A stretch of DNA of 64,000 nucleotides from Candidatus Eiseniibacteriota bacterium. GTDB taxonomy: Bacteria > Eisenbacteria > RBG-16-71-46 > DASYSL01. A program made the position numbers and the translations under genes. The notes beneath the pieces are model-generated. The model was not told where the DNA came from. It was given only the letters and a program-made list of their open reading frames with translations, and searched no databases. The stretch spans positions 45,891 through 109,890 of the forward strand of contig JANPEF010000153.1 of assembly GCA_031431875.1 (NCBI GenBank), written 5' to 3'. Numbering within the stretch: position 1 is the stretch's first letter; every line of letters starts with the position of its first letter. Shown piece by piece: positions 1 through 64,000 of the stretch.

Positions 1-35
1 GCCGTCGGCGCACGCGGATTCGCGGGAGGCAGACG

Positions 36-1196
36 ATGAAGGTGCTCATCGCAGGCGGCGGCACCGGGGGACACATCTACCCGGGCATCGCGGTCGCCGA
101 GGAACTGAAGCGCCTCGACCCGACGATCGAGATCCGGTTCGTGGGTGGAGATCGCGGTCTCGAGGGCCGGGTCGTTCCCGAGGCGGGCTTCGAGCTGGTC
201 ACCATCGGCGCCCGCGGCCTGCCGCGCCGCGCGCCGTGGAAGGTGCCCGGCGCGCTGCTGGCCAACGCCGGGGCGTTCTTCTCGTCGATCGGCATCGTCA
301 ACTCGTGGCGCCCCGACGTCGTGCTCGGCACCGGCGGTTACGTCTCCGCGCCGGTCGTCGTCGCGGCGTGGCTGGCCCGCCGCCCGGTCGTGCTGCAGGA
401 GCAGAACTCGATTCCCGGCCTGACCAATCGCCTGCTCGCCCGCGTCGCCGACGAGGTGCACCTGGCGTTCAGCGAGTCGCGCGGCTGGTTCGCGCGCAAG
501 GACCGGCTCAAGCTGTCGGGCAACCCGGTGCGCCGCGAGATTCTCTCGGGCGAGCGCAAGCCCGCGCTGGCGCGCTTCGGCTTGGCCGAGGGCCTGCCCA
601 CCGCGTTCGTGTTCGGCGGCTCGCGCGGCGCGCGGCGCATCAACGAGGCGACGCTCGAGGCCATCCAGAAGTTGCGCGGCCACCTGGGCGCGCAATTCAT
701 CCTGCAGACCGGCAAGGAGGACTTCGCCTGGGCCAAGGAAAAAGCCGAGGCGCAGGGCCTGCCGGTGACGGTCGTGCCGTACCTGACACACATCCACGAG
801 GCGTACGCGGCGGCCGACCTGGTGGTCTGCCGCGCCGGCGCGATGACGCTGGCCGAGATCGCCGCCTGCGGCGTGCCATCGATCCTCGTGCCCTATCCGT
901 TCGCGGCCTACAACCACCAGGAAGTGAACGCCCAGAACCTGGCCGAGCGCGGCGGCGCCGTGATGATCAAGGACGGCGAGCTCACCGGCGAGCGGCTGGC
1001 GCACGAACTGTCGCGCCTGCTCAAGGACCGCGAGACCCTGATCCGCATGTCGGCCAACGCGCGCCGCTTCGCGCGCCCGGACGCCGCCCAGCGGATCGCC
1101 CGGAGCCTGACCGAGTGGGCGGCCGATGCGGCCGGCAAGCGCGCGGCGCGCGACGGCCGGGGCGTCGACACCGCCGGCGACGAGACCGGGGACTGA
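36..1196 (+). CDS. murG: Undecaprenyl-PP-MurNAc-pentapeptide GlcNAc transferase
   Basis: N-terminal AGGGTGGHIYP motif, GGSRGA and RAGAMT motifs, dcw context. Confidence 0.97.
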   Translation: MKVLIAGGGTGGHIYPGIAVAEELKRLDPTIEIRFVGGDRGLEGRVVPEAGFELVTIGARGLPRRAPWKVPGALLANAGAFFSSIGIVNSWRPDVVLGTGGYVSAPVVVAAWLARRPVVLQEQNSIPGLTNRLLARVADEVHLAFSESRGWFARKDRLKLSGNPVRREILSGERKPALARFGLAEGLPTAFVFGGSRGARRINEATLEAIQKLRGHLGAQFILQTGKEDFAWAKEKAEAQGLPVTVVPYLTHIHEAYAAADLVVCRAGAMTLAEIAACGVPSILVPYPFAAYNHQEVNAQNLAERGGAVMIKDGELTGERLAHELSRLLKDRETLIRMSANARRFARPDAAQRIARSLTEWAADAAGKRAARDGRGVDTAGDETGD

Positions 1197-1197
1197 C

Positions 1198-2574
1198 GTG
1201 TACGGACGCGCGCGCAAGATCCACTTCATCGGGATCGGCGGCTCGGGGATGAGCGGCCTCGCCGAGGTGTTGCTCACCATGGGCTACCAGGTCTCGGGAT
1301 CGGATCTCAAGACGACCGAGGTGACCGATCGCCTCGTCGCCGCAGGCGGGCGCGTGTTCCCCGGGCATCACGAGCGAAACGTCGAGGGCGCGCAGATCGT
1401 CGTCTACTCGAGCGCCGTGCAGGCCGACAACCCCGAGCTGCGCGCCGCCATCGCCCGCGGGCTGCCCGTCATCCCGCGCGCCGACATGCTGGCCGAGCTG
1501 ATGCGCATGAAGTACGGCATCGCCATCGGCGGGGCCCACGGCAAGACGACGACCACGTCGATGGTGGGCGCGATCCTGCTCGAGGGCGGGCTCGATCCGA
1601 CGATCGTCGTCGGCGGGCGCGTCCATGCGCTCAAGACCAACGCGCGGCTGGGGCACGGCCAGTTCCTCGTCGCCGAGGCCGACGAATCCGACGGCTCGTT
1701 CGTCCGCCTGTCGCCGGCGATCGCCGTGATCACGAACCTCGACGAGGAGCACCTCGACCACTACGGCTCGATGGCGGGCCTCGAGTCCGCGTTCGTCGAG
1801 TTCGCGGAGCGCGTGCCGTTCTACGGCCTGGTCGTGCTGTGCGCGGACAACGCGCGCCTGATGCGCCTGGCGCCGCGGATCAGCCGCCGCACGCTCACCT
1901 ACGGGATCGAGCATGGGACGATTCGCGCGAAGGACCTCGTGCTGTCGCCGCAAGGCGCGCGCTTCACGGTGACGTGGGGCGAGCGCACCGTGGGCGTGAT
2001 CGAGCTTCCCGTGATGGGCCGCCACAACGTGCTCAACGCGCTGGCGGCGATCATCGTCGGCGTCGAGCTCGAAATCCCGTTCACCCACATCGCGCAGGCG
2101 CTGTCGCGCTTCGGCGGCGTCGGCCGGCGCTTCGAGAAGAAGGGCGAGGCGGGCGACGTGATGGTGGTCGACGACTACGCCCACCATCCGACCGAGATCA
2201 TGGCGACGCTCGCCGCCGCCCGGCAGCTCGGCCGCGGCCGCGTCATCGCCGTCTTCCAGCCGCATCGGTTCAGCCGCACGCGGGCGCTGGCGCAGGAGTT
2301 CGGCGCCTGCTTCGGCGACGCGGATCACGTGCTGGTGACGGATGTCTATCCCGCGGGCGAGCCGCCGATTCCCGGCGTCACCGCGGAGCTCATCGTGGGG
2401 GCCGCCCGGAGCCACGGGCACAGGAACGTCGTCTACGCGGGGGACCTGGCCCGCGCGGAGGCTCTGCTCAGGGAGTTGGTGCGCCCCCATGATCTCGTCC
2501 TCACGCTCGGGGCCGGCGATGTCGCCCGGCTCGGCGATCGTGTCCTCAAGTCGGTGGCGGAGGTACGGCGATGA
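1198..2574 (+). CDS. murC: UDP-N-acetylmuramate--L-alanine ligase
   Basis: GTG start at 1198; IHFIGIGGSGMSG, GAHGKTTT P-loop, EADESD, DDYAHHPTE motifs. Confidence 0.97.
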   Translation: MYGRARKIHFIGIGGSGMSGLAEVLLTMGYQVSGSDLKTTEVTDRLVAAGGRVFPGHHERNVEGAQIVVYSSAVQADNPELRAAIARGLPVIPRADMLAELMRMKYGIAIGGAHGKTTTTSMVGAILLEGGLDPTIVVGGRVHALKTNARLGHGQFLVAEADESDGSFVRLSPAIAVITNLDEEHLDHYGSMAGLESAFVEFAERVPFYGLVVLCADNARLMRLAPRISRRTLTYGIEHGTIRAKDLVLSPQGARFTVTWGERTVGVIELPVMGRHNVLNALAAIIVGVELEIPFTHIAQALSRFGGVGRRFEKKGEAGDVMVVDDYAHHPTEIMATLAAARQLGRGRVIAVFQPHRFSRTRALAQEFGACFGDADHVLVTDVYPAGEPPIPGVTAELIVGAARSHGHRNVVYAGDLARAEALLRELVRPHDLVLTLGAGDVARLGDRVLKSVAEVRR

Positions 2575-3431
2575 GCCGCTCGGCCTACACGGGGCGCGCG
2601 CTGTGGAGCGCGCCGAATCCGGCGCGCCGGCGCGGGCTCAAGCCCGGCTGGATCATGCTGCTCGGGCTCGCGGTGTGCGGCGGCCTGTGGCTGTCGCGCG
2701 ACCGGCTGGCGAAGACGCCGCCGTACCGCGCGCTGTTCATCGTGCGCCAGGCCTCGGTCGACGGGGCGGTGTACCTGGGCGAGGACGAAGTGCGGCGCGC
2801 CGCCGGGCTCGACCGTCCGCTCGACTTCCTCCGCACCGACCTGGGCAAGGCGCAGACGAGGTTGGCGAAGTCGCCACGCGTCGCCTCGGCCCGCATCGAG
2901 CGCGCACTGCCGCGCCGGATCGTGATCGCGATCACCGAGCGCCGTCCGGCGGCGATCGTCCGCGGTGGGCGCATGTTCGAGACCGACATGCGCGGCGTGA
3001 TCCTGCCGCCGCTGGTCTCGGGCGTGATGCCCGACGTGCCCATCGTCTCGGGCGTGAAGGTGGCCGACGCGCGGCCCGGGAGGACGATTGCCGACCCGCG
3101 CTACGCGCGCGCGCTGCGTCACCTCGCGGCGTTGGCGCGTCCCGAGGTGGGGCTGTCGAACCCGGTCTCGCAGATCGACGTCTCCGATGCGAGGCGCACC
3201 GTCGTCACGCTCGCGCCCGACGGCATCGATGTCTACCTTCCGGCCGAGCCGCCGACCGTGCGCACGCTGTCCGCGCTGCGCGTCGTGCTCGCCGACCTGG
3301 CGTCGCGGAGCCTGTCCGCCTCGTCGATCGACCTGATGGACGACGAAGTCGTCGCCGTCCGTCCCGTTCCCGTCGCGGCCGCCGCCGCCGACACGCTGCA
3401 GTCCGTCACCCGTGAACCCAGGAGGGGGTGA
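2571..3431 (+). CDS. ftsQ: Cell division protein FtsQ/DivIB
   Basis: N-terminal TM then POTRA-like segment (IERALPRRIVIAITER); between murC and ftsA; ATGA overlap with murC. Confidence 0.85.
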   Translation: MSRSAYTGRALWSAPNPARRRGLKPGWIMLLGLAVCGGLWLSRDRLAKTPPYRALFIVRQASVDGAVYLGEDEVRRAAGLDRPLDFLRTDLGKAQTRLAKSPRVASARIERALPRRIVIAITERRPAAIVRGGRMFETDMRGVILPPLVSGVMPDVPIVSGVKVADARPGRTIADPRYARALRHLAALARPEVGLSNPVSQIDVSDARRTVVTLAPDGIDVYLPAEPPTVRTLSALRVVLADLASRSLSASSIDLMDDEVVAVRPVPVAAAAADTLQSVTREPRRG

Positions 3432-3435
3432 GTCG

Positions 3436-4668
3436 ATGTCGCAAACCCGCACCTATGTCGGTCTCGATATTGGAACCACGAAGATCTCGGCGATCATCGC
3501 CGAGATGGATCCCGAGACACGTGACCTCAAGATCGTCGGCGTCGGCATCAGCCCGTCCGAGGGCTTGCGGCGCGGCGTCGTCGTCAACCTGGAGAAGACA
3601 GTCGCCTCGATCGCGCGCGCGGTCGAGGAGGCCGAGCGCATGGCCGGCGTGCAGATCAAGGGTGTCTACGCGGGCATCGCCGGCGACCACATCCGCTCGA
3701 TCAACTCGCGCGGCGTGATCGCCGTGTCGCGCCGCGACAACGAGATCTCGCAGGCCGACGTCGACCGCGTGGTCGACGCCGCCAAGGCGGTGGCCATCCC
3801 GATGGACCGCGAGATCATCCACGTCATCCCGCAGGAGTTCATCGTCGACGACCAGGACGGGATCAAGGACCCGATCGGCATGTCGGGCGTCCGGCTCGAG
3901 GCCGAGGTCCACATCATCACGGGCGCGGTCACCTCGGCGAAGAACATCTGCAAGTCCATCCAGCGCGCCGGGCTCAAGGTGCACGACCTGGTGCTCGAGC
4001 CGCTGGCCAGCTCGCATGCCGTGCTCGGCCCCGACGAGCGCGACCTGGGGGTGGTGCTGCTCGACATCGGCGGCGGCACGACCGACGTCGCCGTGTTCTT
4101 CGAGGGCTCGATCCGCCACACGGCGATCGTGCCGCTGGGCGGCGCGTCGGTGACGAACGACATCGCGATCGGCCTGAGGACGCCGATCGAGCAGGCCGAG
4201 CGCATCAAGATCGAGCACGGCTGCGCGCTGGCGGCGATGGTGCAACCACACGAGCGCCTGACGGTGCCGGGCGTCGGCGGCCGCGCCGACAAGGACATCA
4301 CGCGGCACCTGCTGGCCACCATGATCGAGCCGCGCTTCGAGGAGATCTTCATGCTGGCGGCCAAGGAGGTGAAGAAGAACCACTTCGCCGACCTGCTGGG
4401 CGCCGGCGTGGTGCTCACCGGCGGGAGTTCCCTGCTGCCGGGTGCGATCGAACTGGCCGAGCAGGTGTTCGAGATGCCCGTGCGGCGGGGGATCCCCTCG
4501 GGGCTCTCCGGCCTCATGGAAAACGTGCGCGATCCTCGTCACGCCACCGGCGTGGGGCTGATCCTGCACGCGGTACTGAACGAGGGCGGGGACTCGCCGC
4601 ACCAGCCGAAGCCGGCCGGCCTGCCGGTCCCCGAGGGCCTGAAGCGTTTCTTCGCGGAGTTGTTCTAG
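3436..4668 (+). CDS. ftsA: Cell division protein FtsA
   Basis: [18 protein letters not shown] motifs, C-terminal amphipathic helix (LKRFFAELF); ATG 3436 after GGAGG. Confidence 0.97.
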
Positions 4669-4732
4669 GTCGGCTGGCGGCCGATTCACGGATGCACAAG
4701 GGCCCGGAGAGGCCCGGAAGGGAGACAAGGAC

Positions 4733-6004
4733 ATGTTCGAACTCGAGGTCGACATCCAGCCGTCCGCCATGATCAAGGTCGTCGGAGTGGGGGGCGCCGG
4801 CGGGAACGCCGTCAATCGCATGATCGCGTCGGGACTGCGCGGCGTGGAATTCCACATCGCGAACACGGACATCCAGGCGCTGACCGGCTCGATGGCCCAG
4901 CGCAAGTTGCAGATCGGACCCAATCTGACGAAGGGCCTGGGCTCGGGCGGTGACCCGATGGTCGGACGCCGCGCCGCCGAGGAGGACGAGCAGGCGATCG
5001 CCGACATGCTCGAGGGCGCCGACATGGTGTTCATCACCGCCGGCATGGGGGGCGGAACAGGCACGGGCGCTGCGCCGGTCGTCGCGCGCGTGGCGCGCCA
5101 GCTCGGCGCGCTCACCGTCGCCGTCGTGTCGCGTCCGTTCGAGTTCGAGGGCCGTCGCCGTGGGCGCCAGGCTGACGACGGCATGAACGAGCTGCGGCAG
5201 GAAGTCGACACGCTGATCGTCATCCCGAACCAGCGCCTGCTGCACGTCGTGGGCAAGGACACGCCGCTGACCGAGGCGTTCGCGGTCGCCGACGAGGTGC
5301 TGCTCAAGGCGACGAAGGGCATCTCGGACCTGGTCACCGTGCCGGGCCTGGTGAACCTCGACTTCGCCGACGTGAAGTCGATCATGGCCGCGCAGGGCAA
5401 CGCGCTGATGGGCACGGGCCGCGCGTCCGGCCCCGATCGCGCCGCCACCGCCGCGCACCAGGCCGTGTCGAGCCCGCTGCTCGAGGACGTGTCGGTCGCC
5501 GGCGCGCAGGGCGTGCTGCTCAACATCACGGGCGGGCGCGACCTCACGCTGCACGAGGTGAACGAGGCGTCCAACGTCGTCATGGAAGCGGCCGGTGTGG
5601 ATGCCAACGTGATCTTCGGCGCGGTCATCGACCCGACGCTCGACGGCGAGATCGTGATCACCGTCATCGCCACCGGCTTCGGCACGGCGGCCTCGCGCGC
5701 GTCACAGGCGCACGGCACGTCCACCAGCCGCGATGCGCGGCCGACGCCGCGCGTGCCGTCGTTCATCAGCACGCCGCGCGAGCACCTGCCGCCGGTTCCC
5801 CCGATGTCGCGCGCGTTCGCCAGCGCCGACGAGGTGCCGAGCCCGGTCGGCGCGCCCGAGGAGGACGCGATCGAGCTGTCGAGCGAGGAATCGCGCCGCC
5901 CGGCCGGATGGCGCAATCCCGAGAGCACGCTGCGCCGCCCGTCGCGCATGGGCGGCAAGGACAACTACGACGTGCCCGCGTTCCTGCGCAAGCTGCGCGG
6001 CTAG
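4733..6004 (+). CDS. ftsZ: Cell division protein FtsZ
   Basis: GGGTGTG tubulin signature, NLDFADV, C-terminal core peptide DVPAFLRK. Confidence 0.98.
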
Positions 6005-6036
6005 GTTTGCCGGCGTCGATTCAAGGGGAGGACATC

Positions 6037-7677
6037 ATGGCGTTCTGGTCCGGGCTCAAGGGCCTCGGTAGGAACCGGCACTACCATCGCGGCATCGTCC
6101 ACTACAACCGTGGCGACTATGCGGCGGCGGTGGCGGCGTTCGAGGAGGCGCTGGCATCGATGGACGACGAGGCGCCCGAGCGGAGCCTCGGCACGTTCTA
6201 CGCGGCAGAGGCCCGGGCGAACCTCGGCCTCGCGCGCTTCCAGAAGGGCGACGACGCGCGGGCGGAGGAGGATTTCCGGCAGGCGCTGGCGCACAATCCG
6301 AACTACGCCGACCTCCATTACTACGTGGCGCTGCTGTGCGAACGCACCGGGCGTCCCGCGGAGGCCGCGGCGGCGCTCGAGTGCGCGCTCGGCATCAACG
6401 CCGAGTATCTCGAGGCGCGGCTGCTCTACGCAGTCGTGCGCGCCCGGATGGGCGATGCGGCCGGGGCGCGCGGGGAGCTGGCGCGTGCGGTGGCGCTCGG
6501 CTTCGAGCTACCGCCCGGATTGTCGCTCGAGCCGAACTCGCCACTGGGCCCGCCCGAGTGGCAGGCGCTGCGCTCGCGTGCCACGCGGCGGAGCGAGGCC
6601 GCACGGCAGGTTGCGACCGCGCACGAGAAGGCGCAGCAAGGCGAGCGCGAGGCGGCCATCGAGGCGCTGGCGCGCGCCGCGGAAGCCGAGCCGAAGTTCG
6701 CCGACATCCGCTGCCGGCTCGCGGCGCACCTGGCCGATGCCGGGCGCCACGCCGAGGCGGTGCGCGAGCTGACGGTCGCACTGGCGATCAACCCGCGCTA
6801 CCTCGAGGCGCGCACGCGCCTCGGGCTGTCGCTGCTCCTGCTCGGTCGCCCGGCTGACGCCGAGTCGGCGTTCGCGCTCGCGCTCGAGGTCGCCCCGGGG
6901 GACGCAGACCTCCTCTACTTCACCGCCGCGGCACGCTTCCGCAGCGGCGACCTTGCGGGCGCCGAGCGGGCGCTCGACGAGGCGCTCGTGCAGCGGCCCC
7001 ACCTGGCGCGGGCGCATCGCCTGCGCGGCCTCTGCCTGGCCGCACGCGGGCGTCCCGACGAGGCGCTCACCGCGCTCGCCCAGGCGCTCGAGGGCGGGCG
7101 TGAACTGCCGCAGGCGGCGCTCGACCTCGGCGCGCTGCTGCTCGCGCGCGGTCGCGCGCGCGAGGCGGCAAAGGAGTTCGAGCGCGCGCTGCACTGGCTA
7201 CCCGATCGCGCCGACGTGCATTACGCGTTGGCCTGCGCGTTTCTCGCCCAGGGCGAGGCCGACGCGGCCGACGCACGCTTCGCCCGGGCACTCGAGCTCG
7301 AGCCGAATCATGCGGCCGCGCGCTTCCGCCTGGCCCAGGCACATGCCGCACGCGGGCGCTGGATCGACGCGCGCGTCGAGCTCGTACGGGCCGCCGCGAT
7401 CGTGCCGAAGTGGGCCGACGTGCGCCACGCGCTGGGGCAGGCCTGTGATCGTCTCGGCGACGCGGGGGCGGCCGAGCAGGCGTACCGCGAGGCGCTCTCG
7501 CTCAACGCCGCCTTCACCGAGGCGCGTCTGGCGCTGGCCGGCATCCTCGCGCGGCGCGGATCGCCCGAGGCGCAGGAGTTGATCGCCGGTGCCCGAGCCT
7601 ACGATCCGCTCCACCCGCGCGTGCGGGCGATGGACGAACACACGTTGCCGGAGTTGCTGGAGGAAGGCGTCTCGTGA
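6037..7677 (+). CDS. Tetratricopeptide repeat protein (546 aa)
   Basis: Many TPR-like helical repeats; ATG 6037 after GGGGAGG; no signal peptide. Confidence 0.85.
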   Translation: MAFWSGLKGLGRNRHYHRGIVHYNRGDYAAAVAAFEEALASMDDEAPERSLGTFYAAEARANLGLARFQKGDDARAEEDFRQALAHNPNYADLHYYVALLCERTGRPAEAAAALECALGINAEYLEARLLYAVVRARMGDAAGARGELARAVALGFELPPGLSLEPNSPLGPPEWQALRSRATRRSEAARQVATAHEKAQQGEREAAIEALARAAEAEPKFADIRCRLAAHLADAGRHAEAVRELTVALAINPRYLEARTRLGLSLLLLGRPADAESAFALALEVAPGDADLLYFTAAARFRSGDLAGAERALDEALVQRPHLARAHRLRGLCLAARGRPDEALTALAQALEGGRELPQAALDLGALLLARGRAREAAKEFERALHWLPDRADVHYALACAFLAQGEADAADARFARALELEPNHAAARFRLAQAHAARGRWIDARVELVRAAAIVPKWADVRHALGQACDRLGDAGAAEQAYREALSLNAAFTEARLALAGILARRGSPEAQELIAGARAYDPLHPRVRAMDEHTLPELLEEGVS

Positions 7678-7692
7678 AACGGGGGTCCCGTC

Positions 7693-7773
7693 ATGCAGGA
7701 TGATCGCCTGGTGCAGCTCTGCCGCTTGCTCGCGGCGCTCTACCTGATCGTCGCCGCCGCGCCGCTGGGCTGA
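7693..7773 (+). CDS. Possible 26-aa hydrophobic small protein (MQDDRLVQLCRLLAALYLIVAAAPLG)
   Basis: ATG 15 nt after TPR gene stop, GC-typical codons, hydrophobic C-half; weak RBS; overlaps 3' end of opposite gene. Confidence 0.25.
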   Translation: MQDDRLVQLCRLLAALYLIVAAAPLG

Positions 7774-9308
7774 GGGGCCGCGTCTCCGCTCGTGCGCCGG
7801 CGGTAGAATTCCATGCCCGTGGGCTGGCCCGGCACGGAATACGGCACGGCGACATAAGCCCCGGCGACGCTCGCGCGATCGCCCTCGTCACGAAACGGGG
7901 GCGCGCCGCTGGCGAATGCCTGGTTGGCGTCGAGGAATCCCTTGCGCACGACGAGCCAGTCCGGGCTGCGCCGGCGCACCACGTCGGCGTACCAGCCCGT
8001 GCCCGCGGCGCGCGACGTCGCGACGTCCGGCGCCACGAGTCCCACCTCGTCGATCATGCGCAGCTTCGCCTGGTAGCCAATGTGCCCCAGCGGCTCGAGC
8101 AGGACCGAATCGCCGGGCTTCGCCAGCGTGCGTAGCGCCACGCCGGACTGGTAGAACGAGATCACCTCCTGGCGTACGCGCTCGACGAACAGGTTGTGCA
8201 GCAGGATCGAGTCCGACACGAGGTAGAGCGCGAGGCTGGCGTACAGCAGCCGGTGTTTCGCGATCCGCTCGAGCCCGATGGCCGCGGTGAAGAACCAGCC
8301 GGCCGTCGGGACGACCGCATACCAGAAGAAGAACGGGACCCCGAGCAGGAAGTACGACGCGAGCACCGCGAGGCCCGCCAGGGCGACCAGCGTCGATGCC
8401 TGCGGCGCGCGCCGCTCGCGCCAGTACGTGGCGAACCCCAGCAGCGCGGCCGGCGCGGCGACGAGCGAGAAGGGGAGCAGGTTTGTCCCCTCGCCGGTCG
8501 CGGGCCAGCGCCCCGAGACGAACAGCGGAAACAGTCCTTCGATCCACTGCAGCCCCGCCAGCGGTCCCGGCGTGCCGTAGACAGCGGCCTTGGCCAGCAT
8601 GCTCTGCGGGAACGGCGACCCATAGTACGCGCCGAGCGCGAGCGCCCCCCCGGCGATCATGCCGAGCGCGATCATGCGCCCGCGCCACGAGGCCCCGAGC
8701 CCGAGCACGACTGCCGCGATCATTCCCTCCGGGCGCACCAGGGCGAGGAGCCCGAGCAGCACGCCCGCTCCCGGGAGCCGGGCGTGGAGGGCGGCGCCCG
8801 TGGCGAACAGCAGGCACAGGAACAGGCTCGTCTCCATGCCGAGGATCGCGTTGGCGGCAAAGACGGGGCACACGGCGAAGAACAGGGCGAATGCCCACGC
8901 CGCGACGGCTCCGCGCTCGCGGTGCAGCAGCGCGGCAGCCAGCCCGAGCGCCGTGAGGTCGAATGCGACACCCGAGACGCGCGCGAACAGGAGCGTGTCC
9001 TTCATCACCACCGCCCCGAGTGCGAGCCACGCGGTCCACAGCGGGGACGAGAAGCCGAACACAGGCTCGCCTGCGTTGTAGACCGGGCCCAGGCCGTGGG
9101 CCCAGTTTTCGGCGTAGCGGAATGTGATGTAGGCGTCCTCGGCCGCGAACGGGATCCGTGCGGCGCTGAGCATACGCACGACGAGCCCGAGCAGGAGCGG
9201 CACGAGGTAGGGGGAACGCAGATTCCAGGGGTCGAGCCCCGCGAGCAGGGCGGGGGAGGCTTCGGCTGGGGCGGGGGAGGCGCGCCGGGCTCGATCAAGG
9301 ATCGCCAT
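7740..9308 (-). CDS. Polytopic membrane protein, GT-C-like glycosyltransferase family
   Basis: EDAYITFRYA...GEPVFGFSSPLW loop after first TM, GMETSLF and RPEG motifs, more than 10 TM segments. Confidence 0.7.
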   Translation of the reverse strand: MAILDRARRASPAPAEASPALLAGLDPWNLRSPYLVPLLLGLVVRMLSAARIPFAAEDAYITFRYAENWAHGLGPVYNAGEPVFGFSSPLWTAWLALGAVVMKDTLLFARVSGVAFDLTALGLAAALLHRERGAVAAWAFALFFAVCPVFAANAILGMETSLFLCLLFATGAALHARLPGAGVLLGLLALVRPEGMIAAVVLGLGASWRGRMIALGMIAGGALALGAYYGSPFPQSMLAKAAVYGTPGPLAGLQWIEGLFPLFVSGRWPATGEGTNLLPFSLVAAPAALLGFATYWRERRAPQASTLVALAGLAVLASYFLLGVPFFFWYAVVPTAGWFFTAAIGLERIAKHRLLYASLALYLVSDSILLHNLFVERVRQEVISFYQSGVALRTLAKPGDSVLLEPLGHIGYQAKLRMIDEVGLVAPDVATSRAAGTGWYADVVRRRSPDWLVVRKGFLDANQAFASGAPPFRDEGDRASVAGAYVAVPYSVPGQPTGMEFYRRRTSGDAAPQPSGAAATIR

Positions 9309-9449
9309 GGGACAGGAAGCCTAGGCGGTTGGCGGGCCGAAAGCAACCGGTTGACGCCGGCCGCGTAGAGCGGTTGTCTTGACCCGATACGACTCGACCC
9401 GGACGCGCGACCGCGCGTCCGGCCGGATGCCCCCGGAGGAGGAAGCACG

Positions 9450-10250
9450 ATGCCCGCGATGCACGAAGTGGAGTACGAGATCCTCGGCGATGACCTGCAG
9501 TTCGTGAAGATCGAGCTCGACCCGCAGGAAGCCGTCGTCGCCGAAGCCGGCGGCATGATGTACATGGAAGACGGCATCGCCATGGAGACGATCTTCGGCG
9601 ACGGCTCGGCGCAGCAGGCGCAGGGCGGCCTCATGGGGATGCTCATGGGCGCGGGCAAGCGTCTGCTCACCGGCGAGTCGCTGTTCATGACCGTGTTTGC
9701 CAACCAGTCGCCGGGCAAGCGCAAGGTCGCCTTCGCCGCGCCGTACCCGGGCAAGATCATCCCGGTGCACCTGGCCGAGCTCGGCGGTGAAATCGTCTGC
9801 CAGAAGGACTCGTTCCTCGCGGCGGCCAAGGGCGTGTCGATCGGCATCGCGTTCCAGCGGCGCCTCGGCGTTGGCCTGTTCGGCGGCGAGGGGTTCATCA
9901 TGCAGAGCCTCAAGGGGGACGGTCTCGCGTTCCTGCACGCCGGCGGCTCGATCGAGGAGCGCACGCTCGCCCCCGGCGAGATCCTTCGCGTCGACACGGG
10001 TTGCATCGTCGCCCTGGCCAAGGGCGTCGACTACGACATCGAGATGGTGAAGGGCGTGAAGTCGTGGATCTTCGGCGGCGAGGGCCTGTTCTTCGCGACG
10101 CTGCGCGGGCCGGGCCGGGTGTGGATGCAGTCGCTGCCGCTGTCGCGTTTGGCCGGTCGCATCTTCGCCGCCGCGCCGCAGCAGGGCGGTCGAAAGGAAG
10201 AGGGCTCGATCCTCGGTGGGCTGGGCAACCTGCTCGACGGGCGCGAGTAG
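9450..10250 (+). CDS. TIGR00266/AIM24 family protein
   Basis: [36 protein letters not shown] motifs; GGAGG RBS. Confidence 0.9.
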
Positions 10251-10604
10251 GTGCGCCGAGCGCTGCTGGCGGCGGCCTTGCTGCTGCTCGGAGCGGGCTG
10301 TGGTGCACTGGACGGGCAAAAGTTCGAACCGTCTTCGGAGGAGACACGGGTCTCCGGCGTTCTCGCGGGGCCGGTCCGGCGTCGACCGGAGGACTACACG
10401 GAGGTGATTCCGGTGCAGACCGGACCAGGCAGGATCGAGTCCATTCTCCTGCCCGACAAGGTCGCCGGGCAGCGCCCGACGGACGCGTGGATCGAGCTCT
10501 ACCGGGAAGCGATGGCCATGACACCGGGCGATCAGCTGGTGGCGACGGGATCCCGGGATGCCGACGGATTCCTGATCGTCCAGGCACTGGAGGTCAAGAG
10601 ATGA
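10251..10604 (+). CDS. Small lipoprotein, paralogue of downstream gene
   Basis: Signal peptide with lipobox LGAGC; shares motifs with 10601..10954. Confidence 0.7.
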   Translation: MRRALLAAALLLLGAGCGALDGQKFEPSSEETRVSGVLAGPVRRRPEDYTEVIPVQTGPGRIESILLPDKVAGQRPTDAWIELYREAMAMTPGDQLVATGSRDADGFLIVQALEVKR

Positions 10605-10954
10605 TGAAGGCGCACACCCTGATGTTCACGCTCCTGCTCGTCACCGCCGGTTGCGGATCGGACAAGCAGGCGGCCGAGCCGCTCTCGGACGCGACACACG
10701 TGTCGGGCACGCTGACGGCGATCAACGACCAGCGCCCGGTCGACGGCGGCGTGACGCTCACGCTGCAGACGAGCGCGGGCAAGGACGAGCCGGTCTACGT
10801 CGCCTCGATCTTCACCGGCCAGCCGCCGACGACGGTCGTGCTGGCGCTGCAGCAGAAGGTGAACGAACTGAAGATCGGCGATCGCCTGACGGCGACCGGC
10901 GCGCGCGACGCCGAAGACCGGTTCAACGTCGAGCGGATCGAGATCCTCGAGTAA
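10601..10954 (+). CDS. Small lipoprotein, paralogue of upstream gene
   Basis: Lipobox VTAGC; ATGA overlap with the previous gene; followed by hairpin. Confidence 0.75.
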   Translation: MMKAHTLMFTLLLVTAGCGSDKQAAEPLSDATHVSGTLTAINDQRPVDGGVTLTLQTSAGKDEPVYVASIFTGQPPTTVVLALQQKVNELKIGDRLTATGARDAEDRFNVERIEILE

Positions 10955-10980
10955 GCGCATCACGACTTGTCGCCGCAACG

Positions 10981-11015
10981 ACGAAGGCCCCGCTCGCTCC
11001 GAGCGGGGCCTTCGT
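10981..11015. terminator. Perfect 16-bp inverted repeat between convergent genes
   Basis: ACGAAGGCCCCGCTCG-CTC-CGAGCGGGGCCTTCGT between lipoprotein stop and rpmB stop; no long U tract. Confidence 0.65.
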
Positions 11016-11037
11016 GACATCGGGTGATGCGTCGGAA

Positions 11038-11247
11038 CTAGGCGGCGGCGGGTTTGCGGACCGCCTTCTGCACCTTGCCGGCCTTCAGGCAACGGGTGCA
11101 GACCTTCATCTGCTTCGCACGGCCCTGGACCAGCGCACGCACGTTCTGAAGGTTGGGGTTCCAGACCCGCCGCGAGATGTTGTGGGCATGGCTGATGCGG
11201 TTTCCGCGCATCACGCCTTTCCCGCACAGATCACAGGCACGAGCCAC
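11038..11247 (-). CDS. rpmB: 50S ribosomal protein L28 (Zn-ribbon form)
   Basis: CDLC...GNRISHAHNISRRVWNPNLQ...CTRCLKAG; AAGGAGG RBS, GTG start. Confidence 0.96.
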   Translation of the reverse strand: MARACDLCGKGVMRGNRISHAHNISRRVWNPNLQNVRALVQGRAKQMKVCTRCLKAGKVQKAVRKPAAA

Positions 11248-11319
11248 TTCGTCCTCCTTGCTTCAACCAAACTGCCGGGGCAACGCCGGGGCGGCCCGGC
11301 ACGAAACGTCTGACGAGCC

Positions 11320-11349
11320 AGATTAGCACGCTTTCGACGGACGTGTAAA
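11320..11349 (-). promoter_or_regulatory. sigma70-type promoter of rpmB
   Basis: TTTACA-N18-TAATCT with extended -10 TG. Confidence 0.6.
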
Positions 11350-11370
11350 GGCGCGCAAACCGTTGCCGTT

Positions 11371-14097
11371 TCAGCGGATGAGCACGAAGCTCCCGCGTTG
11401 GGTCGCCCCCCCGCCCGCGACCGAGAAGAGGTAGATGCCGCTGGTCACGTCCTGCCCGTTGCGCGAGATCAGGTTCCACGACGCCTGGCCGTCCTCGGGG
11501 GTCTCGACCTGCGGCTTCCCGTTGGTCTGCAGGTCGGTCGGCCGAATGGTCTGCACCAGGTCACCCGCGACGGTGAAGATGCGCAGCGTCCACGCACCCG
11601 GTGGCAGGTTCAGGAAATCGACGTGCGTGCCGGTGGGGTCGGTCGGGCTGGGCTCGAGGTCCCACGACGCGCCGCCGCGATACGGGTTCGGCACGACGAA
11701 CACCTTCTTCTCCGTGCCACCCGAGGCGGTGGCGGCGCCGGCCTGCGGCGCCACGCCGTCGGCCTCGCGCGCGACACGCGCGCTCTCGCGTCGGCGCAGC
11801 GTCCCCGCCGATCCGTCGGCGCCGGGCGCCCCGGTCGAGTCGACGGCGGTGACGGCGTAGAAGTAGGTGAAACCGTTCGCCACCTCGGGATCCTCGTAGC
11901 GATAGCGGCCGACGGGATAGTGCGGAACGCGCGCATCGGCCGTGACGCGCACGCAGCGGCACGTCGGGTCGTAGGCGTCGCGTCGCCCGACCGAGACGAT
12001 CGTGTCGCCACTTGCCGGATCGGTCAGCGGCGCGATGTCGGCGGGCACGAGGCGCAGACCCGACTCGCGATCGAGCAGCACCGGCGCGATCGGGCGCACG
12101 CCGTCGAGCACTCCGTCGAAGTCCGTGTCCGTCGAATCCCACAATGGCGCGTACGGATCGAACACCGCCAGGTCCGCGAGCAACTCCCACTGGTCTTCGG
12201 CCGGGCCGGTCGTCCCGCGCGGGCGTGTCCAGCCGGCGGCGCGGTATACCCGGTAGCCGCGCACGTCGAACTTGCCCGCGTTCGGATCGAGGCCCGCATT
12301 CGTGCGATCACCGACGTATTCGCTCGCGTTGTCCCACTCGATCGTCACCTTGCGATTGCCCGGCGTGGTCCGCACGTTCGGGCCCTGGGGCGGCAGCTCG
12401 ATGCGCCAGCGCCGCGGCAGCTTGCCCTTCACGCCCGTGCAGTAGTCGCAGTTGTCGAAGTTCGCCCAGAAGATCTCGTGGTCGGTGACCGTGCGGCCCG
12501 TGCCCGTCGAGTCGGCGTTGAAGTGACAGTCCTCGACCACGATCTCGGTTCCCCGGGGCGCGGTGACGGGCGTCTCGCGGCCGTTCTCGGGTGGCACGGG
12601 CGTGCCTGGCGGGGGCGTCTCGTAGCGTCCGCGGTAGGCCTTCTGGATGGCGAGCGCGCCGTCGTACACCGCACCGTAGCGCGCACGGTTCGGCACCGAG
12701 GGATTGGCCGGATCGCGCGCCGGTGCGCTGTGATCGACCGGGAAGACGCTGAGCGCGACGGTGGCGAACACGCGTTGCCCGGGGACCAGGCGGGGGAACG
12801 GCCCGATCGAGACCAGCGCGGTCCAGTCGGCGACGCGCCGGCCGTCGGGACTCTCCGGGTCGAGGCAGATGCCACGGCGGCACGGGCCTCCGGCGAGCGC
12901 GTCGTAACGCTCGAGGTCCACCGAGGGTGGTCCGCCCTGCGTGAACGGGATCCCGGGAAGGAAGAACTGCTTCGCGCGGAAGGCAATCGTCCGCGGGGCG
13001 GTGCCGAACTCGAGGTCGGTCGTGTGATCGAGCAACAGGAACGTGCTCGCGCCCGGCGAGAGCCCGCCGTCGCCATCGTCGTCGATCACCGTGAAGCCGC
13101 GGGTCGAGATCGAGCTGCGCACGCAGAAGCCTCCGGTGTGGTTGGGATCGGTGCGCGGATCGTAGCGCGGGTCCTCGCGGTCGATGACCTCGGTCAGCGT
13201 CTGGTTCGGCACGGCGGGCTCGATCCTGTCGTCGCGCCAGTAGCCCTCGCGCGCCAGCGGCCCCACGTCGGGATCGACGAAGAAACCGACGTACACCGAG
13301 TCCAGGACCGCGGTCCCCGCGTTCGTGATCTCGTAGGTGACCGCCGCGGCGTCCTCGACGTCGGGTCCGGTGAACGAGTGCACCGTCTGGCGCACGCGCA
13401 GCCCGAGGGGCAGGTGTTGCTCGGCGAAGTTCGCGTTGGTCGCCTGCGGCGTGTCGTCGCTCATGGAAAACGTGTACGTGCGCTGGCCGATCGCGGCGTA
13501 GTCCTCGTCGATCGCGCCGTCGCCGTCGTCGTCGCGCCCGTCGAGGAACTCCTCGTCGTAGCGCCCGTCTCCGTCGTCGTCGACCTCACGCAGGCCCTGC
13601 GGAGTGCCTTCGTACGATTCGTAGATGCGGTCCACCGGGTCGAGCGTCGGCGGCCGCCACTCGGTCGCCTGGCTCACGCGGTAGCGACGGCCGGCGTCGG
13701 CCTCGCCGGGTCGGACGGCGCCGACCCACAGCCCCCAGTAATAGAGGTACTCGACGCCCGACGGGCCCGGCCACTGGGCCGCGGGGTCGGACGACAGCGC
13801 GGGGTAGGCGTTTCCCATGACGCCGATGTTCGTGGCCTTCATCCACAGGCGGCCGGCCGAGGTGATGCGGCCGGGACCGCCGATCTCGGGCACCGCGTGC
13901 GGATGCAAGGGCGTGCGCTGGCGCGGTGCGTCGCCGGCCGTCGGGGCGGGGCCCGGCGGGATCGCGGGCACCATCGCGGGCAGGCCGTCGAGACCGCGGC
14001 CGCGCGCGAGCCCGACCGGGAGCCCCATGGCGAGCCCGACTCCGGCCGCGAGCACCACAAGGAATCCGCCGAGGCGCGCCCCGGGCGAACACCTCAC
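11371..14097 (-). CDS. Large secreted protein (908 aa) with DxDxDG Ca-binding loops, FN3-like module and FlgD/T9SS-like C-terminal domain
   Basis: GTG at 14097 overlapping upstream TGA; hydrophobic N-terminus; DDDGDG repeats; YFYAVTAVD; VVPNPY...IFTVAGDLV...WNLISRNGQDVTSGIYLF tail. Confidence 0.8.
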   Translation of the reverse strand: MRCSPGARLGGFLVVLAAGVGLAMGLPVGLARGRGLDGLPAMVPAIPPGPAPTAGDAPRQRTPLHPHAVPEIGGPGRITSAGRLWMKATNIGVMGNAYPALSSDPAAQWPGPSGVEYLYYWGLWVGAVRPGEADAGRRYRVSQATEWRPPTLDPVDRIYESYEGTPQGLREVDDDGDGRYDEEFLDGRDDDGDGAIDEDYAAIGQRTYTFSMSDDTPQATNANFAEQHLPLGLRVRQTVHSFTGPDVEDAAAVTYEITNAGTAVLDSVYVGFFVDPDVGPLAREGYWRDDRIEPAVPNQTLTEVIDREDPRYDPRTDPNHTGGFCVRSSISTRGFTVIDDDGDGGLSPGASTFLLLDHTTDLEFGTAPRTIAFRAKQFFLPGIPFTQGGPPSVDLERYDALAGGPCRRGICLDPESPDGRRVADWTALVSIGPFPRLVPGQRVFATVALSVFPVDHSAPARDPANPSVPNRARYGAVYDGALAIQKAYRGRYETPPPGTPVPPENGRETPVTAPRGTEIVVEDCHFNADSTGTGRTVTDHEIFWANFDNCDYCTGVKGKLPRRWRIELPPQGPNVRTTPGNRKVTIEWDNASEYVGDRTNAGLDPNAGKFDVRGYRVYRAAGWTRPRGTTGPAEDQWELLADLAVFDPYAPLWDSTDTDFDGVLDGVRPIAPVLLDRESGLRLVPADIAPLTDPASGDTIVSVGRRDAYDPTCRCVRVTADARVPHYPVGRYRYEDPEVANGFTYFYAVTAVDSTGAPGADGSAGTLRRRESARVAREADGVAPQAGAATASGGTEKKVFVVPNPYRGGASWDLEPSPTDPTGTHVDFLNLPPGAWTLRIFTVAGDLVQTIRPTDLQTNGKPQVETPEDGQASWNLISRNGQDVTSGIYLFSVAGGGATQRGSFVLIR

Positions 14098-16406
14098 CGC
14101 GACGCCCCCGGGCCCCGTCGTTCGCCTGCGGGCAGGGGCTCGACGCCGAGCACGCGCATGACCGCGCGCACCGCGACGCGCGCCTCGTCGTGGTGGAACG
14201 AGTGCAGTGGGAAGCCGAACCACACCACCTCGCCGTGCTCGCTGCCGTAGTAGTGGATCGCGTTCGGCCGGCCGTCGCTCAGGGCGCCCGGGCCGACGCC
14301 GCTGTAGTCGCGGGCCTGCAGCAGATAGAGCGTGTCGAGCACCGCGCGCTGGCCGGCGCCCGTGCCCTCGGTGATCACGTTGGGCTTCGAGACGTACCAG
14401 GTCTGGTTGATCGAGCGCTGGTTCACGTCGGGATTCGCGCCGCGGAACGTGTCGAGCGTGAGCTGCGGCAGGTCGGACCAGCGCACCGCGGTGCGCTCGG
14501 CGCCCGGTCCGATGCGCGGGTCGTGGGCGCGGTCGGTGTCGCTCGCCGGCCCGCGGAAGGCGGGCAGGAAGGGGATCGCGCCGCGCAGCTGCTCGAGACG
14601 CGTGAACGAGATCGACGCCGTTCCCGCCGTGTTCAGCTCGGAGCGCAGGTGCAGGAAGTCGTGGAGGAAGCTGCCCTGGCGCAGCACGTACTGGCGCGCA
14701 TTTGCCGGCGAGTTGGTGTACGGGATGTACGGCGCCGGCGGGAGGAACCCGTAGCCGATGCAAGCCGGCGCGCCCTCGCCGAACATGAACAGCTTGCCGC
14801 CCTGGCGCAGGTATGCCGCGAGCGTGTTGAGCCGCCCGCTGGTGTTGATCTGGACGAGCGCGTTGTTCTGTCCCGAGGCGCGATGGTCGGCATACCACGC
14901 GACGACGCGGTAGCGCCCCAGGCGCTCGAGCGTGATGTCGTTCAGTTGTGCCGAGCGCCAGTCGAGCGTGTCGCAAGGCAGCCCGGCAAACGCGCCGGGC
15001 ACGCTCGTCCCGCCGACCAGGCGGTCGGGGAAGCCGCCGACGGCGAAGTGGAACGTGTCCTGCTCCGCTTCGGTCGGATAGGGGTTCGCCGGCGAGTAGG
15101 AGAGCGTTCCATCCATGTCGTCGATGACCAGCAGCGGGTTCTCGAAGGTCGGCCGGATCACGTTCATGCGCAGCGTGAACAGCGACACGAACCCGAGGTC
15201 GTCGCGCGCCTCGACGTACATGAAGTGAGTCCGTGTCGTGTCGGCGCTGCCCGCGAAGGGACCGACGCCGGCGGTCGTCTCGGCGAGCGACCACGTGCTC
15301 CAGCGGTGGATGTCGAAGTCGTCGGCGCGCGGCGTCTCGTCGGTGATGTCGCCGCCGACGAGATCGAGCGCCCAGCGGTAGCCCGTGATCGTCGAGCCCG
15401 TGTTCGCCTGGCCCGACCAGCGGAAGCCGACGCTGACGCCCTCGGGCACTTCGATCGTCGGGATGCGCGACGGATCGAGGCTGATCCCGCCGGTCGTCTG
15501 CGTGCGGCTGAAGAACTCGTTGGCCAGCGTGATGCGCGGTCCCAGGTTCTTGAGCTGCGGGCGGAACAGCAGGACGTTGGCGTCGCGCAGGAAACGCTGC
15601 GTCGTCGCGCCCGCGCCGTCGATGGCGACGACGGCGAACACGTGCAGCGCGTCGACGGACAGTCCCGCATAGGCGCGCGACACCGTGGTCGCGTCGTAGG
15701 TCTCCCAGCCGACGAAACCCGTCAGCGCCTCGCGCGCGAAGTACTCCTGGAGCCGGGCGGCGGTGACGAGTTCGGGCTGGGTCGGGCGGATCGCCGTGGC
15801 GAGCACGAGGCGGCCGCGGTAGCCGACCGGCCCGGCGCCGTCGATCGCATCCGAGTCGACGCCCCGCCAGCGAATCGTCACCGACGTGCGCGTCGAAGTG
15901 GGCTGCTGGCGGTTCGGGATCGGCGCCGTGATGAACGCCTCGGGCGACACCGTGCGCGAGGTGAACGAGCGCGAGACCCGCGGTGAGGCGTCGCCGGCGC
16001 CGTCGATCGCGCGCAGCACGAAGGTGTGGGCGTCGCGCGAGTAAGCCACCGTGCCGGCCAGTGGCACGGGGCTCGACGGCGTGGTCGAGGGCAGCGCGAG
16101 GTTGAGCGTGAACTCCTTCGTCGCGATCCACGCCGTGTCGGTGTCGGGCAGGGGATCGAGCGCGTACTCGAAGCGCTCGATGCGTCCGTCCGGATCGTAG
16201 CCGGACCACGAGAGGTCGACCTGGTAGCTCGTCTCGCTGAGCGGGCGGGGCGCCGCGGTGAGTCGCACCTCGGGCCGCAGGTTGGGCAACGCGGTGCCCC
16301 CCGGATCCGATCCACAGCCCGGAGCGGCGACGACGACCGCGGCCAGGGCGGCGGCGGTCCACAGGAGTGCAAGGGTCGAGAGGGTCGGGCGCGCGGTGTC
16401 CGGCAT
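14094..16406 (-). CDS. Large probable lipoprotein (770 aa) with three Ig/FN3-like repeats
   Basis: Signal peptide ending VAAPGC; repeated W-x-G...Y-x-W/Y-ALD...H-x-F-x-V-x-A-x-D pattern three times. Confidence 0.75.
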   Translation of the reverse strand: MPDTARPTLSTLALLWTAAALAAVVVAAPGCGSDPGGTALPNLRPEVRLTAAPRPLSETSYQVDLSWSGYDPDGRIERFEYALDPLPDTDTAWIATKEFTLNLALPSTTPSSPVPLAGTVAYSRDAHTFVLRAIDGAGDASPRVSRSFTSRTVSPEAFITAPIPNRQQPTSTRTSVTIRWRGVDSDAIDGAGPVGYRGRLVLATAIRPTQPELVTAARLQEYFAREALTGFVGWETYDATTVSRAYAGLSVDALHVFAVVAIDGAGATTQRFLRDANVLLFRPQLKNLGPRITLANEFFSRTQTTGGISLDPSRIPTIEVPEGVSVGFRWSGQANTGSTITGYRWALDLVGGDITDETPRADDFDIHRWSTWSLAETTAGVGPFAGSADTTRTHFMYVEARDDLGFVSLFTLRMNVIRPTFENPLLVIDDMDGTLSYSPANPYPTEAEQDTFHFAVGGFPDRLVGGTSVPGAFAGLPCDTLDWRSAQLNDITLERLGRYRVVAWYADHRASGQNNALVQINTSGRLNTLAAYLRQGGKLFMFGEGAPACIGYGFLPPAPYIPYTNSPANARQYVLRQGSFLHDFLHLRSELNTAGTASISFTRLEQLRGAIPFLPAFRGPASDTDRAHDPRIGPGAERTAVRWSDLPQLTLDTFRGANPDVNQRSINQTWYVSKPNVITEGTGAGQRAVLDTLYLLQARDYSGVGPGALSDGRPNAIHYYGSEHGEVVWFGFPLHSFHHDEARVAVRAVMRVLGVEPLPAGERRGPGASR

Positions 16407-16417
16407 GGCGATTCATC

Positions 16418-16426
16418 AGTCTAGCA
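16418..16426 (-). promoter_or_regulatory. Extended -10 promoter of lipoprotein operon
   Basis: TGCTAGACT ending 11 nt before ATG 16406. Confidence 0.5.
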
Positions 16427-16448
16427 CGCCGATCGGGGGACTGGGCTG

Positions 16449-16457
16449 TGCTAACGT
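16449..16457 (+). promoter_or_regulatory. Extended -10 promoter of recG
   Basis: TGCTAACGT 9 nt before ATG 16467; no SD. Confidence 0.45.
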
Positions 16458-16466
16458 GATGCGGCC

Positions 16467-18593
16467 ATGCCCGTTCCCGCACTCCACCGGACCCTTCGCC
16501 CCGAGCGAACCACGCCCGTCCAGTTCCTCCCCGGCGTCGGGCCACGCCGTGCGGCGCTCCTCGAGAAGCTGGGCGTGCGGATTCTCGACGACCTGCTCCT
16601 GCACGTTCCACGCGAGTACCTCGACGCGCGCCAGGTGCGGCCGATTGCGAGCCTCCGGCCGGACGAACTGGTGACCGTCGTCGGCGTGGTCCAGGGGCAC
16701 GAGCTCCGCAGCGCGCGGGGCCGCTCGGACCTGCGCCTGCGCGTGGTCGACGCGAGCGGAGTCCTCGGCGTCATCTTCTTCGGTCAGGGATTCCTCGCCC
16801 GGGCGCTGCCCGATGGCGCGACCGTGGCGCTCATCGGCCAGCTCACTCCGGGGCCGGGACGCACGTTCGCCAACCCGCTGTTCGAGGTCCTGCCCGACGA
16901 TGCGACCGCGCAACTGGCCGCCGGCCGCATCGTGCCGCGGCACGCCCTCACCGCCGGCATCTCGGGGCGACAGCTGCGCGCGTGGATCCGCGCCGCGCTC
17001 GACGCGACCGCCGAGGATCTCGCCGCCGCCGAGCCGCTGCCCGCGCCGTTGCGCGCGCGGCTCGAGCTGCCCGGCCTTGCCGCCGCCCTCGAAGCGGTGC
17101 ACTTCCCGCCCGACCTCGTCGCCGCCGAGCGCGCCCGTCGCCGCCTCGCGTTCGACGAGCTGCTCGCCGTGCAGCTGGTGCTCGCGGTGCGGCGCCGGGC
17201 GCGCGAGGAGAGCGGCGTCGGGCTCGTCACCGCGCGCGGGGTGGCGCGCGCCAGGGCCGCGATCGCGGCGTTGCCGTTCGCGCCCACCGGGGCGCAGAAG
17301 CGTGCCGTCAACGAGATCGTCCGCGACATGCGGGAGCCGCGCTCGATGCACCGCCTGCTGGTGGGGGACGTGGGCACGGGCAAGACCGCGGTCGCGCTGC
17401 TGGCCGCGGCCTGCGCGGCCGAGGCCGGCTTCCAGGTCGCGTTCATGGCGCCGACCGAGATCCTGGCCGAGCAGCACTTCCGCACTCTCGGTGCGCTGGG
17501 TGCGGCGGCCGGGCTGGTCGTCGCACGCTGGACCGGTTCGACCGGCGCGGCCGAGCGGCGGGAGCTCAAGAAGCGCCTCGCGCTCGCGCCCGACGATCCG
17601 CATCGCGTCGACGTGCTGGTGGGCACGCACGCACTGCTCGAGCCCGAGGTGCCGCTGCCACGCCTGGGCCTGGTCGTCGTCGACGAGCAGCATCGCTTCG
17701 GCGTGCGTCAGCGCGCCGCGCTCGCGGGCAAGGGCACGGGCTTTCCCGACGTGCTCGTCATGACGGCGACGCCGATCCCGCGCACGCTCGCGCTGGCGCT
17801 GTTCGGCGACCTCGACGTGACCGTGCTCGACGAGCGGCCGGCCGGGCGCCAGCCGATCGGGACGCGCGTCGTCGACGAGGCGCGGCGCGAGGATCTGTAC
17901 ACGTTTCTCGCCGCCGAGTTGGCCCGCGGTCGCCAGGCCTACGTCGTCTACCCGTTGGTCGAGGAGAGCGAAAAGAGCGAGTTGCGCGCGGCGACCGCGA
18001 TGATCGCGAACCTGGCGCAGCACCCCACGCTGGCCGCGTTTCGCTGGGCGCTGCTGCACGGCCGCATGAAGCCCGCCGAGAAGGATGCGGTGATGAAGGA
18101 GTTCGCGGCGGGGGCGATCGACGGCCTGGTGGCCACGACCGTCATCGAGGTGGGCGTCGACGTGCCCAACGCGACCGTGATGGTGGTCGAGCACGCCGAG
18201 CGTTTCGGGCTCACCCAGCTGCACCAATTGCGCGGCCGCGTCGGCCGCGGCGCCGAGCGCTCGACCTGCATCCTGGTGGCGGGCCCGCGCTCCTCGGCCG
18301 AGGCGAGGGGCCGCCTCGCGCTGCTCGCGAGGAGCGACGACGGCTTCCACCTGGCCGCGGAGGACCTGCGTGCGCGCGGCGCCGGCGAGCTGTGGGGCGC
18401 GCGGCAGACAGGGCTTCCCGAGTTCCGGATCGCCGACCTGGCGCGTGACCTCGACCTGGTCGAGACCGCGCGGGATGCGGCGCAGGCCATGATCGCGGCC
18501 GACCCGCAGCTGCTTGCGCCCGGGCACGCGCTCCTGCGCGAGCGCCTGCTCCGCAAGTTCGCCGAGGAGCTGTCGTGGCGGGCGACCGGATGA
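16467..18593 (+). CDS. recG: ATP-dependent DNA helicase RecG
   Basis: [52 protein letters not shown] motifs. Confidence 0.97.
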
Positions 18594-18934
18594 GCGGCTG
18601 GCGCGTCGATTGCCCGGGCTGCGGCGAGCCGTCGCTGCTGCCGGCCGCGCTGGCTCGGGAGGGTGCCCGGGTGCGCTGCCCCGCGTGCGCGACGGTGTTC
18701 GCGGCGGCCGATCCCCTGGCGGTCGAGGCCTGTCTGCTGGCGATGGAGGCGTGGTTGGCGCAGGAGCCCGGCGGTCGTGGTGCGCTCGCTCGGGCCCGCG
18801 ACGAGGAGCGCTTCTGGCGCGATCACGGCGCGTCGTTCCTCGACTGGCGCGAGGGCGAGGGGGCGGAGTGGTCGGCCGAGACCGCGCGCGCCGCTCTGGC
18901 GCGCGTGCTCGGGCCCGGCGCGAGCCTGTTCTAG
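18590..18934 (+). CDS. Small zinc-ribbon protein (CPGC...CPAC)
   Basis: ATGA overlap with recG; two CxxC pairs spaced like MJ0042-type fingers. Confidence 0.65.
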
Positions 18935-20190
18935 CGCGTCGCGGCCTGTCCCCGGCCGGCGACGAGCCCCAACCCGATCAGCAAGAGCGCGCCGCCGGCG
19001 AGCGTCGCGGCCTCGCCGAAGGCGTGCACCATTGGTGCTGCGAGCGCGGCGGTGACGAGGAACGCGGCCCGTGCCAGCGCATCGCGGGCCGCGAAGACGC
19101 GGGCCCGCAGATCCTCGGCGACGGCCTCCTGCAACGCGGTCTCGCTGAGGAAGAAGACCGGCGCGGCGAAGAATCCGCACACGAATCCCGCGGCCGCCAT
19201 CCACGGCAGCGTGGGTGCGAATGCGAAGCCGAGCAGCCCCGCACCGGCGCCGAGCAGGCCCGTCGCCAGCGCGCCGCCGCGCGAGCCCGTCGCCTCGGCC
19301 GCGCGCCCGCGTTCGCGGCGGAGCGCGATCGCCGTCCCGATCAACGCGCCGATCGCGAGCGCGCCAAGCAGCAGCCCCAGACCGGTGACCGCGGTCGAGC
19401 CGCGTTGCACGTGGGCTGTACCCGCGACGTGCAGAACGCCGCCGGCGACCCAGGTCGCGATCGCCGCGACGAGCGGCCCCCGCGCCCGCGGCGTTCCCAG
19501 CGCGACACGCCACCCGGTCGCCACGTCGGACGCCGCGTGACGCCAGGGTGCGGCGTCCGCCGCGATCGTCGGCGTCGCGCCCGATCCGACGCGGTCCACG
19601 CCCGCGCGCAACAACCCCGCCAGCGCGAGCACGCTGACGCCGTAGGTCAAGGCATCGAGGTAGAGCGCCGTCGCCGGTCCGAAGCGATCGACCAGTGGAC
19701 CGCCGAGTGTCGTGCCGAGCAACGTCGCCACGACGCCACCGAGCACGAGGATCGCGTTTCCCGCCGCCAGGGACTCGGGCGGCACGAGGCGCGGCGGGAG
19801 AGCCGAGCGCGCGGGCAGGAAGAATGCATTGAGCGTGAAGGCAAGGGCGACGAGCGCGAACACCGGGGCGAGCGAGCCGCTCGCCAGGTAGGCGAGTGGG
19901 ATCGCCGCGACGACGAATGCGCGCAGCAGGTCGGTCACCAGCAGCGTGCGCACCAGCGAGGTGCGATCGACGATCGCGCCGGCCCACGGCGACACGAACA
20001 GCGACGGGCCCATCATCGCCCACGCGAGCACGGCGAGCGCGGCCGCGGGATCGGTGCCGTGCGCGGCGGCGTGCGCGGAGAACAGCGCGACCAGGGCGAG
20101 ATAGTTGAAGCGATCGCCGGCGATCGAGACGACCTGACCGACCAGCAGGAAACGAAACGGCGGGCGCGAGAGGGCGGTGGCGACGCTCAT
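18931..20190 (-). CDS. MFS transporter (DHA3/H+ antiporter-like)
   Basis: About 12 TM segments, GAIVDRTS motif-A-like, RARVFA; ATGA overlap with upstream GT. Confidence 0.85.
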   Translation of the reverse strand: MSVATALSRPPFRFLLVGQVVSIAGDRFNYLALVALFSAHAAAHGTDPAAALAVLAWAMMGPSLFVSPWAGAIVDRTSLVRTLLVTDLLRAFVVAAIPLAYLASGSLAPVFALVALAFTLNAFFLPARSALPPRLVPPESLAAGNAILVLGGVVATLLGTTLGGPLVDRFGPATALYLDALTYGVSVLALAGLLRAGVDRVGSGATPTIAADAAPWRHAASDVATGWRVALGTPRARGPLVAAIATWVAGGVLHVAGTAHVQRGSTAVTGLGLLLGALAIGALIGTAIALRRERGRAAEATGSRGGALATGLLGAGAGLLGFAFAPTLPWMAAAGFVCGFFAAPVFFLSETALQEAVAEDLRARVFAARDALARAAFLVTAALAAPMVHAFGEAATLAGGALLLIGLGLVAGRGQAATR

Positions 20191-21305
20191 CCGGCCGCTG
20201 CGCGGACCTCGTGGTAGTAGGCCTCGAGGCGGGCGGCGATGACGTCCCAGCCGAACGTCTCGGCGCGCAGACGTCCGCGTGCGGCGAGCGCGAGCCGGCG
20301 GGCGGGGTCGCGCAGCAGCCGCGCCAGCGCCTCGGCCAGCGCCTTCACGTCGCCGGGCGGGACCAGCACGCCATCGTCGGGGGTGGCGACGACCGAGCGA
20401 TATCCGGGGATGTCCGAGGCGACGAGCGGCCGGCCGGCCGCCATGGCCTCGAGCAGCACGATGCCGAACGACTCGTTGCGCAGCGCCGGCGAGACGACGA
20501 CGTGCGCCGAGGCATACCACGAAGGCAGTTCGGCCGCGGGGACCGCGCCGGCGAACAGGACGTGCTCGCGATCGGGACCCGACAGCCGGCGCTCGAGCCA
20601 CGGGCGCAGGAACGACGACCCCACGACCACGAGCCGCGCTTCGGGCACGGCGCGACGCAGGCGCGGGAACGCGTCGAGCAGCACGGGAAGTCCCTTGCGC
20701 GGATCGAGCCGGCCGACGAACAGCACGTTCAGCCGCCCGTCGGCGAGCGCGGGCAGGGGCGGCACGTCGGGGTGGAAGCGCCGCACGTCGACGCCGTTGG
20801 GGATGATGCGGTACTCCCCCGGGAAGTGGCGCTCGACGAACGAGCGCGCGGTGGTCGACACCGCGATCCGGCCGCGCAGCCGGCGCCAGTGCTCGTCGAG
20901 CGGCCGGCGGAACAGACGGAACAGGCGGCTGTCGTCGCCGGCAGCGTGAAAGGTGCCGACCACGGGCGCGTCGGCCGTCTCGCCGGTCAACAGCGGCAGC
21001 GTCGGCGTGAGCGGCTGGTGCACGTGCACGAGGTCGAACGTGCGCTCGCGCCACAGCGCGCGCAGGTCGCGGCGCAGCATGGGACCGATCGTCAGGTCGA
21101 CGAAGGCGCCCTGGAACGGCACCAGGATGCTGGTGCCGACGCGCACCACCTCCGGCGGATCGGCGCCGCGGTAGCCGGGCGGGCGCCCCGTGACGACGGT
21201 GACCTCGTGGCCGCGTGTGCGCAGTTCGGCCGCGGTGTGGGCGACGTGCTCGGTGACGCCACCGAAGCGCGGATAATACGACTGGCTGACGAGGGCGATC
21301 TTCAC
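20187..21305 (-). CDS. GT4 glycosyltransferase, PimA-like
   Basis: GGVTEHV N-terminus, FVGRLDPRKG, ESFGIVLLEAMAAG; GTG start overlapping upstream TGA. Confidence 0.85.
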   Translation of the reverse strand: MKIALVSQSYYPRFGGVTEHVAHTAAELRTRGHEVTVVTGRPPGYRGADPPEVVRVGTSILVPFQGAFVDLTIGPMLRRDLRALWRERTFDLVHVHQPLTPTLPLLTGETADAPVVGTFHAAGDDSRLFRLFRRPLDEHWRRLRGRIAVSTTARSFVERHFPGEYRIIPNGVDVRRFHPDVPPLPALADGRLNVLFVGRLDPRKGLPVLLDAFPRLRRAVPEARLVVVGSSFLRPWLERRLSGPDREHVLFAGAVPAAELPSWYASAHVVVSPALRNESFGIVLLEAMAAGRPLVASDIPGYRSVVATPDDGVLVPPGDVKALAEALARLLRDPARRLALAARGRLRAETFGWDVIAARLEAYYHEVRAAAG

Positions 21306-22177
21306 GCGGGCTCTCCCGCTCCGTCGACGCCGGTCCCGGCACCCGTGAAGAACGGACGGAACAGGCACCACTCCCCGGGGCCCTCGGCGAGCACGGCCTC
21401 GAGCCACGAGGCGACCCGGGCATGCAGGCGGGCTTCGTCGAGCGGTCCGGATCCAGATTCCTCCGGCGTGTCGAGCGGGGTGAGTGCAATGAGATAGCGG
21501 GCGGAGTCCGCCGGATCGCGCCGGCAGCGTCCCGCCACCAGGCGGGCGCCGAAGCGTGCGGCAAGCCGGGCCGGACCGCGGGGGAGCGCAACGCGCCGAC
21601 CGGCGACGGCGGCCGGGGCGGTCGCCGTGACGACGTCGCCATCGACCAGCAGCGCGACCACCGCGCCACGACGCAGCGCGCGAGCGAGTCGCACGGGGGA
21701 GGCCTCGGGCCCGACGACCTCGATCCCCAGTCGCTTTTTCGCCCGGCGCAGCGCGGGGGTCCACTCGGCCCTCATCTGGACGCCGGCAACCGCGACGACC
21801 GAAAGCCCCGCGGCGGCGAGGGCGGCGGCGCCCCATTCCCACTCGCCGACATGCGCGGCGACGAGCACGGTGCCCCGGCCCTCGCGCGCGGCGGCGACGA
21901 GGGGGGCGAGGCCCGCGATCGAGGTGCGGGCCGCGACGTCGGAGCGGTTCATGCCCAGCAGGCGCAGCCAGCCCAAGAGCGAGGTCACGTAGCGGATGAA
22001 GGGGCGCTCGAGCGGAAAGCGCGCGGCGAGTGCGGCCCGGTTGGCCCGAACGGCCGCCCGACGTGGGGAGTCGAGCGCACACCACGCGCGGCCGACGACT
22101 CCCGCAACCACCGCATCAGAGGCGGGGGCAAGGAGGGAGGCGGCACGGGAAGCGAACGCGAGCGAGGGAAGGACCAT
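21302..22177 (-). CDS. Lysophospholipid/lipid A-type acyltransferase (HtrB/PatA family)
   Basis: HVGEWEW motif, VALLVDGD, LPRGPARLA. Confidence 0.8.
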   Translation of the reverse strand: MVLPSLAFASRAASLLAPASDAVVAGVVGRAWCALDSPRRAAVRANRAALAARFPLERPFIRYVTSLLGWLRLLGMNRSDVAARTSIAGLAPLVAAAREGRGTVLVAAHVGEWEWGAAALAAAGLSVVAVAGVQMRAEWTPALRRAKKRLGIEVVGPEASPVRLARALRRGAVVALLVDGDVVTATAPAAVAGRRVALPRGPARLAARFGARLVAGRCRRDPADSARYLIALTPLDTPEESGSGPLDEARLHARVASWLEAVLAEGPGEWCLFRPFFTGAGTGVDGAGEPA

Positions 22178-22235
22178 GGATCGCGAGTGAAGCGCGGCCC
22201 GGGGCGGGCGTCAACCAGCGATTCCCCGGGGCCGT

Positions 22236-23828
22236 CTACAGGGAGGAGGTCAGGCGCAACTCGACCCCGCGAAACGCGGGGACGTCATAGCAGGTGCCGG
22301 CCGTGCAAGCGAGTCCGCCGCGGCGGCTGCCGATCAGCAACGTGGCCTCGTGGCCGCGCGCGATCGTCGCTCCGATGACGGCGGCGAGAAACGTTCGCGG
22401 TTCCCCGGGGCGGTCGCCTTCCTCCTGGAGGGGATCGGTCGAGCGCTCCCAGGCAAGCCCCAGGCTGCCCAGTCCGGCGCGTTGCACGCCCACTGCGACG
22501 AGGTCGTCGCGAAAGCCGGTCGACGGCGCGCGCGTCGCGTTCTGCCGCTCCAGATCAAAGGTCGCGGACCAGGGCCCCGCCATCGTCACCGAGCCGGCCG
22601 TGCCGAAGACTTCCCGCCGCGTGATGAACACGAACTCGTCCTCGCCGCGCTCGTAGAATGCGGTGGCCTCGCCTCGACCCCACAGCAAGCCGGCCTCCGC
22701 TCCTGGCACGTGCAGCTCGAAGTACTCGCTGACGAATCGCGGCGTGCGCGAGCCGAAGCGTCCGTCGGAGCGCGACAGGTTGACGGTGAAGGCGCCCCAC
22801 TGCGGCGACGTCGCGATTCCTTCCAATTGATAGCCCTGCTCGCTGGAGGCGTTGAGCACGTGCGTATTCCGGTTCAGCAGCGGAAACGCATGCTCGCGAA
22901 CGAGCGAGGGCGGATCGTTGGTGCCGAAGCGGAAGTCGCGGTAATCCTTCCACTCGGCGGCAAGCGCCACGGGGCCGGCCAGGAAGTTGAGCCCGGCGTA
23001 CAGCGCGTGCGGTGTCCCTTCGTCGGTGCGGAAACGGAACCAGTCGCCCGCCGTGCCGTCGGTCTGTGCGTACTCGGCGTACACCGGAAGCGCCAGTCCC
23101 GTGACGCCGAAGGCGCGCAGGGGATCAATCTCGATGAATCCCGTCCCGTGCGACCGGTCGGTCGTGCCGCCCGGGGAGGCCAGGACATCGCGCAGGTAGG
23201 CCGCGCCGGCGCGTGCCCAGGGCCTTGGGGCGATCTCGACCTGGCCGCCGGACACATCCCCCGGATTGCGGTCGACCTCGAGCGCCTCGGCGAGACCCGG
23301 AGAGATCGTGCCGCCGCCCGGCGCGCCGGCGAGCCCGCGCCCGGAGACCCATCCGACGCGGCCTTCGACCAACGCCCCGTCGACGTCCCGGGACAGCGCG
23401 TACCGCGAGTCCGGGCCCGGCGGATCCAGCACGACGGCGGGCACCTCGAACGAGCGATGAATCAGGCCGCGGCCGAGGATCGTGTAGACGTTGCCGACCC
23501 GCCCGCGGAACGAGGCATCCGTCCCGGTCGCACTCCACTCGGCGAAGCGCTGGGTGATGGTCGCGTATTCGAACTGGTCCTGGCTGTTCCGGTCGGTCTC
23601 GAAGCGCAACCCGAGCCGCAACGACTCACGCGCGTAACCGAGAACGAGTCCATCGTAGAGATCGGTGCGGTCGGTGGGCTGCGTGATGTCGAAGGGATCA
23701 GAACCAACACGCATCTCGAGCAGGTTCGAGACCGCGAGCTGTGCGGCTGCCGGCGGGACGCAGGTGGCCAACGCGAGCAGGAGGACGAGCGCAATCCGGC
23801 CGCTCGCGACGGCTGCGGAACCAGCCAT
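22236..23828 (-). CDS. Outer-membrane beta-barrel protein, DUF6029-like
   Basis: Signal peptide; GNVYTILGRGL, NDPPSL, C-terminal GGLACTAGTCYDVPAFRGVELRLTSSL; family assignment from recall. Confidence 0.7.
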   Translation of the reverse strand: MAGSAAVASGRIALVLLLALATCVPPAAAQLAVSNLLEMRVGSDPFDITQPTDRTDLYDGLVLGYARESLRLGLRFETDRNSQDQFEYATITQRFAEWSATGTDASFRGRVGNVYTILGRGLIHRSFEVPAVVLDPPGPDSRYALSRDVDGALVEGRVGWVSGRGLAGAPGGGTISPGLAEALEVDRNPGDVSGGQVEIAPRPWARAGAAYLRDVLASPGGTTDRSHGTGFIEIDPLRAFGVTGLALPVYAEYAQTDGTAGDWFRFRTDEGTPHALYAGLNFLAGPVALAAEWKDYRDFRFGTNDPPSLVREHAFPLLNRNTHVLNASSEQGYQLEGIATSPQWGAFTVNLSRSDGRFGSRTPRFVSEYFELHVPGAEAGLLWGRGEATAFYERGEDEFVFITRREVFGTAGSVTMAGPWSATFDLERQNATRAPSTGFRDDLVAVGVQRAGLGSLGLAWERSTDPLQEEGDRPGEPRTFLAAVIGATIARGHEATLLIGSRRGGLACTAGTCYDVPAFRGVELRLTSSL

Positions 23829-23830
23829 CC

Positions 23831-24412
23831 TCACCGGGACGAGTCCGCGGGAGCCGTCGCCCCCGCGGTCGCGGGCAGCGTGTCCGCGGGCGCGATGACG
23901 GGCGGCAACAGCGCCTCGATGGCGGCGGCCACGGCCGCGCCCTCGCCGGGCCGGTAGCCGGTGAAGCGCCGTACGATCTTGCCGGTGGTGTCGATCAGCA
24001 CGGCGTTGGGGACTCCGCGTACCTCGAAGCGCTCTTGCAGGCGGCCGTCCTCGTCGAAGACGATCGGGTAGGTGAGGCCCATGCGGGTGACGAACGGGCG
24101 GACCCGCGTGGCGTTGCGCGGCCCGTCGACCGAGATGCCGACGACGGTCAGTCCCCGCGCGGCATACGCTTCGTGCACGGCCTGAATTTCGGGCAGCGAG
24201 GCGAGGCACGGCTTGCACCACGTCGCCCAGTAATCGAGCAGGATCGGTCCGCGCCGCCGCGCCGCGGCCAGCGGCAGACGCGTCCGCTCGACGGTGGTGA
24301 GGACGAGGTCGTCGATCGCCGCGCCCGTCGCACGCGCGTCCGGGGTGGGAACGAAACACGTCACGATCAGCACGGCAACCAGCGTCCGAAGCCGGATGGG
24401 GTGACGGCTCAC
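23831..24412 (-). CDS. TlpA/ResA-like thiol:disulfide oxidoreductase
   Basis: Signal peptide, YWATWCKPC active site, GVPNAVLID cis-Pro loop. Confidence 0.92.
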   Translation of the reverse strand: MSRHPIRLRTLVAVLIVTCFVPTPDARATGAAIDDLVLTTVERTRLPLAAARRRGPILLDYWATWCKPCLASLPEIQAVHEAYAARGLTVVGISVDGPRNATRVRPFVTRMGLTYPIVFDEDGRLQERFEVRGVPNAVLIDTTGKIVRRFTGYRPGEGAAVAAAIEALLPPVIAPADTLPATAGATAPADSSR

Positions 24413-25314
24413 TGCAGGGCGACCACGCGACGGGTCACCACGGTTCCGCCGCTGGCGGCTCGCAGCCAGTAGGCGCCCGCCGCCCTGCGGCTCCCGGTCT
24501 CGTCGAGACGGAAGACGACGCGCGCGGTCCCGCCTGCAGCGATGCCGTCGAAGAGCGTGGCGACTCGCCGTCCTCGCAGGTCATGGAGCGTCACCGTGAC
24601 TGGAACATCGCCGCCCTCGGCGTCGGGGGGAACGCGCACGTCGACTCGGAGCGCCTCGCGGAACGGGTTGGGTGTGCCGGTGAGGGACAGCATCGGGCCG
24701 ATGGAAAGCGGGGCATCGACCGTGCTGGTCACCAGCGAGTCGACCGCCCCGCGGATCTGGTCGAGGTGGTAGCGATTGCCGTGGGCCCACAGTGTCGAGG
24801 CGTAGTAGCGCACGATCCCCTGCTTGCTGATGACCGCGTAGTTGTCGTACGCCGGGACTCCGCCGTACAGGGTGTTGAGGTCGCCCCCGGTGGCCGAGCC
24901 GCCGAGCATCAGGAGGGGATAGGTCGTCCCCGTCGAGTTCTTGAACTGCTGTACCTGGGCGGTCGTTCCGTTGAACATGTCGACGCCCAGCACCTGGACC
25001 TGGCCGGGCGCCGCGCTCTGGTAGTGCTGCCAGAGGTCCAGCTCGACCGACGGACCGTCGGCCAGGCAGAAGGGTCAGCTATAGCCGAGGAGGAAGAGGA
25101 CGACGACCTTGCCCGAGAAGCTGGCCAGGGAGACCGGGCCTCCCCCCAGCTCGGTCTTGGTGAAGTTGGGGGCGACCGAGCCGTGCACCACGGCGGCCGC
25201 GGCGGCGGGGATCCCCGCCGGGGGGACCGCAGCCGATCCCAGGATGAGTCCCAGGGCGAGGAGCGGGCCGGCGACGAGTCGGTCGGCGGGTCGAGGACGG
25301 CGGTGGGGGCTCAT
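24409..25314 (-). CDS. Probable selenoprotein: exported redoxin (UPFC) fused to FlgD/T9SS-like C-terminal domain, 301 aa; TGA at 25075..25077 read as Sec
   Basis: ORFs 25075..25440 and 24409..24993 are in frame across one TGA; reads APNFT...GKVVVLFLLGYS-U-PFC...VQVLGVD; SECIS-like hairpin; tail TPNPF...LHDLRGRRVATL...AGAYWLR. Confidence 0.8.
25045..25063 (-). promoter_or_regulatory. Bacterial SECIS-like hairpin
   Basis: GGCCGACG-GUC-CGUCGGUC, 8-bp stem starting 11 nt after the UGA, G first in the loop. Confidence 0.6.
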
Positions 25315-25509
25315 GACGGGGCTCCGGGCTCGGGAATTCGTACGGTTGATCCTGCGATCTGCCGAAGGTACGGGAGGGCAGTGGGCATTGTGACTCCGTC
25401 CGCCCTCGGGCGTCCGGTTTCGGCTCAAGCTCCTTTGCAACGTGCCGATGACGGATGCGTCGGGGGAATGCGCCCCCGAAAACGGTTGCGATTCAGGGAG
25501 GAAACCGCC

Positions 25510-26652
25510 GTGGTCGTCGTCAGCTACTCGGGCAAGGAAATCAACGCCAAGCTGGTCTATTACGGCACCGGGCTTTCGGGCAAGACGACGAACCTCGAGG
25601 CCATCTACGAAGCCGTCCCCGACAACAGTCGCGGGAAGATGGTGTCGATGAAGACGCAGTCCGACCGCACCCTGTTCTTCGACCTGCTGCCGCTCGACCT
25701 GGGCGAGGTCATGGGGTTCAAGACCCGCTTCCTCCTCTACACGGTTCCGGGCCAGGTCTTCTACAACGCCACGCGCAAGCTGGTGCTCAAGGGTGCCGAT
25801 GCGATCGTGTTCGTCGCCGACTCCGAACGCGGCAAGATGGACGAGAACAAGGAGTCGCTGTCGAACCTCCGCGCCAACCTCGCGGAGTACAAGGTCAACC
25901 TCGACGACCTGCCGTGGGTGCTGCAGTACAACAAGCGCGACCTGCCCGACGTCTACACGGTCGAGGAACTGAATCGCGAGCTCAACCCGAGCAACGTCCC
26001 CTGGGTCGAAGGCGTGGCCACCAAGGGCACGGGCGTCCTCGAGACGTTCCGCCTGGTGAGCCAGATGCTGCTCGAGCGGGTGACCAAGGACCTGCGACGG
26101 TCGCCCTCGACGACCGGCGCGCGCGAGGTGCCACGTCCCGCACCGGCCCAGTCGCCGAGTGCGCCGCAGGCGGCCTCGGCCGGTCCGGTGGCGATGCCGT
26201 CGTCGCCCCCACCGCCGACGTTCCGCGCGACTGCCGCTCCGGTCGCGCCGCAGGCTCCGAGTCCGTTTGCGCCGCAGCCGGTCGCCGCCGCACCATTGTC
26301 GCCGCTGCCTGCCATCTCCATGCCGCAGGTCCCCGGCCTGGTCACCGGATCATCGCCCTTCACTCCGTCCAGCCGGGGAGAGATCGGGACGCACCCGGCC
26401 GCAGACCGTGCCGACCGGAACGCGCCTGCCCCACCGCCGCTGCGCAGCATGCAGAAGGAGGGCCCCGGGCCGGTCATGGACCTCGGGACGAACTTCCAGC
26501 GCAACATCCAGTTGCCCACCGAGGAGCGCCTGGCCCGTCCGGCGGTCGCGAGCGAGCCGCTGGTGGTGCCCATCACGCTCGACGGCTCGGTGCGGGAGAT
26601 CGTCCTGCGCATCGTCATCGAGCAGAAGGAGCGCGTCGACCGCGCCGCTTGA
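25510..26652 (+). CDS. mglA: MglA-like small GTPase with Pro-rich C-terminal extension
   Basis: EINAKLVYYGTGLSGKTTNL, DRTLFFD, TVPGQVFY, QYNKRDLP; GTG 25510 after GGGAGGA. Confidence 0.85.
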   Translation: MVVVSYSGKEINAKLVYYGTGLSGKTTNLEAIYEAVPDNSRGKMVSMKTQSDRTLFFDLLPLDLGEVMGFKTRFLLYTVPGQVFYNATRKLVLKGADAIVFVADSERGKMDENKESLSNLRANLAEYKVNLDDLPWVLQYNKRDLPDVYTVEELNRELNPSNVPWVEGVATKGTGVLETFRLVSQMLLERVTKDLRRSPSTTGAREVPRPAPAQSPSAPQAASAGPVAMPSSPPPPTFRATAAPVAPQAPSPFAPQPVAAAPLSPLPAISMPQVPGLVTGSSPFTPSSRGEIGTHPAADRADRNAPAPPPLRSMQKEGPGPVMDLGTNFQRNIQLPTEERLARPAVASEPLVVPITLDGSVREIVLRIVIEQKERVDRAA

Positions 26653-26731
26653 CACCCTGCCGTACCGGGGGCCAGACTCGCAGGGCGTGCCGGGATCTTC
26701 CCGGTGCGCCCTGAGTGCTTTCGGAGGAGCG

Positions 26732-27313
26732 ATGCGTTCGTCCTGCGCCGCCACCCTGTTCGTGCTTCTCCTCGTCGCCACGCCCGGGCATGCCCAGGGC
26801 GGGGCGGGCTTCCCGTCGACGGCGATCCCGTCGAGCGAGTCGTACTCCACGCCTCGGTCGACGAATCTCCTGCCGCGCTCGATCTTCGATCCCTCGCGGC
26901 TGACCATCTCGAACTCGATGGTCTTCGGCTACAGCTCGGGCGGATACGGCTTCAGCCCCGGCTCGGCCGGGCTGTTCACCTCGAGCCTCGGCTACCGCAT
27001 CGCGAACAACGCCGCCCTGCACGTCGACGTCGGCGCGCACATGAACCCCGCGTTCGGCGGCGGCGGCACCGAGAAGGGGATCTTCCTCCAGAGTGCGGCG
27101 TTCGACTGGCGCCCGACGCGCAACTCGCTGCTTCGCGTCGAGTACCGAGACATGCGCTCGCCGCTGCAGGCCGGCTACGGGTACGGCAACGCATACGGCT
27201 ACGGCAACGGCTACGGAACGGGGCTCGGCGGGTGGGGCACGCCTTACGGCGCCAACCTCGGCGCGGGAGCTCCGCTCGGCGGCGGCCTGCCGGGCGATCC
27301 GCTGCGCAACTGA
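26732..27313 (+). CDS. Exported hypothetical protein with beta-strand core and Gly/Tyr-rich tail
   Basis: GGAGG RBS, signal peptide ending GHA-Q, alternating beta pattern, GYGYGNAYGYGNGYG. Confidence 0.7.
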   Translation: MRSSCAATLFVLLLVATPGHAQGGAGFPSTAIPSSESYSTPRSTNLLPRSIFDPSRLTISNSMVFGYSSGGYGFSPGSAGLFTSSLGYRIANNAALHVDVGAHMNPAFGGGGTEKGIFLQSAAFDWRPTRNSLLRVEYRDMRSPLQAGYGYGNAYGYGNGYGTGLGGWGTPYGANLGAGAPLGGGLPGDPLRN

Positions 27314-27317
27314 GCGC

Positions 27318-28154
27318 GTGACGACGCGACCGCACTCCCTCCTCGAGACACGACTGCGGGGCCTGCGCGCCGAAGGGCGCGCGGGCCTCGTGCCGTTTCT
27401 CACCGCCGGCTATCCCGACCGCGCGATCAGCGCGCGCCTGCTCGTCGCCTGTGCGCGCGCGGGGGCGACCGCCATCGAACTGGGGCTGCCGTTCTCGGAT
27501 CCGCTTGCCGATGGCCCCGCGCTGCAGGAGGCCGCGCAGGTTGCGCTCGACGGTGGCACCACCGTGGCGCACGCCCTGGCGCTGGTGCGCGACTTCGCCG
27601 CGACGCCCCAGGGTGCTGCCGTTCCCATCGTGATCATGACCTACGCGAACCCGGTGCTCGCCTACGGGTTCGAGCGCTTCGCTCGCGATGCCGCCGCCGC
27701 CGGCGTCAACGGCGTGATCGTGTCGGACCTGCCGCTCGAGGAGCGCGCGGACGTGTGGGCCGCCTTTGCCGCGGCGGGACTCGACACGATCCCGCTTGTC
27801 GCGCCGACGACGGCGGCCGCGCGCGTGCCCGGGATCGCGGCGCGCGCCTCGGGCTTCGTCTACTGCCTGTCGCGCACGGGAGTGACCGGCGATGCGCGTG
27901 CCTTCGCCGGCGAGCTCGACGACCTGGTGCGCGCTGTGCGTCTCCACACCGACGTGCCGATCGGCATCGGCTTCGGCGTCGACGACGCGGCCAAGGCGCG
28001 CTTCGTCGCGCAGCGGGCCGAGGCGGTGATCGTGGGGGCGGCGGTGGCGCGGCGGATCGCTGTGGCGCGGGCGGCGGGGGGCGATGCGGTCGTCGCCGCC
28101 GTGGAGGCGTTCGTGGGCGACCTCGTCGCGGCGGTGGCGGGAGCCCGGCCCTAG
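27318..28154 (+). CDS. trpA: Tryptophan synthase alpha chain
   Basis: FLTAGYP, ELGLPFSDPLADGP, MTYANP, SRTGVTG, IGFGV. Confidence 0.96.
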   Translation: MTTRPHSLLETRLRGLRAEGRAGLVPFLTAGYPDRAISARLLVACARAGATAIELGLPFSDPLADGPALQEAAQVALDGGTTVAHALALVRDFAATPQGAAVPIVIMTYANPVLAYGFERFARDAAAAGVNGVIVSDLPLEERADVWAAFAAAGLDTIPLVAPTTAAARVPGIAARASGFVYCLSRTGVTGDARAFAGELDDLVRAVRLHTDVPIGIGFGVDDAAKARFVAQRAEAVIVGAAVARRIAVARAAGGDAVVAAVEAFVGDLVAAVAGARP

Positions 28155-28179
28155 CGGTCACCGGGCCGCCCCCGGCGCA

Positions 28180-28216
28180 CAAAAGAGGGGAGCCGCGACA
28201 ACCGCGCGGCTCCCCT
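28180..28216 (-). terminator. Intrinsic terminator on the minus strand
   Basis: 12-bp perfect stem AGGGGAGCCGCG/CGCGGCTCCCCT, 7-nt loop, followed by CTTTTGT on minus. Confidence 0.8.
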
Positions 28217-28271
28217 GTTCAGTGTGACCCTTGCCACCCGGATCCTTCCAGGCGCCGTCGTTTCCGTCGGC

Positions 28272-28334
28272 CTAGCGCAACCACCAGAACAGGTCGGGCC
28301 AGGTCCACGCGAGATGATCGAGTTCGTCGAACAT
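28272..28334 (-). CDS. 20-aa Trp-rich peptide MFDELDHLAWTWPDLFWWLR
   Basis: GGAGGG RBS 5 nt upstream of ATG, GC-typical codons, own promoter and terminator; below ORF-track cutoff. Confidence 0.6.
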   Translation of the reverse strand: MFDELDHLAWTWPDLFWWLR

Positions 28335-28389
28335 CGTCGCCCTCCGTGAGACGGAATCGAGCGGAAGCGTTTCTCCCGCTCCACCCTCG

Positions 28390-28417
28390 TCATCGACCGG
28401 GCGGCGGGGGACTTGAG
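28390..28417 (-). promoter_or_regulatory. sigma28 (FliA)-type promoter
   Basis: CTCAAG-N14-GTCGATGA (TCAA-N15), same form as the csrA promoter. Confidence 0.55.
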
Positions 28418-28472
28418 TGCAATCTGCGATTGGCTTCGAAATGATTCGAGGACTGTCTCCGAATGCGTTGTC

Positions 28473-30680
28473 TCAGAGGAACTTGAGGATCACGATCGTG
28501 CGGTCATCGGCCGGTCCGTCGCGGTGCCAGTCGGCGGCGGCGGCGAGCGCCCGGGCGGCAATCCGATCGGCCCGGAGGCCGCGATCGCGAGCGAGGACCT
28601 GGCCCAGGCGTTCGGGGTCGAACGGCGTGTCGCCCCGGAGGGCGTCGGTCAGACCGTCGGTGTAGAACGCGATCAGGCTGCCGCGCTCGAAGGTCCACTC
28701 GATCTCCTCGTAGGTCTCGCCCGAGGAGACGCCGAGGATCAGCCCGCCGTGCTCGACCTCCTCGTGGCGGCCGTCGGGGTGGACGACGATCGGCGGGTTG
28801 AGGCCCGCGTTTGCCCACGTCAGCGTGCGCCGCCGCGCGTCGAGCCGCGCGTAGGCGAGGCAGACGAACTTCTCGGGCTGGTGCAACTGCACCAGTTCCT
28901 CGTTGACGCGGACGAGTGCTGCGCCGGGGGCGAGGTCGTCGTCGACGCGGCTGCGCAGCCCTGCCTGGACGCCGGCGAGCAGCAGTGCCGCCGGCAGACC
29001 CTTGCCGCAGACGTCGGCGATCGCCACGCCGAGCGTGCGCGGGCCGAGCGGGAGGAAGTCGTAGTAGTCGCCGCCGATCTCGCCGGCCGGCACGGTCGCG
29101 CCGGCCAGGTCGACGGTGGGGAGCACCGGTGCGGTGTGCGGCAGCAGGCGCTCCTGGATGCGGCGCGCCAGTTGCACGTCGCGCTCGAGCCCGGCGCGTT
29201 CGACCAGGCGATCGTGGAGCACCGCGTTCTCGACGCGTGCCGACGCCTCGCGCGCGAACGCGGCCACCTGCTCGCGCTCGCCGGCGTCGAACCATGGACC
29301 CGACAGGCGGGGCCCGAGCGCGAGCACGGCGCGGCAGCGATCCTCGGCGAACAGCGGCACCAGCAGCGATGCGCCGTCCTCGCCGAGAGCGAGCTCGCCG
29401 GCCGTGAGCGGCGCGCGCGCCAGCGACAGCCGCTCGATCGCCGCCGCGGGCGGCGGATCGGCGAGGCGGCCGTGGCGCCTCGAGGCCTCGCCGTGCAGCG
29501 TCGCGAAGCGTGCAGCGCCGGCGGGGGAGACGGCGAACACCGCGCAGTGTTCGAGCCCGAGCGCGCGCACCAGCTCACCGGCCGCGTCGTCGAGCACCTG
29601 CGCCAGCGGCGCGAACGTGGCCGCAGCACTCACCGCGCCGGGTGTGCCGGGCTGCCGCGGCCGCTCGAAGCCAAAGCCGGCGCGCGGCCGCCCGCGCGGC
29701 AGCAGCGCGCCGCCGTCGAACACGCGATGGACGACGGTCGCGTAGCCGAAGCCCGCGGGCACGAGCAGAAGCCACAGCCCCGCGAAGTCCTCCCCCGGCC
29801 ACGCGATTGCGGGCGCGACGTTCTTGGCCAGCGTCAGGAGTGCGAGCGGCACGAGCCCGAGCGTGACGCTCCACACGAGTGCGGTGAGACGCGGACGATG
29901 CTGCGCCGCAGCGCGCCGGTACCCGCCAACGAACGTGACGACGGCGGCGAGCACGGCGCCGCAGAGGAACAGCGCGGCGAGCGCTTCGTAAGCGCCGCCC
30001 GCGAGGAAGCGCGCGGCCGGCGCCGGCGCCATCCCGGAGCGCGACGACAGGTCGAGTCCGACGGCGAGGCCGAACAGCACGATGGCGCCGCCGTATCCGA
30101 TCGCGGCGAGGCCGCGGCCCAGGCGTCCGGGTTGACCCTCGGGAAAGCGGGCGAAGAAGTCGACGAGCGCTGCCGGTAACAGCAGCGTGGCGAGCCCGCG
30201 CAAGGCCTCGAGCGCGGGGCCGCCCGGCGGACCGGCGAGCCACGCCGGTGCGACCGGATGGGGGGCGAGCGCCAGCGCGGCCGAGAACGCGAACAGCGCG
30301 AAGGCGAGGACCAGGCGATCGCCGCGCGCCGCCAGGGCAACCGCGCCGACCAGCGCGAATGCGGCGGCGAGCACGAGAGTGACGATGGAACGGGCGCGTT
30401 CACTGGCGGCGGGTGCGGTGGCCGTGAGCGTGACCTCGCGATCACCGATGCGCGCGACGTAGGTCGCACCCGGAACGGCCGGGGGCGGGGCAGCGAGCCG
30501 GTCACCCACGGCGATGTCGGCGCGATCGGCCGCCCCGCCCCGGGTCACGGCCATGACGCGATCGCCGCGCAGGCGCACGCCCCAGCTGCCGCGCGACGGC
30601 AGCTCGAGCGCGACGGCGAGCACAATCAGTCCCGCCACAATGCCGTACCCCCACACGGAGGCCCGGAGGGAACGCGTCAT
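28473..30680 (-). CDS. Membrane-bound PP2C/SpoIIE (RsbU-like) phosphatase with PDZ-like, multi-TM and GAF regions
   Basis: IGGDYYDF, IADVCGKG, YTDGLTD, DDRTIV motifs; about 7-8 TM; AGGAGG RBS. Confidence 0.88.
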   Translation of the reverse strand: MTRSLRASVWGYGIVAGLIVLAVALELPSRGSWGVRLRGDRVMAVTRGGAADRADIAVGDRLAAPPPAVPGATYVARIGDREVTLTATAPAASERARSIVTLVLAAAFALVGAVALAARGDRLVLAFALFAFSAALALAPHPVAPAWLAGPPGGPALEALRGLATLLLPAALVDFFARFPEGQPGRLGRGLAAIGYGGAIVLFGLAVGLDLSSRSGMAPAPAARFLAGGAYEALAALFLCGAVLAAVVTFVGGYRRAAAQHRPRLTALVWSVTLGLVPLALLTLAKNVAPAIAWPGEDFAGLWLLLVPAGFGYATVVHRVFDGGALLPRGRPRAGFGFERPRQPGTPGAVSAAATFAPLAQVLDDAAGELVRALGLEHCAVFAVSPAGAARFATLHGEASRRHGRLADPPPAAAIERLSLARAPLTAGELALGEDGASLLVPLFAEDRCRAVLALGPRLSGPWFDAGEREQVAAFAREASARVENAVLHDRLVERAGLERDVQLARRIQERLLPHTAPVLPTVDLAGATVPAGEIGGDYYDFLPLGPRTLGVAIADVCGKGLPAALLLAGVQAGLRSRVDDDLAPGAALVRVNEELVQLHQPEKFVCLAYARLDARRRTLTWANAGLNPPIVVHPDGRHEEVEHGGLILGVSSGETYEEIEWTFERGSLIAFYTDGLTDALRGDTPFDPERLGQVLARDRGLRADRIAARALAAAADWHRDGPADDRTIVILKFL

Positions 30681-30764
30681 CGTTCCTCCTGACAGGAGCC
30701 CGTGCGGGGGCGGGGATCACCCTGCCGCCTGCGGGCGTGGCTGTCAAGGACGCGGGAACTTCCC

Positions 30765-30793
30765 CTCAAGCCCGCCCCGTGGGCTGCCGATCA
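30765..30793 (+). promoter_or_regulatory. sigma28-type promoter of csrA-flgM
   Basis: CTCAAG-N15-GCCGATCA (TCAA-N16), close to TAAA-N15-GCCGATAA. Confidence 0.65.
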
Positions 30794-30854
30794 CCCGGGC
30801 GAGGGGCGGAAGGGCCTGTGGACCCGATTCCGCCCCCGACCAGGGAGGTCCATC

Positions 30855-31121
30855 ATGTTGGTCCTGACAAGGAAGTTGGGCGAGAACATCCGCATCGGGG
30901 ACGTGATCAAGATCACGGTCCTCGAAGTGCGCTCGGGCCAGGTGAAGCTCGGCATCGACGCGCCGCCGGAAGTGAAGGTGCATCGCGAGGAGATCTATGC
31001 GCGCATCCAGGCCGAAAATCGCCGGGCCGCAGCGACGTCGCCGGAGGCTCTCCGTGACGCCGCCCGGGATCTCCCCTGGTCGGCCGAAGAGCGCGGGCCG
31101 AAAGGACCTTCTCGACCCTGA
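30855..31121 (+). CDS. csrA: Carbon storage regulator CsrA (long, flagellar-associated type)
   Basis: MLVLTRK...IRIGD...[16 protein letters not shown]; C-terminal extension. Confidence 0.95.
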
Positions 31122-31158
31122 CCGCCGCGATCCGGTTCGCGGCCCGGGAAAACGGACC

Positions 31159-31356
31159 ATGAACCAGGACTCCAATCGCTCGCCCCGACTCGCCGTGCTG
31201 TCCCTCGTCGAAGCGATCGGCACGCCCGCCGCAGCCGTCCGTGCGGACCGCGTGCGCGCGGCGCGAGCCCGCGTCGACGGGGGCTACTACGATCGCATCG
31301 ACGTCCGCCGAGCGCTCGTCGCCGCCCTGCTCGACCAGCTGGTCGCATCGTCCTAG
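31159..31356 (+). CDS. flgM: Anti-sigma28 factor FlgM-like protein (65 aa)
   Basis: VRADRVRAARARVDGGYY...RRALVAALL matches the FlgM C-terminal motif; fliA nearby. Confidence 0.65.
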   Translation: MNQDSNRSPRLAVLSLVEAIGTPAAAVRADRVRAARARVDGGYYDRIDVRRALVAALLDQLVASS

Positions 31357-31394
31357 CACCCACCGCACCTGCCGCCCGGTCCGCCGCACCTTTC

Positions 31395-31403
31395 TGCTAG
31401 ACT
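31395..31403 (+). promoter_or_regulatory. Extended -10 promoter of kinase-regulator pair
   Basis: TGCTAGACT 9 nt before ATG 31413; no SD. Confidence 0.45.
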
Positions 31404-31412
31404 GCGCGCGCC

Positions 31413-32642
31413 ATGGGCGCGCCCGCCAGGAATTCCACCCGCTCTCCACGAACTGCCGACACGAACGGGCCAGAGGCCGCGTTCGACGCCGAGTGCAACG
31501 CGCTTGCCGGCCTCGGAGACCTGCTCTCCGACGGCCTCGTCGTGTCCGATGCCGAGGGCAAGGTCCGCTACGCCAATCCCGAAGCCCTGCGCATGCTCGG
31601 CGCCACCGCGACGTGGGTGCGCGCTCGGGTCACGGGCGAGGTGTTGCGCACCGCGGTGCCGGGCGCCGATCCGCTTGCCGACGCGAAGGCGGGGGAGCCG
31701 CAGGTCGAGGAGACGCTGCTGCTCACGAGGGCCGGCAACGAGGTGCCCGCGCGCGTCACGTTGCGGCGGCTCGCCTCGGGCGGCGCGTGCGCGGCGCTCC
31801 GGGACCTGACGCAGGACCAGCGGCTGCAGCGCGAGCTGCGCCTGCGCGAGCGCCTCGCCACCGTCGGCGAGCTGGCCGCCGGCGTCGCGCACGAGATCCG
31901 CAATCCGCTGGCCGGGATCTCGTCGGCGGCGCAGGTGCTGCTGACGCGCTTCGAGCCGCGTGACGATCGCCAGAAGTTCTGCCGCGTGATCATCGAGCAG
32001 GTCGACCGGCTCGATCACACGGTGACCAGCCTGCTCAAGTTCGCGCGGCCGCCCGAGCCACAGTTGCGCCCGACGGTGCTGCCCGACGTGATCGAGCGCG
32101 TGCTCACGCTCGAGGCCGAGCGCCTCGCCGAGGGCAAGGTCGCGGTCGAGCGCCGCTACGCCGCCCGCGTGCCGACGCTCTACCTCGACCCGGGCCTGAT
32201 CGAGCAGGTGCTGCTCAACCTGGTGCAGAACGCGGTCCAGGCCATGCCCGGGGGCGGTTCGCTCACGTTCGAGCTGGGCCTCGCCACGCGACGCACGCGC
32301 GGGGCGGAGCGCTCGCGCGGTCGCCGGACCCTCGACGCCTCGCCGGCGACGGCGGGGGGCGAGGCCGCGCGGATCGGCGGGCCCGACGAGATTCCGGTCG
32401 TGCGGCTGCGGCTGCTCGACACCGGCCTGGGCGTGCCGAAGGAAGTGCTGCCCCGCCTGTTCGATCCGTTCTTCACCACGAAGGCCTCGGGCACCGGGCT
32501 CGGGCTCTCGATTTCGCAGTCCATCATCCAGGAACACGGGGGAGCGATCTCGATCGCCAGCCGCGAGGGACGCGGCACCACCGTCATCATCGAGTTTCCG
32601 CTGGAGAAACGACATGGCCAGAGACGAGAAGACGCTCGCTAG
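31413..32642 (+). CDS. Cytoplasmic PAS histidine kinase (NtrB-like)
   Basis: PAS, AHEIRNPL H-box, NLVQNA, FDPFFTTK..GTGLGL; no TM. Confidence 0.92.
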   Translation: MGAPARNSTRSPRTADTNGPEAAFDAECNALAGLGDLLSDGLVVSDAEGKVRYANPEALRMLGATATWVRARVTGEVLRTAVPGADPLADAKAGEPQVEETLLLTRAGNEVPARVTLRRLASGGACAALRDLTQDQRLQRELRLRERLATVGELAAGVAHEIRNPLAGISSAAQVLLTRFEPRDDRQKFCRVIIEQVDRLDHTVTSLLKFARPPEPQLRPTVLPDVIERVLTLEAERLAEGKVAVERRYAARVPTLYLDPGLIEQVLLNLVQNAVQAMPGGGSLTFELGLATRRTRGAERSRGRRTLDASPATAGGEAARIGGPDEIPVVRLRLLDTGLGVPKEVLPRLFDPFFTTKASGTGLGLSISQSIIQEHGGAISIASREGRGTTVIIEFPLEKRHGQRREDAR

Positions 32643-34122
32643 CACGACGGGCACCATCCTTGTGGTCGAGGACGAGCAGGCACAGCGCGAGACGCTGTGT
32701 GCGTTCCTCGGCGAGGAGTACACGATGCTCGAGGCGGGCAACGGCACGGAGGCGCTCGCGCACGTCAGCGAGAACCCGGTCGACCTGGTGTTCCTCGACC
32801 TGAGGCTCGGGCGCGAGGATGGTCTCGAGATCCTCAAAAAGCTGCGCGCCGAGGCGCCCGGCCTGCCCGTGATCATGCTCACGGCGCACGGCACGCCCGA
32901 GCATGCGTTCACGGCGTACCGCCATGGCGCCGTGCACTTCATGTCGAAGCCATACAAGCTGGATGAACTGAAGGAGCGCGTCCGCTACGAGTTCGAGGCC
33001 GCCGCCTTGCGTCGCGAGAAGGAAAACCTCGAGGGGGTGCGCGCCGAGTTCGCCGGCCAGCCGCTGCTCGGCTCGAGCCCGGAGCTCAAGCGCGTGCTGG
33101 AGCAGATCACCAAGATCGCGCGCCTCTCGACCTCGACCGTGCTGATCCGTGGTGAGACGGGCGCCGGCAAGGAACTCGTCGCGCAGCAGGTGCACGTGCA
33201 GAGTCCGCGTGGCTCGGGCCCGTTCGTCGAGCTCAACTGTTCGGCCGTTCCCGAGAACCTGCTCGAGTCCGAGTTGTTCGGCTTCGAGCGCGGCGCGTTC
33301 ACCGACGCCAAGCGCACCAAGAAGGGCGTCTTCGAGATGGCCGCCGCGGGCACGCTGTTCCTCGACGAGATCGGTGAGATGTCGCTGGGCCTGCAGGCCA
33401 AGCTGCTCAAGGTGCTCGAGTCGAAGACATTCCGCCGGCTCGGCGGCACGGCCGACATCACGGTCGACACGCGCGTCGTCGCGGCCACCAATCGCGACCT
33501 GAAGAAGGAGGTCGAGCTCGGCCGCTTCCGCGAGGACCTCTACTTCCGGCTCCAGGTGATTCCCATCGAAGTGCCACCGTTGCGCGCCCGGGCGAGCGAC
33601 ATCCCGATGTTGTTGCGCCACTTCATCGATCGCTTCTCGCGCGAGGTGGGCCGCATGCCGGCGCGCCTCCATCCCGAGGCCGAGCGCCTGCTCGTCGGCT
33701 ACGCGTGGCCCGGCAATGTGCGCGAGCTGCGCAACGTGATCGAGCGCATCGTGCTGCTCGAGAGTGACGAGGAGATCCGGCCCGAGCACCTGCCGTCCGA
33801 GATTTCGCGGCCGGCGGCGACGGCGAGTGTCGCGGGTGCGCCGGCGGCGACCAGTGCGGTGAGTGCGAGTGCCGGTGGTGGTGGTCCTGGCGGCGGCTCC
33901 GCCGCCGGGACATCGGTGGGTGCGGTGTGGTTCTCGCCGGGCGTCATCATGCCCCTGGCCGAGGTCGAGATGCGGGCGATCCAACACGCGCTGGGCTGCG
34001 AGCGCGGCAACAAGACGCGCGCGGCACAGGCGCTGGGAATCTCGCGCCAGACGCTGCGCACCAAGCTCAAGGAGCACGCCCTCGAAGAGGCGGCCGAGGG
34101 GGTGGACGAGGGCGGCGACTAG
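32614..34122 (+). CDS. sigma54-dependent response regulator (REC-AAA+-Fis HTH)
   Basis: REC, GETGAGKE, GAFTDA, FLDEIGE, WPGNVRELRN, GNKTRAAQALGISR. Confidence 0.95.
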   Translation: MARDEKTLASTTGTILVVEDEQAQRETLCAFLGEEYTMLEAGNGTEALAHVSENPVDLVFLDLRLGREDGLEILKKLRAEAPGLPVIMLTAHGTPEHAFTAYRHGAVHFMSKPYKLDELKERVRYEFEAAALRREKENLEGVRAEFAGQPLLGSSPELKRVLEQITKIARLSTSTVLIRGETGAGKELVAQQVHVQSPRGSGPFVELNCSAVPENLLESELFGFERGAFTDAKRTKKGVFEMAAAGTLFLDEIGEMSLGLQAKLLKVLESKTFRRLGGTADITVDTRVVAATNRDLKKEVELGRFREDLYFRLQVIPIEVPPLRARASDIPMLLRHFIDRFSREVGRMPARLHPEAERLLVGYAWPGNVRELRNVIERIVLLESDEEIRPEHLPSEISRPAATASVAGAPAATSAVSASAGGGGPGGGSAAGTSVGAVWFSPGVIMPLAEVEMRAIQHALGCERGNKTRAAQALGISRQTLRTKLKEHALEEAAEGVDEGGD

Positions 34123-34162
34123 TTCACGGCCGATCGGCCAGCTTGTGTCCATGATGTCACGA

Positions 34163-34192
34163 GGGGCGTCCCGCCGGGAGGCGGGGCGCCCC
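34163..34192 (+). terminator. 13-bp GC-rich hairpin after kinase-regulator pair
   Basis: GGGGCGTCCCGCC-GGGA-GGCGGGGCGCCCC then GAGTCGTTTT; U tract offset. Confidence 0.45.
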
Positions 34193-34319
34193 GAGTCGTT
34201 TTCCCTCCGCACGCCCTCCGGACTGCACTCCATCGCATCGTCCTGCAATCGGTTGCGCCGCCGCGCCGCGGTCGACCGCGACCGCCCCGGCCCGGTTCCG
34301 TTCCGCCTTCGGCGGGGAA

Positions 34320-34335
34320 TGGCACAAAGCGTGCA
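34320..34335 (+). promoter_or_regulatory. sigma54 -24/-12 promoter
   Basis: TGGCAC-AAAGC-GTGCA with GG-N10-GC spacing, upstream of 34389. Confidence 0.75.
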
Positions 34336-34388
34336 CTTTCCCCGGTTGCACGACCACCATCCACAGCGCAGGGAACGCGAGGACACCG

Positions 34389-34757
34389 ATGCCGCACATC
34401 CTGATCGTCGAAGACGAGCACGCCACCGCCTGGGCCCTCGAACAGGGGCTCTCGGACGAGGGCTACTCGATCGCCACCGTCGACAGCGCCGAGAAGGCGC
34501 TGGCTGCGGTGCGCGAGCGGCGTGCCGACCTCGTGATCACGGACCTTCGCCTGCCGCGCATGGACGGAGTCGAGCTGGTGCGCCGCCTGATGGGAAGAAA
34601 GCACGCCGCGCCGGTGATCGTCGTCACCGCATACGGCACGCAGCAGACGCTGCGCGACCTCGAGGATGCGGGGATCCATGCCTGCTTCCCCAAGCCCTTC
34701 CGCATGGAGCAGCTGCGGAAGAGCGTCAAGGCCGCGCTCGACGAGGCCGGCGCGTGA
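34389..34757 (+). CDS. Single-domain response regulator (CheY-like)
   Basis: ILIVEDE, ITDLRLP, TAYG, KPF. Confidence 0.92.
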   Translation: MPHILIVEDEHATAWALEQGLSDEGYSIATVDSAEKALAAVRERRADLVITDLRLPRMDGVELVRRLMGRKHAAPVIVVTAYGTQQTLRDLEDAGIHACFPKPFRMEQLRKSVKAALDEAGA

Positions 34758-34999
34758 GCGGCGAGGATGCCGTTGCGGTCGCCCTCGATGGACTCGAGGG
34801 GGAGGCGCGCCTCGTGCTCGCGCTCCTCTTCATCGAAGGCTTGAACGAGGCCGAAACCGCCGCCGCGCTCGACCGTCCGGTCGCCCACGTTCGTCGGCTC
34901 GCCGGGCTGGCGCAGGGAGCGCTGGCGGCGGCACTCGCCGGTGCGGCCCGCCGGACGGCCGGTCCCACGCTCGCTTCAGGGAGGAAGCATGCGCCGTAA
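34754..34999 (+). CDS. Stand-alone sigma70 region-4-like HTH protein (81 aa)
   Basis: GTGA overlap; gapless alignment by eye to region 4 of the neighbouring FliA. Confidence 0.6.
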   Translation: MSGEDAVAVALDGLEGEARLVLALLFIEGLNEAETAAALDRPVAHVRRLAGLAQGALAAALAGAARRTAGPTLASGRKHAP

Positions 35000-35246
35000 C
35001 GCCGCAACGTCGACCGAGAAGTCGACCGAGAAGTCGACCGAGAAGAAGCCGTTGGCCGCGCGTCTCACCCAGGTGCGTCGCATGGTCGAGCGCGTCGAGG
35101 CGGAGCGCGTCAAGTTCGAGGACGTCGGCCTGACGCGCCTGGCGCAAGAGAAGGCCCGCGAGAAGCGCTACTGGCAGTTCGTCCAGGCCGTGCTCGAGCT
35201 GCAGCCCTGGATGGGCCAGACGCCGAGCCGGCACACGGTGCACTGA
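34989..35246 (+). CDS. Small helical hypothetical protein (85 aa)
   Basis: AGGAGGAAG RBS, GC-typical codons, STEK x3 then charged helix. Confidence 0.6.
   Translation: MRRNAATSTEKSTEKSTEKKPLAARLTQVRRMVERVEAERVKFEDVGLTRLAQEKAREKRYWQFVQAVLELQPWMGQTPSRHTVH
35009..35044 (+). repeat. 12-bp tandem repeat x3 (GTCGACCGAGAA)
   Basis: Three exact in-frame copies encoding STEK. Confidence 0.85.
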
Positions 35247-35523
35247 GCAACACGAGGACGATCGGACCGCATGGACGCGGTCGCACGGTTCCGCAGGGAC
35301 GCGGGACGATCCGGGCCCGGGAGCGTGACTCCCGGGCCCGACCATTTTCTGGCCGCACGACACGGGGACGCGCGATTCATGTTCAGTCGGCCGGGTCGGC
35401 GGCCGACAACCGTCCAGCTCTCTCCCGCCGAAGGCGGGAGAAGCGATTTTGGTCAAGTTCATAACTCCTAGTCACATAAGCCGTTCACGCATTCACTTCA
35501 GATTGCCTCACGGCCGTGCGCCG

Positions 35524-35539
35524 TGGCACGCGCCTTGCG
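35524..35539 (+). promoter_or_regulatory. sigma54 -24/-12 promoter of flhG-fliA operon
   Basis: TGGCACG-CGCC-TTGCG, near-perfect consensus. Confidence 0.85.
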
Positions 35540-35595
35540 TTTTGCCTCCGCGACCGACCCATCCGGGGTCGGGACCACGAAGACGGAGAGCGACC

Positions 35596-36483
35596 ATGGC
35601 CGACCTCAAACTCGTTCCGCCCGCCCGCACCTCGCGGGGCACCGCCCGCAAGGGGGACGCCCGCGAGCACTTCGTGGCGCTGGCTCGTCCGACGGTGCGC
35701 ACGATCGCGGTGACCAGCGGAAAGGGCGGCGTCGGCAAGAGCACGGTCTCGGCGAACCTGGCCGTCGCTCTGGGCGAGCTCGGCGCCCGCGTCATCCTGT
35801 TCGACGGCGATCTCGCCCAGGCGAACCTGGACCTGTTGCTCGGCCTGTCGCCGCGCTGGGACCTGGGGCATGTGCTGCGCGGGGAGAAGACGCTCGACCA
35901 GATCGTGGTCGAGGGACCGCATGGCGTCCGCCTCGTGCCCGCCGCTTCGGGTGACCGCGATCTCGCCGACCTCGACGACTTCCGGCGCGAGGGCCTGTAC
36001 CGCGAACTGTCGCGCCTGTCGGTCGACGCCGACCTCGTGATCATCGACACCGCCTCGGGAGCCTCGCACCTCACCTCGTCGTTCGCCCGTGCGGCGTCCG
36101 AGCTGGTGGTGGTGACGACGACCGAGCCGACGTCGTACTCCGATGCGTACGGCCTCCTCAAGGTGCTCGTCGCCCAGGGCCTCACGGGCACGCCGAACGT
36201 CCTGGTCAATCGCGCGCCGTCGCTCGAGGAAGCCGAGGAGGTTGCACACGACCTCGCCTCGCTGACGCGCCGCTTCCTCGATCGCAACGTGAACTCGCTT
36301 GGCGCCGTGCCCGACGACCCCGCGGTCGGGCAGGCCGTGCGTCGCCGTCGTCCCGTCGTCGAAGCTGCTCCGAACAGTCCGTCCGCCCTCGCCTTCCGCA
36401 CGCTGGCGGGTCGGTTGTGGGCCCGTCCGTCCGATCCGCGTCCGCAGGCGCTCTCCGGCGAGCGCCTGCGCCTGTCCGCCTGA
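35596..36483 (+). CDS. flhG: FlhG/FleN-family MinD-like ATPase
   Basis: SGKGGVGKS, DGDLAQANLDLLLGL, EPTSYSDAYGLLK; directly before fliA. Confidence 0.85.
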   Translation: MADLKLVPPARTSRGTARKGDAREHFVALARPTVRTIAVTSGKGGVGKSTVSANLAVALGELGARVILFDGDLAQANLDLLLGLSPRWDLGHVLRGEKTLDQIVVEGPHGVRLVPAASGDRDLADLDDFRREGLYRELSRLSVDADLVIIDTASGASHLTSSFARAASELVVVTTTEPTSYSDAYGLLKVLVAQGLTGTPNVLVNRAPSLEEAEEVAHDLASLTRRFLDRNVNSLGAVPDDPAVGQAVRRRRPVVEAAPNSPSALAFRTLAGRLWARPSDPRPQALSGERLRLSA

Positions 36484-36503
36484 ACCGTCCGAGGAGATCG
36501 CCC

Positions 36504-37580
36504 ATGCCCCGTCTCTCGTCGACTCCGTCGCGCGCCCCGAAGGGCACGCCCCGCCTCACCCTGGTCAAGGGCGGCCGCGGCAAGCCCGTCCGCTCCGCGG
36601 CACTCCGTCCGGTCAAGGCCGTCGCCCGTACGACGAAGGCGACGACCGTCGCGGCGAAGCCGCCCCAGGCGAAGAAGTCGACGAAGCTCGTGCCGGCAAA
36701 GGCGGCCAGGCTCGTGCCGGCCAAGGCGCCCGTGGCGCGCGTCGCGCCGCACACGGCGATGCTGCGTGCGCCGCTGGCGCTGGTGCCCAGGAAGCCGCTC
36801 AAGGGCGCGGCCGAGATCGCGGCGGCGCGGGCCCGCGCGGCGGCGGCGAATGCGGCCGATCCGCCGGTGCGCGTGGCGCGCGAGAAGCTGCTCGAGCGCT
36901 ACACGCCGCTCATCAAGTACGTCGTCGAGCGCCTGTCGGTCGGGCTGCCCAAGAACGTCGACCACGACGACCTCATGTCGGCCGGCATCCTGGGCCTGCT
37001 CGATGCCTACGACAAGTTCGATGCGTCGAAGGGAACGAAGTTCGAGACCTACGCGGTGTGGCGCATCAAGGGCGCCGTGCTCGACCAGCTCCGCGCGCTC
37101 GACTGGGCGTCACGCTCGATCCGCCGCAAGGCGCGCGAGGTCGAGGCCTCGACGCGCCGGCTCGACCAGCGTCTCGGTCGCGCGGCCTCCGACGAGGAGG
37201 TCGCCAAGGAGGCCAAGATGCCGCTGGCCGACTACCACCGGCTCATGGACCAGGTGCGGGGCGCGGTGCTGCTGTCGCTCGACGAGACGCGCTCGCCCGA
37301 GGAGGGCGACTCGCTCGGCCTGGCCGAGCTCATCGAGGACCCGAACGTGCCGGACGTGCTGGCGCGCATCGAGGAGGAGGAGACGCGTCTCGTCCTGCTC
37401 GACACGCTCAACCGCCTGCCCGAGCAGGAGCGCATTGTGGTCGCGCTCTACTACTACGAGCACATGACCCTGCGCGAGATCGGCGTCACGCTCGGCATCT
37501 CCGAGTCGCGCGTGTCGCAGGTCCACTCACGGGCCGTCGTCCGTCTCAAGAGCCGCGTCCGTCGCGCGCTCGCCGCCTGA
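36504..37580 (+). CDS. fliA: RNA polymerase sigma28 (FliA/WhiG) with long basic N-terminal extension
   Basis: DDLMSAGILGLLDA, FETYAVWRIKGAVLDQLR..DW, GISESRVSQVH; GAGGAG RBS. Confidence 0.92.
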   Translation: MPRLSSTPSRAPKGTPRLTLVKGGRGKPVRSAALRPVKAVARTTKATTVAAKPPQAKKSTKLVPAKAARLVPAKAPVARVAPHTAMLRAPLALVPRKPLKGAAEIAAARARAAAANAADPPVRVAREKLLERYTPLIKYVVERLSVGLPKNVDHDDLMSAGILGLLDAYDKFDASKGTKFETYAVWRIKGAVLDQLRALDWASRSIRRKAREVEASTRRLDQRLGRAASDEEVAKEAKMPLADYHRLMDQVRGAVLLSLDETRSPEEGDSLGLAELIEDPNVPDVLARIEEEETRLVLLDTLNRLPEQERIVVALYYYEHMTLREIGVTLGISESRVSQVHSRAVVRLKSRVRRALAA

Positions 37581-37587
37581 GGATCCC

Positions 37588-37998
37588 GTGACCCTGCCCC
37601 TGCCGAACCCTGACTTCGAGCCCGTGCCCCGGGAGACCGGCGATCCGGCGTTGCTCGCGCTGGCCGGGCGCCTGCGCGCGCGCGGCGACGCCGCGAGCAT
37701 TTCGCTGGCGGACGAGCTCACGGCCGAGGCCCGGCGCCTGGGTGCCGAACGGGACGCCACGCTCCAGCGCATGTTCGAGAGCCTGGCGGTGAACCACGAC
37801 GTCAACAACGCGCTGGTCGGGATCTTCGGCAACGCGCAGCTGCTGGGCCTGGGGCCCGCGGGGCAGATCCCGGGCGTCGCCGACCGGCTCGCCGTGATCA
37901 CGCGCGAGGCGAACCGCATCAAGCAGGCGGCCCTGCGCATCGCGGAGCTCAAGCAGGGCCTGCTCGCGCGGCCGCTCGATGACGGCGGTGCGGCGTGA
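37588..37998 (+). CDS. Stand-alone HisKA-type domain protein without ATPase domain
   Basis: NHDVNNALVGIFGNAQLL H-box followed by second helix and stop. Confidence 0.7.
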   Translation: MTLPLPNPDFEPVPRETGDPALLALAGRLRARGDAASISLADELTAEARRLGAERDATLQRMFESLAVNHDVNNALVGIFGNAQLLGLGPAGQIPGVADRLAVITREANRIKQAALRIAELKQGLLARPLDDGGAA

Positions 37999-39104
37999 GC
38001 CCGCGCGCGAAGGGAACCAGGCCAGGAGCGAAGTCGACCCGTCGCACGCCCGCCGCGGGCGAGGGTGCGGCGGCTCGGCTGGCCGCGCTGGCCGACATCG
38101 TTGCGCTGGTGCGCGAGCGCCCCGACGCGGACGACGCGCTCGGCCGGGCCCTCGATCGCCTCGGCGAGACCGTGGCGTTCGAGAGCGCGACCTTCTTCCT
38201 GCTCGATGACGTGAGTGGCGAGCTGCAGCCGGTCGCCACGCGCGGCGCACACGTCGACCTGATTCCGGAAGTGCGCTTCGACCTGGGCGTCGGACTGTCG
38301 TCGTGGGTGGCGCGCACCGGCCGACCGGTGCTGCTGTCCGACCTGCGGGGCGAGGCGCGGCCCGACGCAGTCGATGCGCCCCGACACGGCTCGTTCGTGT
38401 CGGTGCCGATGGTCGTCAACAGGGTGTCGATCGGCGTGCTCAACGCGGGCAGCCGGGAGCCGGGAGCGTTCAACGAAGCCGATCGCGACCTCCTGGTCGC
38501 CGCCGCCGCCGCGCTCGCCGCGCCGATCGTGGCCCGCCGCGCTGCGCGCGACGCCGACCGCCGGCCGGGCGCCGATCCGGCGACGGGCCTGCTCAACCGG
38601 CTCGCCTTCGAGGAGCGCGTCGCCGAGGCGATCGAGCGCGGCCGTCGCTACGCCGAGCGCTGCGCCATCGTCGTCCTGTCGTTCGACGGCCTGGCCGCCC
38701 TGCGCCGCACGGCGGGGCTGACCGTGGCTGGCGAGGCGCTGGTCGCGATTGCCGGGCTGCTGACGGCCCGGGCGCGGCAGAGTGACCTCGTGGCCCGGCT
38801 GGTCCCCGACGACGCCTTCGCGCTGCTGCTGGCGCACCAGGGCGCCGACGCCGCAGGGCGTGCCGTCGAGCGGCTCGCCGCGACGATCGCACGCCACCCG
38901 TTCGCCGATCTTCGCCGCTGCACGCCGGGCACGGGCGTCGCCCTGTGGCCCGTCGCGACCGGCCCCGGCGCGGATGGATTCGCCTCGGCCGCGACCTGCG
39001 CCCAGGAACTCGTCGCCGCGGCGCTCGCCGCCGCGCGCGTCGACGCCGCGGTGGATGCATCCGCGGATCCCGTGGTGCCGCCCGCCCCCGCGGAGGCCGC
39101 GTGA
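37995..39104 (+). CDS. GAF plus degenerate GGDEF domain protein
   Basis: GAF; DPATGLLNR; RQSD I-site; VPDDA replaces GGDEF. Confidence 0.8.
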   Translation: MSPRAKGTRPGAKSTRRTPAAGEGAAARLAALADIVALVRERPDADDALGRALDRLGETVAFESATFFLLDDVSGELQPVATRGAHVDLIPEVRFDLGVGLSSWVARTGRPVLLSDLRGEARPDAVDAPRHGSFVSVPMVVNRVSIGVLNAGSREPGAFNEADRDLLVAAAAALAAPIVARRAARDADRRPGADPATGLLNRLAFEERVAEAIERGRRYAERCAIVVLSFDGLAALRRTAGLTVAGEALVAIAGLLTARARQSDLVARLVPDDAFALLLAHQGADAAGRAVERLAATIARHPFADLRRCTPGTGVALWPVATGPGADGFASAATCAQELVAAALAAARVDAAVDASADPVVPPAPAEAA

Positions 39105-40819
39105 ACCTGTCGGCCGAGGGTCTGGCGATCCCGGGGCGCATTCTCGTCGTCGACGACGAACCCGCCGTCGCCGAGGTCTTCCGCGACTACCTGACGCTCA
39201 TGGGCGGCCACGAGGTCGAGACACGCTCGTCGGGCGCGCTCGCGCTCGAGGCGTTCGAGGCGTTCGAGCCCGAGGTCGTGCTCACCGACCTCAACCTCGA
39301 TCGCGACATGTCGGGGCTCGACCTGATGCGCCGGCTCAAGGCGATGAACCCGGACGTGCCGGTCATCCTGGTCACCGGGCAGGTGTCGATCGCCTCGGCG
39401 ATTGCCGCACTGCGCGAGGGCGCCTACGACTACATCACGAAGCCGTGCGACCTCGAGGAACTGGGCCAGCTCCTCGGGCGCGCGCTCGCCTCGCGTCGCC
39501 TGACCGAGACCAACCGCAAGCTGATGTCGGAACTGAAGACCGCGAACGAGATCCTGTCGCGTCACGAGTCGGAGCTGCGCGAGCGGATCCACGTCGCGAC
39601 GTGGCGCATGCGCACGCTGTTCGAGCTGTCGAAGGACATCGCCCGCGACCTGGGGATCGAGTTCCGCTCGCGCGTCATCTCCGAGAAGGCCCGCCAGATC
39701 ACCGGTGCGGCGAGCTCGGCGTTGTTCATCGCCGGCGAGGAGGACGGCATCTTCCGGGCCCGCGCCGTGTCGGGCTTCGAGGGACCCGGCGGCGGGCCCG
39801 AGGGCCTCGTCTTCCGTTCCGAAGAGGGCCTCAACGGCGTCGTCGCCGCGAGCCAGACGCCGATCCGGCGCGGCGGTCGCGTGCACGCCGAGGGGCTGGG
39901 CCTGCCCGTGCCCGCCGGCGAGCCGTGCGAGGGCGTGCTCGTCGTCCCGCTGGTGGCCGACGCGCGCGTCGTGGGCACGCTCATGGTGATGGGGAAGGCC
40001 GGCGGCTTCACCCAGGACGACGAGGACTTCCTCGCCCTGTTCGCCTCGTCGGCGGCCATCGCGCTCACCAACTCGATGCTGTTCGAGCAGACGCTCGAGC
40101 TCGATCGCCTGAAGTCGGACTTCGTCGCCGTCGTCTCGCACGAGCTGCGCACACCGCTCGCGGTGGTGCTCGGCAACCTCGAGCTGCTGGGCGACGAGCG
40201 GTTCTGGACGCTCAACCCGCAGCAGGGGCAGTTCCTCAAGAGCGCCACGACGAACTCGCACCGCCTGCTGCACCTGATCAACGACATCCTCGACTTCTCG
40301 AAGCTCGAGAACTCGAGCCTGCCGATGACCCGCTCGCCGAACGAGCTGTCCGAGGTCATCAGGCAGACGGCGGAGAACCTGGCCCGCCTGTTCGAGGAGC
40401 GCGAGCTCAACCTCAAGCTCGACCTCGCGGCCGACCTGCCGCTGGCCGAGATCGACGAGCAGCGCATCGCGCAGGTTCTCACCAACCTGATCTCCAACGC
40501 GATCAAGTTCTCGCCCGCGGGCGCCCCGGTCGAGGTCACCGTGCGGCACGAGGACGGGCAAGCCGTCGTACGCGTGAGCGATCACGGCGAGGGCATCCGC
40601 CGCGAAGACATGCCGCGCCTGTTCAAGAAGTTCTCGCAGCTCGACTCGCGCTCGACCCGGAAAGTGGGCGGCACGGGGCTCGGGCTGGCCATCTGCAAGG
40701 GCATCGTCGAGGCGCACGGCGGCCGCATCTGGGCCGAGAGCGAGCCCAACGAGGGCAGCACGTTCATCTTCACCCTGCCCCTGGCCGCCGACGCGGCCGA
40801 CGCGGCGCAGGCGGCCTAG
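39101..40819 (+). CDS. Hybrid histidine kinase REC-GAF-HisKA-HATPase
   Basis: ILVVDDE...LTDL; SHELRTPL; NLISNAIKFS; GGTGLGLAI; GSTFIFTLP. Confidence 0.93.
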   Translation: MNLSAEGLAIPGRILVVDDEPAVAEVFRDYLTLMGGHEVETRSSGALALEAFEAFEPEVVLTDLNLDRDMSGLDLMRRLKAMNPDVPVILVTGQVSIASAIAALREGAYDYITKPCDLEELGQLLGRALASRRLTETNRKLMSELKTANEILSRHESELRERIHVATWRMRTLFELSKDIARDLGIEFRSRVISEKARQITGAASSALFIAGEEDGIFRARAVSGFEGPGGGPEGLVFRSEEGLNGVVAASQTPIRRGGRVHAEGLGLPVPAGEPCEGVLVVPLVADARVVGTLMVMGKAGGFTQDDEDFLALFASSAAIALTNSMLFEQTLELDRLKSDFVAVVSHELRTPLAVVLGNLELLGDERFWTLNPQQGQFLKSATTNSHRLLHLINDILDFSKLENSSLPMTRSPNELSEVIRQTAENLARLFEERELNLKLDLAADLPLAEIDEQRIAQVLTNLISNAIKFSPAGAPVEVTVRHEDGQAVVRVSDHGEGIRREDMPRLFKKFSQLDSRSTRKVGGTGLGLAICKGIVEAHGGRIWAESEPNEGSTFIFTLPLAADAADAAQAA

Positions 40820-40882
40820 CTGTCGCAATCCCAGGCGCACGATGCGCCCCGGGCCCCGGCCCGGCATGCTCACGGAGGAGCC

Positions 40883-41125
40883 ATGACCCATCGCACGTTG
40901 ACCGGAAAGAAGAAGCCGCCGATCCGCAACCCATGGGGCCGCTCGACGTCCGCCCGTGCCGTCCGCGGGCGCAGCCCCATCCGCTCCGTCGCCTCCGCGG
41001 CGGCCGAGCGCGGCGAGCGATTCGGCGCCAACGCCGGCAAGGGCAGCCTGGCCGCGCTGCCCTGGGCGCTGGCGCTGCTCGGCGCGAGCGCCGTGCTCGC
41101 CGCGGCGACCGTGCTCGGGCGCTGA
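40883..41125 (+). CDS. Small basic protein with C-terminal TM (80 aa)
   Basis: GGAGGAG RBS; Lys/Arg-rich N-terminus; hydrophobic tail. Confidence 0.55.
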   Translation: MTHRTLTGKKKPPIRNPWGRSTSARAVRGRSPIRSVASAAAERGERFGANAGKGSLAALPWALALLGASAVLAAATVLGR

Positions 41126-41234
41126 TCCGACGCCTCGCCGGGCGCGGAGGAAGCGCGTTGCCCGCACCGCCGCATCCATGCGAACCTGTCGGCGAACTTC
41201 CGTGAGTACTGCGACCCGAACTGGAGATCCCCCC

Positions 41235-42173
41235 ATGCGCATCCTGGTGACCGGTGGCGCCGGCTTCATCGGCTCGAACGTCGTCGATCGATTCGTCGAA
41301 CTGGGCCACGAGGTCGCGGTGCTCGATGACCTGTCGACCGGCCGCCGCGAGAACGTGAACGCGAAGGCACGCCTGTTCGAGGCGTCGCTCGACGACCGTC
41401 CCGGGGTCGAGCGGATCATCGGCGAGTTTCGCCCCGAGATCGTCGACCACCACGCCGCGCAGATCGACGTGCGGCACTCGGTGATCGACCCGATCGCCGA
41501 TGCGACGACGAACATCCTGGGCGGCATCGGCGTGCTCCAGGCGTGCGTGAAGCACGGTGTGCGGAAGTTCATCTACGCCTCGACCGGAGGCGCGCTCTAC
41601 GGCGAGGGCAGGCAGTTGCCCGCGACCGAGGACCATCCGTGCCACCCCGAGGCGCCGTACGGGATCTCGAAGTACGCGCTCGAGCACTACCTGTATTTCT
41701 ACCGGCTGGTCCATGAACTGGACGTGACGGTGCTCCGCTATCCCAACGTGTATGGCCCGCGCCAGAACCCGCACGGTGAAGCGGGCGTCAACGCGATCTT
41801 CATCGGCCTCATGGTCGAGGGGAAGCGGCCGACGATCTTCGGCGACGGCGAGCAGGTGCGCGATTACGTCTACGTCGGCGACGTCGTGCGGGCCAACGAG
41901 CTGGCGCTGACGAAGGGTTCGGGCGAGACCGTGAACCTGGGGTGGGGGCTCGGCGTGTCGGTCAACGACATCGTACGCATCCTGGCCGGGCTGCTCGGCA
42001 CCACCGAGCCGCCCATCTACGCCGCGCCGCGCGCGGGCGAGGTGCAGCGCATCTACCTCGACGCCTCGCGCGCGAAGGCCGTCCTCGGCTGGGAGCCGCA
42101 GGTGCCGTTCGGGGCCGGACTGGCGAAGACGCTCGAGTGGTACAAGGCGGAGCGGGCGGTCGGGCGGCGGTAG
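41235..42173 (+). CDS. NAD-dependent epimerase/dehydratase (UDP-glucose 4-epimerase-like)
   Basis: TGGAGFIGS, YGISK (YxxxK), RYPNVYGPRQ, RDYVYV. Confidence 0.92.
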   Translation: MRILVTGGAGFIGSNVVDRFVELGHEVAVLDDLSTGRRENVNAKARLFEASLDDRPGVERIIGEFRPEIVDHHAAQIDVRHSVIDPIADATTNILGGIGVLQACVKHGVRKFIYASTGGALYGEGRQLPATEDHPCHPEAPYGISKYALEHYLYFYRLVHELDVTVLRYPNVYGPRQNPHGEAGVNAIFIGLMVEGKRPTIFGDGEQVRDYVYVGDVVRANELALTKGSGETVNLGWGLGVSVNDIVRILAGLLGTTEPPIYAAPRAGEVQRIYLDASRAKAVLGWEPQVPFGAGLAKTLEWYKAERAVGRR

Positions 42174-42459
42174 CCGACCACAGGTCGGGTCGGTCGGCGG
42201 TAGGCTCGTGCCGGAACTCGTCCGTGGCGGGCGGCCGGAACGCCAGGTCGAACGCGAGCCAGCCGAGCTTTGCGAACGGGTCGGTGAGGAACACGCCGAT
42301 CACGAGCATGCCCACGCTGCCCCAGAGCAGCAGGTCCCACGGTGGCGTGGGCCACGTCTGCCACGCGATCCCCAGGAACACGACCGCGAACAGCCCCTCG
42401 AGCACGATCAGGTTCAGGGTGAGCGAGCCCAGGAACCACCCCGGCTGCCCGGCGCTCAC
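41962..42459 (-). pseudogene. N-terminally truncated DUF983-like membrane protein fragment
   Basis: GWFLGSLTLNL...TWPTPPW...WLAFDLAFRP resembles the C-terminal half of DUF983; no Zn-ribbon; frame runs 212 nt into the opposite gene. Confidence 0.45.
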
Positions 42460-44063
42460 TTGCGCAAGCGGAGGCCGAGCCGCGCGATCCAGCGCCGCTC
42501 GTCGACACCCGGCTGGTGATCGACGTCGTCGATCCAGCTGTGCGCCACACCGAGCGTGAATGCGACGCCATCGCGCGGCTCGAAGCGCCCCTCGGCCCCG
42601 AGCGTGCGCGCGTGCTCGACCACACCCGACAGCGTGCTGCCGCTCGCCGCCCCCGAGTCCGGATCGAAGAACGTGCCCAGCTCGCCCTCGCCGCGATCGC
42701 TCCACAGGGCGGTCAGCGAGGCGTCCCAGTTGGCCGACGGGGAGACCCCGGCGGTGGCGAACCAGGTCCGGCTGTCGGGGCCGACCGGGTAGCCGATCGG
42801 GCGACCGTGATGGATGAAGTCCTCACCGTAAAACGTTGCATAGACGTAGTTGTAGACGCGCGAGTACTCGGCCTCGAGGCGGCCGCGGGCGCCGCGGCCG
42901 AGGGCCGTGAATGGTCGGGTCCACAGCCCGCCGAGCTGGTAGCCGATGCGCGTCGGGGAGCCGGCGGTCTTCACGTTCTGGTCGTCGAGCAGCAGCTCGC
43001 CGTGCATCGCGGCGCCCGGGGCGGGGCGCCACGTCGCGTCGAGCCCGCCCATCACGTTGTTGCGGATCGACTCGGCGGCGCCTGTGCCGTCGACCTGGTC
43101 CTCGGACAGCAGGCGCTGGACGAACGTGTAGGGCAGGAGCGAGACCACGTACAGCGGCTCCCAGTGCGACGAAGTGTAGCGCGTCGTCTCGTGCAGGCCG
43201 ATCGTGAGCGCGGGCGAGGGGAACCACTCCAGCCGATGGGCGGCGATGCGCGCATCGCGCGAGGCGTCGACGTCGGCATGCGTCGCGGTGGCGCGCACGT
43301 GACGGAACAGCGTGCCGCCGAACGACAGGAACGTGACCGGCGCCGCCTGCCGCGACCACAGCAGCGTGCCGGTGGTGCCGGGCCCGAACGCCATGCGGCG
43401 CCGTCCGGCGGTGATGTCGAATGCACGTGTGGCGAACGAGACGTACGCGTCCTCGGACAGCGCAGCGAACTCCGAGCCGGTGACCAGCACGTCGGTGAAG
43501 CTCGACGCGTCGTCGACGCGGCCGGCCCAGACGTCGAGGTGGAGGAGCAGGCCGCCGGCGGTCAGGTTCGCGCGACCGCCGAAACGCGAGCGGTCCTCGA
43601 ACTGCGTGATCTCGTCGTCGATGCCGAGCGTCGCGTCGAGGTAGCCATACAGGCGAAGCCGCATTGCGTCCTCTCCGCCGTCCGTGGCGTATTCGGGTCC
43701 CCGATCCTCGATGCTCAGCAACGGGCTCGTGTAATCGTCGCGCACGGACAGCCCAGCCTCGTCGAACTCGCGGCCGAACGCGCGCTCGAGGCGCACCAGC
43801 GAGGCATCGCCCGATTCGGGATGGAGCCGGCGCGCCCGCGCCACGTACGCCGCGACATCCCGCCGCGCCAGCGGCATGGTGTTGAGTGCGATCGCACTAT
43901 CGGCCAGGCCCGAAGCGACGAGCAGCTCGAGGTCGGCGAGCAGCGGATCACCGACCTCGATCCACTCGACGGGCGACGCGGCCAGGGGGCGCGCGACAGC
44001 GGGGAGGGCGAGGGCGAAGGCGAGCAGCAGCACGAGCGTCGCGCCCGCCCCGCGCCCGCTCAT
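42456..44063 (-). CDS. Capsule assembly Wzi-like outer-membrane protein
   Basis: Signal peptide; GRRRMAFGPG..GTLLWS, AAHRLEW, NNVMGGLD, HGELLLDD; C-terminal beta strand. Confidence 0.72.
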   Translation of the reverse strand: MSGRGAGATLVLLLAFALALPAVARPLAASPVEWIEVGDPLLADLELLVASGLADSAIALNTMPLARRDVAAYVARARRLHPESGDASLVRLERAFGREFDEAGLSVRDDYTSPLLSIEDRGPEYATDGGEDAMRLRLYGYLDATLGIDDEITQFEDRSRFGGRANLTAGGLLLHLDVWAGRVDDASSFTDVLVTGSEFAALSEDAYVSFATRAFDITAGRRRMAFGPGTTGTLLWSRQAAPVTFLSFGGTLFRHVRATATHADVDASRDARIAAHRLEWFPSPALTIGLHETTRYTSSHWEPLYVVSLLPYTFVQRLLSEDQVDGTGAAESIRNNVMGGLDATWRPAPGAAMHGELLLDDQNVKTAGSPTRIGYQLGGLWTRPFTALGRGARGRLEAEYSRVYNYVYATFYGEDFIHHGRPIGYPVGPDSRTWFATAGVSPSANWDASLTALWSDRGEGELGTFFDPDSGAASGSTLSGVVEHARTLGAEGRFEPRDGVAFTLGVAHSWIDDVDHQPGVDERRWIARLGLRLRK

Positions 44064-45157
44064 GCCTGCGGGCCGATCGAGTCGACCGCAATCCAGTCGC
44101 CGCGCCGCGCCGACTCGCGCACGGCGTCGAGCACGCGCTGGTTCCTCCAGCCGTCCTCGAACGTGGCCGCGCCGGGGACACTGGTCTTGCCGCGCTGCAG
44201 CGCGTCGCGGATCGCCGCGGCATAGGTGAGGAACGCGCGGGCCCACGGCGTGTCGGGGACCTTCGATCCGGCGGGGGGCAGCGGGGCGTCGTCGCAGACG
44301 ACCTCGCTCCACGCCTCGGCGCCGTGCGCGCGCGACCACAGCGCGCCGCTCTCGCCGATCTTGAGCGAGCCCTTCGAACCGTGGATCGCGATCTTCGAGT
44401 CCGTCTCGCGCACCGCCGCGGCGAGGTGCATGCTGACTTCGCCGCCGCCGGCGAGTCGGCCCCACAGCACCGCGTAGTCGTCGGAGGTGACCGGTCGTGG
44501 CTCCCCCGTGTTGGGGTCGGGGCGCGTCTTGATCATGGTCGCCAGGTGCCCGCGCACCTCGACGATCTCGCCGAGCAGCGCGCGCACCGCGTCGACCGTG
44601 TGCGAGCCCAGCGCGCCGAGCACGCCGCCGCCCTGGGCCGCGTCGGACCACCAGCTCCAGGCTCGCGCGGGGTCGGCGCGGAACGGACCCTCGAGCCGCA
44701 CCTCGACGTTCCACACGTTGCCGACGAACCCCTCGGCGATCATCTCCTTCATGCGCACGCGCCGCGGGTTGAAGCGCAGCTCGTGGTCGAGCAGGTGCAG
44801 CTTCCCGGCGCGCTGCGCCGCCTGCCACATCTCGTAGGCCTCCCCGGCGTGGAGCGCGGTCGGCTTCTCGCACAGCACGTGCTTGCCGGCCTTGAGCGCG
44901 GCCAAGGTCTGCGGCAGGTGCTGGTGCGGTGGCGTCGAGACGACCACCAGCTCGATCTCGTCAACCTTGAGCATGCGGTCGAGGTCATCGAACGCACGAC
45001 GCACCCCGAACTCCTGGGCCACGTCGTAGGCGCGGGTCATGTTGCGCGACAGGAGGCCGACGATCTCGACGCCGGGCGTGGCCTGGAAGCAGGGGATCTG
45101 GGTGGTGCGGGCGAAGCCGGTGCCGAGAATCCCGACGCCGATCGTGCGGTCACTCAA
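44060..45157 (-). CDS. Gfo/Idh/MocA family oxidoreductase
   Basis: GILGTGFA, GKHVLCEKP, GGGVLGALGSH. Confidence 0.92.
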   Translation of the reverse strand: MSDRTIGVGILGTGFARTTQIPCFQATPGVEIVGLLSRNMTRAYDVAQEFGVRRAFDDLDRMLKVDEIELVVVSTPPHQHLPQTLAALKAGKHVLCEKPTALHAGEAYEMWQAAQRAGKLHLLDHELRFNPRRVRMKEMIAEGFVGNVWNVEVRLEGPFRADPARAWSWWSDAAQGGGVLGALGSHTVDAVRALLGEIVEVRGHLATMIKTRPDPNTGEPRPVTSDDYAVLWGRLAGGGEVSMHLAAAVRETDSKIAIHGSKGSLKIGESGALWSRAHGAEAWSEVVCDDAPLPPAGSKVPDTPWARAFLTYAAAIRDALQRGKTSVPGAATFEDGWRNQRVLDAVRESARRGDWIAVDSIGPQA

Positions 45158-45203
45158 GGGGGTCGCTCCAGGGAGGAAGGGAGGGGTCGAAAGCCGTCGC
45201 GGC

Positions 45204-45212
45204 AGACTAGCA
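45204..45212 (-). promoter_or_regulatory. Extended -10 promoter of oxidoreductase operon
   Basis: TGCTAGTCT. Confidence 0.4.
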
Positions 45213-45338
45213 TAGAGCCGCGGCGGAGCCGGATGTGTGGGTCGGTAAAGTATTTGGGAAGAGCGTGTTGCCGGTGTTGCCTCATCCTGGACACGAGAAA
45301 GAGGGATCCCTCCGCCCTGCGGGCGTCGGGGAGCACTA

Positions 45339-45347
45339 TGCTATCCT
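45339..45347 (+). promoter_or_regulatory. Extended -10 promoter of valS
   Basis: TGCTATCCT 73 nt before ATG. Confidence 0.45.
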
Positions 45348-45420
45348 GCAACCGACCTCGACGACCCAGCGCGACGGAGGCGGGACCCCCGCCTCCGTCC
45401 GCATTTCCACAGGAGTAGCG

Positions 45421-48129
<2,709 letters not shown>

Positions 48130-48207
48130 ACGTTCCGGGCTCGGCGGTCGACTCCTGGGGCGAAGGACGCCCATCCACGTCGCCCGCCCACCGGACCCGG
48201 AGGAACC

Positions 48208-49587
48208 ATGCACGGAAGAACATCTCGTACTGCTGCGGCCGTCGTCGCCGTGGCCCTGGCCGTCGCCCCGGTCGCCGGTGCGGCTCAGGCGGCTGCGCGC
48301 GACGTCACGGTCACCGTCTACAACTCGAACCTCGCCCTGGTGAAGGACGTGCGCTCGCTCGACATCGGCACGGGCCGCCAGACGATCCGATTCGCCGACG
48401 TCTCGGCGCAGATCGACCCGACTTCGGTCCACCTGTTGCCCAAGGGCGGCGGGGGGCTCACGGTCCTCGAGCAGAACTTCCAGTACGACCTGGTGTCGGC
48501 CGAGCGCATCCTCGACCGCTATCGCGATCGCGACCTGAGCGTTCTCGGCAAGGACGGGAAGACCACGAACGGCACGCTGCTCTCCTATGACGGCGCGAAC
48601 CTCGTGCTCGATCGCAAGCCCGGCATTGCGATCATCAACCGCGCCGAGGTGAAGGAGATCCAGTTCTCCGACCTGCCCGGCGGGCTGATCACCCGCCCCA
48701 CGCTCGTGTGGCTGCTCGACAACGCGGGCGCGGGGAAGCGCGACGCCCAGATCAGCTACCTGACGACGGGCCTGTCGTGGCACGCCGAGTACGTCGCGGT
48801 GATCGCGCCCGACGACCGCTCGCTGTCGTGGGCCGGCTGGGTGTCGCTCGAGAACAACTCGGGCACGAGCTATCCCGAGGCGAAGCTCAAGCTCGTCGCC
48901 GGCGACGTGAATCGCGTCCAGGAGGAGATGGGTCGGATGGTCAAGGGCGGCCGTGTCGAGTACATGACCGATGCTGCCCAGGCGCCGCAGTTCCAGGAGC
49001 AGTCGTTCTTCGAGTACCACCTGTACTCGCTGGCTCGCCCGACGACGTTGGCCGATCGCGAGACCAAGCAGCTGTCGCTGTTCCCCAACGCGTCGGTGCA
49101 GTCGGACAAGATGTACACGTTCGACCGTTCGCGCGACGCCACGAAGGTGCGCGTGACGATGGAGTTCCGGAACACGCAAGGCGCCGGCCTGGGCATGGCG
49201 CTGCCCAAGGGCAAGGTCCGCGTCTACAAGGAGGACAAGTCCGGCGCGCAGGAGTTCGTCGGCGAGGACCGCATCGATCACACCGCGAAGGACGAGGCCG
49301 TCCGCGTCACCGTCGGCGACGCGTTCGACGTGGTCGGCGAGTACCGCCAGACCGACACGCGCCGCATCAGCGATCGCGAGACCGAGACCTCGCACGAGAT
49401 CAAGATCCGCAATCGCAAGGAATCCGAGCGCGTGACGGTCAAGATCATCGAGAAGACGTGGGGCGACTGGCGGGTCATGACCGCGTCGCAGGACCACGTG
49501 AAGAAGGATGCGACCACGCTCGAGTTCACCGTCCAGGTGGCGCCGGGCGAGGAGAAGATCGTGACGTACACGGTGCGGAGCAGGTAA
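48208..49587 (+). CDS. DUF4139 domain-containing exported protein
   Basis: VTVYNSNLALVKD, NFQYDL, SYLTTGLSWHAEY, LPKGKVRVY, FVGEDRIDHT. Confidence 0.88.
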   Translation: MHGRTSRTAAAVVAVALAVAPVAGAAQAAARDVTVTVYNSNLALVKDVRSLDIGTGRQTIRFADVSAQIDPTSVHLLPKGGGGLTVLEQNFQYDLVSAERILDRYRDRDLSVLGKDGKTTNGTLLSYDGANLVLDRKPGIAIINRAEVKEIQFSDLPGGLITRPTLVWLLDNAGAGKRDAQISYLTTGLSWHAEYVAVIAPDDRSLSWAGWVSLENNSGTSYPEAKLKLVAGDVNRVQEEMGRMVKGGRVEYMTDAAQAPQFQEQSFFEYHLYSLARPTTLADRETKQLSLFPNASVQSDKMYTFDRSRDATKVRVTMEFRNTQGAGLGMALPKGKVRVYKEDKSGAQEFVGEDRIDHTAKDEAVRVTVGDAFDVVGEYRQTDTRRISDRETETSHEIKIRNRKESERVTVKIIEKTWGDWRVMTASQDHVKKDATTLEFTVQVAPGEEKIVTYTVRSR

Positions 49588-49736
49588 CACCGGCCAAAGG
49601 CCGGGCTGGATCGCGGCGAGGCCCGCGGGACGGCCAACCGGGCAGCGCGGCCCAGTTCACCTCGCTTGGGACGGGTCGATGAAGCAGTCCGGCCGGGTCG
49701 CACGTCCCGTAGGCCGCGCCGCCCGTCCCCGACCCG

Positions 49737-49745
49737 TGGTATCGT
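49737..49745 (+). promoter_or_regulatory. Possible extended -10 promoter of kinase gene
   Basis: TGGTATCGT, identical to the element before uvrB. Confidence 0.35.
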
Positions 49746-49809
49746 CGTCGTCGCATGACGACTCGCCGCCGGCTCCCCCCGCCGCTGTGTGCGTTCGGGA
49801 AGGGGGGAC

Positions 49810-52179
49810 ATGGGAGTCGATCGCGAGGCAGTGTCATCGGCCCTGGGTGATCGTTACCGCCTGGGGCGGGAGATCGGTCGGGGCGCCTCGGCCACCGTGT
49901 TCGCCGCCGAGGACCTCCACCTCGGGCGCTCCGTCGCCGTCAAGGTCCTCGAGCCGGAGCTGGCCCGGACGGTCGCGGGTGAACGATTCCTGCGCGAAGT
50001 GCGCATCGAAGCCCGACTCCAGCACCCTCACATCCTGCCGCTGATCGACTCGGGGGATGCCCGGGGCCTTCTCTACTGCGTCTATCCGCTGGTCGAGGGG
50101 ACGACGTTGCGCGAGCGCATGACGGCCGTCGGCGCGTTTCCGATCGACACCGCGCTCCGTCTCGCGGAGGAGGTCGCACGTGCCCTCGAACATGCGCATG
50201 CCCACGGCGTCGTCCACCGCGACATCAAGCCCGAGAACATCCTGCTCTGTGACGACCAGGCGATCGTGTGCGACTTCGGTATCGCTCGCGCCCTGATGGA
50301 TGCCGCGGACTGCGGGCTCACGCAGACCGGAGTCTCGATCGGCACCCCGCGCTACATGAGCCCGGAGCAGGCCGCGGGAAACGAGCGGCCCGATCCACGC
50401 AGCGACCTCTACAGCCTGGGGTGCGTGCTCCACGAGATGCTCGTGGGCCGGGCGCCGTTTACTGCCCCGAGCGCGCGCGGTTTGCTCCAGCAGCACATGG
50501 TAGCGGACGCGCCGCGCGTGCTCGACTCGCGCCCCGAGATCTCCATCGCTGTTGCGGCACTGGTCGACCGGTGCCTTGCGAAAGCACCCGCAGACCGTCC
50601 CGCCTCGGCGACCGACCTGGCCGATGAGCTGTGGCGGGTACGCGCGGGAGATTCGCGGGAACCGGTCGCGGCGGGCGGGTGGCCGCTGGGCAGCCCGCGC
50701 AGGACTCGCGCCATCGTCGTCGGCGCGGTGCTCGTGTTCGGGGTGGGAGCCTGGCTTTGGCCCGACCTCTCCGGTCGACTCGACACCTTCGACGCGGTCG
50801 CTGTCCTGCCGCTGCGCAATCTCACCGGCGACGACGAACAGGAGTACTTCGCCGACGGGGTCACCGAGGCGTTGATCAACCACCTCTCGCGGATCGAGTC
50901 CCTTCGGGTCATCTCGCGGACTTCCGCGATGTCGCTGAAGGACTCGAGGGATCCCGTTCCCGTCCTTGCCCGCCGCCTCGGAGTGAGCGCCGTCGTTGAG
51001 GGCTCGGTCGCGCGCGTCGGGGATCGGATTCGGGTTTCGATCCAGCTCGTGCGGGCGGATCCGGAGAAGACCGTGTGGTCCCACACCTATGATCGCGACG
51101 AGCGGGACATCCTCGACCTGCAGGGGGATGTCTCCCGATCGATTGCGGAAGCGATCCACGTCCGACTCACGCCTGAGGAGAAGTCGTCGCTTCGGGCGAC
51201 CGCGCGTGTCGTCGATCCGGTCGTTCACGAGGCGTGTCTCAGGGGGCAATACCTCCTGCACACCCGCTTCGACATCGCCGCGTACCGACGTGCAAAGGGA
51301 GAGTTCGAACGGGCGGTCGATCTCGATCCCACCTACGCGCCGGCATGGGCCGGGCTTGCGGACGCCTACTACAACCTGTCGTCGCTCGGCATTTCGGCTG
51401 ATGAAGCAATGCCACGCGCTCGCGCCGCAGCGGCCCGGGCCCTCGAACTCGATTCCACCTTGGCGGAGGCCCACGTCGTGGTCGGACTCGTGAGCTCGCA
51501 GTACGAGCTGGATTGGATCGGGTCCGAGCGCAGCCTCCGCCGCGCGGTGGCACTCAATCCCGGCTCGGCATTCGCCCGCGCGTCGCTGTCGTTGGTGCTC
51601 TGCGAGTCGGGCCGGCTCACGGAGTCCCTGCGCGAGATTCGCCGCGCCGTCGAACTGGATCCACTCTCCCAATACTATGCCGTCGGCGAGGGAATAATCT
51701 TGTTCCGGGCGCTCCGGATCGACGAGTCGCGCACGGTCCTGCGGCGTGTGCTCGACGAACACCCCGACGATGGAGCGGCGGCGGCCGCCTTGTCGGCAAC
51801 CTACGAACTCTTGGGACAACTGGACAGCGCCACCGTGCTCGCCGAGCGGGCCGTCCCGGCATCACCCTACTTCCTGGCGCAACTGGGGCGCGTACATGCC
51901 CGCGCGGGAAGGCATGCCGAGGCGCGGAAAGCGCTCACCCGGTTAGGCCGGCCCGAGGGGTCTGCCCACGCCATGATCCTGTTTCAGCTTGGCGAAACGG
52001 ACCGCGCATTCACGCTCTTCGCGCGGGCACTCGAGGAGCGCGACGAGAACTTCATCTATGCGCTACGGACCGACCCCAACTGGGAGGGCATTCGCGCCGA
52101 TCCTCGCGGTCGGGATCTTTTGCGCCGCATCGGGCCGCAGGACGGGGGCCCACTCGACCCCTCCTGGACCTTGAACTGA
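49810..52179 (+). CDS. Ser/Thr protein kinase with TM, TolB-N-like domain and TPRs
   Basis: GRGASATV, VAVK, HRDIKPEN, DFG, GTPRYMSPEQ; AVLPLRNL...YFADGVTE; TPRs. Confidence 0.92.
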   Translation: MGVDREAVSSALGDRYRLGREIGRGASATVFAAEDLHLGRSVAVKVLEPELARTVAGERFLREVRIEARLQHPHILPLIDSGDARGLLYCVYPLVEGTTLRERMTAVGAFPIDTALRLAEEVARALEHAHAHGVVHRDIKPENILLCDDQAIVCDFGIARALMDAADCGLTQTGVSIGTPRYMSPEQAAGNERPDPRSDLYSLGCVLHEMLVGRAPFTAPSARGLLQQHMVADAPRVLDSRPEISIAVAALVDRCLAKAPADRPASATDLADELWRVRAGDSREPVAAGGWPLGSPRRTRAIVVGAVLVFGVGAWLWPDLSGRLDTFDAVAVLPLRNLTGDDEQEYFADGVTEALINHLSRIESLRVISRTSAMSLKDSRDPVPVLARRLGVSAVVEGSVARVGDRIRVSIQLVRADPEKTVWSHTYDRDERDILDLQGDVSRSIAEAIHVRLTPEEKSSLRATARVVDPVVHEACLRGQYLLHTRFDIAAYRRAKGEFERAVDLDPTYAPAWAGLADAYYNLSSLGISADEAMPRARAAAARALELDSTLAEAHVVVGLVSSQYELDWIGSERSLRRAVALNPGSAFARASLSLVLCESGRLTESLREIRRAVELDPLSQYYAVGEGIILFRALRIDESRTVLRRVLDEHPDDGAAAAALSATYELLGQLDSATVLAERAVPASPYFLAQLGRVHARAGRHAEARKALTRLGRPEGSAHAMILFQLGETDRAFTLFARALEERDENFIYALRTDPNWEGIRADPRGRDLLRRIGPQDGGPLDPSWTLN

Positions 52180-52194
52180 TTCGTCCCCGCCTCA

Positions 52195-52203
52195 TGGTAT
52201 CGT
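52195..52203 (+). promoter_or_regulatory. Extended -10 promoter, probably leaderless uvrB
   Basis: TGGTATCGT ends 6 nt before ATG 52210; no SD. Confidence 0.55.
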
Positions 52204-52209
52204 CCGACC

Positions 52210-54621
52210 ATGTCCGCCCCATTCCGCATCCACCGTCCGTACGAGCCCAAGGGGGACCAGCCCGAGGCGATCGCCGCGCTGACCCGCGGCGTGAAGCGGG
52301 GCGACCAGCACCAGGTGCTGCTCGGCGTGACCGGCTCCGGCAAGACGTACACGATCGCGAACGTGATCGCCGAGATCGGGCTGCCCACGCTGGTGCTCAG
52401 CCACAACAAGACGCTGGCGGCGCAGCTCTACGGCGAGATGAGGACATTCTTCCCCGAGAACGGCGTCGGGTACTTTGTTTCTTATTACGACTACTACCAG
52501 CCCGAGGCCTACGTTCCCGCCACCAACACCTTCATAGAAAAAGACGCGAGCATCAACGACGACATCGACCGCCTGCGGTTGTCGGCGACGTCGATGCTGC
52601 TCGAACGCCCGGACGTGGTCATCGTCGCGTCGGTGTCGTGCATCTACGGCCTCGGTTCGCCCGAGGAGTTCCGCGGGCTCATGATCGACCTGTCCGCGGG
52701 GCAGAGGGTCGACCGCGAGCAGCTGCTGCGCAAGCTCATCGAGATCCAGTACGCGCGCAACGAGTACGACTTCGCGCGCGGCACCTTCCGCGTGCGTGGC
52801 GAGGTGATCGAGATCCGCCCGGCGTACGAGGAACACGCGGTCCGCGTTGAGTTCGACGACGACGTCGTCACGCGCATCTCGGTCGTCGATCCGACGAACG
52901 GCCACGTGCTGCGCCGGCAGGACCGGCTCGCACTCTACCCGGCCAAGCACTTCGTCCTGTCGCGGAAGAAGATCGATCCCGCGCTGGGGGGGATCCGCCG
53001 GGAGCTCGACGAGCGCCTGGGGGTGCTCGAGGGCGAGGGCAAGCTGCTCGAGGCACAGCGCCTGCGCAACCGCACCGAGTACGACCTCGAGATCCTCAAG
53101 GCCATCGGCTACTGCCCGGGCATCGAGAACTACTCGCGTCACCTCTCGGGGCGCGGGCCCGGGGAGCGGCCCAGCTGCCTCCTCGACTACTTCCCGCGCC
53201 CGTTCCTGCTCGTCGTCGACGAGTCGCACGTCACCGTGTCGCAGGTGGGGGGCATGTTCGAGGGCGACCGCTCGCGCAAGCAGACGCTCATCGACTACGG
53301 ATTCCGCCTGCCGTCGGCGCTCGACAACCGGCCGCTGCGCTTCTCCGAATTCGAGGCGATGACCGGTCCCGTCATCTATGTCTCGGCCACGCCGTCGACG
53401 TTCGAGATCGAGAAGGCGGGGGGCGTCGTCGTCGAGCAGATCATCCGGCCGACCGGGCTCATCGACCCCGAGATCACGGTTCGCCCGATCACCGGCCAGG
53501 TCGACGACCTGCTGGCCGAGATCAGGAAGCGCGTGGACAGGAACGAACGCACGCTGGTCACCACGCTGACCAAGCGCATGGCCGAGGACCTGACCGACTA
53601 CCTGCACGAGATGGGCGTCCGCGTGCGCTACCTGCACTCGGACATCCAGGCGCTCGAGCGCGTCGAGATCCTGCGCGGCTTGCGGCTCGCCGAGTTCGAC
53701 GTATTGGTGGGCATCAACCTTCTGCGCGAGGGGCTGGACCTGCCCGAGGTGTCGCTGGTCGCCATCCTCGACGCGGACAAGGAAGGCTTCCTGCGCAGCG
53801 AGCGATCGCTCATCCAGACGGCCGGACGCGCGGCGCGAAATGTCGCCGGTGACGTCATCCTGTACGCCGACACGATCACGGGCTCGATGGCCCGTGCGAT
53901 CGAGGAGACAAATCGGCGCCGCGAGGCGCAACGCGCGTACAACGTGGAACATGGGATCACGCCAAGATCCATCATCAAATCCGTCGAGGACGTGATGCGC
54001 ATCACCGCCGTTGCCGACGCGCGCTTCGTCGCCGACGGTGGCGACGACATGCAGGCCCCACCGACCGGCGCCTCGGGCGCGCCCGGGAAGAAGTACGCCG
54101 TCGGCCGCGGCCGGCGCGAGCCTGGGGGTGCGCGGCCCACGACTGCGGCGGCTGCGGCACGCCTGACGCCTGGCGTGGCGCCGGAGGCAGTCGCTCCGCT
54201 CCTGCGACATGACGACACGATCGCGATGATGGCGCTGCTCGAGCGCGAGATGCTGGCCGCGGCGCGGGGGCTCGAGTTCGAGAAGGCGGCGAGCCTGCGC
54301 GATCGACTCGAGGAACTCGCGACCCAGGCGATGTTCGCCGGCGCGATCGACGTCGAGGAGGCGTCGCGCGCGGTCGGTTCGCAGCGCGCCGCCGCGCGTG
54401 CGGTCGCGGCTTCGTCGGACGAGCTCGTGCCCGGCGGCGCCGGCGCGGGCGCACGCCGCGCCGCCGAGGCCGATCGCCGCAGCCGCACGAAGCGCCTCGC
54501 CGACGGCCGCCCCATCCGCGGTGCCAATGCCGACATCGTACCGGGTGAAGACCCGGTTCGCCGCGCGCAGAGGAAGCCCAAGAGCATGGTCCCGCCGCGC
54601 CTCAAGCGGAAGCTGCGATGA
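52210..54621 (+). CDS. uvrB: Excinuclease ABC subunit B
   Basis: [43 protein letters not shown] domain (FEKAASLRD). Confidence 0.97.
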
Positions 54622-55523
54622 CCACGACACCGCGCAAGGCCCACACGCCGGGGGCCGAGGCGGCCGCCGGCTCGCGCGCGCTGGTGCGGCTGGCCCTGGC
54701 TGAGGACGTGGGCACCGGAGACGTCACGACCACGGCGTGCATCGATCCGGGGCTCGCCGCCGAGGCCGTCATCGTCGCCAAGGCGCACGGCGTCCTGGCC
54801 GGGATCGATGTGGCCCGGCTGGTCTTCCACGAGGTCGATCCGGCCGTCCACTTCGAGGCGTTCGGCGTCGACGGCGACGTCGTGACGCCAGGCCTCGAGC
54901 TCGTGCGCCTGAACGGTCCGGCCCACTCGATCCTGGTCGGCGAGCGCACGGCGTTGAATTTTCTTCAGCAATTGTCGGGCGTGGCGACGCGCACACGTGC
55001 CTTCGTGGAGAAGCTCTCGGGGACGTCGACCGTGCTCCTCGACACGCGGAAGACGACGCCCGGCATGCGCCTTCTGGAGAAGGCGGCCGTGCTCGCCGGC
55101 GGGGGCGCGAACCATCGCGTCGGGCTGTTCGACATGGTGCTGATCAAGGATAACCACATCCGCGCTGCCGGCGGCTTGATCGAGGCGGTGCGCCGCGCCC
55201 GCGCCGAAGCCGCCCCCGGGCTGCTGGTCGAGGCCGAGGCCGCAACGTTCGCCGAGGTCGAGGAGGCCTGCGCCGTCGACGTCGACCGCCTGCTGCTCGA
55301 CAACATGAGCCGCAGCGAGGTCGCGCGGGCACTGACCTACATCGATGCCCGCCGCGCCACGCCCGATGCGCCGCGCCGCCCGCTGGTCGAGGTGAGCGGC
55401 GGCATGACGCTCGAGACGGTGCGACCGATGGCCGAGCTGGGCGTCGACTTCATCTCGGTCGGCGGGCTCACGCACTCGGCCCCCGCGCTCGACCTGTCGC
55501 TCGAGATCGTGCGCCTTGGCTGA
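54618..55523 (+). CDS. nadC: Quinolinate phosphoribosyltransferase
   Basis: [42 protein letters not shown]. Confidence 0.96.
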
Positions 55524-56346
55524 CGCGTCGGAGGCGCCCGTGTTCGTGCTCGTGCTCGACGCCGTGTCGTCGACGAACGACGTCGCGTTCGCCGAGGGGC
55601 GTGCGCGGCTCACAGAGCTGCGGCCGCTCGGCGGCATCCCGGCGCTCGCCGTGCGCGCCGCGCGACAGTCGGCCGGCCGCGGGCGCGTGGGTCGGACGTG
55701 GGAGTCGCCCGCGGGCAGCGGGCTCTATCTCTCCCTCTACCTGAGTCTGGCGTGGACGGCGCGGCAGGCAGCCTGGCTCACGCTTGCGGCCGGGCTGGCC
55801 ACTCGCACGGCGTGCGTCGAGTCGCTCGGCGGTGTCGCCCCCGACCTCAAGTGGCCGAATGATCTCCTCGTTCCCGACGGCAGCGGCCGGAAGCTCGGCG
55901 GCATCCTGGTCGAGACGCGGACGCAGGGGGGGCGCGTGGAGGAAGCGGTGGTGGGGATCGGCGTGAACCTCGTGGCGCCAGACGGGGGCTCTGCGCCTGG
56001 GCTCGCGGTGCTTGCCGGCTCCGTGGCCGAACTGGGGAACACTGTTCCGCCTTCGGCGGAACGACTGACCACGCGCATTCTCGCGGCGCTCGCGCCCGAG
56101 CTCGCCGCGATCGAGCGCGATCCCGGCGCCGCGGGCGCAAGTCTGGTCGCCCGCGCCCGCGAGGCATCATCCCTGTGGGGCCGCACCGTGCGTTTCGAGC
56201 GGGCCGGTGCGATCGTCGCGGGCACGGCCCGGACCTGGGCCGAGGACGGCGGCCTCGAGATCGTGTTGCCCGACGGGGCAACCACCGTCGTGCATGCCGG
56301 CGACGTCGCAGTGACGTGGGACCGCGCGGCCGGGGCGACGCCATGA
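55516..56346 (+). CDS. birA: Biotin--protein ligase (no N-terminal HTH)
   Basis: SSTND, QSAGRGRVGRTW, KWPNDL, KLGGILVE. Confidence 0.9.
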   Translation: MADASEAPVFVLVLDAVSSTNDVAFAEGRARLTELRPLGGIPALAVRAARQSAGRGRVGRTWESPAGSGLYLSLYLSLAWTARQAAWLTLAAGLATRTACVESLGGVAPDLKWPNDLLVPDGSGRKLGGILVETRTQGGRVEEAVVGIGVNLVAPDGGSAPGLAVLAGSVAELGNTVPPSAERLTTRILAALAPELAAIERDPGAAGASLVARAREASSLWGRTVRFERAGAIVAGTARTWAEDGGLEIVLPDGATTVVHAGDVAVTWDRAAGATP

Positions 56347-57305
56347 GCGAGGGCAACCTGTTCCCGCCCGATCTTCCGCCCGCCGAGGGCAGCGTCGCCG
56401 CGCACACGAGCGGACGCCCGCCACGCCCCGATGACGAGCTCGAGGCCGAGGGCGCTGCGCGCGCCCGCGCCGACCGCGCCGACGCCGCGACGCGCCGCGA
56501 TGCCGATCTCGCCCGCGCGGGCGGGGGCGCCGGCGACGACTCACTTTCGGACGAGGAACTCGCGCTCGACGCCGACGCGCCCGCGCTGTCGATCCTTCAT
56601 CACCTGGATGAACTCAGGACCAGGATCCTGCGATCCGTTGGCGCGATCCTGCTGGGCGCAGGAGTTGGCTGGTGGTTCTCGGGGACGGTGCTCGAGTGGT
56701 CGATCAAGCACACGGTCGGCACCGTCCTCGTGCTCGACCCGATCGAGTCGTTCAGCGAGCGCTTCAAGCTGGCGCTCGTGCTCGGTGGCTGCGTCGCACT
56801 GCCGCTGGTGCTCTACCAGGCGTGGGCGTTCGTGTTACCGGGGTTATTTCGTCGGGAGCGGCGGCTATTGTTGCCACTCGTCGCGGCTTCGCTCCTGCTC
56901 TTCTTCTCCGGGGCCACCCTGGCGGTGTTCGTCGTCGTCCCTCTCGTGCTGGAAGCACTCGAGGTGTTTCTCACGCCGTCGATGCACCAGCAGATTCGGC
57001 TATCGAGCCTGCTCGGATTCCTCTATAACCTCGCCTTCGCCACGGGGGTCGTCTTCCAGCTTCCGCTCGTCGCCGGCGCCCTGGCCGCGCTCGGTCTGGT
57101 GACCTCGGGCTGGCTCGTCCGGCAGTGGCGCATCGCCCTCGTCAGCATGCTCATCGTGAGCGCGCTCATCACGCCGGGCGATGTCGTGTCCGCGCAGATC
57201 ATCCTCGGCATTCCGCTCGTCGCGCTCTACGCGCTGTCGATCGTGGTGGCGTGGATCATCGAGCGCCTGCGCAACAGGTCGAACCCCGGCGAGGAGGCCG
57301 CGTGA
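56343..57305 (+). CDS. tatC: Twin-arginine translocase subunit TatC
   Basis: HLDELRTRI, YQAWAFVLPGL, FQLP, ITPGD, LYALSI. Confidence 0.92.
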   Translation: MSEGNLFPPDLPPAEGSVAAHTSGRPPRPDDELEAEGAARARADRADAATRRDADLARAGGGAGDDSLSDEELALDADAPALSILHHLDELRTRILRSVGAILLGAGVGWWFSGTVLEWSIKHTVGTVLVLDPIESFSERFKLALVLGGCVALPLVLYQAWAFVLPGLFRRERRLLLPLVAASLLLFFSGATLAVFVVVPLVLEALEVFLTPSMHQQIRLSSLLGFLYNLAFATGVVFQLPLVAGALAALGLVTSGWLVRQWRIALVSMLIVSALITPGDVVSAQIILGIPLVALYALSIVVAWIIERLRNRSNPGEEAA

Positions 57306-58639
57306 CGCCCGTCAAGAAGACCCGCCGCCCCTCGACCGCCGGCCCCGCGCTGCTCGCCGTCGACGTCGGCAACTCGGAGACCACGCTCGGCGTGTTCCAG
57401 GACGAGCACGTCGTGCTCCACTGGCGCTTGCGCAGCGTGCCGCGGACGGCCGACGAGACGCACCTGCTCCTGCGCCAGCTCATGGCGCCCGAGGCGATCG
57501 ACCTTGCCGGCCTGCCGTCGGTGCTGTGCTCGGTCGTGCCCGCGGTGACGAGCGATTTCGCCGCCGGCCTCGAGCGCCTGACGGGCCTCGCGCCGGTGAT
57601 CGTCTCCGCCGCCACCGTGCCGTCGATGGCGATCCGCTACAAGGATCCCGCGGCCGTCGGGGCCGATCGCCTGGCCAACGCGATCGCGGCCCGCGAGCTG
57701 TGGGGCGCACCGGCAATCGTCGTCGACCTTGGCACCGCGACGACGTTCGACGTCGTCGGCGAGGACGGCGACTTCCTCGGTGGCGCGATCACGCCCGGCA
57801 TGGCGACCGCGGCCGAGGAGTTGTTCCGGCGCGCGGCGCGCCTGGGGCGCATCGAACTCAAGCGCCCCGATCACGCGATCGGCACCACGACCGAGGAGAG
57901 CCTGCTCTCCGGAATCGTGCTCGGGCATGCCGCGATGGTCGACGGCATGGTCAGCCGCCTGCTCGCCGAACTGGGCGGTCGCGCCGCGGTCGTCGCCACC
58001 GGCGGCCTCGCGTATCTCATCGAGGATGAAGTTGGCACGCTCGAGCATGTCGATGCGGCGCTGACGTTGAAGGGCCTGCGGCTGATCCACGAATCCGTGG
58101 CGCGGCCCGAGTCGCTCGCGGCATGGGTCAAGAAGCAGGAGACCCGACGGACGGCCCGCGCGCGCACCGTTGCGCTGCTCGAGCGCGAACGCGACGCCGA
58201 AGCCGAGCGCACCGCTGCGGCCGAGGAGATCGACGAGGACGAGGTGATCATCGTCCATGGTCCGACCCCGCGCCGGGAGATTGCGCGCGAGCAGAGCGAG
58301 CGCCCTGCGCGTCCCCCCCGTGGCGAACGAGCCGAGCGGGTCGAACGGTCCGCGGTCCCGCCGCGCAAGTCCCGGTCCGAACCCAAGCCCCGACCGCAAC
58401 CCGCTCCGCGTCCGGAGCCGGCGCCGCGCGCTGCGCGACCCGAGCGGGACGCACGTCCGGAGCGTGCATCGCGTGGTCGCAAGGCGAAACCCGTCCCCGC
58501 GCCCGTCCCTGCGCCGCCGCCGTCGGCCGCTCCTGCGGCACCGGCCGCTGCCTCTCCGGGCGCGGCTTCCGCCGCGCGAGATGACGCAGGTCGCAAGCGC
58601 CGTCGCGGCCGTCGCGGCGGCCGCCGTTCGCGCCGCTAG
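57302..58639 (+). CDS. coaX: Type III pantothenate kinase with long disordered C-terminal tail
   Basis: AVDVGNSET, GADRLAN, VDLGTATTFD, GGAITPG, VATGG. Confidence 0.9.
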   Translation: MTPVKKTRRPSTAGPALLAVDVGNSETTLGVFQDEHVVLHWRLRSVPRTADETHLLLRQLMAPEAIDLAGLPSVLCSVVPAVTSDFAAGLERLTGLAPVIVSAATVPSMAIRYKDPAAVGADRLANAIAARELWGAPAIVVDLGTATTFDVVGEDGDFLGGAITPGMATAAEELFRRAARLGRIELKRPDHAIGTTTEESLLSGIVLGHAAMVDGMVSRLLAELGGRAAVVATGGLAYLIEDEVGTLEHVDAALTLKGLRLIHESVARPESLAAWVKKQETRRTARARTVALLERERDAEAERTAAAEEIDEDEVIIVHGPTPRREIAREQSERPARPPRGERAERVERSAVPPRKSRSEPKPRPQPAPRPEPAPRAARPERDARPERASRGRKAKPVPAPVPAPPPSAAPAAPAAASPGAASAARDDAGRKRRRGRRGGRRSRR

Positions 58640-58645
58640 TCGCAC

Positions 58646-60223
58646 ATGGCGCGCCGCGTGCTGTTCGACGACGCCGCGCGCGCCGCGCTCGCCCGCGGCG
58701 TCGAAAAACTTGCCACCGCCGTCGCGGTGACGCTGGGGCCGTCGGGTCGCAACGTCGTCCTTGCCCGGCCTGACGGCTCGATCACGATCACCAACGACGG
58801 CGCGACGGTCGCCCGCGAGATCGAGCTGCCCGATCGCTTCGAGAACCTCGGCGCGCTCCTCGTGCGCGAGGCCGCCGAGAAGACCGGGCAGGACGTCGGC
58901 GACGGCACGACGACCTCGGTCGTTCTCGCCCACGCGCTGTTCCAGCGCCTCGCCGCCGCCGTCAACGCAGGCTCCGCACCGAATGCCGTGCGCCGCGGGC
59001 TCGACCGCGCGGTGCTGGCCGCCGTCGACTCGCTGCGCGGCCAATCCCGCCCGTTACTCGAGGAAGCCGACCGTGCCGCCATCGCCGCCGTAGCGGCGGG
59101 GGGCGACGCCGTGCTGGGACACCTCGTGGCCGAGGCTCTGGCCAGGGTCGGGCCCGGTGGCACTGTCCTGGTGGAAGAGGGACATGGCACCGTGTCGCGC
59201 GTGCGCTTCACCGAGGGCCTGCGCTTCGAGCGCGGCTGGGTGTCTGCGTACTTCGTCACCGCGGCCGAAGAAATGCGAGTCGACCTCGAGCGCCCGCTCG
59301 TGCTGCTCGCCCGCGCCCGCCTCACCGCGGCAGCGCAGGTGCTGCCCGCCGTCGAGCGGGCAGTCGCCGCGCATCGCCCGCTGCTCGTGATCGCCGACGC
59401 GATCGAGGGCGAGGCGCTGGCGCTGCTCGTCGTCAACCAGCTGCGCGGCGGCGTCCGCGCCTGCGCGGTTCCCACGCCCGACAGCGGCGACCGTCGCGAC
59501 GCCTGGCTCGCCGATCTTGCGGCGATCACCGGCGCGCGCATCCTCGGCGACGAGGCCGGGCTCGATCCCGCACACCTTCCCGCCGACGCGCTGGGCGAGG
59601 CACGCCGCGTGCATGTCGAGCGCGCGATGACCACGCTGTTGGAGGCGCCAGGCCGTCGTGCCGCCGTGCTCGACCATGTCGCCGCGCTGCGCCGCGCCGA
59701 GGCGACCGCGCACGGGCGCTTCGATCGCGAGCGCATGGCCGAGCGCGTCGGGCGCCTCGACGGCGGCCTCGCCGCGATCGAGATCGGCGCGGCGAGCGAT
59801 CTCGAGCTGCACGCGAAGAGCGGTCGCGCCGAGGATGCCCTCAGCGCGCTGCGTGCCGCGCTCGCCGAGGGCATCGTGCCCGGCGGGGGCACGGCCTACG
59901 TGCGCGCCGTCGCCGCAGTCGAGGAGCATGCGCTGACCAGTGTGACGGGCGACGCGCGCTCGGGCGTGCGCGCGGTGATGGGCGCGCTGGTCGAGCCGAC
60001 GCGCCGTATCGCCGAGAACTCCGGCGCCCCGGGCGGGCCGGTGGTGGAGCACGTCCGCGCCGGCAGCGGGACGTTGGGCTACGACGCGGTGCTCGGCCGG
60101 CACACCGACCTGGTGCGGGCGGGGATCGTCGATCCGGTCCGCGTCCTGCGGGTTGCGCTCCAGAATGCGGCCTCCGTGGCGGGCCTTCTGCTCACCGCGG
60201 ACGCCCTGGTCGTGGAGGACTGA
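58646..60223 (+). CDS. groEL: Divergent chaperonin GroEL paralogue
   Basis: TLGPSGRNV, ITNDG, GDGTTT, EDAL, GIVPGGG, GIVDP; no GGM tail; no groES adjacent. Confidence 0.85.
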   Translation: MARRVLFDDAARAALARGVEKLATAVAVTLGPSGRNVVLARPDGSITITNDGATVAREIELPDRFENLGALLVREAAEKTGQDVGDGTTTSVVLAHALFQRLAAAVNAGSAPNAVRRGLDRAVLAAVDSLRGQSRPLLEEADRAAIAAVAAGGDAVLGHLVAEALARVGPGGTVLVEEGHGTVSRVRFTEGLRFERGWVSAYFVTAAEEMRVDLERPLVLLARARLTAAAQVLPAVERAVAAHRPLLVIADAIEGEALALLVVNQLRGGVRACAVPTPDSGDRRDAWLADLAAITGARILGDEAGLDPAHLPADALGEARRVHVERAMTTLLEAPGRRAAVLDHVAALRRAEATAHGRFDRERMAERVGRLDGGLAAIEIGAASDLELHAKSGRAEDALSALRAALAEGIVPGGGTAYVRAVAAVEEHALTSVTGDARSGVRAVMGALVEPTRRIAENSGAPGGPVVEHVRAGSGTLGYDAVLGRHTDLVRAGIVDPVRVLRVALQNAASVAGLLLTADALVVED

Positions 60224-60354
60224 CGCCGCCAAGTGCGCTCCGAATCGACGCTTCCCAAAGCCGGACGGATTCGTTAGGGTACCCGCTCGTGCCCCCGTGA
60301 CCGGGTGGCCACCCCATCCGCGTCGTTCTCTCCGGGAACCCAGGGTCCTTGCTC

Positions 60355-61134
60355 ATGAATCGGAAGATCGAGCTTCGTCCGTCGGTCCGTCGCCTCGCCG
60401 CCCTGCTCGGTGGCACCCTCGTGCTCGCCGCGACCGGATGCGTCTCCTACCGCGCCCACATCAACGTGTTGCCCGACGGCAAGCTCGAAGTCGAGGAGCG
60501 GGCCGAGCTGCTTCCCGGCATTGTCGATTCCGTGCACCTCGATCCCAAGCTTGCGTGGACCGCATTCGAGGCCACGACGCAGGCGCGCGGCGGCACGTTC
60601 GCCAAGGATCGCCCCGACTCGCTCACGGGCGCGACCGCGAAGTATCCGCTCGACGAATGGTCCGAGCTCGGCATTCGCGGCCAGGCGTTCAAGGGTTACG
60701 ACGAAATCGAGCGCCGTACGCGCCCGGCGAACGTCCAGTCCGAGGTCACGGACCAGTACTTCTTCACGCGGACGACCCTCACCTACAAGCTCGAGCTGAC
60801 CGAGCCCTCGGGGGCCACGGTCGACTCGACGCTGCTGGCGATGGTGCCCACGGCGAAGGGCGAGCTCGTGATGACCGTTCCCGGCTCCATCCTCAAGACC
60901 AACGCGCCGACGAAGAATGGCAACACGCTCACCTGGCCACTGGCCTACGGCCAGGAGATCGAGGCCGAGGTGAGCTACCAGCAGATCCAGTGGGTGGCGA
61001 TCGTGTCGGTGATCCTGGTCGTGATCTTCCTCGGATACCTGCTGCTCAGCGGCATGCGCGCGATGCAGTCGCGCAAGAAGGCCGCTCCGCCGGCCGCTCC
61101 GCCGGCCGCCAAACCCGCCGCGAAGTCGGCCTGA
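60355..61134 (+). CDS. LppM/DUF3153-like lipoprotein with C-terminal TM
   Basis: Lipobox LAATGC; VTVPGSILKTNA..GNTLTW; C-terminal hydrophobic helix. Confidence 0.65.
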   Translation: MNRKIELRPSVRRLAALLGGTLVLAATGCVSYRAHINVLPDGKLEVEERAELLPGIVDSVHLDPKLAWTAFEATTQARGGTFAKDRPDSLTGATAKYPLDEWSELGIRGQAFKGYDEIERRTRPANVQSEVTDQYFFTRTTLTYKLELTEPSGATVDSTLLAMVPTAKGELVMTVPGSILKTNAPTKNGNTLTWPLAYGQEIEAEVSYQQIQWVAIVSVILVVIFLGYLLLSGMRAMQSRKKAAPPAAPPAAKPAAKSA

Positions 61135-61150
61135 TCCGACCCGAGGGGTC

Positions 61151-62257
61151 GTGACCACACAGCGTCCGCCCGATCTCGTCGCGCTCACCTCGCGGCTCGT
61201 CGACATCCCCAGCGTGTCGGGCGACGAGGGCGCGCTCGCCGATTACATCGTCAACGAGTTGCGACCGCAGTGCCCGCCGTGCGAGATCTCGCGCCGCGGG
61301 CACAACGTCGTCCTGCGCGGCCCGCAGCGGCCCGAGCGGCCGTCGATCATCCTGGCGGGACATCTCGACACCGTGCCGCCGGCCGGCAACGAGAAGGCCC
61401 GCCTGCGCGACGATCGCCTGTACGGCCTCGGCACGTCCGACATGAAGTCGGGCCTCGCCGTCATGATCGCGCTGGCGAAGACCGTCGACTGGCTCCAGGC
61501 CCGCGCCAACCTCACGTTCGTGTTCTACGAATGCGAGGAGGTCTCGCTCGAGCGCAACGGCCTGCGCAAGCTGTTCCCCGAGATGCCCGCGCTGGCCGCC
61601 GCCGACCTCGCCATCCTGCTCGAGCCCACCGACGCGACGGTCGAGCTGGGCTGCCTCGGCACGCTCAACGCGAAGATCACCGCGCGCGGCCGTGCCGCGC
61701 ACTCGGCGCGCCCGTGGCTCGGCGAGAACGCGATCCTGAAAGCCGTGCCGTTCCTCGCCCGCTTTGCCGCGCTCGTGCCGCGGCCGGTCACGGTGGGGGG
61801 CGTCGAGTTTCTCGAGACCTTCCAGATCACGACCGCTGAGGGCGGCCGCGCGCGCAACGTCATCCCGGATGCATTTGCCATGAACGTGAACTTCCGCTAC
61901 GCGCCGACGCGCACGCCCGCCGAGGCCGTCGCCGAGCTGCGCGGCATGGTGCCCGAGGGGTTCGACTTCGACCTCGTCGACGCCGCGCCCCCGGGAGTCG
62001 TGCGCAGCGATCACCCGCTGATCGAGGACCTGCTCGGACGCTTCGCCCTGACGCGCCGCGGCAAGCAGGCGTGGACCGACGTGGCGCAGTTTTCGGAGCG
62101 CGGTGTTGCGGCAGTGAACTTCGGTCCTGGCGTGCCCGAGCAGGCGCACCAGGCCGAGGAGTTCGTGCCCGTCGCGAACCTTTCCCGTGCATACGGGGTG
62201 CTTTTCGATTTCGTCTCGCTCGCCCCCGCGGCCCAGGCCGAGCGCGAACCCGCATGA
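61151..62257 (+). CDS. dapE: Succinyl-diaminopimelate desuccinylase
   Basis: AGHLDTVP, GLGTSDMKSG, CEEV, AAHSARPWLGENAI, AWTDVA, NFGPG...AH. Confidence 0.9.
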   Translation: MTTQRPPDLVALTSRLVDIPSVSGDEGALADYIVNELRPQCPPCEISRRGHNVVLRGPQRPERPSIILAGHLDTVPPAGNEKARLRDDRLYGLGTSDMKSGLAVMIALAKTVDWLQARANLTFVFYECEEVSLERNGLRKLFPEMPALAAADLAILLEPTDATVELGCLGTLNAKITARGRAAHSARPWLGENAILKAVPFLARFAALVPRPVTVGGVEFLETFQITTAEGGRARNVIPDAFAMNVNFRYAPTRTPAEAVAELRGMVPEGFDFDLVDAAPPGVVRSDHPLIEDLLGRFALTRRGKQAWTDVAQFSERGVAAVNFGPGVPEQAHQAEEFVPVANLSRAYGVLFDFVSLAPAAQAEREPA

Positions 62258-63444
62258 ACGACGCGGGCCGGCCGGCCAACCCGGTCCTCGCACGCTTCGC
62301 CACCTATCCCTTCCTCGAACTCGAACGCCAGAAGGCCGCGGCCCGCGCGCGCGGCGTCGACGTCATCGACCTCTCGATCGGCGATCCGCGCGAGGTGACG
62401 CCCGAGTTCATCGTCGAGGCTCTCAGGAGCGCTGTGCCGGCGCGATCCGGATATCCGACGGTGGCGGGGCCTTTGACTCTGCGGCGCGCGATGGCTTCGT
62501 GGATCGCCCGGCGGTTCGGGGCTGCGCTCGATCCGGAAACCCAGATCTTCCCCGCCAACGGCTCGAAGGAAGCCGTGTTCAACGTGCACCTGGCGCTGGT
62601 CGATCCGACCGGGCCCAGGCGGCGCGTCGTGTTCGGTGCGCCGGCGTACCCGGTGTACGAGCGCGGGGCGGCTCTGGCGGGGGGCGTGCCGACGGTCTTG
62701 CCCCTGGAAGAGTCGCGCGGGTACTTGCCGGATCTTGCGGCGGTGCCGGCGTCTGTCTGGCAAGAGACCGCGATCCTGTGGCTCAACTACCCGCACAACC
62801 CGACTGGAGCGCTCGCTTCGCTCGCGCTGTATGAACAAGCGCTCGAGCTTGCTTCGCGACATGGCTTCTGTGTCGCGAGCGACGAGGCGTACTCGGAGCT
62901 CTGGTTCGGCGCCGCGCCGCCCGTGTCGCTCCTGTCCGTCGGCACCGACCGCGCGCTCGTGTTCCAGACCCTCTCCAAGCGTTCGGCCATGACCGGGTTT
63001 CGTTCGGGCTTCGTGGCGGGGGACCCGCAGCTGATCGCGACGTTCCGCGCGCTGCGCCCGAGCCTGGGCGTGGCCACGCCCGATTTCGTGCAGGCTGCCG
63101 CCGAGGTGGCGTGGAACGACGAGGCGCACGTTCTGGCGCTTCGCGCCGGCTTCGCTGCGCGGCGCGCGGAAGCGCTCGCGTTCTTCGCCGGCGCGCCATC
63201 GCGAGCCGGCTACCGCGTGGTGCCGAACGAGACGACGTTTTACCTGTGGGTGGCGGTGCCGGTGGGCGTCTCGTCGTCGGTGGTGGCGACACGCTGGCTC
63301 GCCGAGGCCGGCGTCGCGGTCGTGCCCGGGGAGGCCATGGGGGACGCGGGCGCGGGATTCGTGCGCATTGCGCTCGTGCCGCCGATCGAGGATTGTCGCC
63401 GGGCGTGGGAGAGGCTGGCGCACTGGATGGGAGAGCAACAATGA
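62254..63444 (+). CDS. dapC: Succinyldiaminopimelate aminotransferase
   Basis: NGSKEAVF, LNYPHNPTG, SDEAY, SLSKRS-like TLSKRSAMTGFRSG; between dapE and dapD. Confidence 0.85.
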   Translation: MNDAGRPANPVLARFATYPFLELERQKAAARARGVDVIDLSIGDPREVTPEFIVEALRSAVPARSGYPTVAGPLTLRRAMASWIARRFGAALDPETQIFPANGSKEAVFNVHLALVDPTGPRRRVVFGAPAYPVYERGAALAGGVPTVLPLEESRGYLPDLAAVPASVWQETAILWLNYPHNPTGALASLALYEQALELASRHGFCVASDEAYSELWFGAAPPVSLLSVGTDRALVFQTLSKRSAMTGFRSGFVAGDPQLIATFRALRPSLGVATPDFVQAAAEVAWNDEAHVLALRAGFAARRAEALAFFAGAPSRAGYRVVPNETTFYLWVAVPVGVSSSVVATRWLAEAGVAVVPGEAMGDAGAGFVRIALVPPIEDCRRAWERLAHWMGEQQ

Positions 63445-64000
63445 CCGAATCAGAGATCGCCGCACTCCAACAAGCCGTCGAGGCCGTGTGGCCTGACTCC
63501 GCCGCGCGCAAGTCGCCGGCCGGCCGCGATGCCGGCCGCGCGGTGCTCGCCGCGCTCGATGCCGGGACGATCCGTGTCGCCGAGCCCGTGCCTGTTGTCG
63601 CGGGGGCTGCGCCCGACGCCCCGTCTGCCTGGATCGTCCATGCCTGGGTCAAGCAGGGGATCCTGCTGTACTTCCAGAACGAAGAGATGACCGAGTCCGA
63701 CATCGGCCCGTTTCACTTCCGGGACAAAGTCCCGATCAAGTCCGACCTCGCGGCCGCCGGCATCCGCGTCGTGCCGCCGGGGGTCGCACGCTACGGCTGC
63801 TTCCTCGAGCCGGGCGTGATCGTGATGCCGGGCTACGTCAACGTCGGCGCGCGCGTCGGCACCGGGTCGATGGTCGACACGTGGGCCACGGTCGGCTCCT
63901 GCGCCCAGGTCGGGCGCGGCGTCCACCTCTCGGGTGGCGTGGGGATCGGCGGCGTGCTCGAGCCGCCGCAGGCGCAGCCCGTCGTGATCGAGGACCACGC
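63441..64000 (+). CDS. dapD: Tetrahydrodipicolinate N-succinyltransferase (runs off window)
   Basis: WVKQGILLYF, DKVP, RVVPPG, MVDTWATVGSCAQVG, HLSGGVGIGGVLEP. Confidence 0.95.
   Translation, partial: MTESEIAALQQAVEAVWPDSAARKSPAGRDAGRAVLAALDAGTIRVAEPVPVVAGAAPDAPSAWIVHAWVKQGILLYFQNEEMTESDIGPFHFRDKVPIKSDLAAAGIRVVPPGVARYGCFLEPGVIVMPGYVNVGARVGTGSMVDTWATVGSCAQVGRGVHLSGGVGIGGVLEPPQAQPVVIEDH

What the first reader, a model, noticed from the sequence alone, without database searches (positions are those of the whole stretch)
24409..25314. Hidden selenoprotein: in-frame UGA in a UxxC motif with SECIS-like hairpin, fused to a sorting domain
The ORF track splits this gene at TGA 25075-25077. Read through, it gives ...GKVVVLFLLGYS-U-P-F-C-LADGP..., so the UGA sits exactly at the first Cys of the thioredoxin CxxC. 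An 8-bp hairpin with a G-first loop begins 11 nt downstream, the spacing of the minimal E. coli fdhF SECIS. The 3' half has no good start of its own and its stop is coupled to tlpA. Sec redoxins are known; one with a signal peptide and a FlgD/T9SS-like tail, implying an extracellular selenoprotein, is unusual.
Basis: partly seen in the sequence, partly recalled or inferred. Interest (0 to 1): 0.85.

Follow-up and report, generated by a model that had tools for sequence, protein, structure and literature searches.

The report
Hidden secreted selenocysteine redoxin gene
A gene that annotation pipelines cut in two at a UGA codon is almost certainly one exported thiol-redox enzyme with selenocysteine in its active site, conserved together with its RNA insertion hairpin across the uncultured soil phylum Eisenbacteria; this is a solid addition to a known class of bacterial selenoproteins, not a new principle.

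Summary
On the minus strand, ATG 25314 to TGA 24409 reads as one 301-codon frame. It is interrupted only by TGA 25077-25075, at the first Cys of a CxxC motif in an AhpC/TSA-Redoxin domain that spans the stop.

An 8-bp hairpin with a GUC loop starts 12 nt after the UGA. Alone it is unremarkable in 71% GC DNA (z = -0.58). Comparison makes the case:
- Of 99 family copies read at DNA level (35 genome loci, 63 metagenome instances, the window), 88 carry TGA at this codon and 11 carry TGT/TGC.
- The N-terminal part stays in frame and conserved.
- The hairpin is nearly invariant at synonymous sites in TGA forms only.
- It shows compensatory changes: 97% of cells paired, 0/500 shuffles.
- It meets all four published bacterial SECIS criteria.

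The protein has a signal peptide, a Prx-like/TlpA-like Trx fold (U-P-F-C) and a C-terminal T9SS-type/FlgD-Ig beta-sandwich. It sits in a conserved module with a TlpA-like reductase and a DUF6029 outer-membrane barrel.

The selenocysteine machinery (selA/B/C/D) of this genome could not be examined, and surface localisation is inferred.

Verdict: a genuine, systematically misannotated selenoprotein; a new architectural variant of the known UxxC redoxin selenoproteins.

The parts
24409..25314 (-). Complete selenoprotein gene: 301 codons including Sec80, plus the terminal TGA
   Evidence: Translation. The Pfam domain spans the internal TGA. Full-length Cys homologues of about 280-290 aa align end to end.
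25322..25325 (-). GGAG Shine-Dalgarno-like motif, 7 nt upstream of the ATG at 25314-25312
   Evidence: Read directly from the sequence. Its function is inferred.
25192..25314 (-). N-terminal Sec-type signal peptide, about residues 1-41: a basic n-region, a hydrophobic core and an Ala-rich cleavage region. No twin-arginine consensus is present.
   Evidence: Sequence inspection. Homologues carry classical signal peptides ending in A-x-A. The N-terminus of the AF2 model is a lone low-confidence helix. No signal-peptide predictor was available.
24802..25182 (-). Thioredoxin-fold AhpC/TSA-Redoxin domain, residues 45-171
   Evidence: Pfam. A PDB profile search hits ResA-type oxidoreductases. The AF2 model of Cys homologue P0003 has pLDDT 90, and Foldseek matches 2ls5, ResA and DsbE at TM about 0.8.
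25075..25077 (-). In-frame UGA, read as selenocysteine 80
   Evidence: It aligns with the first Cys of the CxxC motif in homologues. The codon is TGA in 88 of 99 family copies.
25066..25077 (-). Active-site motif U-P-F-C (residues 80-83)
   Evidence: In the AF2 model of the homologue, the CxxC motif sits at the N-terminus of helix 73-93, just after strand 62-68.
25045..25063 (-). SECIS hairpin core: 8-bp stem (25063-25056 with 25052-25045) and loop GUC (25055-25053). It starts at the 12th nt after the UGA, and 19 nt separate the UGA from the loop.
   Evidence: The core folds at -11.3 kcal/mol. Covariation is shown. Synonymous-site constraint is shown. It meets the bSECIS criteria.
24421..24672 (-). 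C-terminal beta-sandwich, a T9SS type A sorting-domain-like / FlgD Ig-like domain (residues 215-298)
   Evidence: TIGR04183 scores 21.2 bits here (cutoff 23) and 33.3 bits in homologue P0030. PF13860 and PF18962 match homologues. A PDB profile search hits the FlgD Ig domain and the C-terminus of PorZ, 5m11. The AF2 model has seven beta-strands across residues 202-288.
24409..24411 (-). Ordinary terminator TGA of the same gene. It overlaps a GTG of the longest TlpA-like ORF.
   Evidence: TGA is the terminator of 19 of 29 identified genes in the window.
23831..24412 (-). Downstream TlpA/ResA-like thiol-disulfide oxidoreductase with signal or anchor sequence and a WCKPC motif. This motif always has Cys in relatives.
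   Evidence: Pfam and NCBIfam. It is syntenic in about 30 loci. The FWATWCxPC motif is present in all of them.
22236..23828 (-). DUF6029 protein: a signal peptide plus a large outer-membrane beta-barrel, with an invariant C508-T-A-G-T-C513. It is the third gene of the conserved module.
   Evidence: Pfam. Synteny. Alignment invariants. The AF2 model has pLDDT 88.6 and pTM 0.83 and is all-beta. Foldseek matches usher and TonB-receptor barrels. A natural TlpA-DUF6029 fusion exists, P0165.

Best explanation
This is one gene for an exported selenoprotein.

Recoding. During translation the UGA at 25077-25075 is recoded to selenocysteine. The hairpin that starts 12 nt downstream, with the apical sequence G-GUC-C, acts as a bacterial SECIS. 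When the ribosome reaches the UGA, the hairpin lies just outside the mRNA channel. It recruits SelB-GTP-Sec-tRNA(Sec), which competes with RF2.

Product. The 301-residue precursor is exported through the Sec translocon and its signal peptide is removed. The mature protein has two parts. The first is a Prx-like/TlpA-like thioredoxin-fold domain whose active site is U80-P-F-C83, a selenol/thiol pair that cycles through a selenenylsulfide. The second is a C-terminal beta-sandwich of the T9SS type A sorting / FlgD-Ig kind.

Likely function. It most likely acts as an extracytoplasmic reductase (of disulfides, or possibly of peroxides) in the periplasm or on the cell surface. It would be re-reduced through the co-transcribed periplasmic TlpA-like protein, and it is functionally tied to the DUF6029 outer-membrane barrel.

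What is shown and what is inferred:
- Shown: the frame, the Sec/Cys column, the conserved and covarying hairpin, the domain folds and the synteny.
- Inferred: actual Sec insertion, the export route, the final location, the electron path and the substrate.

Evolution. Sec appears to be the ancestral state of the family, with repeated Sec-to-Cys replacements.
For: Single reading frame:
- One frame; the Pfam Redoxin/AhpC-TSA domain spans the TGA.
- GC3 is 0.96 upstream and 0.94 downstream of the TGA, and it is the only such TGA in 64 kb.

Sec/Cys column:
- 120 database relatives fall into two classes: about 35 full-length CxxC proteins, and about 85 fragments of about 205-215 aa that start at varying points just after the motif.
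- DNA of 35 species-level genome loci, nearly all Candidatus Eisenbacteria: 26 TGA, 9 TGT/TGC, never TAA or TAG. The upstream frame is conserved, e.g. GKVVVLFLLGY.
- 63 metagenome instances: 61 TGA, 2 Cys.

Hairpin:
- Synonymous third positions of the Gly-Pro-Ser codons are 100/100/93% conserved in TGA forms against 44/44/78% in Cys forms.
- Third-position diversity is 0.20 in the hairpin against 0.45 and 0.37 in the flanks for TGA forms. It is 0.55 in Cys forms.
- Core energy averages -10.5 kcal/mol in TGA forms and -4.9 in Cys forms, Mann-Whitney p = 2.5e-4.
- Covariation on 65 distinct sequences: 96.9% of cells paired. Pair 18-36 is C:G in 37 and G:C in 25 sequences, with both changes at synonymous sites. 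Pair 21-33 is C:G in 54 and G:C in 10. 0/500 shuffles reach the score, and slid registers reach at most 58% paired.
- bSECIS criteria: loop 3-9 nt (here 3, or 5 if the closing G-C pair opens), stem 4-16 bp (8), G[G|U] at the start of the loop (GU), 16-37 nt from UGA to loop (19), MFE <= -7.5 (-11.3).

Other points:
- The closest relative, L004 (89% identity), has TGT and still keeps the intact hairpin. This is as expected for a recent Sec-to-Cys change.
- The TGA is identical in three independent assemblies.
- TGA is the normal terminator in this window, 19 of 29 genes, so there is no general reassignment.
- Fold and domains.
- Module synteny.
Against: - No selA, selB, selD or tRNA-Sec was found in the window or in about 540 kb of related loci. 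The rest of this genome could not be reached.
- No paper in the searchable library links Eisenbacteria with selenocysteine.
- There is no Rfam SECIS match.
- The hairpin of the single sequence is not energetically unusual for this composition.
- The hairpin overlaps a conserved peptide (A/T-D-G-P-S-V), so part of its conservation is protein-level.
- A few TGA forms have a weakened stem: a C-U mismatch where Asp is replaced by Ala, and L033.
- There is no experimental evidence of Se incorporation.
- The sorting-domain score of the window protein is below the curated cutoff, and T9SS genes were not seen in the window.
Confidence: 0.88

Rival explanations
1. The UGA is read through by something other than the Sec system, for example near-cognate Trp or Cys insertion or a lineage-specific suppressor tRNA. 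In that case the conserved hairpin would act as a read-through stimulator or pause site.
For: The Sec machinery was not observed. Any mechanism that gives a full-length protein would preserve the frame and could select for a downstream structure.
Against: - The codon sits exactly where homologues have the catalytic Cys. That is the signature of Sec/Cys pairs, not of Trp or Gly read-through.
- The hairpin matches the SelB-type model in position and in its G-U loop.
- Only TGA is found at this site, never TAG or TAA.
- TGA terminates most genes in the window, including this one.
Confidence: 0.05
2. The gene is a pseudogene, or the TGA is a nonsense mutation or a sequencing/assembly error private to this strain.
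For: The closest species-level relative, L004, has TGT at this codon. One metagenome copy, L087, has a second stop three codons later.
Against: - The sequence is identical in three independent assemblies.
- TGA is found at the same codon in 88 of 99 copies, from dozens of species at 40-60% protein identity.
- Both halves keep a coding signature and a conserved sequence.
Confidence: 0.01
3. Two separate products are made: a 79-residue exported peptide that ends at the UGA, and an internally initiated C-terminal protein.
For: Gene callers annotate it this way. RF2 termination at Sec codons does occur as a by-product (PMC4513850).
Against: - The putative internal starts are not conserved in position and lie inside the Trx fold.
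- The C-terminal piece would lack its signal peptide, the first beta-strands and the active site.
- The Cys forms are plainly single proteins.
Confidence: 0.02
4. It is a selenoprotein, but it resides in the periplasm. On this reading the C-terminal beta-sandwich is just an Ig-like interaction domain, as in DipZ or FlgD. It could dock onto the DUF6029 barrel or a substrate rather than act as a T9SS export signal.
For: - The window protein is below the TIGR04183 cutoff and matches FlgD_ig only weakly.
- The DipZ C-terminal region (Trx plus beta-sandwich) is among the top fold matches.
- No T9SS genes were seen in the window.
- No literature was found on T9SS in Eisenbacteria.
Against: - Homologues pass the T9SS sorting-domain models (P0030 at 33.3 bits; PF18962 hits).
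- The profile matches the C-terminus of PorZ (5m11), which from my own knowledge is a T9SS C-terminal domain.
- The domain is at the extreme C-terminus, as in T9SS cargo.
Confidence: 0.4

Closest known systems
Prx-like thiol:disulfide oxidoreductase selenoproteins (PF00578, UxxC/UxxU) and 'Redoxin family protein' selenoproteins (PF08534, UxxC), as catalogued in PMC13188914
   Same: - Same Pfam families, with matches above threshold.
- Same UxxC motif, with Sec in the first position.
- Cys-containing homologues exist.
- The SECIS lies in the coding sequence directly after the UGA.
- A Prx-type G-x-x-R element after the central strand (KQGIVRY, with G166, R169 and Y170 invariant).
   Different: - It carries a signal peptide and a C-terminal T9SS-type/FlgD-Ig beta-sandwich.
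- It belongs to a fixed module with a TlpA-like protein and a DUF6029 barrel.
- It is found in Candidatus Eisenbacteria.
- No NCBIfam selenoprotein model recognises it, and public records annotate the TGA forms as truncated hypothetical proteins.
- I could not determine whether the catalogue's example, HEU0032618.1, belongs to this same family.
ResA / TlpA / DsbE (CcmG) extracytoplasmic thiol-disulfide oxidoreductases
   Same: - Best sequence and fold matches: 2ls5, ResA 1st9/1su9, 3kcm, DsbE 3gl3, at TM about 0.8.
- Exported proteins.
- The CxxC-type motif sits at the N-terminus of helix 1.
   Different: - Sec replaces the N-terminal Cys.
- The canonical cis-Pro before the central strand is not conserved; the element here is Y-D-N-Y.
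- There is an extra C-terminal domain.
- NCBIfam scores are far below the ResA/TlpA cutoffs (30 against 170).
Bacterial SECIS consensus (bSECIS model) and the E. coli fdhF SECIS
   Same: - A stem-loop in the coding sequence.
- 19 nt from the UGA to the loop.
- G followed by U at the start of a small apical loop.
- An 8-bp G+C-rich upper stem, at -11.3 kcal/mol.
- From my own knowledge: 11-nt spacing to the minimal fdhF hairpin, and a GGUC apical sequence with an essential G-U.
   Different: - There is no bulged U.
- The sequence is unrelated to any Rfam model.
- It is unusually invariant across a whole phylum.
T9SS type A cargo proteins (C-terminal sorting domain, TIGR04183 / PF18962)
   Same: - N-terminal signal peptide.
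- A C-terminal beta-sandwich of about 85 residues that matches the models in homologues and matches the C-terminus of PorZ, 5m11.
   Different: - The window protein is just below the cutoff.
- T9SS machinery has not been demonstrated for this organism.
- No selenoprotein cargo has been described in the searched literature.
M. tuberculosis DipZ C-terminal region (Trx-like domain plus beta-sandwich)
   Same: A two-domain arrangement of an extracytoplasmic Trx-fold reductase followed by a beta-sandwich. It ranks 2-6 in the fold search.
   Different: The overall superposition is poor (rmsd about 20 A, so the domains are oriented differently). DipZ has a membrane DsbD-like part, uses Cys, and is not homologous in its beta-sandwich.

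Membership tests
Bacterial selenoprotein (SelB/SECIS-dependent UGA recoding) | In-frame UGA within a conserved coding region, with both flanks coding in the same frame | tested here: met
Bacterial selenoprotein (SelB/SECIS-dependent UGA recoding) | The UGA aligns with Cys in homologues (a Sec/Cys pair), and the UGA is conserved across species | tested here: met
   88 TGA and 11 Cys codons at the same column.
Bacterial selenoprotein (SelB/SECIS-dependent UGA recoding) | A downstream stem-loop that fits the bSECIS model: loop 3-9 nt, stem 4-16 bp, G in the first two loop positions, 16-37 nt from the UGA, MFE <= -7.5 | tested here: met
   Loop GUC, 8 bp, 19 nt, -11.3 kcal/mol. Covariation and synonymous-site constraint are specific to TGA forms.
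Bacterial selenoprotein (SelB/SECIS-dependent UGA recoding) | selA, selB, selC (tRNA-Sec) and selD present in the same genome | not testable with these tools
   None were found in the window or in 540 kb of related loci.
Bacterial selenoprotein (SelB/SECIS-dependent UGA recoding) | Selenium demonstrated in the protein (75Se labelling or mass spectrometry) | not testable with these tools
   The organism is uncultured and known only from metagenome data.
Prx-like / Redoxin thiol:disulfide oxidoreductase (PF00578 / PF08534) | Pfam match above the gathering score | tested here: met
   42.3 bits against 26, and 39.9 against 26.6, with Cys substituted for Sec.
Prx-like / Redoxin thiol:disulfide oxidoreductase (PF00578 / PF08534) | A thioredoxin fold with the redox motif at the N-terminus of the first long helix | tested here: met
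   AF2 model of Cys homologue P0003 (59% identity), pLDDT 90. C72/C75 lie at the start of helix 73-93. Foldseek matches ResA and DsbE at TM about 0.8.
Prx-like / Redoxin thiol:disulfide oxidoreductase (PF00578 / PF08534) | Reductase or peroxidase activity | not testable with these tools
   Requires biochemistry.
T9SS type A cargo | C-terminal sorting domain matching TIGR04183 / PF18962 above the cutoff | tested here: inconclusive
   The window protein scores 21.2 bits against a cutoff of 23. Homologue P0030 scores 33.3 bits. PF18962 gives 24-25 bits against 27 in P0030 and P0084. PF13860 FlgD_ig passes in homologues.
T9SS type A cargo | N-terminal Sec signal peptide | tested here: met
   By sequence inspection only. 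No predictor was run.
T9SS type A cargo | T9SS machinery encoded in the genome | not testable with these tools
   Not seen among the window's genes. No literature was found.

The most novel reading that the evidence does not exclude
The protein is a cell-surface selenoenzyme, exported by a T9SS-type C-terminal signal or through its own partner barrel. It would be the terminal member of a dedicated thiol/selenol redox relay that spans the envelope: an inner-membrane reductant, then the periplasmic TlpA-like protein, then the DUF6029 barrel with its invariant Cys pair, then the Sec-redoxin. The relay would be ancestral to the phylum Eisenbacteria. This would be the first surface-displayed selenoprotein and a new kind of extracellular reductive system in soil bacteria. 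The family would also be an unusually clear case of repeated Sec-to-Cys reversion in bacteria, with a 'fossil' SECIS.
Probability: 0.2. Interest if true: 0.7.

Novelty: new variant of a known kind. Interest (0 to 1): 0.45.

Why it matters
- It adds an uncultured, soil-abundant phylum to the users of selenocysteine. No paper in the searchable library connects the two.
- A whole, well-conserved protein family is systematically split or truncated in public annotation. Examples are HKQ59331.1, MGH7726891.1 and MEO6461935.1, each listed as 'hypothetical protein'.
- The family gives a very clean natural experiment on SECIS evolution. The same 19-nt hairpin is kept at synonymous sites across dozens of species and decays once the UGA becomes a Cys codon. 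One intermediate, L004, has been caught with Cys plus an intact hairpin.
- If the sorting domain is functional, selenium chemistry would be placed at or beyond the outer membrane. That bears on extracellular redox processes and on the selenium demand of soil bacteria.

Tried and rejected
- Rfam at gathering score on the whole window, and at E <= 10 on 24900-25200: no SECIS or other credible family.
- ARAGORN on the window and all loci: no tRNA-Sec.
This is uninformative about the genome as a whole.
- Extending the contig beyond the right edge of the window through an edge gene: the other assemblies end within 0.4 kb of that gene.
- Literature searches:
  - Eisenbacteria with selenocysteine: none.
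  - A badly framed multi-term search returned only unrelated selenium papers.
  - Eisenbacteria with type IX secretion: none.
  - Selenocysteine with type IX secretion: one irrelevant paper.
- A family-specific HMM of the C-terminal domain found no other protein with this domain in the window.
- A scan for other TGA codons with a coding signature on both sides: none in the window. In the related loci it found only further copies of this family plus one probable artefact.
- Rejected readings: general UGA reassignment, sequencing error, pseudogene.
Full report
**1. What is in the sequence**

The feature lies on the minus strand. ATG 25314-25312, preceded by GGAG at a 7-nt spacing, opens a frame that runs to TGA 24411-24409. 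The frame has a single internal stop, TGA 25077-25075.

The read-through product is 301 residues. It has a basic and hydrophobic N-terminus, then ...GKVVVLFLLGYS-[UGA]-PFCLADGPSVE..., and a C-terminal third rich in beta-strand sequence. With Cys placed at the stop, Pfam AhpC-TSA (42.3 bits) and Redoxin (39.9 bits) match residues 45-171, on both sides of the stop.

This is the only TGA in the 64 kb window that has a strong coding signature on both sides in the same frame (third-position G+C of 0.96 and 0.94). TGA is also the ordinary terminator here: 19 of 29 identified genes use it, this gene included. The whole gene, TGA included, is 100% identical in contigs assembled independently from three sequencing runs.

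**2. The hairpin, taken alone and in comparison**

After the UGA come 11 spacer nucleotides. An 8-bp stem follows (25063-25056 paired with 25052-25045), closed by the loop G-U-C (25055-25053).

On its own this is not remarkable in 71% G+C DNA. The 48-nt segment folds at -17.5 kcal/mol, with z = -0.58 against dinucleotide shuffles. No Rfam family matches. The weight of the case comes from relatives.

**3. Relatives**

A protein search returned 120 close relatives that fall into two length classes. About 35 are 276-306 residues long and carry a CxxC motif at this position. About 85 are roughly 205-215 residues long and begin at various points just after the motif. That pattern is what gene callers produce when they meet an in-frame UGA.

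I fetched the DNA of 36 species-representative genome loci, nearly all labelled Candidatus Eisenbacteria, and read the frame through; 35 were analysable (L022 was not). Twenty-six carry TGA at exactly the first Cys position and nine carry TGT or TGC. TAA and TAG never occur. The upstream part stays in frame and conserved. A scan of JGI metagenome contigs added 63 instances, of which 61 are TGA and 2 are Cys. Counting the window, 88 of 99 copies have TGA.

Public records annotate the TGA forms as truncated 'hypothetical proteins', for example HKQ59331.1, MGH7726891.1 and MEO6461935.1. The Cys forms are annotated as 'redoxin domain-containing protein'.

**4. The hairpin is under RNA-level selection in TGA forms only**

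- In TGA forms the codons Gly-Pro-Ser are GGU-CCG-UCG almost without exception. Their third positions are 100, 100 and 93% conserved, against 44, 44 and 78% in Cys forms.
- Third-position diversity falls to 0.20 in the hairpin codons of TGA forms, against 0.45 and 0.37 in the flanks. In Cys forms it is 0.55.
- The 19-nt core folds at a mean of -10.5 kcal/mol in TGA forms and -4.9 in Cys forms (p = 2.5e-4).
- Base pairs covary. On 65 distinct sequences, 96.9% of cells form standard pairs. The outermost pair is C:G in 37 and G:C in 25 sequences, and both changes fall on synonymous third positions of the Leu/Ile and Val codons. Pair 21-33 is C:G in 54 and G:C in 10. No shuffle out of 500 reaches the observed score, and slid registers give at most 58% pairing (the smaller set is).
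- The structure meets every criterion of the published bacterial SECIS model: loop 3-9 nt, stem 4-16 bp, G then G/U at the start of the loop, 16-37 nt from UGA to loop, MFE <= -7.5 kcal/mol (PMC13188914). The values here are GUC, 8 bp, 19 nt and -11.3 kcal/mol.
- From my own knowledge, the 11-nt spacing and the G-U in a GGUC apical sequence also recall the minimal E. coli fdhF element and the G-U contacts made by SelB.

**5. Sec or Cys over the tree**

In a neighbour-joining tree, the TGA forms occupy all major branches and the Cys forms are scattered. All TGA forms share the same hairpin. The simplest reading is therefore that Sec is ancestral and was replaced by Cys at least five times.

The window's nearest species-level relative, L004 (89% identity), has TGT yet retains the intact hairpin at -11.3 kcal/mol. 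It is an apparent recent conversion with a fossil SECIS.

The 2026 review states that Sec-to-Cys replacement is rarely documented in bacteria, so this is worth a proper phylogenetic test. The tree I made is only a rough distance tree.

**6. The protein**

The AlphaFold2 model of a 59%-identical Cys homologue is confident (pLDDT 90). It shows an N-terminal helix (the signal peptide), a thioredoxin fold with the CxxC motif at the start of helix 73-93, and a seven-stranded C-terminal beta-sandwich.

The fold and profile neighbours of the first domain are extracytoplasmic thiol-disulfide oxidoreductases: 2ls5, ResA, DsbE and Geobacter 3kcm, at TM about 0.8. Peroxiredoxins follow further down the list. 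The family keeps a Prx-like G-x-x-R element (KQGIVRY; G166, R169 and Y170 are invariant) and lacks a conserved cis-Pro. 'Prx-like thiol:disulfide oxidoreductase' therefore describes it better than 'TlpA'.

The C-terminal domain matches TIGR04183 (T9SS type A sorting domain) at 21.2 bits in the window protein, just below the cutoff of 23, and at 33.3 bits in homologue P0030. Homologues also match PF13860 (FlgD_ig) and PF18962. The family profile hits FlgD Ig domains and the C-terminus of PorZ, 5m11. The signal peptide is of the Sec type, with no twin-arginine consensus. This is by inspection only.

**7. Context**

In about 30 loci with enough flank, the gene is followed by two others (in two loci, L023 and L029, it is instead preceded by them). 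The first is a TlpA/ResA-like protein whose FWATWCxPC motif is always Cys. The second is a DUF6029 protein.

I modelled DUF6029 (pLDDT 88.6, pTM 0.83). It is a large plug-less outer-membrane beta-barrel. Its nearest folds are usher pores and TonB-dependent receptor barrels, at modest TM scores. It carries an invariant C-T-A-G-T-C near its C-terminus. One natural protein, P0165, fuses the TlpA-like domain to DUF6029.

The rest of the window is ordinary chromosome: the dcw cluster, recG, trpA, valS, uvrB, groEL, two-component systems and others. It holds no Sec machinery, no ccdA/dsbD and no T9SS genes.

**8. Mechanism proposed**

Shown:
- a single frame;
- the Sec/Cys column;
- a conserved, covarying, correctly placed hairpin;
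- the folds;
- the three-gene module.

Inferred:
- SelB-dependent insertion of Sec at UGA 80, in competition with RF2. The ribosome covers about 11 nt of downstream mRNA, so the hairpin is exposed when the UGA is in the A site (PMC4513850).
- Sec-translocon export.
- A U80/C83 selenenylsulfide redox cycle.
- Re-reduction by the TlpA-like neighbour.
- Delivery to, or anchoring at, the outer membrane through the C-terminal domain, with DUF6029 as partner.

**9. What could not be done**

The window's contig could not be extended. The roughly 540 kb of related DNA I hold is syntenic neighbourhood and contains none of these genes.

The literature library holds nothing on selenium use or T9SS in Eisenbacteria, and nothing on selenoprotein T9SS cargo.

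**10. Comparison with what is known, and verdict**

UxxC selenoproteins of the Prx-like (PF00578), Redoxin (PF08534) and TlpA-like kinds are already catalogued as high-confidence predictions. Extracytoplasmic selenoproteins are also known. In mechanism this is therefore a known kind.

The following are not described in anything I could search:
- the fusion to a secretion-type C-terminal domain;
- the fixed module with a TlpA-like protein and an outer-membrane barrel;
- the phylum;
- the near-invariant SECIS;
- the pattern of Sec-to-Cys reversions.

I could not establish whether the catalogue's 'Redoxin family protein' example (HEU0032618.1) is this same family.

I rate it a real selenoprotein gene (confidence 0.88), a new architectural variant of a known kind, and of moderate interest.

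Noticed in passing
window 22236-23828 (-): DUF6029 protein, always third in the module. The AF2 model is a large outer-membrane beta-barrel. An invariant Cys pair (C508-TAGT-C513) sits in a hairpin near the C-terminus. One database protein, P0165 (666 aa), is a natural fusion of the TlpA-like domain with DUF6029.
   Followed up: partly
L004 139-1038 (JANOEH010000245.1): The closest species-level relative (89% identity) has TGT instead of TGA but keeps the complete hairpin (-11.3 kcal/mol). This is an apparent recent Sec-to-Cys conversion with a fossil SECIS.
   Followed up: partly
L012 about 5075; L055; L056; L022: Some contigs carry two tandem paralogues of the redoxin. L056 has one Cys copy and one TGA copy. 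L012 has a second TGA copy with a divergent motif (DYT-UGA-EFCAAAAPSVE) and an altered hairpin. L022 starts with the C-terminus of an upstream copy.
   Followed up: no
L087 about 2190-2675: This metagenome copy has a second in-frame stop three codons after the Sec codon (PYC*TAGP). It is probably a decaying copy or a read error.
   Followed up: no
window 25510-26652 (+): A divergently transcribed MglA/Arf-like small GTPase with a long Pro/Ala-rich C-terminal extension of about 190 residues. It is also adjacent in L005 (71% identity) but not in most other loci.
   Followed up: no
L017 (JBKJYH010000102.1), L022 (JABFRZ010000591.1): Contigs binned as Limnocylindria and Planctomycetota carry the same three-gene module at 50% identity to Eisenbacteria copies. 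Likely explanations are mis-binning or mislabelling; gene transfer is also possible.
   Followed up: no
window 14094-16412 (-) and 7740-9320 (-): Two long ORFs with a strong coding signature (772 and 526 codons, GC3 of 0.90-0.93) have no Pfam match at E <= 0.001.
   Followed up: no
L095 269-354: ARAGORN reports an odd 'tRNA-???' with a two-base anticodon (cc) just upstream of the family gene. It is probably a false call.
   Followed up: no

What the first reader, a model, noticed from the sequence alone, without database searches (positions are those of the whole stretch)
28180..28417. Unannotated sigma28-type small transcript with CsrA-binding-like hairpins
On minus: promoter CTCAAG-N14-GTCGATGA, a 5' hairpin (28359-28381), ACGGA on the SD, hairpin GCCGACG-GAAA-CGACGGC (28254-28271), hairpin CCTGGA-AGGA-TCCGGG (28237-28252; AAGGAU with GGA in the loop, the canonical CsrA site geometry) and a terminator. 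Eight GGA in ~200 nt. The promoter matches the one driving csrA 2.4 kb away, and fliW, the usual protein antagonist of this CsrA type, is not beside csrA. Inference: a CsrA-titrating or CsrA-controlled RNA outside the gammaproteobacterial CsrB/RsmZ families.
Basis: partly seen in the sequence, partly recalled or inferred. Interest (0 to 1): 0.75.

Follow-up and report, generated by a model that had tools for sequence, protein, structure and literature searches.

The report
Sigma-28-driven gene for a 20-residue peptide
The flagged "small RNA" is a real, unannotated, self-contained transcription unit, but it is chiefly a messenger RNA for a conserved 20-amino-acid tryptophan-rich peptide from a previously undescribed micro-protein family; binding of the regulator CsrA is possible but is not its core purpose.

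Summary

The window comes from a Candidatus Eisenbacteria MAG. In every related Eisenbacteria locus recovered with enough upstream sequence, the same unit follows the same membrane GAF-PP2C phosphatase gene:
- a promoter CTCAAG-N14/15-GxCGATxx
- a 5' hairpin
- a Shine-Dalgarno sequence
- a 17-22-codon ORF ending in W-[PSA]-D-[LI]-F-W-W-[LIM]-R
- a terminator.

Variation within the conserved codons is almost entirely synonymous, so the ORF is under selection as a peptide. Other small proteins (11-64 aa) end in the same nonapeptide. They occur on phage-like or mobile-element contigs, and none matches Pfam, NCBIfam or PHROGs.

The GGA hairpins of the 3'UTR are conserved only in the window's close subclade. 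Eight GGA is not more than the local composition predicts. Rfam gives no match at gathering score. A non-coding CsrA sponge is therefore not supported. CsrA control of this mRNA, or a dual function, stays open: the transcript is 100% identical to a strain that is 7% diverged elsewhere. The peptide's function is unknown. Verdict: a new small-protein gene in a FliA/WhiG-type regulon, of moderate interest.

The parts
28412..28417 (-). -35-like element CTCAAG of a FliA/WhiG (sigma-28)-type promoter
   Evidence: Read. Invariant in 13 of 13 aligned orthologues and present in 23 of 23 loci that include upstream sequence. The motif occurs 3 times in the window against 0.11 expected.
28390..28397 (-). 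-10-like element GTCGATGA (orthologues: GCCGATGA, GCCGATAC, GCCGATAA, GACGATAA)
   Evidence: The spacer diverges while both elements are kept. The window and L001 differ at 2 of 14 spacer positions and at no position of either element.
28359..28381 (-). 5'-terminal hairpin GAGCGGGAG-AAACG-CUUCCGCUC, starting about +2 of the inferred transcript (the start near 28383 is inferred, not shown)
   Evidence: Predicted. In 13 orthologues 94% of cells pair, and the only changes are GC<->GU on the 3' arm. The 18-mer GTGGAGCGGGAGAAACGC is exact even in loci whose phosphatase is only 56% identical.
28340..28347 (-). Shine-Dalgarno GGAGGG (28345-28340) preceded by AC, giving ACGGAGG. This is both the ribosome-binding site and a candidate CsrA site.
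   Evidence: GGAGG lies 5-8 nt before the start codon in all orthologues.
28272..28334 (-). 20-codon ORF plus stop codon: MFDELDHLAWTWPDLFWWLR*
   Evidence: Orthologous ORFs were found without bias, through the phosphatase gene, in L011, L012 and L014. GC3 is 85%, as in the genome's genes. It is the first in-frame start codon downstream of the promoter.
28275..28301 (-). Codons 12-20, WPDLFWWLR: the family-defining C-terminal nonapeptide
   Evidence: There are 7 variable nucleotide sites in these 9 codons across subclades. Six are synonymous and one changes Leu to Met. The same motif ends small ORFs in 33 of 72 metagenome pattern hits and ends every protein hit except two (P0012 frame-shifted, P0021 a variant).
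28254..28271 (-). 3'UTR hairpin 1, starting 1 nt after the stop codon and presenting ACGGAA
   Evidence: CCGACGGAA is conserved in 7 of 7 members of the window subclade. Group A3 has GGUC[ACGGAA]GACC at the same place. It is absent from the L032/L037 subclade and from group A2.
28237..28252 (-). 3'UTR hairpin 2, CCUGGA-AGGA-UCCGGG (extendable to 8 bp) with GGA in a tetraloop
   Evidence: RNAalifold keeps it in 7 of 7 subclade members, with the loop reading NGGA in all and one compensatory GC->AU change in L083. It is not found outside that subclade.
28180..28216 (-). Intrinsic terminator: a 12-bp GC-rich stem followed by CUUUUG. It lies 26 nt beyond the stop codon of the convergent trpA gene.
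   Evidence: Conserved, with compensatory changes, in orthologues.
28473..30680 (-). Context: a membrane phosphatase (TM, weak PDZ, multi-TM region, GAF, PP2C/SpoIIE domain) immediately upstream. It is the one neighbour that is always present.
   Evidence: Pfam SpoIIE 2.9e-40, GAF_3 2e-8, PDZ_6 E = 0.019. The gene order phosphatase -> small ORF holds in all Eisenbacteria-type loci that cover it, with phosphatase identity from 37% to 96%.
30765..31121 (+). Context: csrA (30855-31121) with the same promoter type (CTCAAG-N15-GCCGATCA, 30765-30793)
   Evidence: CsrA TIGR00202, 94.5 bits. The promoter is conserved upstream of csrA in L001, L043, L015 and L054.
36501..37580 (+). Context: the FliA/WhiG-family sigma factor gene, the presumed reader of the promoter
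   Evidence: TIGR02479, 252 bits against a cutoff of 189.6. It is preceded by a MinD/FlhG-like ATPase gene.

Best explanation
The region is a monocistronic gene of about 205 nt on the minus strand.

**How the transcription unit is built**
- A FliA/WhiG-type (sigma-28-like) promoter fires near 28383.
- The RNA begins with a stable 5' hairpin. I infer that it protects or marks the 5' end, as 5' stabiliser stem-loops do on other sigma-28/sigma-D mRNAs.
- A strong Shine-Dalgarno sequence drives translation of a 20-residue Trp-rich micro-protein, MFDELDHLAWTWPDLFWWLR.
- An intrinsic terminator ends the transcript opposite the 3' end of the convergent mglA-like/trpA operon.

**The gene product**
- The product that matters is the peptide.
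- Its invariant C-terminal nonapeptide W-P-D-[LI]-F-W-W-[LI]-R, at or one residue from the free C-terminus, defines an undescribed micro-protein family.
- The family is found in Eisenbacteria, always just downstream of a membrane GAF-PP2C phosphatase gene and beside csrA. It is also found on phage-like or mobile-element contigs.

**Inferred mechanism (not shown)**
- The peptide acts in trans through this aromatic, membrane-interface-type tail on a conserved cellular target.
- In Eisenbacteria it most plausibly gives sigma-28-dependent feedback to the adjacent membrane phosphatase and the signalling module it controls. The layout resembles Rap-Phr cassettes or MgrB-PhoQ: a small peptide gene with its own alternative-sigma promoter placed behind the enzyme gene it modulates.

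**The GGA motifs**
- GGA motifs at the Shine-Dalgarno sequence and in the subclade-specific 3'UTR loops may let CsrA tune this mRNA. That would be an accessory layer.

**Confidence in each sub-claim**
- Real, conserved transcription unit with a sigma-28-type promoter: about 0.85.
- Translated, with the peptide as the selected product: about 0.85.
- Peptide acts in trans: about 0.6.
- Functional coupling to the phosphatase: about 0.3.
For: **The ORF is selected as a peptide**
- Orthologous units were found through the neighbouring phosphatase, which is unbiased with respect to the ORF. L011, L012 and L014 carry the same promoter, hairpin, Shine-Dalgarno sequence and 20-21-codon ORF.
- In L011 all 4 nucleotide differences within WPDLFWWLR are synonymous.
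- Across 12 distinct 20-codon orthologues, variable sites by codon position are 8/5/13. In the last 9 codons they are 2/0/5, with a single conservative amino-acid change. Ala9 uses all four codons.

**The whole unit is conserved**
- The promoter motif is present in 23 of 23 loci while the spacer diverges.
- The window and strain L001 differ at 7% of 11.6 kb. They show 0 differences over the 225 nt from the -10 element to the terminator, the longest identical run in the comparison (P about 4e-7). The flanks on both sides are 16-63% diverged.

**Synteny**
- The order csrA <- | phosphatase -> small ORF -> | <- (trpA) p191 mglA-like holds at phosphatase identities of 37-96%.

**The family extends beyond Eisenbacteria**
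- A back-translated motif scan of metagenomes gave 72 hits. In 33 of them a stop codon follows the motif within one codon, against roughly 5-10% expected by chance. These hits have Shine-Dalgarno and start signals and encode ORFs of 11-40 aa.
- A word-indexed search and an exhaustive HMMER search of 1.84 billion representative proteins recovered only small proteins of 30-64 aa. All but two end in WPD[LI]FWWLR: P0012 is frame-shifted after ...FWW and P0021 ends in a variant, WPDIFWWAWFR.

**Sigma factor and competing ORFs**
- The sigma factor belongs to the FliA/WhiG family.
- The competing 80-aa ORF (28393-28151) starts inside the -10 element, so it is not a candidate.
Against: - There is no expression, translation or binding data. 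All homologues are metagenomic, and the transcription start is inferred.
- The metagenome and word-based searches fixed W, D, F, W, W and R by design. Conservation at those positions outside the three unbiased loci is therefore partly due to how the hits were found. The adjacent stop codon, the Pro at position 2 and the small-ORF architecture were not fixed.
- The absence of any synonymous change against L001, and an 18-nt 5' segment that stays exact at 56% protein identity, show RNA-level constraints that a simple mRNA does not explain.
- Family members on mobile elements have no PP2C neighbour. The target of the motif therefore cannot be specific to that phosphatase.
- The phosphatase's PDZ assignment is weak (E = 0.019), and a C-terminal Arg or His is not a typical PDZ ligand.
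- AlphaFold gives only a low-confidence model (pLDDT 64).
- No flagellar structural gene was found in the 64 kb. 'Sigma-28 regulon' here may mean a WhiG-like developmental regulon.
Confidence: 0.7

Rival explanations
1. Dual-function or CsrA-controlled mRNA. Besides encoding the peptide, the RNA is bound by the neighbouring CsrA at the Shine-Dalgarno sequence (ACGGAGG) and at GGA loops (hairpin 1, ACGGAA; hairpin 2, AAGGAU). Either CsrA represses translation of the peptide, or the abundant sigma-28-driven RNA buffers free CsrA. The C. jejuni flaA mRNA does the latter. This rival adds to the best explanation and does not exclude it.
For: - Three A-N-GGA sites are present.
- The tetraloop of hairpin 2 keeps GGA in 7 of 7 subclade members, with one compensatory pair.
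- ACGGAA sits in a loop directly after the stop codon in both the A1 subclade and the distant A3 group, on different stems.
- In A2 the loop of the 5' hairpin reads AGGAU or AGGAA and the Shine-Dalgarno region reads GAGGAUC.
- The UTRs are invariant against L001.
- csrA is 2.4 kb away under the same promoter type.
- The 3'UTR has a sub-threshold, full-length resemblance to the CsrA-binding sRNA McaS (24.4 bits).
- There is a precedent for a dual-function sigma-28 mRNA that titrates CsrA: PMC4894983.
Against: - GGA and A-N-GGA counts are not significant against shuffles (P = 0.32 and 0.09).
- Any GGAGG Shine-Dalgarno sequence contains GGA.
- The 3'UTR hairpins are missing in the L032/L037 subclade and in A2.
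- A 2026 survey predicts that few Eisenbacteria CsrAs are functional on the B. subtilis hag GGA-hairpin reporter (PMC13443453), so the canonical rules may not transfer.
- Binding cannot be tested here.
Confidence: 0.3
2. This is the first reader's model: a non-coding CsrA sponge or antagonist RNA, a functional analogue of CsrB/RsmZ that replaces FliW.
For: - There are eight GGA in about 200 nt, two of them in hairpin loops.
- The unit has its own promoter and terminator.
- csrA lies nearby, and no fliW was found in the ORFs scanned.
Against: - The ORF is conserved under peptide-level selection.
- GGA is not enriched beyond local composition.
- Five of the eight GGA lie in stems, in the ORF or in the Shine-Dalgarno sequence.
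- The GGA hairpins are lineage-specific.
- No Rfam family reaches its threshold.
Confidence: 0.05
3. A cis-acting regulatory nascent peptide. The Trp-rich ORF, with tandem TGG TGG three codons before the stop, would be a leader or arrest peptide like TrpL, TnaC or SpeFL. Ribosome stalling would control the hairpins and terminator downstream, for example read-through antisense to trpA.
For: - Four of the 20 codons are Trp.
- Conservation is concentrated in the last 9 residues next to the stop codon, while the N-terminal length varies from 11 to 64 aa. That pattern is typical of arrest peptides.
- Hairpin 1 starts 1 nt after the stop codon.
- trpA is convergent in most loci.
- A motif that is invariant across unrelated hosts fits a universal target such as the ribosomal exit tunnel.
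Against: - In the window and most orthologues no co-oriented gene lies downstream, and a strong terminator follows.
- trpA is absent from the A3 locus and is displaced by another gene in L011 and L085.
- No alternative antiterminator pairing was evident.
- The stop codon varies among TAG, TGA and TAA, and some members carry an extra His or Arg after the motif.
- N-terminal residues Leu5 and Ala9 are also conserved in Eisenbacteria.
- On phage-like contigs the ORF sits in tightly coupled operons without terminators.
Confidence: 0.1
4. A chance ORF and chance hairpins in a GC-rich intergenic spacer, with the terminator belonging to trpA.
For: High-GC genomes are full of spurious ORFs and stable hairpins.
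Against: - Promoter, hairpin, ORF and terminator are conserved as a unit in more than 15 distinct lineages.
- The run of 225 nt without a single substitution has P of about 4e-7.
- The terminator's T-run is on the minus strand.
Confidence: 0.02

Closest known systems
Sigma-28/sigma-D-dependent flagellin mRNAs controlled by CsrA (B. subtilis hag; C. jejuni flaA, a dual-function mRNA that also titrates CsrA; PMC4894983, PMC13443453)
   Same: A sigma-28-type promoter, a structured 5' leader, GGA overlapping the Shine-Dalgarno sequence, and csrA in the same regulatory neighbourhood. The idea that a coding RNA can also buffer CsrA.
   Different: - The product is a 20-aa peptide, not flagellin.
- No FliW partner is seen.
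- The candidate second sites lie in the 3'UTR or in the stem of the 5' hairpin, not in a leader loop.
- CsrA binding is untested, and the GGA elements are not conserved across the family.
E. coli sigma-28-dependent small RNAs UhpU, MotR, FliX and FlgO (PMC10578931)
   Same: Short transcripts belonging to the sigma-28 regulon.
   Different: Those are UTR-derived, Hfq-dependent base-pairing sRNAs. This one is a free-standing gene with a conserved ORF. No complementary target for its invariant 5' segment was found in the window.
CsrB/CsrC/RsmX/Y/Z sponges and McaS (RF00115)
   Same: Hairpins presenting GGA, followed by a terminator. The 3'UTR aligns to the full McaS model at 24.4 bits.
   Different: The score is below the gathering threshold of 42 bits. 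At most 2-3 GGA are exposed. The RNA is coding. No Rfam family reaches its gathering score.
Dual-function sRNAs that encode small proteins (SgrS/SgrT, RNAIII/hld, SR1/SR1P; from general knowledge)
   Same: An RNA of about 200 nt with a conserved micro-ORF, plus conserved non-coding parts under RNA-level constraint.
   Different: No base-pairing function or target has been identified, and there is no sequence relationship.
Small peptide genes placed behind the signalling enzyme they modulate (Rap-Phr cassettes with sigma-H-driven phr promoters; MgrB-PhoQ; from general knowledge)
   Same: A phosphatase gene followed by a tiny ORF that has its own alternative-sigma promoter. The conserved, presumably active part of the peptide is its C-terminus.
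   Different: - The Eisenbacteria peptides have no signal peptide or export signal.
- The enzyme is a PP2C phosphatase, not a Rap-type one.
- The same motif occurs on mobile elements that have no such phosphatase.
- The analogy rests on gene layout alone.
Leader or arrest peptides (TrpL, TnaC, SpeFL; from general knowledge)
   Same: A short ORF with tandem Trp codons and a conserved C-terminal segment abutting the stop codon. SpeFL ends ...FDFHFFNAR-stop; this peptide ends ...PDLFWWLR-stop.
   Different: No regulated downstream gene and no antiterminator. The stop codon and the tail residue vary, and the N-terminal part is also conserved within Eisenbacteria.

Membership tests
CsrA-sequestering sRNAs (CsrB/CsrC/RsmX/Y/Z type) | Non-coding RNA | tested here: not met
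   A conserved 20-codon ORF preceded by a Shine-Dalgarno sequence shows a synonymous-dominated substitution pattern.
CsrA-sequestering sRNAs (CsrB/CsrC/RsmX/Y/Z type) | Many GGA motifs, mostly in hairpin loops or single-stranded stretches, in excess of background | tested here: not met
   There are 8 GGA, against a shuffle mean of 6.7 (P = 0.32). Only hairpin 1 (partly) and hairpin 2 present GGA in a loop.
CsrA-sequestering sRNAs (CsrB/CsrC/RsmX/Y/Z type) | Match to a curated covariance model | tested here: not met
   No Rfam match at gathering score in the whole window. The local scan at E <= 10 lists no Csr/Rsm family. McaS scores 24.4 bits against a threshold of 42.
CsrA-sequestering sRNAs (CsrB/CsrC/RsmX/Y/Z type) | High-affinity binding of several CsrA dimers | not testable with these tools
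   This needs a gel-shift or co-immunoprecipitation experiment.
FliA/WhiG (sigma-28)-dependent promoter | TAAA-N15-GCCGATAA-like elements with the correct spacing | tested here: met
   The window has TCAA-N15-GTCGATGA. Orthologues have GCCGATAA, GCCGATGA or GCCGATAC. Both elements are conserved while the spacer varies. The consensus is taken from general knowledge.
FliA/WhiG (sigma-28)-dependent promoter | A cognate sigma factor encoded in the genome | tested here: met
   TIGR02479 FliA_WhiG, 252 bits against a cutoff of 189.6, at 36501-37580.
FliA/WhiG (sigma-28)-dependent promoter | Transcription that depends on that sigma factor | not testable with these tools
   This needs in vitro transcription or a sigma-factor mutant.
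Bacterial small-protein (micro-ORF) gene | A ribosome-binding site and start codon at the proper spacing, with the frame and stop codon conserved | tested here: met
   GGAGG lies 5-8 nt before ATG or GTG in all orthologues. ORFs are 17-22 codons long in Eisenbacteria.
Bacterial small-protein (micro-ORF) gene | Purifying selection at the amino-acid level | tested here: met
   In the last 9 codons, 6 of 7 variable sites are synonymous. Ala9 uses four codons. L011, found without bias, has 4 of 4 synonymous changes.
Bacterial small-protein (micro-ORF) gene | A detectable translation product | not testable with these tools
   This needs ribosome profiling, a tagged fusion or mass spectrometry.
Known protein families (Pfam, NCBIfam, PHROGs) | A significant profile match | tested here: not met
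   No family matched for eight (Pfam, NCBIfam) and five (PHROGs) family peptides at E <= 10. All homologues are labelled 'hypothetical' with no Pfam domain.
Amino-acid-sensing transcription attenuator (TrpL type) | Regulatory codons in a short leader ORF | tested here: met
   Four Trp codons, including a tandem TGG TGG.
Amino-acid-sensing transcription attenuator (TrpL type) | Mutually exclusive terminator and antiterminator, with a co-oriented biosynthetic operon downstream | tested here: not met
   No antiterminator appears in the fold. The downstream gene is convergent. trpA is absent from the A3 locus.
CsrA-repressed mRNA (hag/glgC type) | GGA overlapping the Shine-Dalgarno sequence, plus a second GGA site in a nearby hairpin loop | tested here: inconclusive
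   The Shine-Dalgarno site is present in all orthologues but cannot be separated from the GGAGG sequence itself. The upstream GGA motifs lie in the stem of the 5' hairpin in A1 and in its loop in A2. The 3'UTR loops are subclade-specific.

The most novel reading that the evidence does not exclude
The invariant C-terminal nonapeptide WPD[LI]FWW[LI]R marks a cross-lineage micro-protein family that nobody has described. The family is chromosomal and under FliA/WhiG control in Eisenbacteria, and it is carried by phage-like or mobile elements elsewhere. It would act on a universally conserved machine, such as the ribosomal exit tunnel, the division apparatus or the membrane. In Eisenbacteria its RNA would in addition be a dual-function molecule whose GGA loops and Shine-Dalgarno sequence engage the neighbouring FliW-less CsrA, closing a sigma-28-CsrA-peptide feedback loop.
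Probability: 0.12. Interest if true: 0.8.

Novelty: new member of a known kind. Interest (0 to 1): 0.5.

Why it matters
- The result turns an apparent regulatory-RNA candidate into a concrete, testable small-protein gene that automated annotation misses. Most family members fall below the length cut-offs of gene callers.
- It defines a micro-protein family by a nine-residue C-terminal motif that stays identical between an uncultured bacterial phylum and unrelated phage-like elements. Such invariance suggests a highly conserved molecular target.
- It gives the first sketch of a FliA/WhiG-type regulon in Candidatus Eisenbacteria: the csrA/flgM-like genes, an mglA-like GTPase operon and this peptide. 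A sigma-54 promoter precedes the flhG-like/fliA pair.
- If the RNA also binds CsrA, it would be a compact example of a dual-function RNA in a lineage whose CsrA proteins are predicted to be atypical.

Tried and rejected
- **Rfam.** The gathering-score scan of the whole window found nothing. The local scan at E <= 10 found only miRNA-like matches to the terminator and a sub-threshold McaS match. These are not memberships.
- **80-aa ORF 28393-28151 and plus-strand ORFs across the region.** Rejected. The 80-aa ORF starts inside the -10 element, and none of these frames is conserved.
- **Pfam, NCBIfam and PHROGs on the family peptides.** No hit.
- **tblastn of a family peptide against 50,697 phage genomes.** No match.
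- **IMG/VR scan with the motif pattern.** Two hits, of which the one examined is not a family member and the other was not inspected. "Phage-borne" therefore rests only on neighbouring genes: RtcB PHROG hits, tyrosine recombinase, SLT and PD-(D/E)XK nuclease. Neighbours of the L087 element match no PHROG.
- **AlphaFold of a 40-aa member with the family alignment.** pLDDT 64, with only a one-turn helix in the motif. Uninformative.
- **Search for a base-pairing target of the invariant 5' segment in the window.** It found only itself.
- **FtsZ C-terminal-peptide mimicry.** The window's own FtsZ ends ...[13 protein letters not shown]. The D-[VIL]-x-x-[FW]-L-R spacing matches D-L-F-W-W-L-R, but only 3 of 9 residues are identical and the hallmark Pro is missing. 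Kept only as a low-probability lead.
- **PDZ-ligand idea.** The phosphatase N-terminus scores PDZ_6 at E = 0.019. It is weak, and a C-terminal Arg or His is atypical for PDZ ligands.
- **Trp attenuation of antisense transcription into trpA.** The adjacency to trpA is not universal.
- **SD-sequestering mini-hairpin UCCGU-CUC-ACGGA.** Only 71% of cells pair across orthologues, so it is not supported.
Full report
**Observation**

- CTCAAG (28417-28412), a 14-nt spacer and GTCGATGA (28397-28390)
- a 9-bp hairpin, GAGCGGGAG-AAACG-CUUCCGCUC (28381-28359)
- ACGGA overlapping the Shine-Dalgarno GGAGGG (28347-28340)
- two small hairpins (28271-28254 and 28252-28237)
- a 12-bp terminator followed by CUUUUG (28216-28180). 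It is the only terminator-like site between 27000 and 32000.

The RNA folds much better than shuffles of itself (z = -4.7). The count of eight GGA is correct. Dinucleotide-preserving shuffles of the same RNA give 6.7 on average (P = 0.32). The count looks high only against the genome background (mean 3.0 per 204 nt, with 2.5% of tiles reaching 8). The promoter pattern occurs three times in 64 kb against 0.11 expected. Each copy is intergenic and correctly oriented: before an mglA-like GTPase gene, before this unit, and before csrA.

Seven nucleotides after GGAGGG there is an ATG (28334). It opens a 20-codon frame, MFDELDHLAWTWPDLFWWLR, that ends with TAG at 28274-28272, one nucleotide before hairpin 1. 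It is the first in-frame start codon after the promoter. The 80-aa ORF listed mechanically across the region starts inside the -10 element, so it is not a candidate.

**Origin and relatives**

The exact CsrA protein of the window occurs on a Candidatus Eisenbacteria MAG contig and on several assemblies of sequencing runs. Gene calls there show nothing between trpA and the phosphatase gene.

I then searched one genome per species using the upstream phosphatase as query. That search is blind to the small ORF. It returned Eisenbacteria loci with 56% and 48% identical phosphatases, and each carries the same unit downstream:
- CTCAAG-N14-GCCGATAC or GACGATAA
- a 5' hairpin
- GGAGG
- a 20-21-codon ORF: MMDHLMDFAFSWPDLFWWLR, MMDHLMHLAFSWPDLFWWLR or MKDWLHVSWSEWSDIFWWIRH
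- a terminator.

In L011 the four nucleotide differences within WPDLFWWLR are all synonymous.

**Family-wide evidence**

A back-translated pattern for W-x-D-x-F-W-W-x-R found 72 metagenome contigs. In 33 of them the motif is followed by a stop codon within one codon. Nineteen of those are Eisenbacteria-type loci.

Local tblastn shows a conserved arrangement at phosphatase identities from 37% to 96%:
- flgM-like <- csrA
- phosphatase -> small ORF
- <- (trpA) <- p191 <- mglA-like

The adjacency to the phosphatase is universal. trpA is missing in group A3 and is displaced by an inserted outer-membrane-type gene in L011 and L085.

Other conservation results:
- The promoter motif is present in all 23 loci that have upstream sequence, while the spacer varies.
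- Among 12 distinct 20-codon orthologues, variable sites by codon position are 8/5/13. In the last nine codons they are 2/0/5, with one Leu->Met change. Ala9 uses all four codons.

This is the signature of a translated peptide. The pattern search fixed W, D, F, W, W and R. It did not fix the adjacent stop codon, the Pro at position 2 or the small-ORF architecture, and the three loci found through the phosphatase agree with the rest.

**RNA-level constraint**

The window and strain L001 differ at 7% of 11.6 kb. trpA is 93.8% identical, the phosphatase gene 94.2% and csrA 97.4%. Yet the 225 nt from the -10 element to the terminator contain no difference at all. This is the longest identical run in the comparison, with P of about 4e-7. 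The 55 nt upstream and the 41 alignment columns downstream are only 84% and 37% identical.

For the 5' hairpin, 94% of cells pair across 13 orthologues, with only GC<->GU changes on the 3' arm. Its 5' arm and loop, GTGGAGCGGGAGAAACGC, are exact even where the phosphatase is 56% identical. This asymmetry is unexplained. No complementary target exists in the window.

**The CsrA question**

The window's subclade has seven distinct sequences, with phosphatase identity of about 68% or more. In it the 3'UTR keeps CCGACGGAA in hairpin 1. It also keeps an 8-bp hairpin 2 with an NGGA tetraloop in 7 of 7 members and one compensatory GC->AU change. Group A3 has GGUC[ACGGAA]GACC directly after its stop codon.

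Other lineages lack these features:
- The L032/L037 subclade has only about 20 nt between the stop codon and the terminator.
- Group A2 has none. There an AGGAU or AGGAA motif sits in the loop of the 5' hairpin instead.

Rfam gives nothing at gathering score. A local permissive scan gives a full-length but sub-threshold match of the 3'UTR to McaS, an E. coli sRNA known to bind CsrA (24.4 bits against 42). A 2026 survey predicts that few Eisenbacteria CsrAs act on the canonical B. subtilis hag GGA-hairpin target (PMC13443453).

My reading is as follows. A non-coding sponge is not supported. CsrA control of this mRNA, or a buffering role like that of the C. jejuni flaA mRNA (PMC4894983), is plausible for some lineages but cannot be the conserved core function.

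**The peptide family**

Pfam, NCBIfam and PHROGs do not recognise the peptides. A word-indexed search of 5.8 billion proteins and an exhaustive HMMER search of 1.84 billion representatives recovered only about 20 proteins of 30-64 aa. All carry the motif at the C-terminus, except the frame-shifted P0012 and the variant P0021, which ends ...WPDIFWWAWFR. All are labelled hypothetical.

N-terminal parts vary widely:
- acidic, with a D-P-G-G segment
- a two-helix membrane hairpin
- a lipoprotein-like signal ending in Cys
- only two residues (MRWLDIFWWMR).

Outside Eisenbacteria the genes sit among small unknown ORFs. Their neighbours include tyrosine recombinases, SLT lytic transglycosylases, PD-(D/E)XK nucleases, an RtcB-like ligase (PHROG E = 7e-34) and nucleoside deoxyribosyltransferase-like genes. 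That is a phage-like or mobile-element context. No member was found in IMG/VR or in GenBank phages, and the neighbours of one element match no PHROG. AlphaFold is uninformative.

**Mechanism**

Shown or strongly supported:
- The unit is conserved and self-contained, with a FliA/WhiG-type promoter. A FliA/WhiG-family sigma gene lies at 36501-37580.
- The unit encodes a peptide that is under selection.

Inferred:
- The 5' hairpin stabilises or marks the mRNA.
- The peptide acts in trans through its aromatic C-terminal tail, which always lies in a membrane-proximal position in members that have hydrophobic N-termini.
- In Eisenbacteria the peptide feeds back on the adjacent membrane GAF-PP2C phosphatase. 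This rests on universal gene adjacency and on the layout analogy with Rap-Phr and MgrB-PhoQ.

Two points weaken the last inference. Mobile-element members have no such phosphatase neighbour, and the phosphatase's PDZ assignment is marginal.

An arrest-peptide reading (TnaC- or SpeFL-like) fits the C-terminal invariance and the tandem Trp codons. It lacks a regulated downstream gene. A resemblance to the FtsZ C-terminal peptide of this same organism is too weak to count.

**Novelty and verdict**

This is a new small-protein gene of a known general kind, overlooked by annotation and embedded in a FliA/WhiG-type regulon next to csrA. It is not a member of any curated RNA or protein family tested.

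Interest is moderate at 0.5. The invariance of the nonapeptide across unrelated genetic contexts is unusual, and so is the invariance of the whole RNA between strains. Function remains inferential, and no experiment is possible on these uncultured organisms without heterologous work.

Noticed in passing
window 35524-35538 (+): A perfect sigma-54 promoter consensus, TGGCACG-N4-TTGC, lies about 60 nt upstream of the MinD/FlhG-like gene (ATG 35597) that precedes the FliA/WhiG sigma gene. A sigma-54-dependent response regulator is encoded just upstream (32614-34122). This suggests a sigma-54 -> sigma-28 cascade like those of polar flagellates.
   Followed up: partly
window 25424-25451 (+) and 25513-28154: A third sigma-28-type promoter, CTCAAG-N14-GCCGATGA, precedes an mglA-like small GTPase with a long C-terminal extension, followed by a 191-aa secreted-looking protein and trpA. 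trpA therefore appears to sit in a sigma-28-type operon, away from any trpB. The leader contains GACGGAUGCGUC and a GGGGG/CCCCC hairpin.
   Followed up: partly
window 31159-31356 (+): A 65-aa ORF directly after csrA resembles the anti-sigma-28 factor FlgM only weakly (Pfam FlgM E = 0.05, 14 bits). If it is real, csrA and flgM form a sigma-28-driven pair, which is an unusual arrangement.
   Followed up: partly
window 36501-37580 (+): The FliA/WhiG-family sigma factor is 359 aa long and has an N-terminal extension of about 125 residues with no match. Its best NCBIfam hit is WhiG. No flagellar structural gene or fliW was found among the ORFs scanned in the 64 kb, so the regulon may not be flagellar.
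   Followed up: partly
window 35190-35360 (+): This is the second-longest stretch (170 nt) identical between the window and strain L001. It spans the end of a small lysine/glutamate-rich ORF (34990-35246) and a terminator-like hairpin, GGGCCCGGGAG...CUCCCGGGCCC, followed by UUUUC. It may be another constrained RNA element.
   Followed up: no
window 28366-28383 (-); L011, L017, L085: The 18-mer GTGGAGCGGGAGAAACGC at the 5' end of the transcript is exact in lineages whose neighbouring proteins are only about 56% identical, while the pairing 3' arm varies. This points to sequence-specific recognition by a protein, or a role as a stand-by or SD-like site. It remains unexplained.
   Followed up: partly
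window 3-6004 (+): The end of a division/cell-wall cluster is present: murG, murC, ftsQ, ftsA and ftsZ. FtsZ ends ...[17 protein letters not shown] and FtsA ends in an amphipathic ...[10 protein letters not shown].
   Followed up: partly
L036, L048, L081 (phage-like contigs), motif positions 105, 166 and 332 in the motif-strand orientation: On these contigs the micro-ORF lies immediately after an RtcB-like RNA ligase gene. Its stop codon overlaps the next start codon (..CGATGA..), so it is a translationally coupled micro-gene in an RNA-repair or nucleotide-metabolism module.
   Followed up: partly
L014 445-845: The 400-nt spacer between the phosphatase gene and the small-ORF promoter in this lineage contains several TTTGAAA/TTTCAAA repeats of unknown meaning.
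   Followed up: no

Follow-up and report, generated by a model that had tools for sequence, protein, structure and literature searches.

The 64-kb window (the whole stretch of DNA that was analysed) originates from an uncultivated soil bacterium of Candidatus Eisenbacteria and carries a flagellar-regulator island of ~ 12 kb. Gene identities were assigned by Pfam and NCBIfam scans together with the best relatives of solved structure, and the following features were recognised:

25424–25449 (+): sigma28-type promoter, CTCAAG-N14-GCCGAT, 60 nt 5′ of the MglA-type GTPase gene
25510–26652 (+): MglA-family small GTPase with a Pro/Ala-rich C-terminal extension of ~ 190 aa
28181–28215 (−): intrinsic terminator of the micropeptide transcript, GC-rich hairpin with U-tract
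28272–28334 (−): micropeptide ORF MFDELDHLAWTWPDLFWWLR, 20 codons, GGAGGG Shine-Dalgarno upstream
28392–28417 (−): sigma28-type promoter of the micropeptide transcript (motif match)
28473–30680 (−): SpoIIE-type PP2C phosphatase, polytopic membrane protein with GAF domain (Pfam; SpoIIE 138.7 bits)
30765–30791 (+): sigma28-type promoter of csrA and the flgM-like gene (motif match)
30855–31121 (+): csrA, long FliW-type form with C-terminal extension (TIGR00202, 94.5 bits, cutoff 70.1)
31159–31356 (+): FlgM-like putative anti-sigma28 factor, 65 aa (PF04316, sub-threshold)
31413–32642 (+): PAS-HisKA-HATPase histidine kinase, cytoplasmic (Pfam; H-box HEIRNPL)
32614–34122 (+): NtrC-type REC-AAA+-HTH sigma54 activator (Sigma54_activat 227 bits, REC, HTH_8)
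34320–34334 (+): sigma54 promoter TGGCACAAAGCGTGC, TGGCAC-N5-GTGC, upstream of REC
34389–34757 (+): REC single-domain response regulator (Pfam)
34754–34999 (+): sigma70 region-4-only protein, 81 aa (PF04545, 24.7 bits, cutoff 24.1, E = 1.7e-5)
34989–35246 (+): orf85, charged, 85 aa, high GC3, position conserved
35524–35538 (+): sigma54 promoter TGGCACGCGCCTTGC, TGGCAC-N5-TTGC, upstream of the flhG-like gene
35596–36483 (+): FlhG/FleN-type MinD-family ATPase (closest solved relatives)
36504–37580 (+): FliA/WhiG-family sigma28 (TIGR02479, 253.5 bits, cutoff 189.6)
37588–37998 (+): DHp-only (HisKA-like) protein, 136 aa, conserved His (HisKA E = 0.011)
38109–39104 (+): GAF and degenerate GGDEF protein, start possibly as early as 37995
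39101–40819 (+): REC-GAF-HisKA-HATPase hybrid kinase (Pfam)

Nearly every regulator of a flagellar cascade is packed into this ~ 12-kb island, which contains no flagellar parts. Pfam/NCBIfam and motif scans located the genes and promoters of the cascade where a first-pass annotation, made from the sequence alone, had placed them. Its claim that the window holds no flg, fli or flh structural gene and no flhF, fliW or che gene also agrees with Pfam scans of all called genes, which detected none of these, and with tblastn, in which 21 flagellar proteins from relatives gave zero matches (E ≤ 1e-3) in the window and 83 island-type loci. Flagellar homologues were absent from 1.2 Mb of island-type DNA, and no FleQ-type master regulator was seen at the island.

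Protein families of the island

The closest solved relative of the island CsrA was the Geobacillus CsrA chain of the CsrA–FliW complex (5dmb). GGA motifs in the leaders examined showed no excess over base-composition expectation and, when the leaders were folded, sat in the stem and not in the loop, leaving CsrA control of these mRNAs unsupported. The first-pass annotation had described a csrA-flgM unit, of which csrA and its sigma28 promoter stand, while the FlgM call is tentative (PF04316 E = 0.051 in the window, below the Pfam threshold). Six of 20 orthologues matched the same family (best E = 0.0084), which was the sole recurrent weak match, and profile search of solved structures gave none. 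These proteins share a conserved VRxxRVxxARxRIxxGYYDRxDVRDRL segment and retain only the C-terminal sigma-binding-like region; the orthologue in relative L076 adjoins flagellin, fliW and flgN.

No membrane segment was found in the PAS kinase. The AAA+ loop of the adjacent activator reads GAFTDA versus GAFTGA, which we count against our preferred explanation. A small ORF occupies the position of the sigma4-like gene throughout the clade, and orf85 had no family match in Pfam or NCBIfam.

The FlhG-like ATPase matched FleN (5j1j, 200 bits) ahead of FlhG (4rz2, 147 bits) and MinD (113 bits). Flagellated relatives L088 and L090 have an N-terminal DQAxxLR motif that the island clade lacks, but since no such motif is apparent in certain other flagellated relatives (L093–L095), its absence carries little weight as a marker. 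FliA bears a basic Lys/Ala/Pro-rich N-terminal extension of ~ 85–125 aa, and its best solved relatives were the sigma chains of 6pfv (216 bits) and 6pfj (212 bits), which we take to be WhiG–RsiG complexes, followed by FliA 6pmi (187 bits). HisKA matches were weak in orthologues of the DHp-only protein too. The GGDEF domain had been annotated as degenerate, as its sequence (RQSD-LVARL-VPDDAF) bears out: RQSD is an intact I-site, and the catalytic motif has become VPDDAF. Flagellated relatives retain RxxD-x5-GG(D/E)EF, degeneration being confined to the island clade. The hybrid kinase is syntenic in island-type and canonical relatives alike.

Promoters and their targets

The sigma28 motif CTCAAG-N14/15-GYCGAT was found three times in the window against 0.02 matches expected. 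Two such promoters had been listed previously, for csrA-flgM and for a small RNA; both sites are present, and a third at 25424 (+) had been missed. The motif scan suggested by the first-pass annotation was run on the window and island-type loci and returned csrA, the micropeptide gene and the MglA-like gene as targets. In 1.16 Mb of island-type loci, 57/62 strict matches lay upstream of just these three genes (29, 22 and 6, respectively). Among loci with upstream DNA available, 29/51 had the motif upstream of csrA, and 5/8 other loci with MglA-type orthologues carried a strict motif 190–277 nt upstream. The position of the MglA-type gene beside the island is conserved, and the encoded protein is closest among solved structures to M. 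xanthus MglA (E = 1e-69, residues 3–193).

The small RNA reading of the transcript from the promoter at 28392–28417 (−) was rejected in favour of a sigma28-driven mRNA with a Shine-Dalgarno sequence, a conserved 20-codon ORF and a terminator. The 207-nt transcript has a fold z-score of − 4.3. The encoded peptide is hydrophobic, 17–20 aa long, with a clade consensus of V(E/D)IG...LLDLLWWIRR. Across 26 island-type sequences its amino acids are maintained, whereas third codon positions change synonymously and stop codons differ, a pattern of purifying selection. The gene also adjoins SpoIIE in L099, a distant flagellated lineage. In the SpoIIE-type phosphatase itself, hydrophobic windows in the first ~ 300 aa suggest some eight or more membrane segments.

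Both sigma54 promoters described earlier lie at their reported places. The first precedes the REC gene by 15–59 nt in 72/78 related loci, and the second occurs only in the window's sub-clade (nine loci). The gene rpoN lies outside the 64-kb window and hence was not seen. With five matches in the window versus 2.75 expected, the sigma54 pattern is not by itself above chance, which is what would be anticipated if these were random motifs in GC-rich DNA beside unrelated two-component and sigma modules. We regard that explanation as scarcely credible, and the conservation data already contradict it: the sigma28 motif far exceeds its expectation, both motifs are conserved in position across dozens of diverged loci, and flagellar operons occupy the orthologous locus in sister lineages.

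Conservation, orthologous flagellar loci and a proposed cascade

Conservation among relatives, a check proposed with the first-pass annotation, proved extensive, island order being kept in 77/80 of the best species-representative loci. Reading frames are intact in these 77 loci, FliA identity ranges from 51 to 92%, and island-type FliA proteins form one monophyletic clade. A decaying relic, made up of regulators that have ceased to work and are disappearing and of promoter-like motifs that have lost their role, would fit the degenerate GGDEF domain, the short, divergent FlgM-like protein, the fast evolution of the sigma4-like ORF and orf85, and the lack of SpoIIE and FlhG in some lineages. It is nonetheless very improbable given the intact frames and constant gene order in 77 species-level genomes, 108 invariant columns in an alignment of 16 diverse FliA sequences, promoter motifs fixed in position while flanking DNA diverges, and the selection pattern of the micropeptide.

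In sister lineages, the orthologous locus reads fliK-flgDE-fliLMNOPQR-flhBAF-flhG-fliA-GGDEF-REC/HK-Wzi; relatives L087, L088, L090, L093, L094, L095 and L100 have fliK...flhA-flhF-flhG-fliA...GAF-GGDEF-REC/HK followed by Wzi or valS. The L076 locus reads flgN-fliW-csrA-flagellin-like-FlgM-like-HK-EBP. Together, these operons and the L076 cluster indicate that the island is a remnant of flagellar clusters from which the structural genes have gone. Since related lineages have an ordinary flagellar operon in this position, the switch apparently persisted after the flagellum was gone and today controls other genes. Our preferred reading, which we consider probable, is that one large Eisenbacteria clade kept the regulatory skeleton of the flagellar hierarchy after structural genes were deleted from these same loci. 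Clade-wide conservation and the orthologous operons thereby support the first-pass proposal of a flagellar-type sigma54-to-sigma28 hierarchy without structural genes.

Flagellar genes could lie elsewhere in island-clade genomes. The organism would then be flagellated, its structural genes moved, and the island a relocated class II/III cluster exerting ordinary control of flagellar and chemotaxis genes. This is unlikely, though it has points in its favour: FlhG, FliA, the FlgM-like protein and FliW-type CsrA are all four retained and well conserved; island FliA shares ~ 60% identity with FliA of flagellated relatives; fliA is uncoupled from flhA-flhF in L076, so the two are separable in the phylum, which we count against loss; and an Eisenbacteria MAG has a moderate chemotaxis-gene content, for which "nutrient-attracted motility" was cited (preprint). 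However, the best 120 FlhA relatives in the database included 49 Eisenbacteria-like clusters and no island-type FlhA, as opposed to at least 120 island-type FliA clusters (120/120 among the matches listed). Genomic contexts were looked up for nine FlhA proteins. Eight, within the 49 clusters and spanning 5/7 sub-groups, were all canonical (8/8), and the ninth, P0208 (L099), came from a more distant lineage in which fliA lies just downstream of flhA-flhF. Each sampled FlhA locus has its own flhG-fliA, and none of these assemblies overlapped with island-bearing ones. Ordinary regulation is further opposed by a csrA neighbourhood free of fliW, flgN and flagellin, by GGDEF degeneration and an altered FlhG N-terminus (the latter a weak marker) in the island clade, and by the non-flagellar nature of all three sigma28 targets found. 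The indirect evidence leans towards loss of the flagellum in the island clade, whose members would lack flagellar genes in the rest of the genome as well.

Under the preferred reading of a retained skeleton, all protein–protein and protein–promoter interactions that we infer would form a cascade. The cytoplasmic PAS kinase would phosphorylate the NtrC-type activator, which would act on the conserved sigma54 promoter of REC, the sigma4-like gene and orf85 and, in the window's sub-clade, on the second promoter before flhG; both promoters together would drive flhG-fliA-DHp-GGDEF*-REC/HK (GGDEF* being the degenerate form). FliA may then transcribe three or more units that carry TCAAG-N13-16-GCCGAT, among them csrA with the flgM-like gene, the micropeptide gene beside the SpoIIE-type phosphatase, and the MglA-type polarity GTPase gene. 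Feedback would probably operate at three levels, with the FlgM-like protein sequestering FliA, the FleN-like ATPase restraining the activator as FleN does FleQ, and CsrA acting on mRNAs.

Comparison with known systems

The polar-flagellum hierarchy of Pseudomonas and Vibrio has four tiers, comprising FleQ/FlrA, FleSR/FlrBC, FleN/FlhG (FleN being an antiactivator of FleQ), FliA and FlgM, and Campylobacter and Helicobacter follow a FlgSR-RpoN-FliA-FlgM scheme. The island resembles both in its predicted path from a PAS kinase and NtrC-type activator through sigma54 to flhG-fliA and on to sigma28 targets including flgM, and its FlhG-like protein is closest to FleN. Unlike in either group, its promoters control neither flagellar structural genes nor flhF or che, no FleQ-type master regulator was seen, and the N-terminal DQAxxLR of FlhG is missing.

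In Bacillus subtilis, sigmaD-FlgM is accompanied by a FliW-CsrA-Hag partner switch (PMC13443453). The island shares a long-form CsrA and linkage of csrA to flgM under sigma28-type control, and relative L076 still has flgN-fliW-csrA-flagellin, whereas the island is devoid of fliW and flagellin and the leaders examined gave no evidence of CsrA sites.

The first-pass annotation had proposed WhiG of Streptomyces or sigma28 of Chlamydia as the analogue. As in the WhiG-RsiG-c-di-GMP system (PMC12871210), a sigma28-family factor would serve a programme other than flagellar assembly; among solved structures, island FliA is closest to the sigma-factor chains of 6pfv and 6pfj, and a c-di-GMP-type domain with intact I-site is encoded just downstream of fliA. 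In contrast, the island has no RsiG-like protein, the ExxxSxxRxxxQxxxD motif being absent from the 136-aa DHp-like neighbour of fliA as read from its sequence, while its FlgM-like protein, FlhG and CsrA are no part of the WhiG system.

The closest parallel is instead non-flagellated Legionella, which retain FliA, FlgM, FleN, FleS/R and FleQ and give the phenomenon a precedent: FliA, FleN and FleS/FleR in L. longbeachae, FliA and FlgM in L. oakridgensis, and FleQ, FliA, FleN and FlgM in L. israelensis (PMC5655016). In L. oakridgensis, flgM depends on sigma28, and FlgM continues to repress FliA (PMC5655016). In both cases, a sigma54-type two-component pair, a FleN/FlhG ATPase, FliA and FlgM appear to outlast the structural genes, flgM stays under sigma28-type control, FlgM control would be needed without export through a flagellum, and the loss would be old and clade-wide. 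Absence of flagella rests on experiment and genomes in Legionella, whereas we infer it in Eisenbacteria. Legionella are Gammaproteobacteria; the island belongs to a candidate phylum of the FCB group, and there the regulators and csrA have all collapsed into a single 12-kb island, with a micropeptide and an MglA GTPase as the sigma28 targets identified.

Gene content and protein identities

Because of the high G+C content of the window (~71%), genes were called by codon-position G+C; they were named using Pfam and NCBIfam. The regulator island extends from 28.4 to 40.8 kb. It opens on the minus strand with the gene of a polytopic GAF-SpoIIE (PP2C) phosphatase, predicted to span the membrane many times, and csrA and a 65-aa ORF come next. 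The middle part of the island encodes a cytoplasmic PAS histidine kinase, an NtrC-type sigma54 activator, a single REC protein, an 81-aa protein with sigma70 region 4 only and an 85-aa ORF, and its right part a MinD-family ATPase, a FliA/WhiG sigma factor, a DHp-only protein, a GAF-GGDEF protein and a REC-GAF-HisKA-HATPase kinase. Housekeeping genes lie outside the island (the end of the dcw cluster, recG, glycosyltransferases, trpA, valS, uvrB, nadC, birA, tatC, coaX, groEL and dapD).

A functional flagellar hierarchy was taken to be one whose targets include flagellar structural, motor or chemotaxis genes. Pfam scans of all called genes detected none of these in the 64-kb window, and 21 flagellar proteins of related lineages gave no tblastn match at E ≤ 1e-3 in the window or in 83 loci of related genomes carrying the same kind of island (island-type loci), in agreement with the first-pass annotation, which had reported the window to be devoid of flagellar structural genes, flhF, fliW and che. 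Within the window and these 83 loci the island falls outside the definition of a flagellar hierarchy, all three sigma28 targets found being non-flagellar.

Membership of FliA/WhiG was judged by the presence of sigma70 regions 2, 3 and 4 and a score over the TIGR02479 cutoff. The window FliA contains all three Pfam regions (r2, r3 and r4) and scored 253.5 bits against TIGR02479 (cutoff 189.6) and 236.9 bits against PRK06986 FliA (cutoff 201); its best solved matches were the sigma-factor chains of PDB 6pfv and 6pfj, which we take to be WhiG-RsiG complexes. CsrA, for which a score over the TIGR00202 cutoff was required (CsrA/RsmA), reached 94.5 bits against 70.1. The MglA-type GTPase, defined by a Ras-like G domain closest to MglA, matched Myxococcus xanthus and Thermus thermophilus MglA over residues 3–193 (E ~1e-69).

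FlhG/FleN proteins were recognised by a deviant Walker A motif (KGGxGK[ST]), closer similarity to FlhG/FleN than to MinD or ParA, and an N-terminal DQAxxLR helix, which in FlhG activates the FlhF GTPase. The window ATPase has the Walker A sequence SGKGGVGKST, and its best solved relatives were FleN (200 bits), FlhG (147 bits) and MinD (113 bits). DQAxxLR is absent from FlhG of the window and of every other island-type locus, LRLVP and DHPxxWxRP motifs occurring in its place. The helix motif is present in the flagellated loci L088 and L090 and not evident in L093–L095.

FlgM is characterised by a score over the PF04316 gathering threshold, FliA binding and export via the flagellar type III system. 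The 65-aa FlgM-like protein scored 14.2 bits, below the PF04316 cutoff of 25, and this family was the sole recurrent weak match, in 6 of 20 orthologues; a PDB profile search with the protein and its profile found nothing among solved structures. Its C-terminal block is conserved (VRxxRVxxARxRIxxGYYDRxDVRDRL), and two further features fit FlgM, namely a sigma28 promoter ahead of the gene and its adjacency to flagellin, fliW and csrA in L076, a third type of locus. Taken together, the recurrent sub-threshold match, the C-terminal block and the genomic position weakly support a putative FlgM. The flgM call of the first-pass annotation fits position and promoter, with a family score below threshold.

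In place of the catalytic GG(D/E)EF of diguanylate cyclases, the window protein reads VPDDAF; as had been called earlier, the domain is degenerate, and it is so across the island clade, with the I-site RxxD retained. Flagellated relatives keep RxxD-x5-GG(D/E)EF, with GGEEF or GGDEF intact. Between fliA and the GAF-GGDEF gene these relatives also carry an HDOD-HD gene, of which no homologue was found in any island-type locus:

HDOD-HD genes of flagellated relatives (locus:coordinates)
L088:17237-18139
L090:17874-18725
L093:16583-17434
L094:18339-19214
L095:17485-18336
L100:15022-15873

As loss of this gene accompanies catalytic decay of GGDEF, the data suggest that a c-di-GMP module was dismantled in the island clade.

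FliA of the window's sub-clade has a Lys/Ala/Pro-rich, histone-H1-like N-terminal extension of ~85–125 aa (window 36504-36880), and one homologue (database protein P0095) has a precomputed Pfam HC2 match. Other island-type FliA proteins are 274–279 aa long with shorter extensions, and those of flagellated relatives 251–269 aa with none. In addition, a motif [PA]xL[RK][LV][VI][PRK]GG (for example LRLVP, PALRVVPGG, PRLTLVKGG) recurs near the N-terminus of three regulators:

Shared N-terminal motif
35596-35640: FlhG
36504-36880: FliA
31159-31230: FlgM-like protein
Related loci: L002-L086, and L076:3096-3311

The FlhG copy aligns with the final part of the helix that reads DQAxxLRxLRVV in flagellated relatives. 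Such sharing hints at a common docking or degradation signal.

The 136-aa DHp-only protein was considered as an RsiG-like anti-sigma factor and rejected, having no ExxxSxxRxxxQxxxD motif and resembling a DHp domain. CsrA-binding GGA hairpins found no support in the leaders examined, which mostly contained 1–4 GGAs per ~110 nt (~2 expected from composition, by our own estimate), with GGAs in stems. Four further ORFs had no Pfam match:

ORFs without Pfam match
7740-9308, minus strand: 522 aa, strong coding signature, no Pfam domain at E ≤ 1e-4
11371-14058, minus strand: 895 aa, strong coding signature, no Pfam domain at E ≤ 1e-4
14094-16406, minus strand: 770 aa, strong coding signature, no Pfam domain at E ≤ 1e-4
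26732-27313, plus strand: orf193, 193 aa, between the MglA-like gene and trpA, no Pfam match

The position of orf193 is kept clade-wide, and this ORF may share a transcript with the MglA-like gene and partner its product.

Predicted promoters, a micropeptide gene and a leader RNA

Sigma28 promoters were defined by a TAAAG/TCAAG -35 element, a spacer of ~15 nt, a GCCGATAA -10 element, correct placement upstream of genes, and conservation. CTCAAG-N14/15-GYCGAT occurs three times in the window (0.02 expected): ahead of csrA, between trpA and SpoIIE on the minus strand, and 60 nt upstream of the MglA-family GTPase gene. A stricter motif (TCAAG-N13-16-[GC]CCGA[TA]) had 62 matches in 1.16 Mb of non-redundant island-type DNA, 57 of them upstream of three orthologous genes (csrA 29, micropeptide gene 22, MglA-like gene 6). 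Motif, placement and conservation all agree with the definition, and use of the sites by FliA is predicted. The first-pass annotation had proposed the csrA-flgM and small-RNA promoters, both of which stand as predictions; its count of two missed the site ahead of the GTPase gene.

For sigma54, TGGCAC-N5-TTGC at -24/-12 was required, along with an AAA+ activator with a GAFTGA loop. By itself the pattern was not enriched in the window (5 matches, 2.75 expected), and the sites are credible because they are conserved across loci: in 72 of 78 loci one site precedes REC by 15–59 nt, and another, ahead of flhG, occurs in 9 loci only, all from the window's sub-clade. These two predicted sigma54 promoters coincide with those claimed previously. 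The activator (window 32614-34122) matched Sigma54_activat at 227 bits, its loop reading GAFTDA, where the canonical sigma54-contacting loop is GAFTGA. The window has no rpoN gene.

Downstream of the minus-strand sigma28 promoter lie a GGAGGG Shine-Dalgarno sequence, a 20-codon ORF (MFDELDHLAWTWPDLFWWLR; 28272-28334) and a strong terminator. The ORF was found in 26 island-type sequences (consensus V(E/D)IG...LLDLLWWIRR), in which the amino acids are conserved despite differences in stop codon and third codon positions, the signature of a translated gene. Judged by this signature, the transcript earlier described as a sigma28-driven small RNA is an mRNA for a micropeptide; its sigma28 site is upheld. 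No Pfam family matched the micropeptide, and no Rfam family matched anywhere in the window. As the tandem Trp codons adjoin trpA, a trp attenuator leader was also considered, and was rejected: the ORF converges on trpA, no gene lies downstream, DLLWWIRR is conserved, and the ORF occurs away from trpA in L003 and L099.

The micropeptide gene sits directly downstream of the SpoIIE-type phosphatase gene, a pairing kept even in a distant flagellated lineage (L099), where the gene order is flhA-flhF-x-fliA (364 aa)-x-fliM-fliN-peptidase, followed by:

Micropeptide neighbourhood in L099
19100-19560 (minus strand) and neighbours: sigma28 motif, 18-aa micropeptide (MGLFIGFWTVVDIFEWMR) and PDZ-GAF-SpoIIE gene

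The link between phosphatase, micropeptide and sigma28 motif therefore predates the island. Our favoured guess is that the micropeptide modulates the adjoining membrane phosphatase. In L021, L053, L062–L065, L067, L073 and other loci no SpoIIE-type homologue was detected between trpA and csrA; none of these eight is among the 26 with the micropeptide ORF, and gain and loss of the two genes may be coupled.

A conserved structured leader of ~150 nt was observed in the 5'-UTR of the MglA-like gene of eight loci:

Leader RNA in the 5'-UTR of the MglA-like gene (locus:coordinates)
L021:1500-1675
L053:1252-1427
L062:1505-1680
L063:2062-2237
L064:1717-1892
L065:2066-2241
L067:1446-1621
L073:1557-1732

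It consists of a 12-bp closing helix (GCGACCCCAUCC...GGGUGGGGUCGC) around a nearly invariant hairpin (CCGUGGAG-AAAGGGCGGCAAGGGG-CUCCAUGG), with compensatory changes at 12 of 45 predicted pairs, and matched no Rfam family. It may represent an undescribed cis-regulatory RNA. The short MglA-like leader of the window (25450-25509) is without the element.

Orthologous flagellar loci and probable absence of flagella

FliA homologues of the window carry the labels Candidatus Eisenbacteria or Eiseniibacteriota. A FliA-alignment scan with one genome per species gave 124 relatives, the best 80 of which were analysed; nearly all were Eisenbacteria MAGs, with closed chromosomes among them (island-type OY970342.1 and OY970178.1). 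Conservation of the island in relatives, a point raised by the first-pass annotation, was evident from tblastn mapping, with the same gene order in 77 of these 80 species-representative loci: MglA-like, orf193, trpA, [SpoIIE], csrA, [flgM-like], histidine kinase, sigma54 activator, REC, [sigma4-like, orf85], flhG, fliA, DHp, GGDEF, REC/HK (the REC-GAF-HisKA-HATPase kinase), epimerase, Wzi, valS.

One of the 80 (L087) differs, having fliL-fliM-fliN-fliP-fliQ-fliR-flhB-flhA-flhF followed by fliA, GGDEF, REC/HK and valS, and its FlhA as query retrieved FlhA proteins labelled Candidatus Eisenbacteria. Nine FlhA proteins were looked up, eight of them in Eisenbacteria-like clusters and covering 5 of 7 sequence sub-groups. 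All eight contexts read fliK-flgD-flgE-fliL-M-N-O-P-Q-R-flhB-flhA-flhF-flhG-x-fliA-x-HDOD-GAF/GGDEF-[REC/HK]-Wzi; the ninth (P0208) belongs to L099, where fliA also lies just 3' of flhA-flhF. Since flhG-fliA...GGDEF-REC/HK-Wzi/valS occurs in both kinds of genome, this is the same locus, with csrA...orf85 in island-type genomes at the place of ~14 kb or more of structural genes in canonical ones. A metagenome scan upstream of the flagellar operon found no relatives with a FliK fragment of a flagellated relative and, with an FlgD alignment, only FlgD at ≤ 43% identity, presumably from other phyla.

L076 (OZ245046.1, a closed 6.45-Mb chromosome; 461-15081) reads flgN-fliW-csrA-flagellin-like-FlgM-like-HK-EBP-...-fliA-...-GGDEF-REC/HK-valS (HK, PAS kinase; EBP, sigma54 activator), which indicates a late flagellar gene cluster as the source of the island's left half (csrA, small protein, kinase and activator). 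Its flagellin-like ORF is weak and atypical (Flagellin_N only 31 bits), and its fliA adjoins the kinase and activator genes, not flhA-flhF-flhG. Neighbour-joining of FliA grouped every island-type sequence into a single clade that excludes the canonical and L076/L084 types. The synteny described above gives good support to a flagellar origin of the island.

From gene content, the island clade is probably without flagella, and their absence is likely genome-wide. Each of the 120 FliA relatives listed from the database was island-type. Among the best 120 FlhA relatives, 49 were Eisenbacteria-like, every sampled context being canonical with its own flhG-fliA; the others clustered with FlhA labelled as other phyla, or were unlabelled, at ≤ 54% identity. 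FlhA-bearing and island-bearing assemblies did not overlap, no fliW, flgN or flagellin gene lies beside the island csrA, and the clade shows derived changes (GGDEF to VPDDAF or similar, loss of DQAxxLR from FlhG, and a basic FliA extension gained by many members, the window's included). Alternatively, flagellar genes may lie elsewhere in island-type genomes, the island being a relocated ordinary regulator cluster; L076 demonstrates that fliA can be unlinked from flhA, and chemotaxis genes are reported from an Eisenbacteria MAG in a preprint. We nevertheless regard this explanation as somewhat unlikely. The FlhA of L076 was not among the best 120 relatives, though its FliW is in the protein database, so this lineage may have lost flhA, or else the FlhA count is a less sensitive argument; L076 may represent an independent, less advanced flagellar loss. 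Its FliW as query for an island-clade FliW gave 186 candidates (best non-self match 48% identity) and no contexts. Published work on flagella or motility in Eisenbacteria offered nothing decisive; the supplement of a soil flagellar-motility survey makes no mention of the phylum.

Proposed mechanism and known systems

From the parts, motifs, conservation and ancestry documented here, we infer the following interactions. The PAS kinase would phosphorylate the NtrC-type activator, which with sigma54 would fire the REC promoter and, in the window's sub-clade, also the flhG promoter. FliA would then fire the three sigma28 units, among them that of the FlgM-like protein, whose binding to FliA would close a negative feedback loop of the kind known from Legionella, Salmonella and Bacillus. 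Damping of the activator would fall to the FleN-like ATPase, as FleN damps FleQ, and CsrA would act post-transcriptionally. Outputs visible at the locus are the MglA-type polarity GTPase and the hydrophobic micropeptide.

A broader reading, which we offer tentatively and think unlikely, is that an orphaned sigma54-to-sigma28 cascade was rewired into a polarity/envelope or wider lifestyle switch, in which FliA drives the GTPase and a novel micropeptide modulating the SpoIIE-type phosphatase, and FlgM-like inhibition is relieved without a secretion apparatus. Candidate means of relief in such a rewired switch are the sigma-region-4 protein as a decoy, the L[RK][LV]VPGG motif shared by FlgM, FlhG and FliA, and c-di-GMP sensing by the degenerate GGDEF protein.

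The island would provide, from an uncultivated phylum, an example of a multi-tier developmental switch that survived the loss of the machine it once assembled. The state before is preserved in sister lineages, where a canonical flagellar operon occupies this locus, and the state after in 77 species-level genomes with regulators only, so that steps of regulatory exaptation can be read: FliA, FleN, the kinase/activator pair, CsrA and the FlgM-like protein were kept, the catalytic site of GGDEF and the motif that activates FlhF decayed, and csrA-flgM, the micropeptide and the MglA GTPase remain as targets. FlgM-type anti-sigma factors are normally removed by secretion, which raises the question of how one is controlled once its secretion machine is gone. 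Two unannotated features are added, one a micropeptide family and the other an RNA element of a 5'-UTR, both conserved.

The architecture corresponds to the sigma54/sigma28 hierarchies of polar flagellates (Pseudomonas, Vibrio, Campylobacter) and matches the sigmaD-FlgM-CsrA-FliW module of Bacillus. Non-flagellated Legionella kept regulators after the structure was lost: L. longbeachae retains FliA, FleN and FleS/R, and L. oakridgensis FliA and FlgM, with flgM sigma28-dependent and FlgM apparently degraded rather than exported (PMC5655016). The island clade would probably share this retention of regulators after flagellar loss. The earlier reading of a repurposed flagellar cascade is partly supported, firmly by synteny as to ancestry and as likely for flagellar absence across the genome. 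Legionella is a closer analogue than Streptomyces WhiG. New here are the phylum, the fuller regulator set in one island, the ancestral and derived states at an orthologous locus, and two new sigma28 targets.
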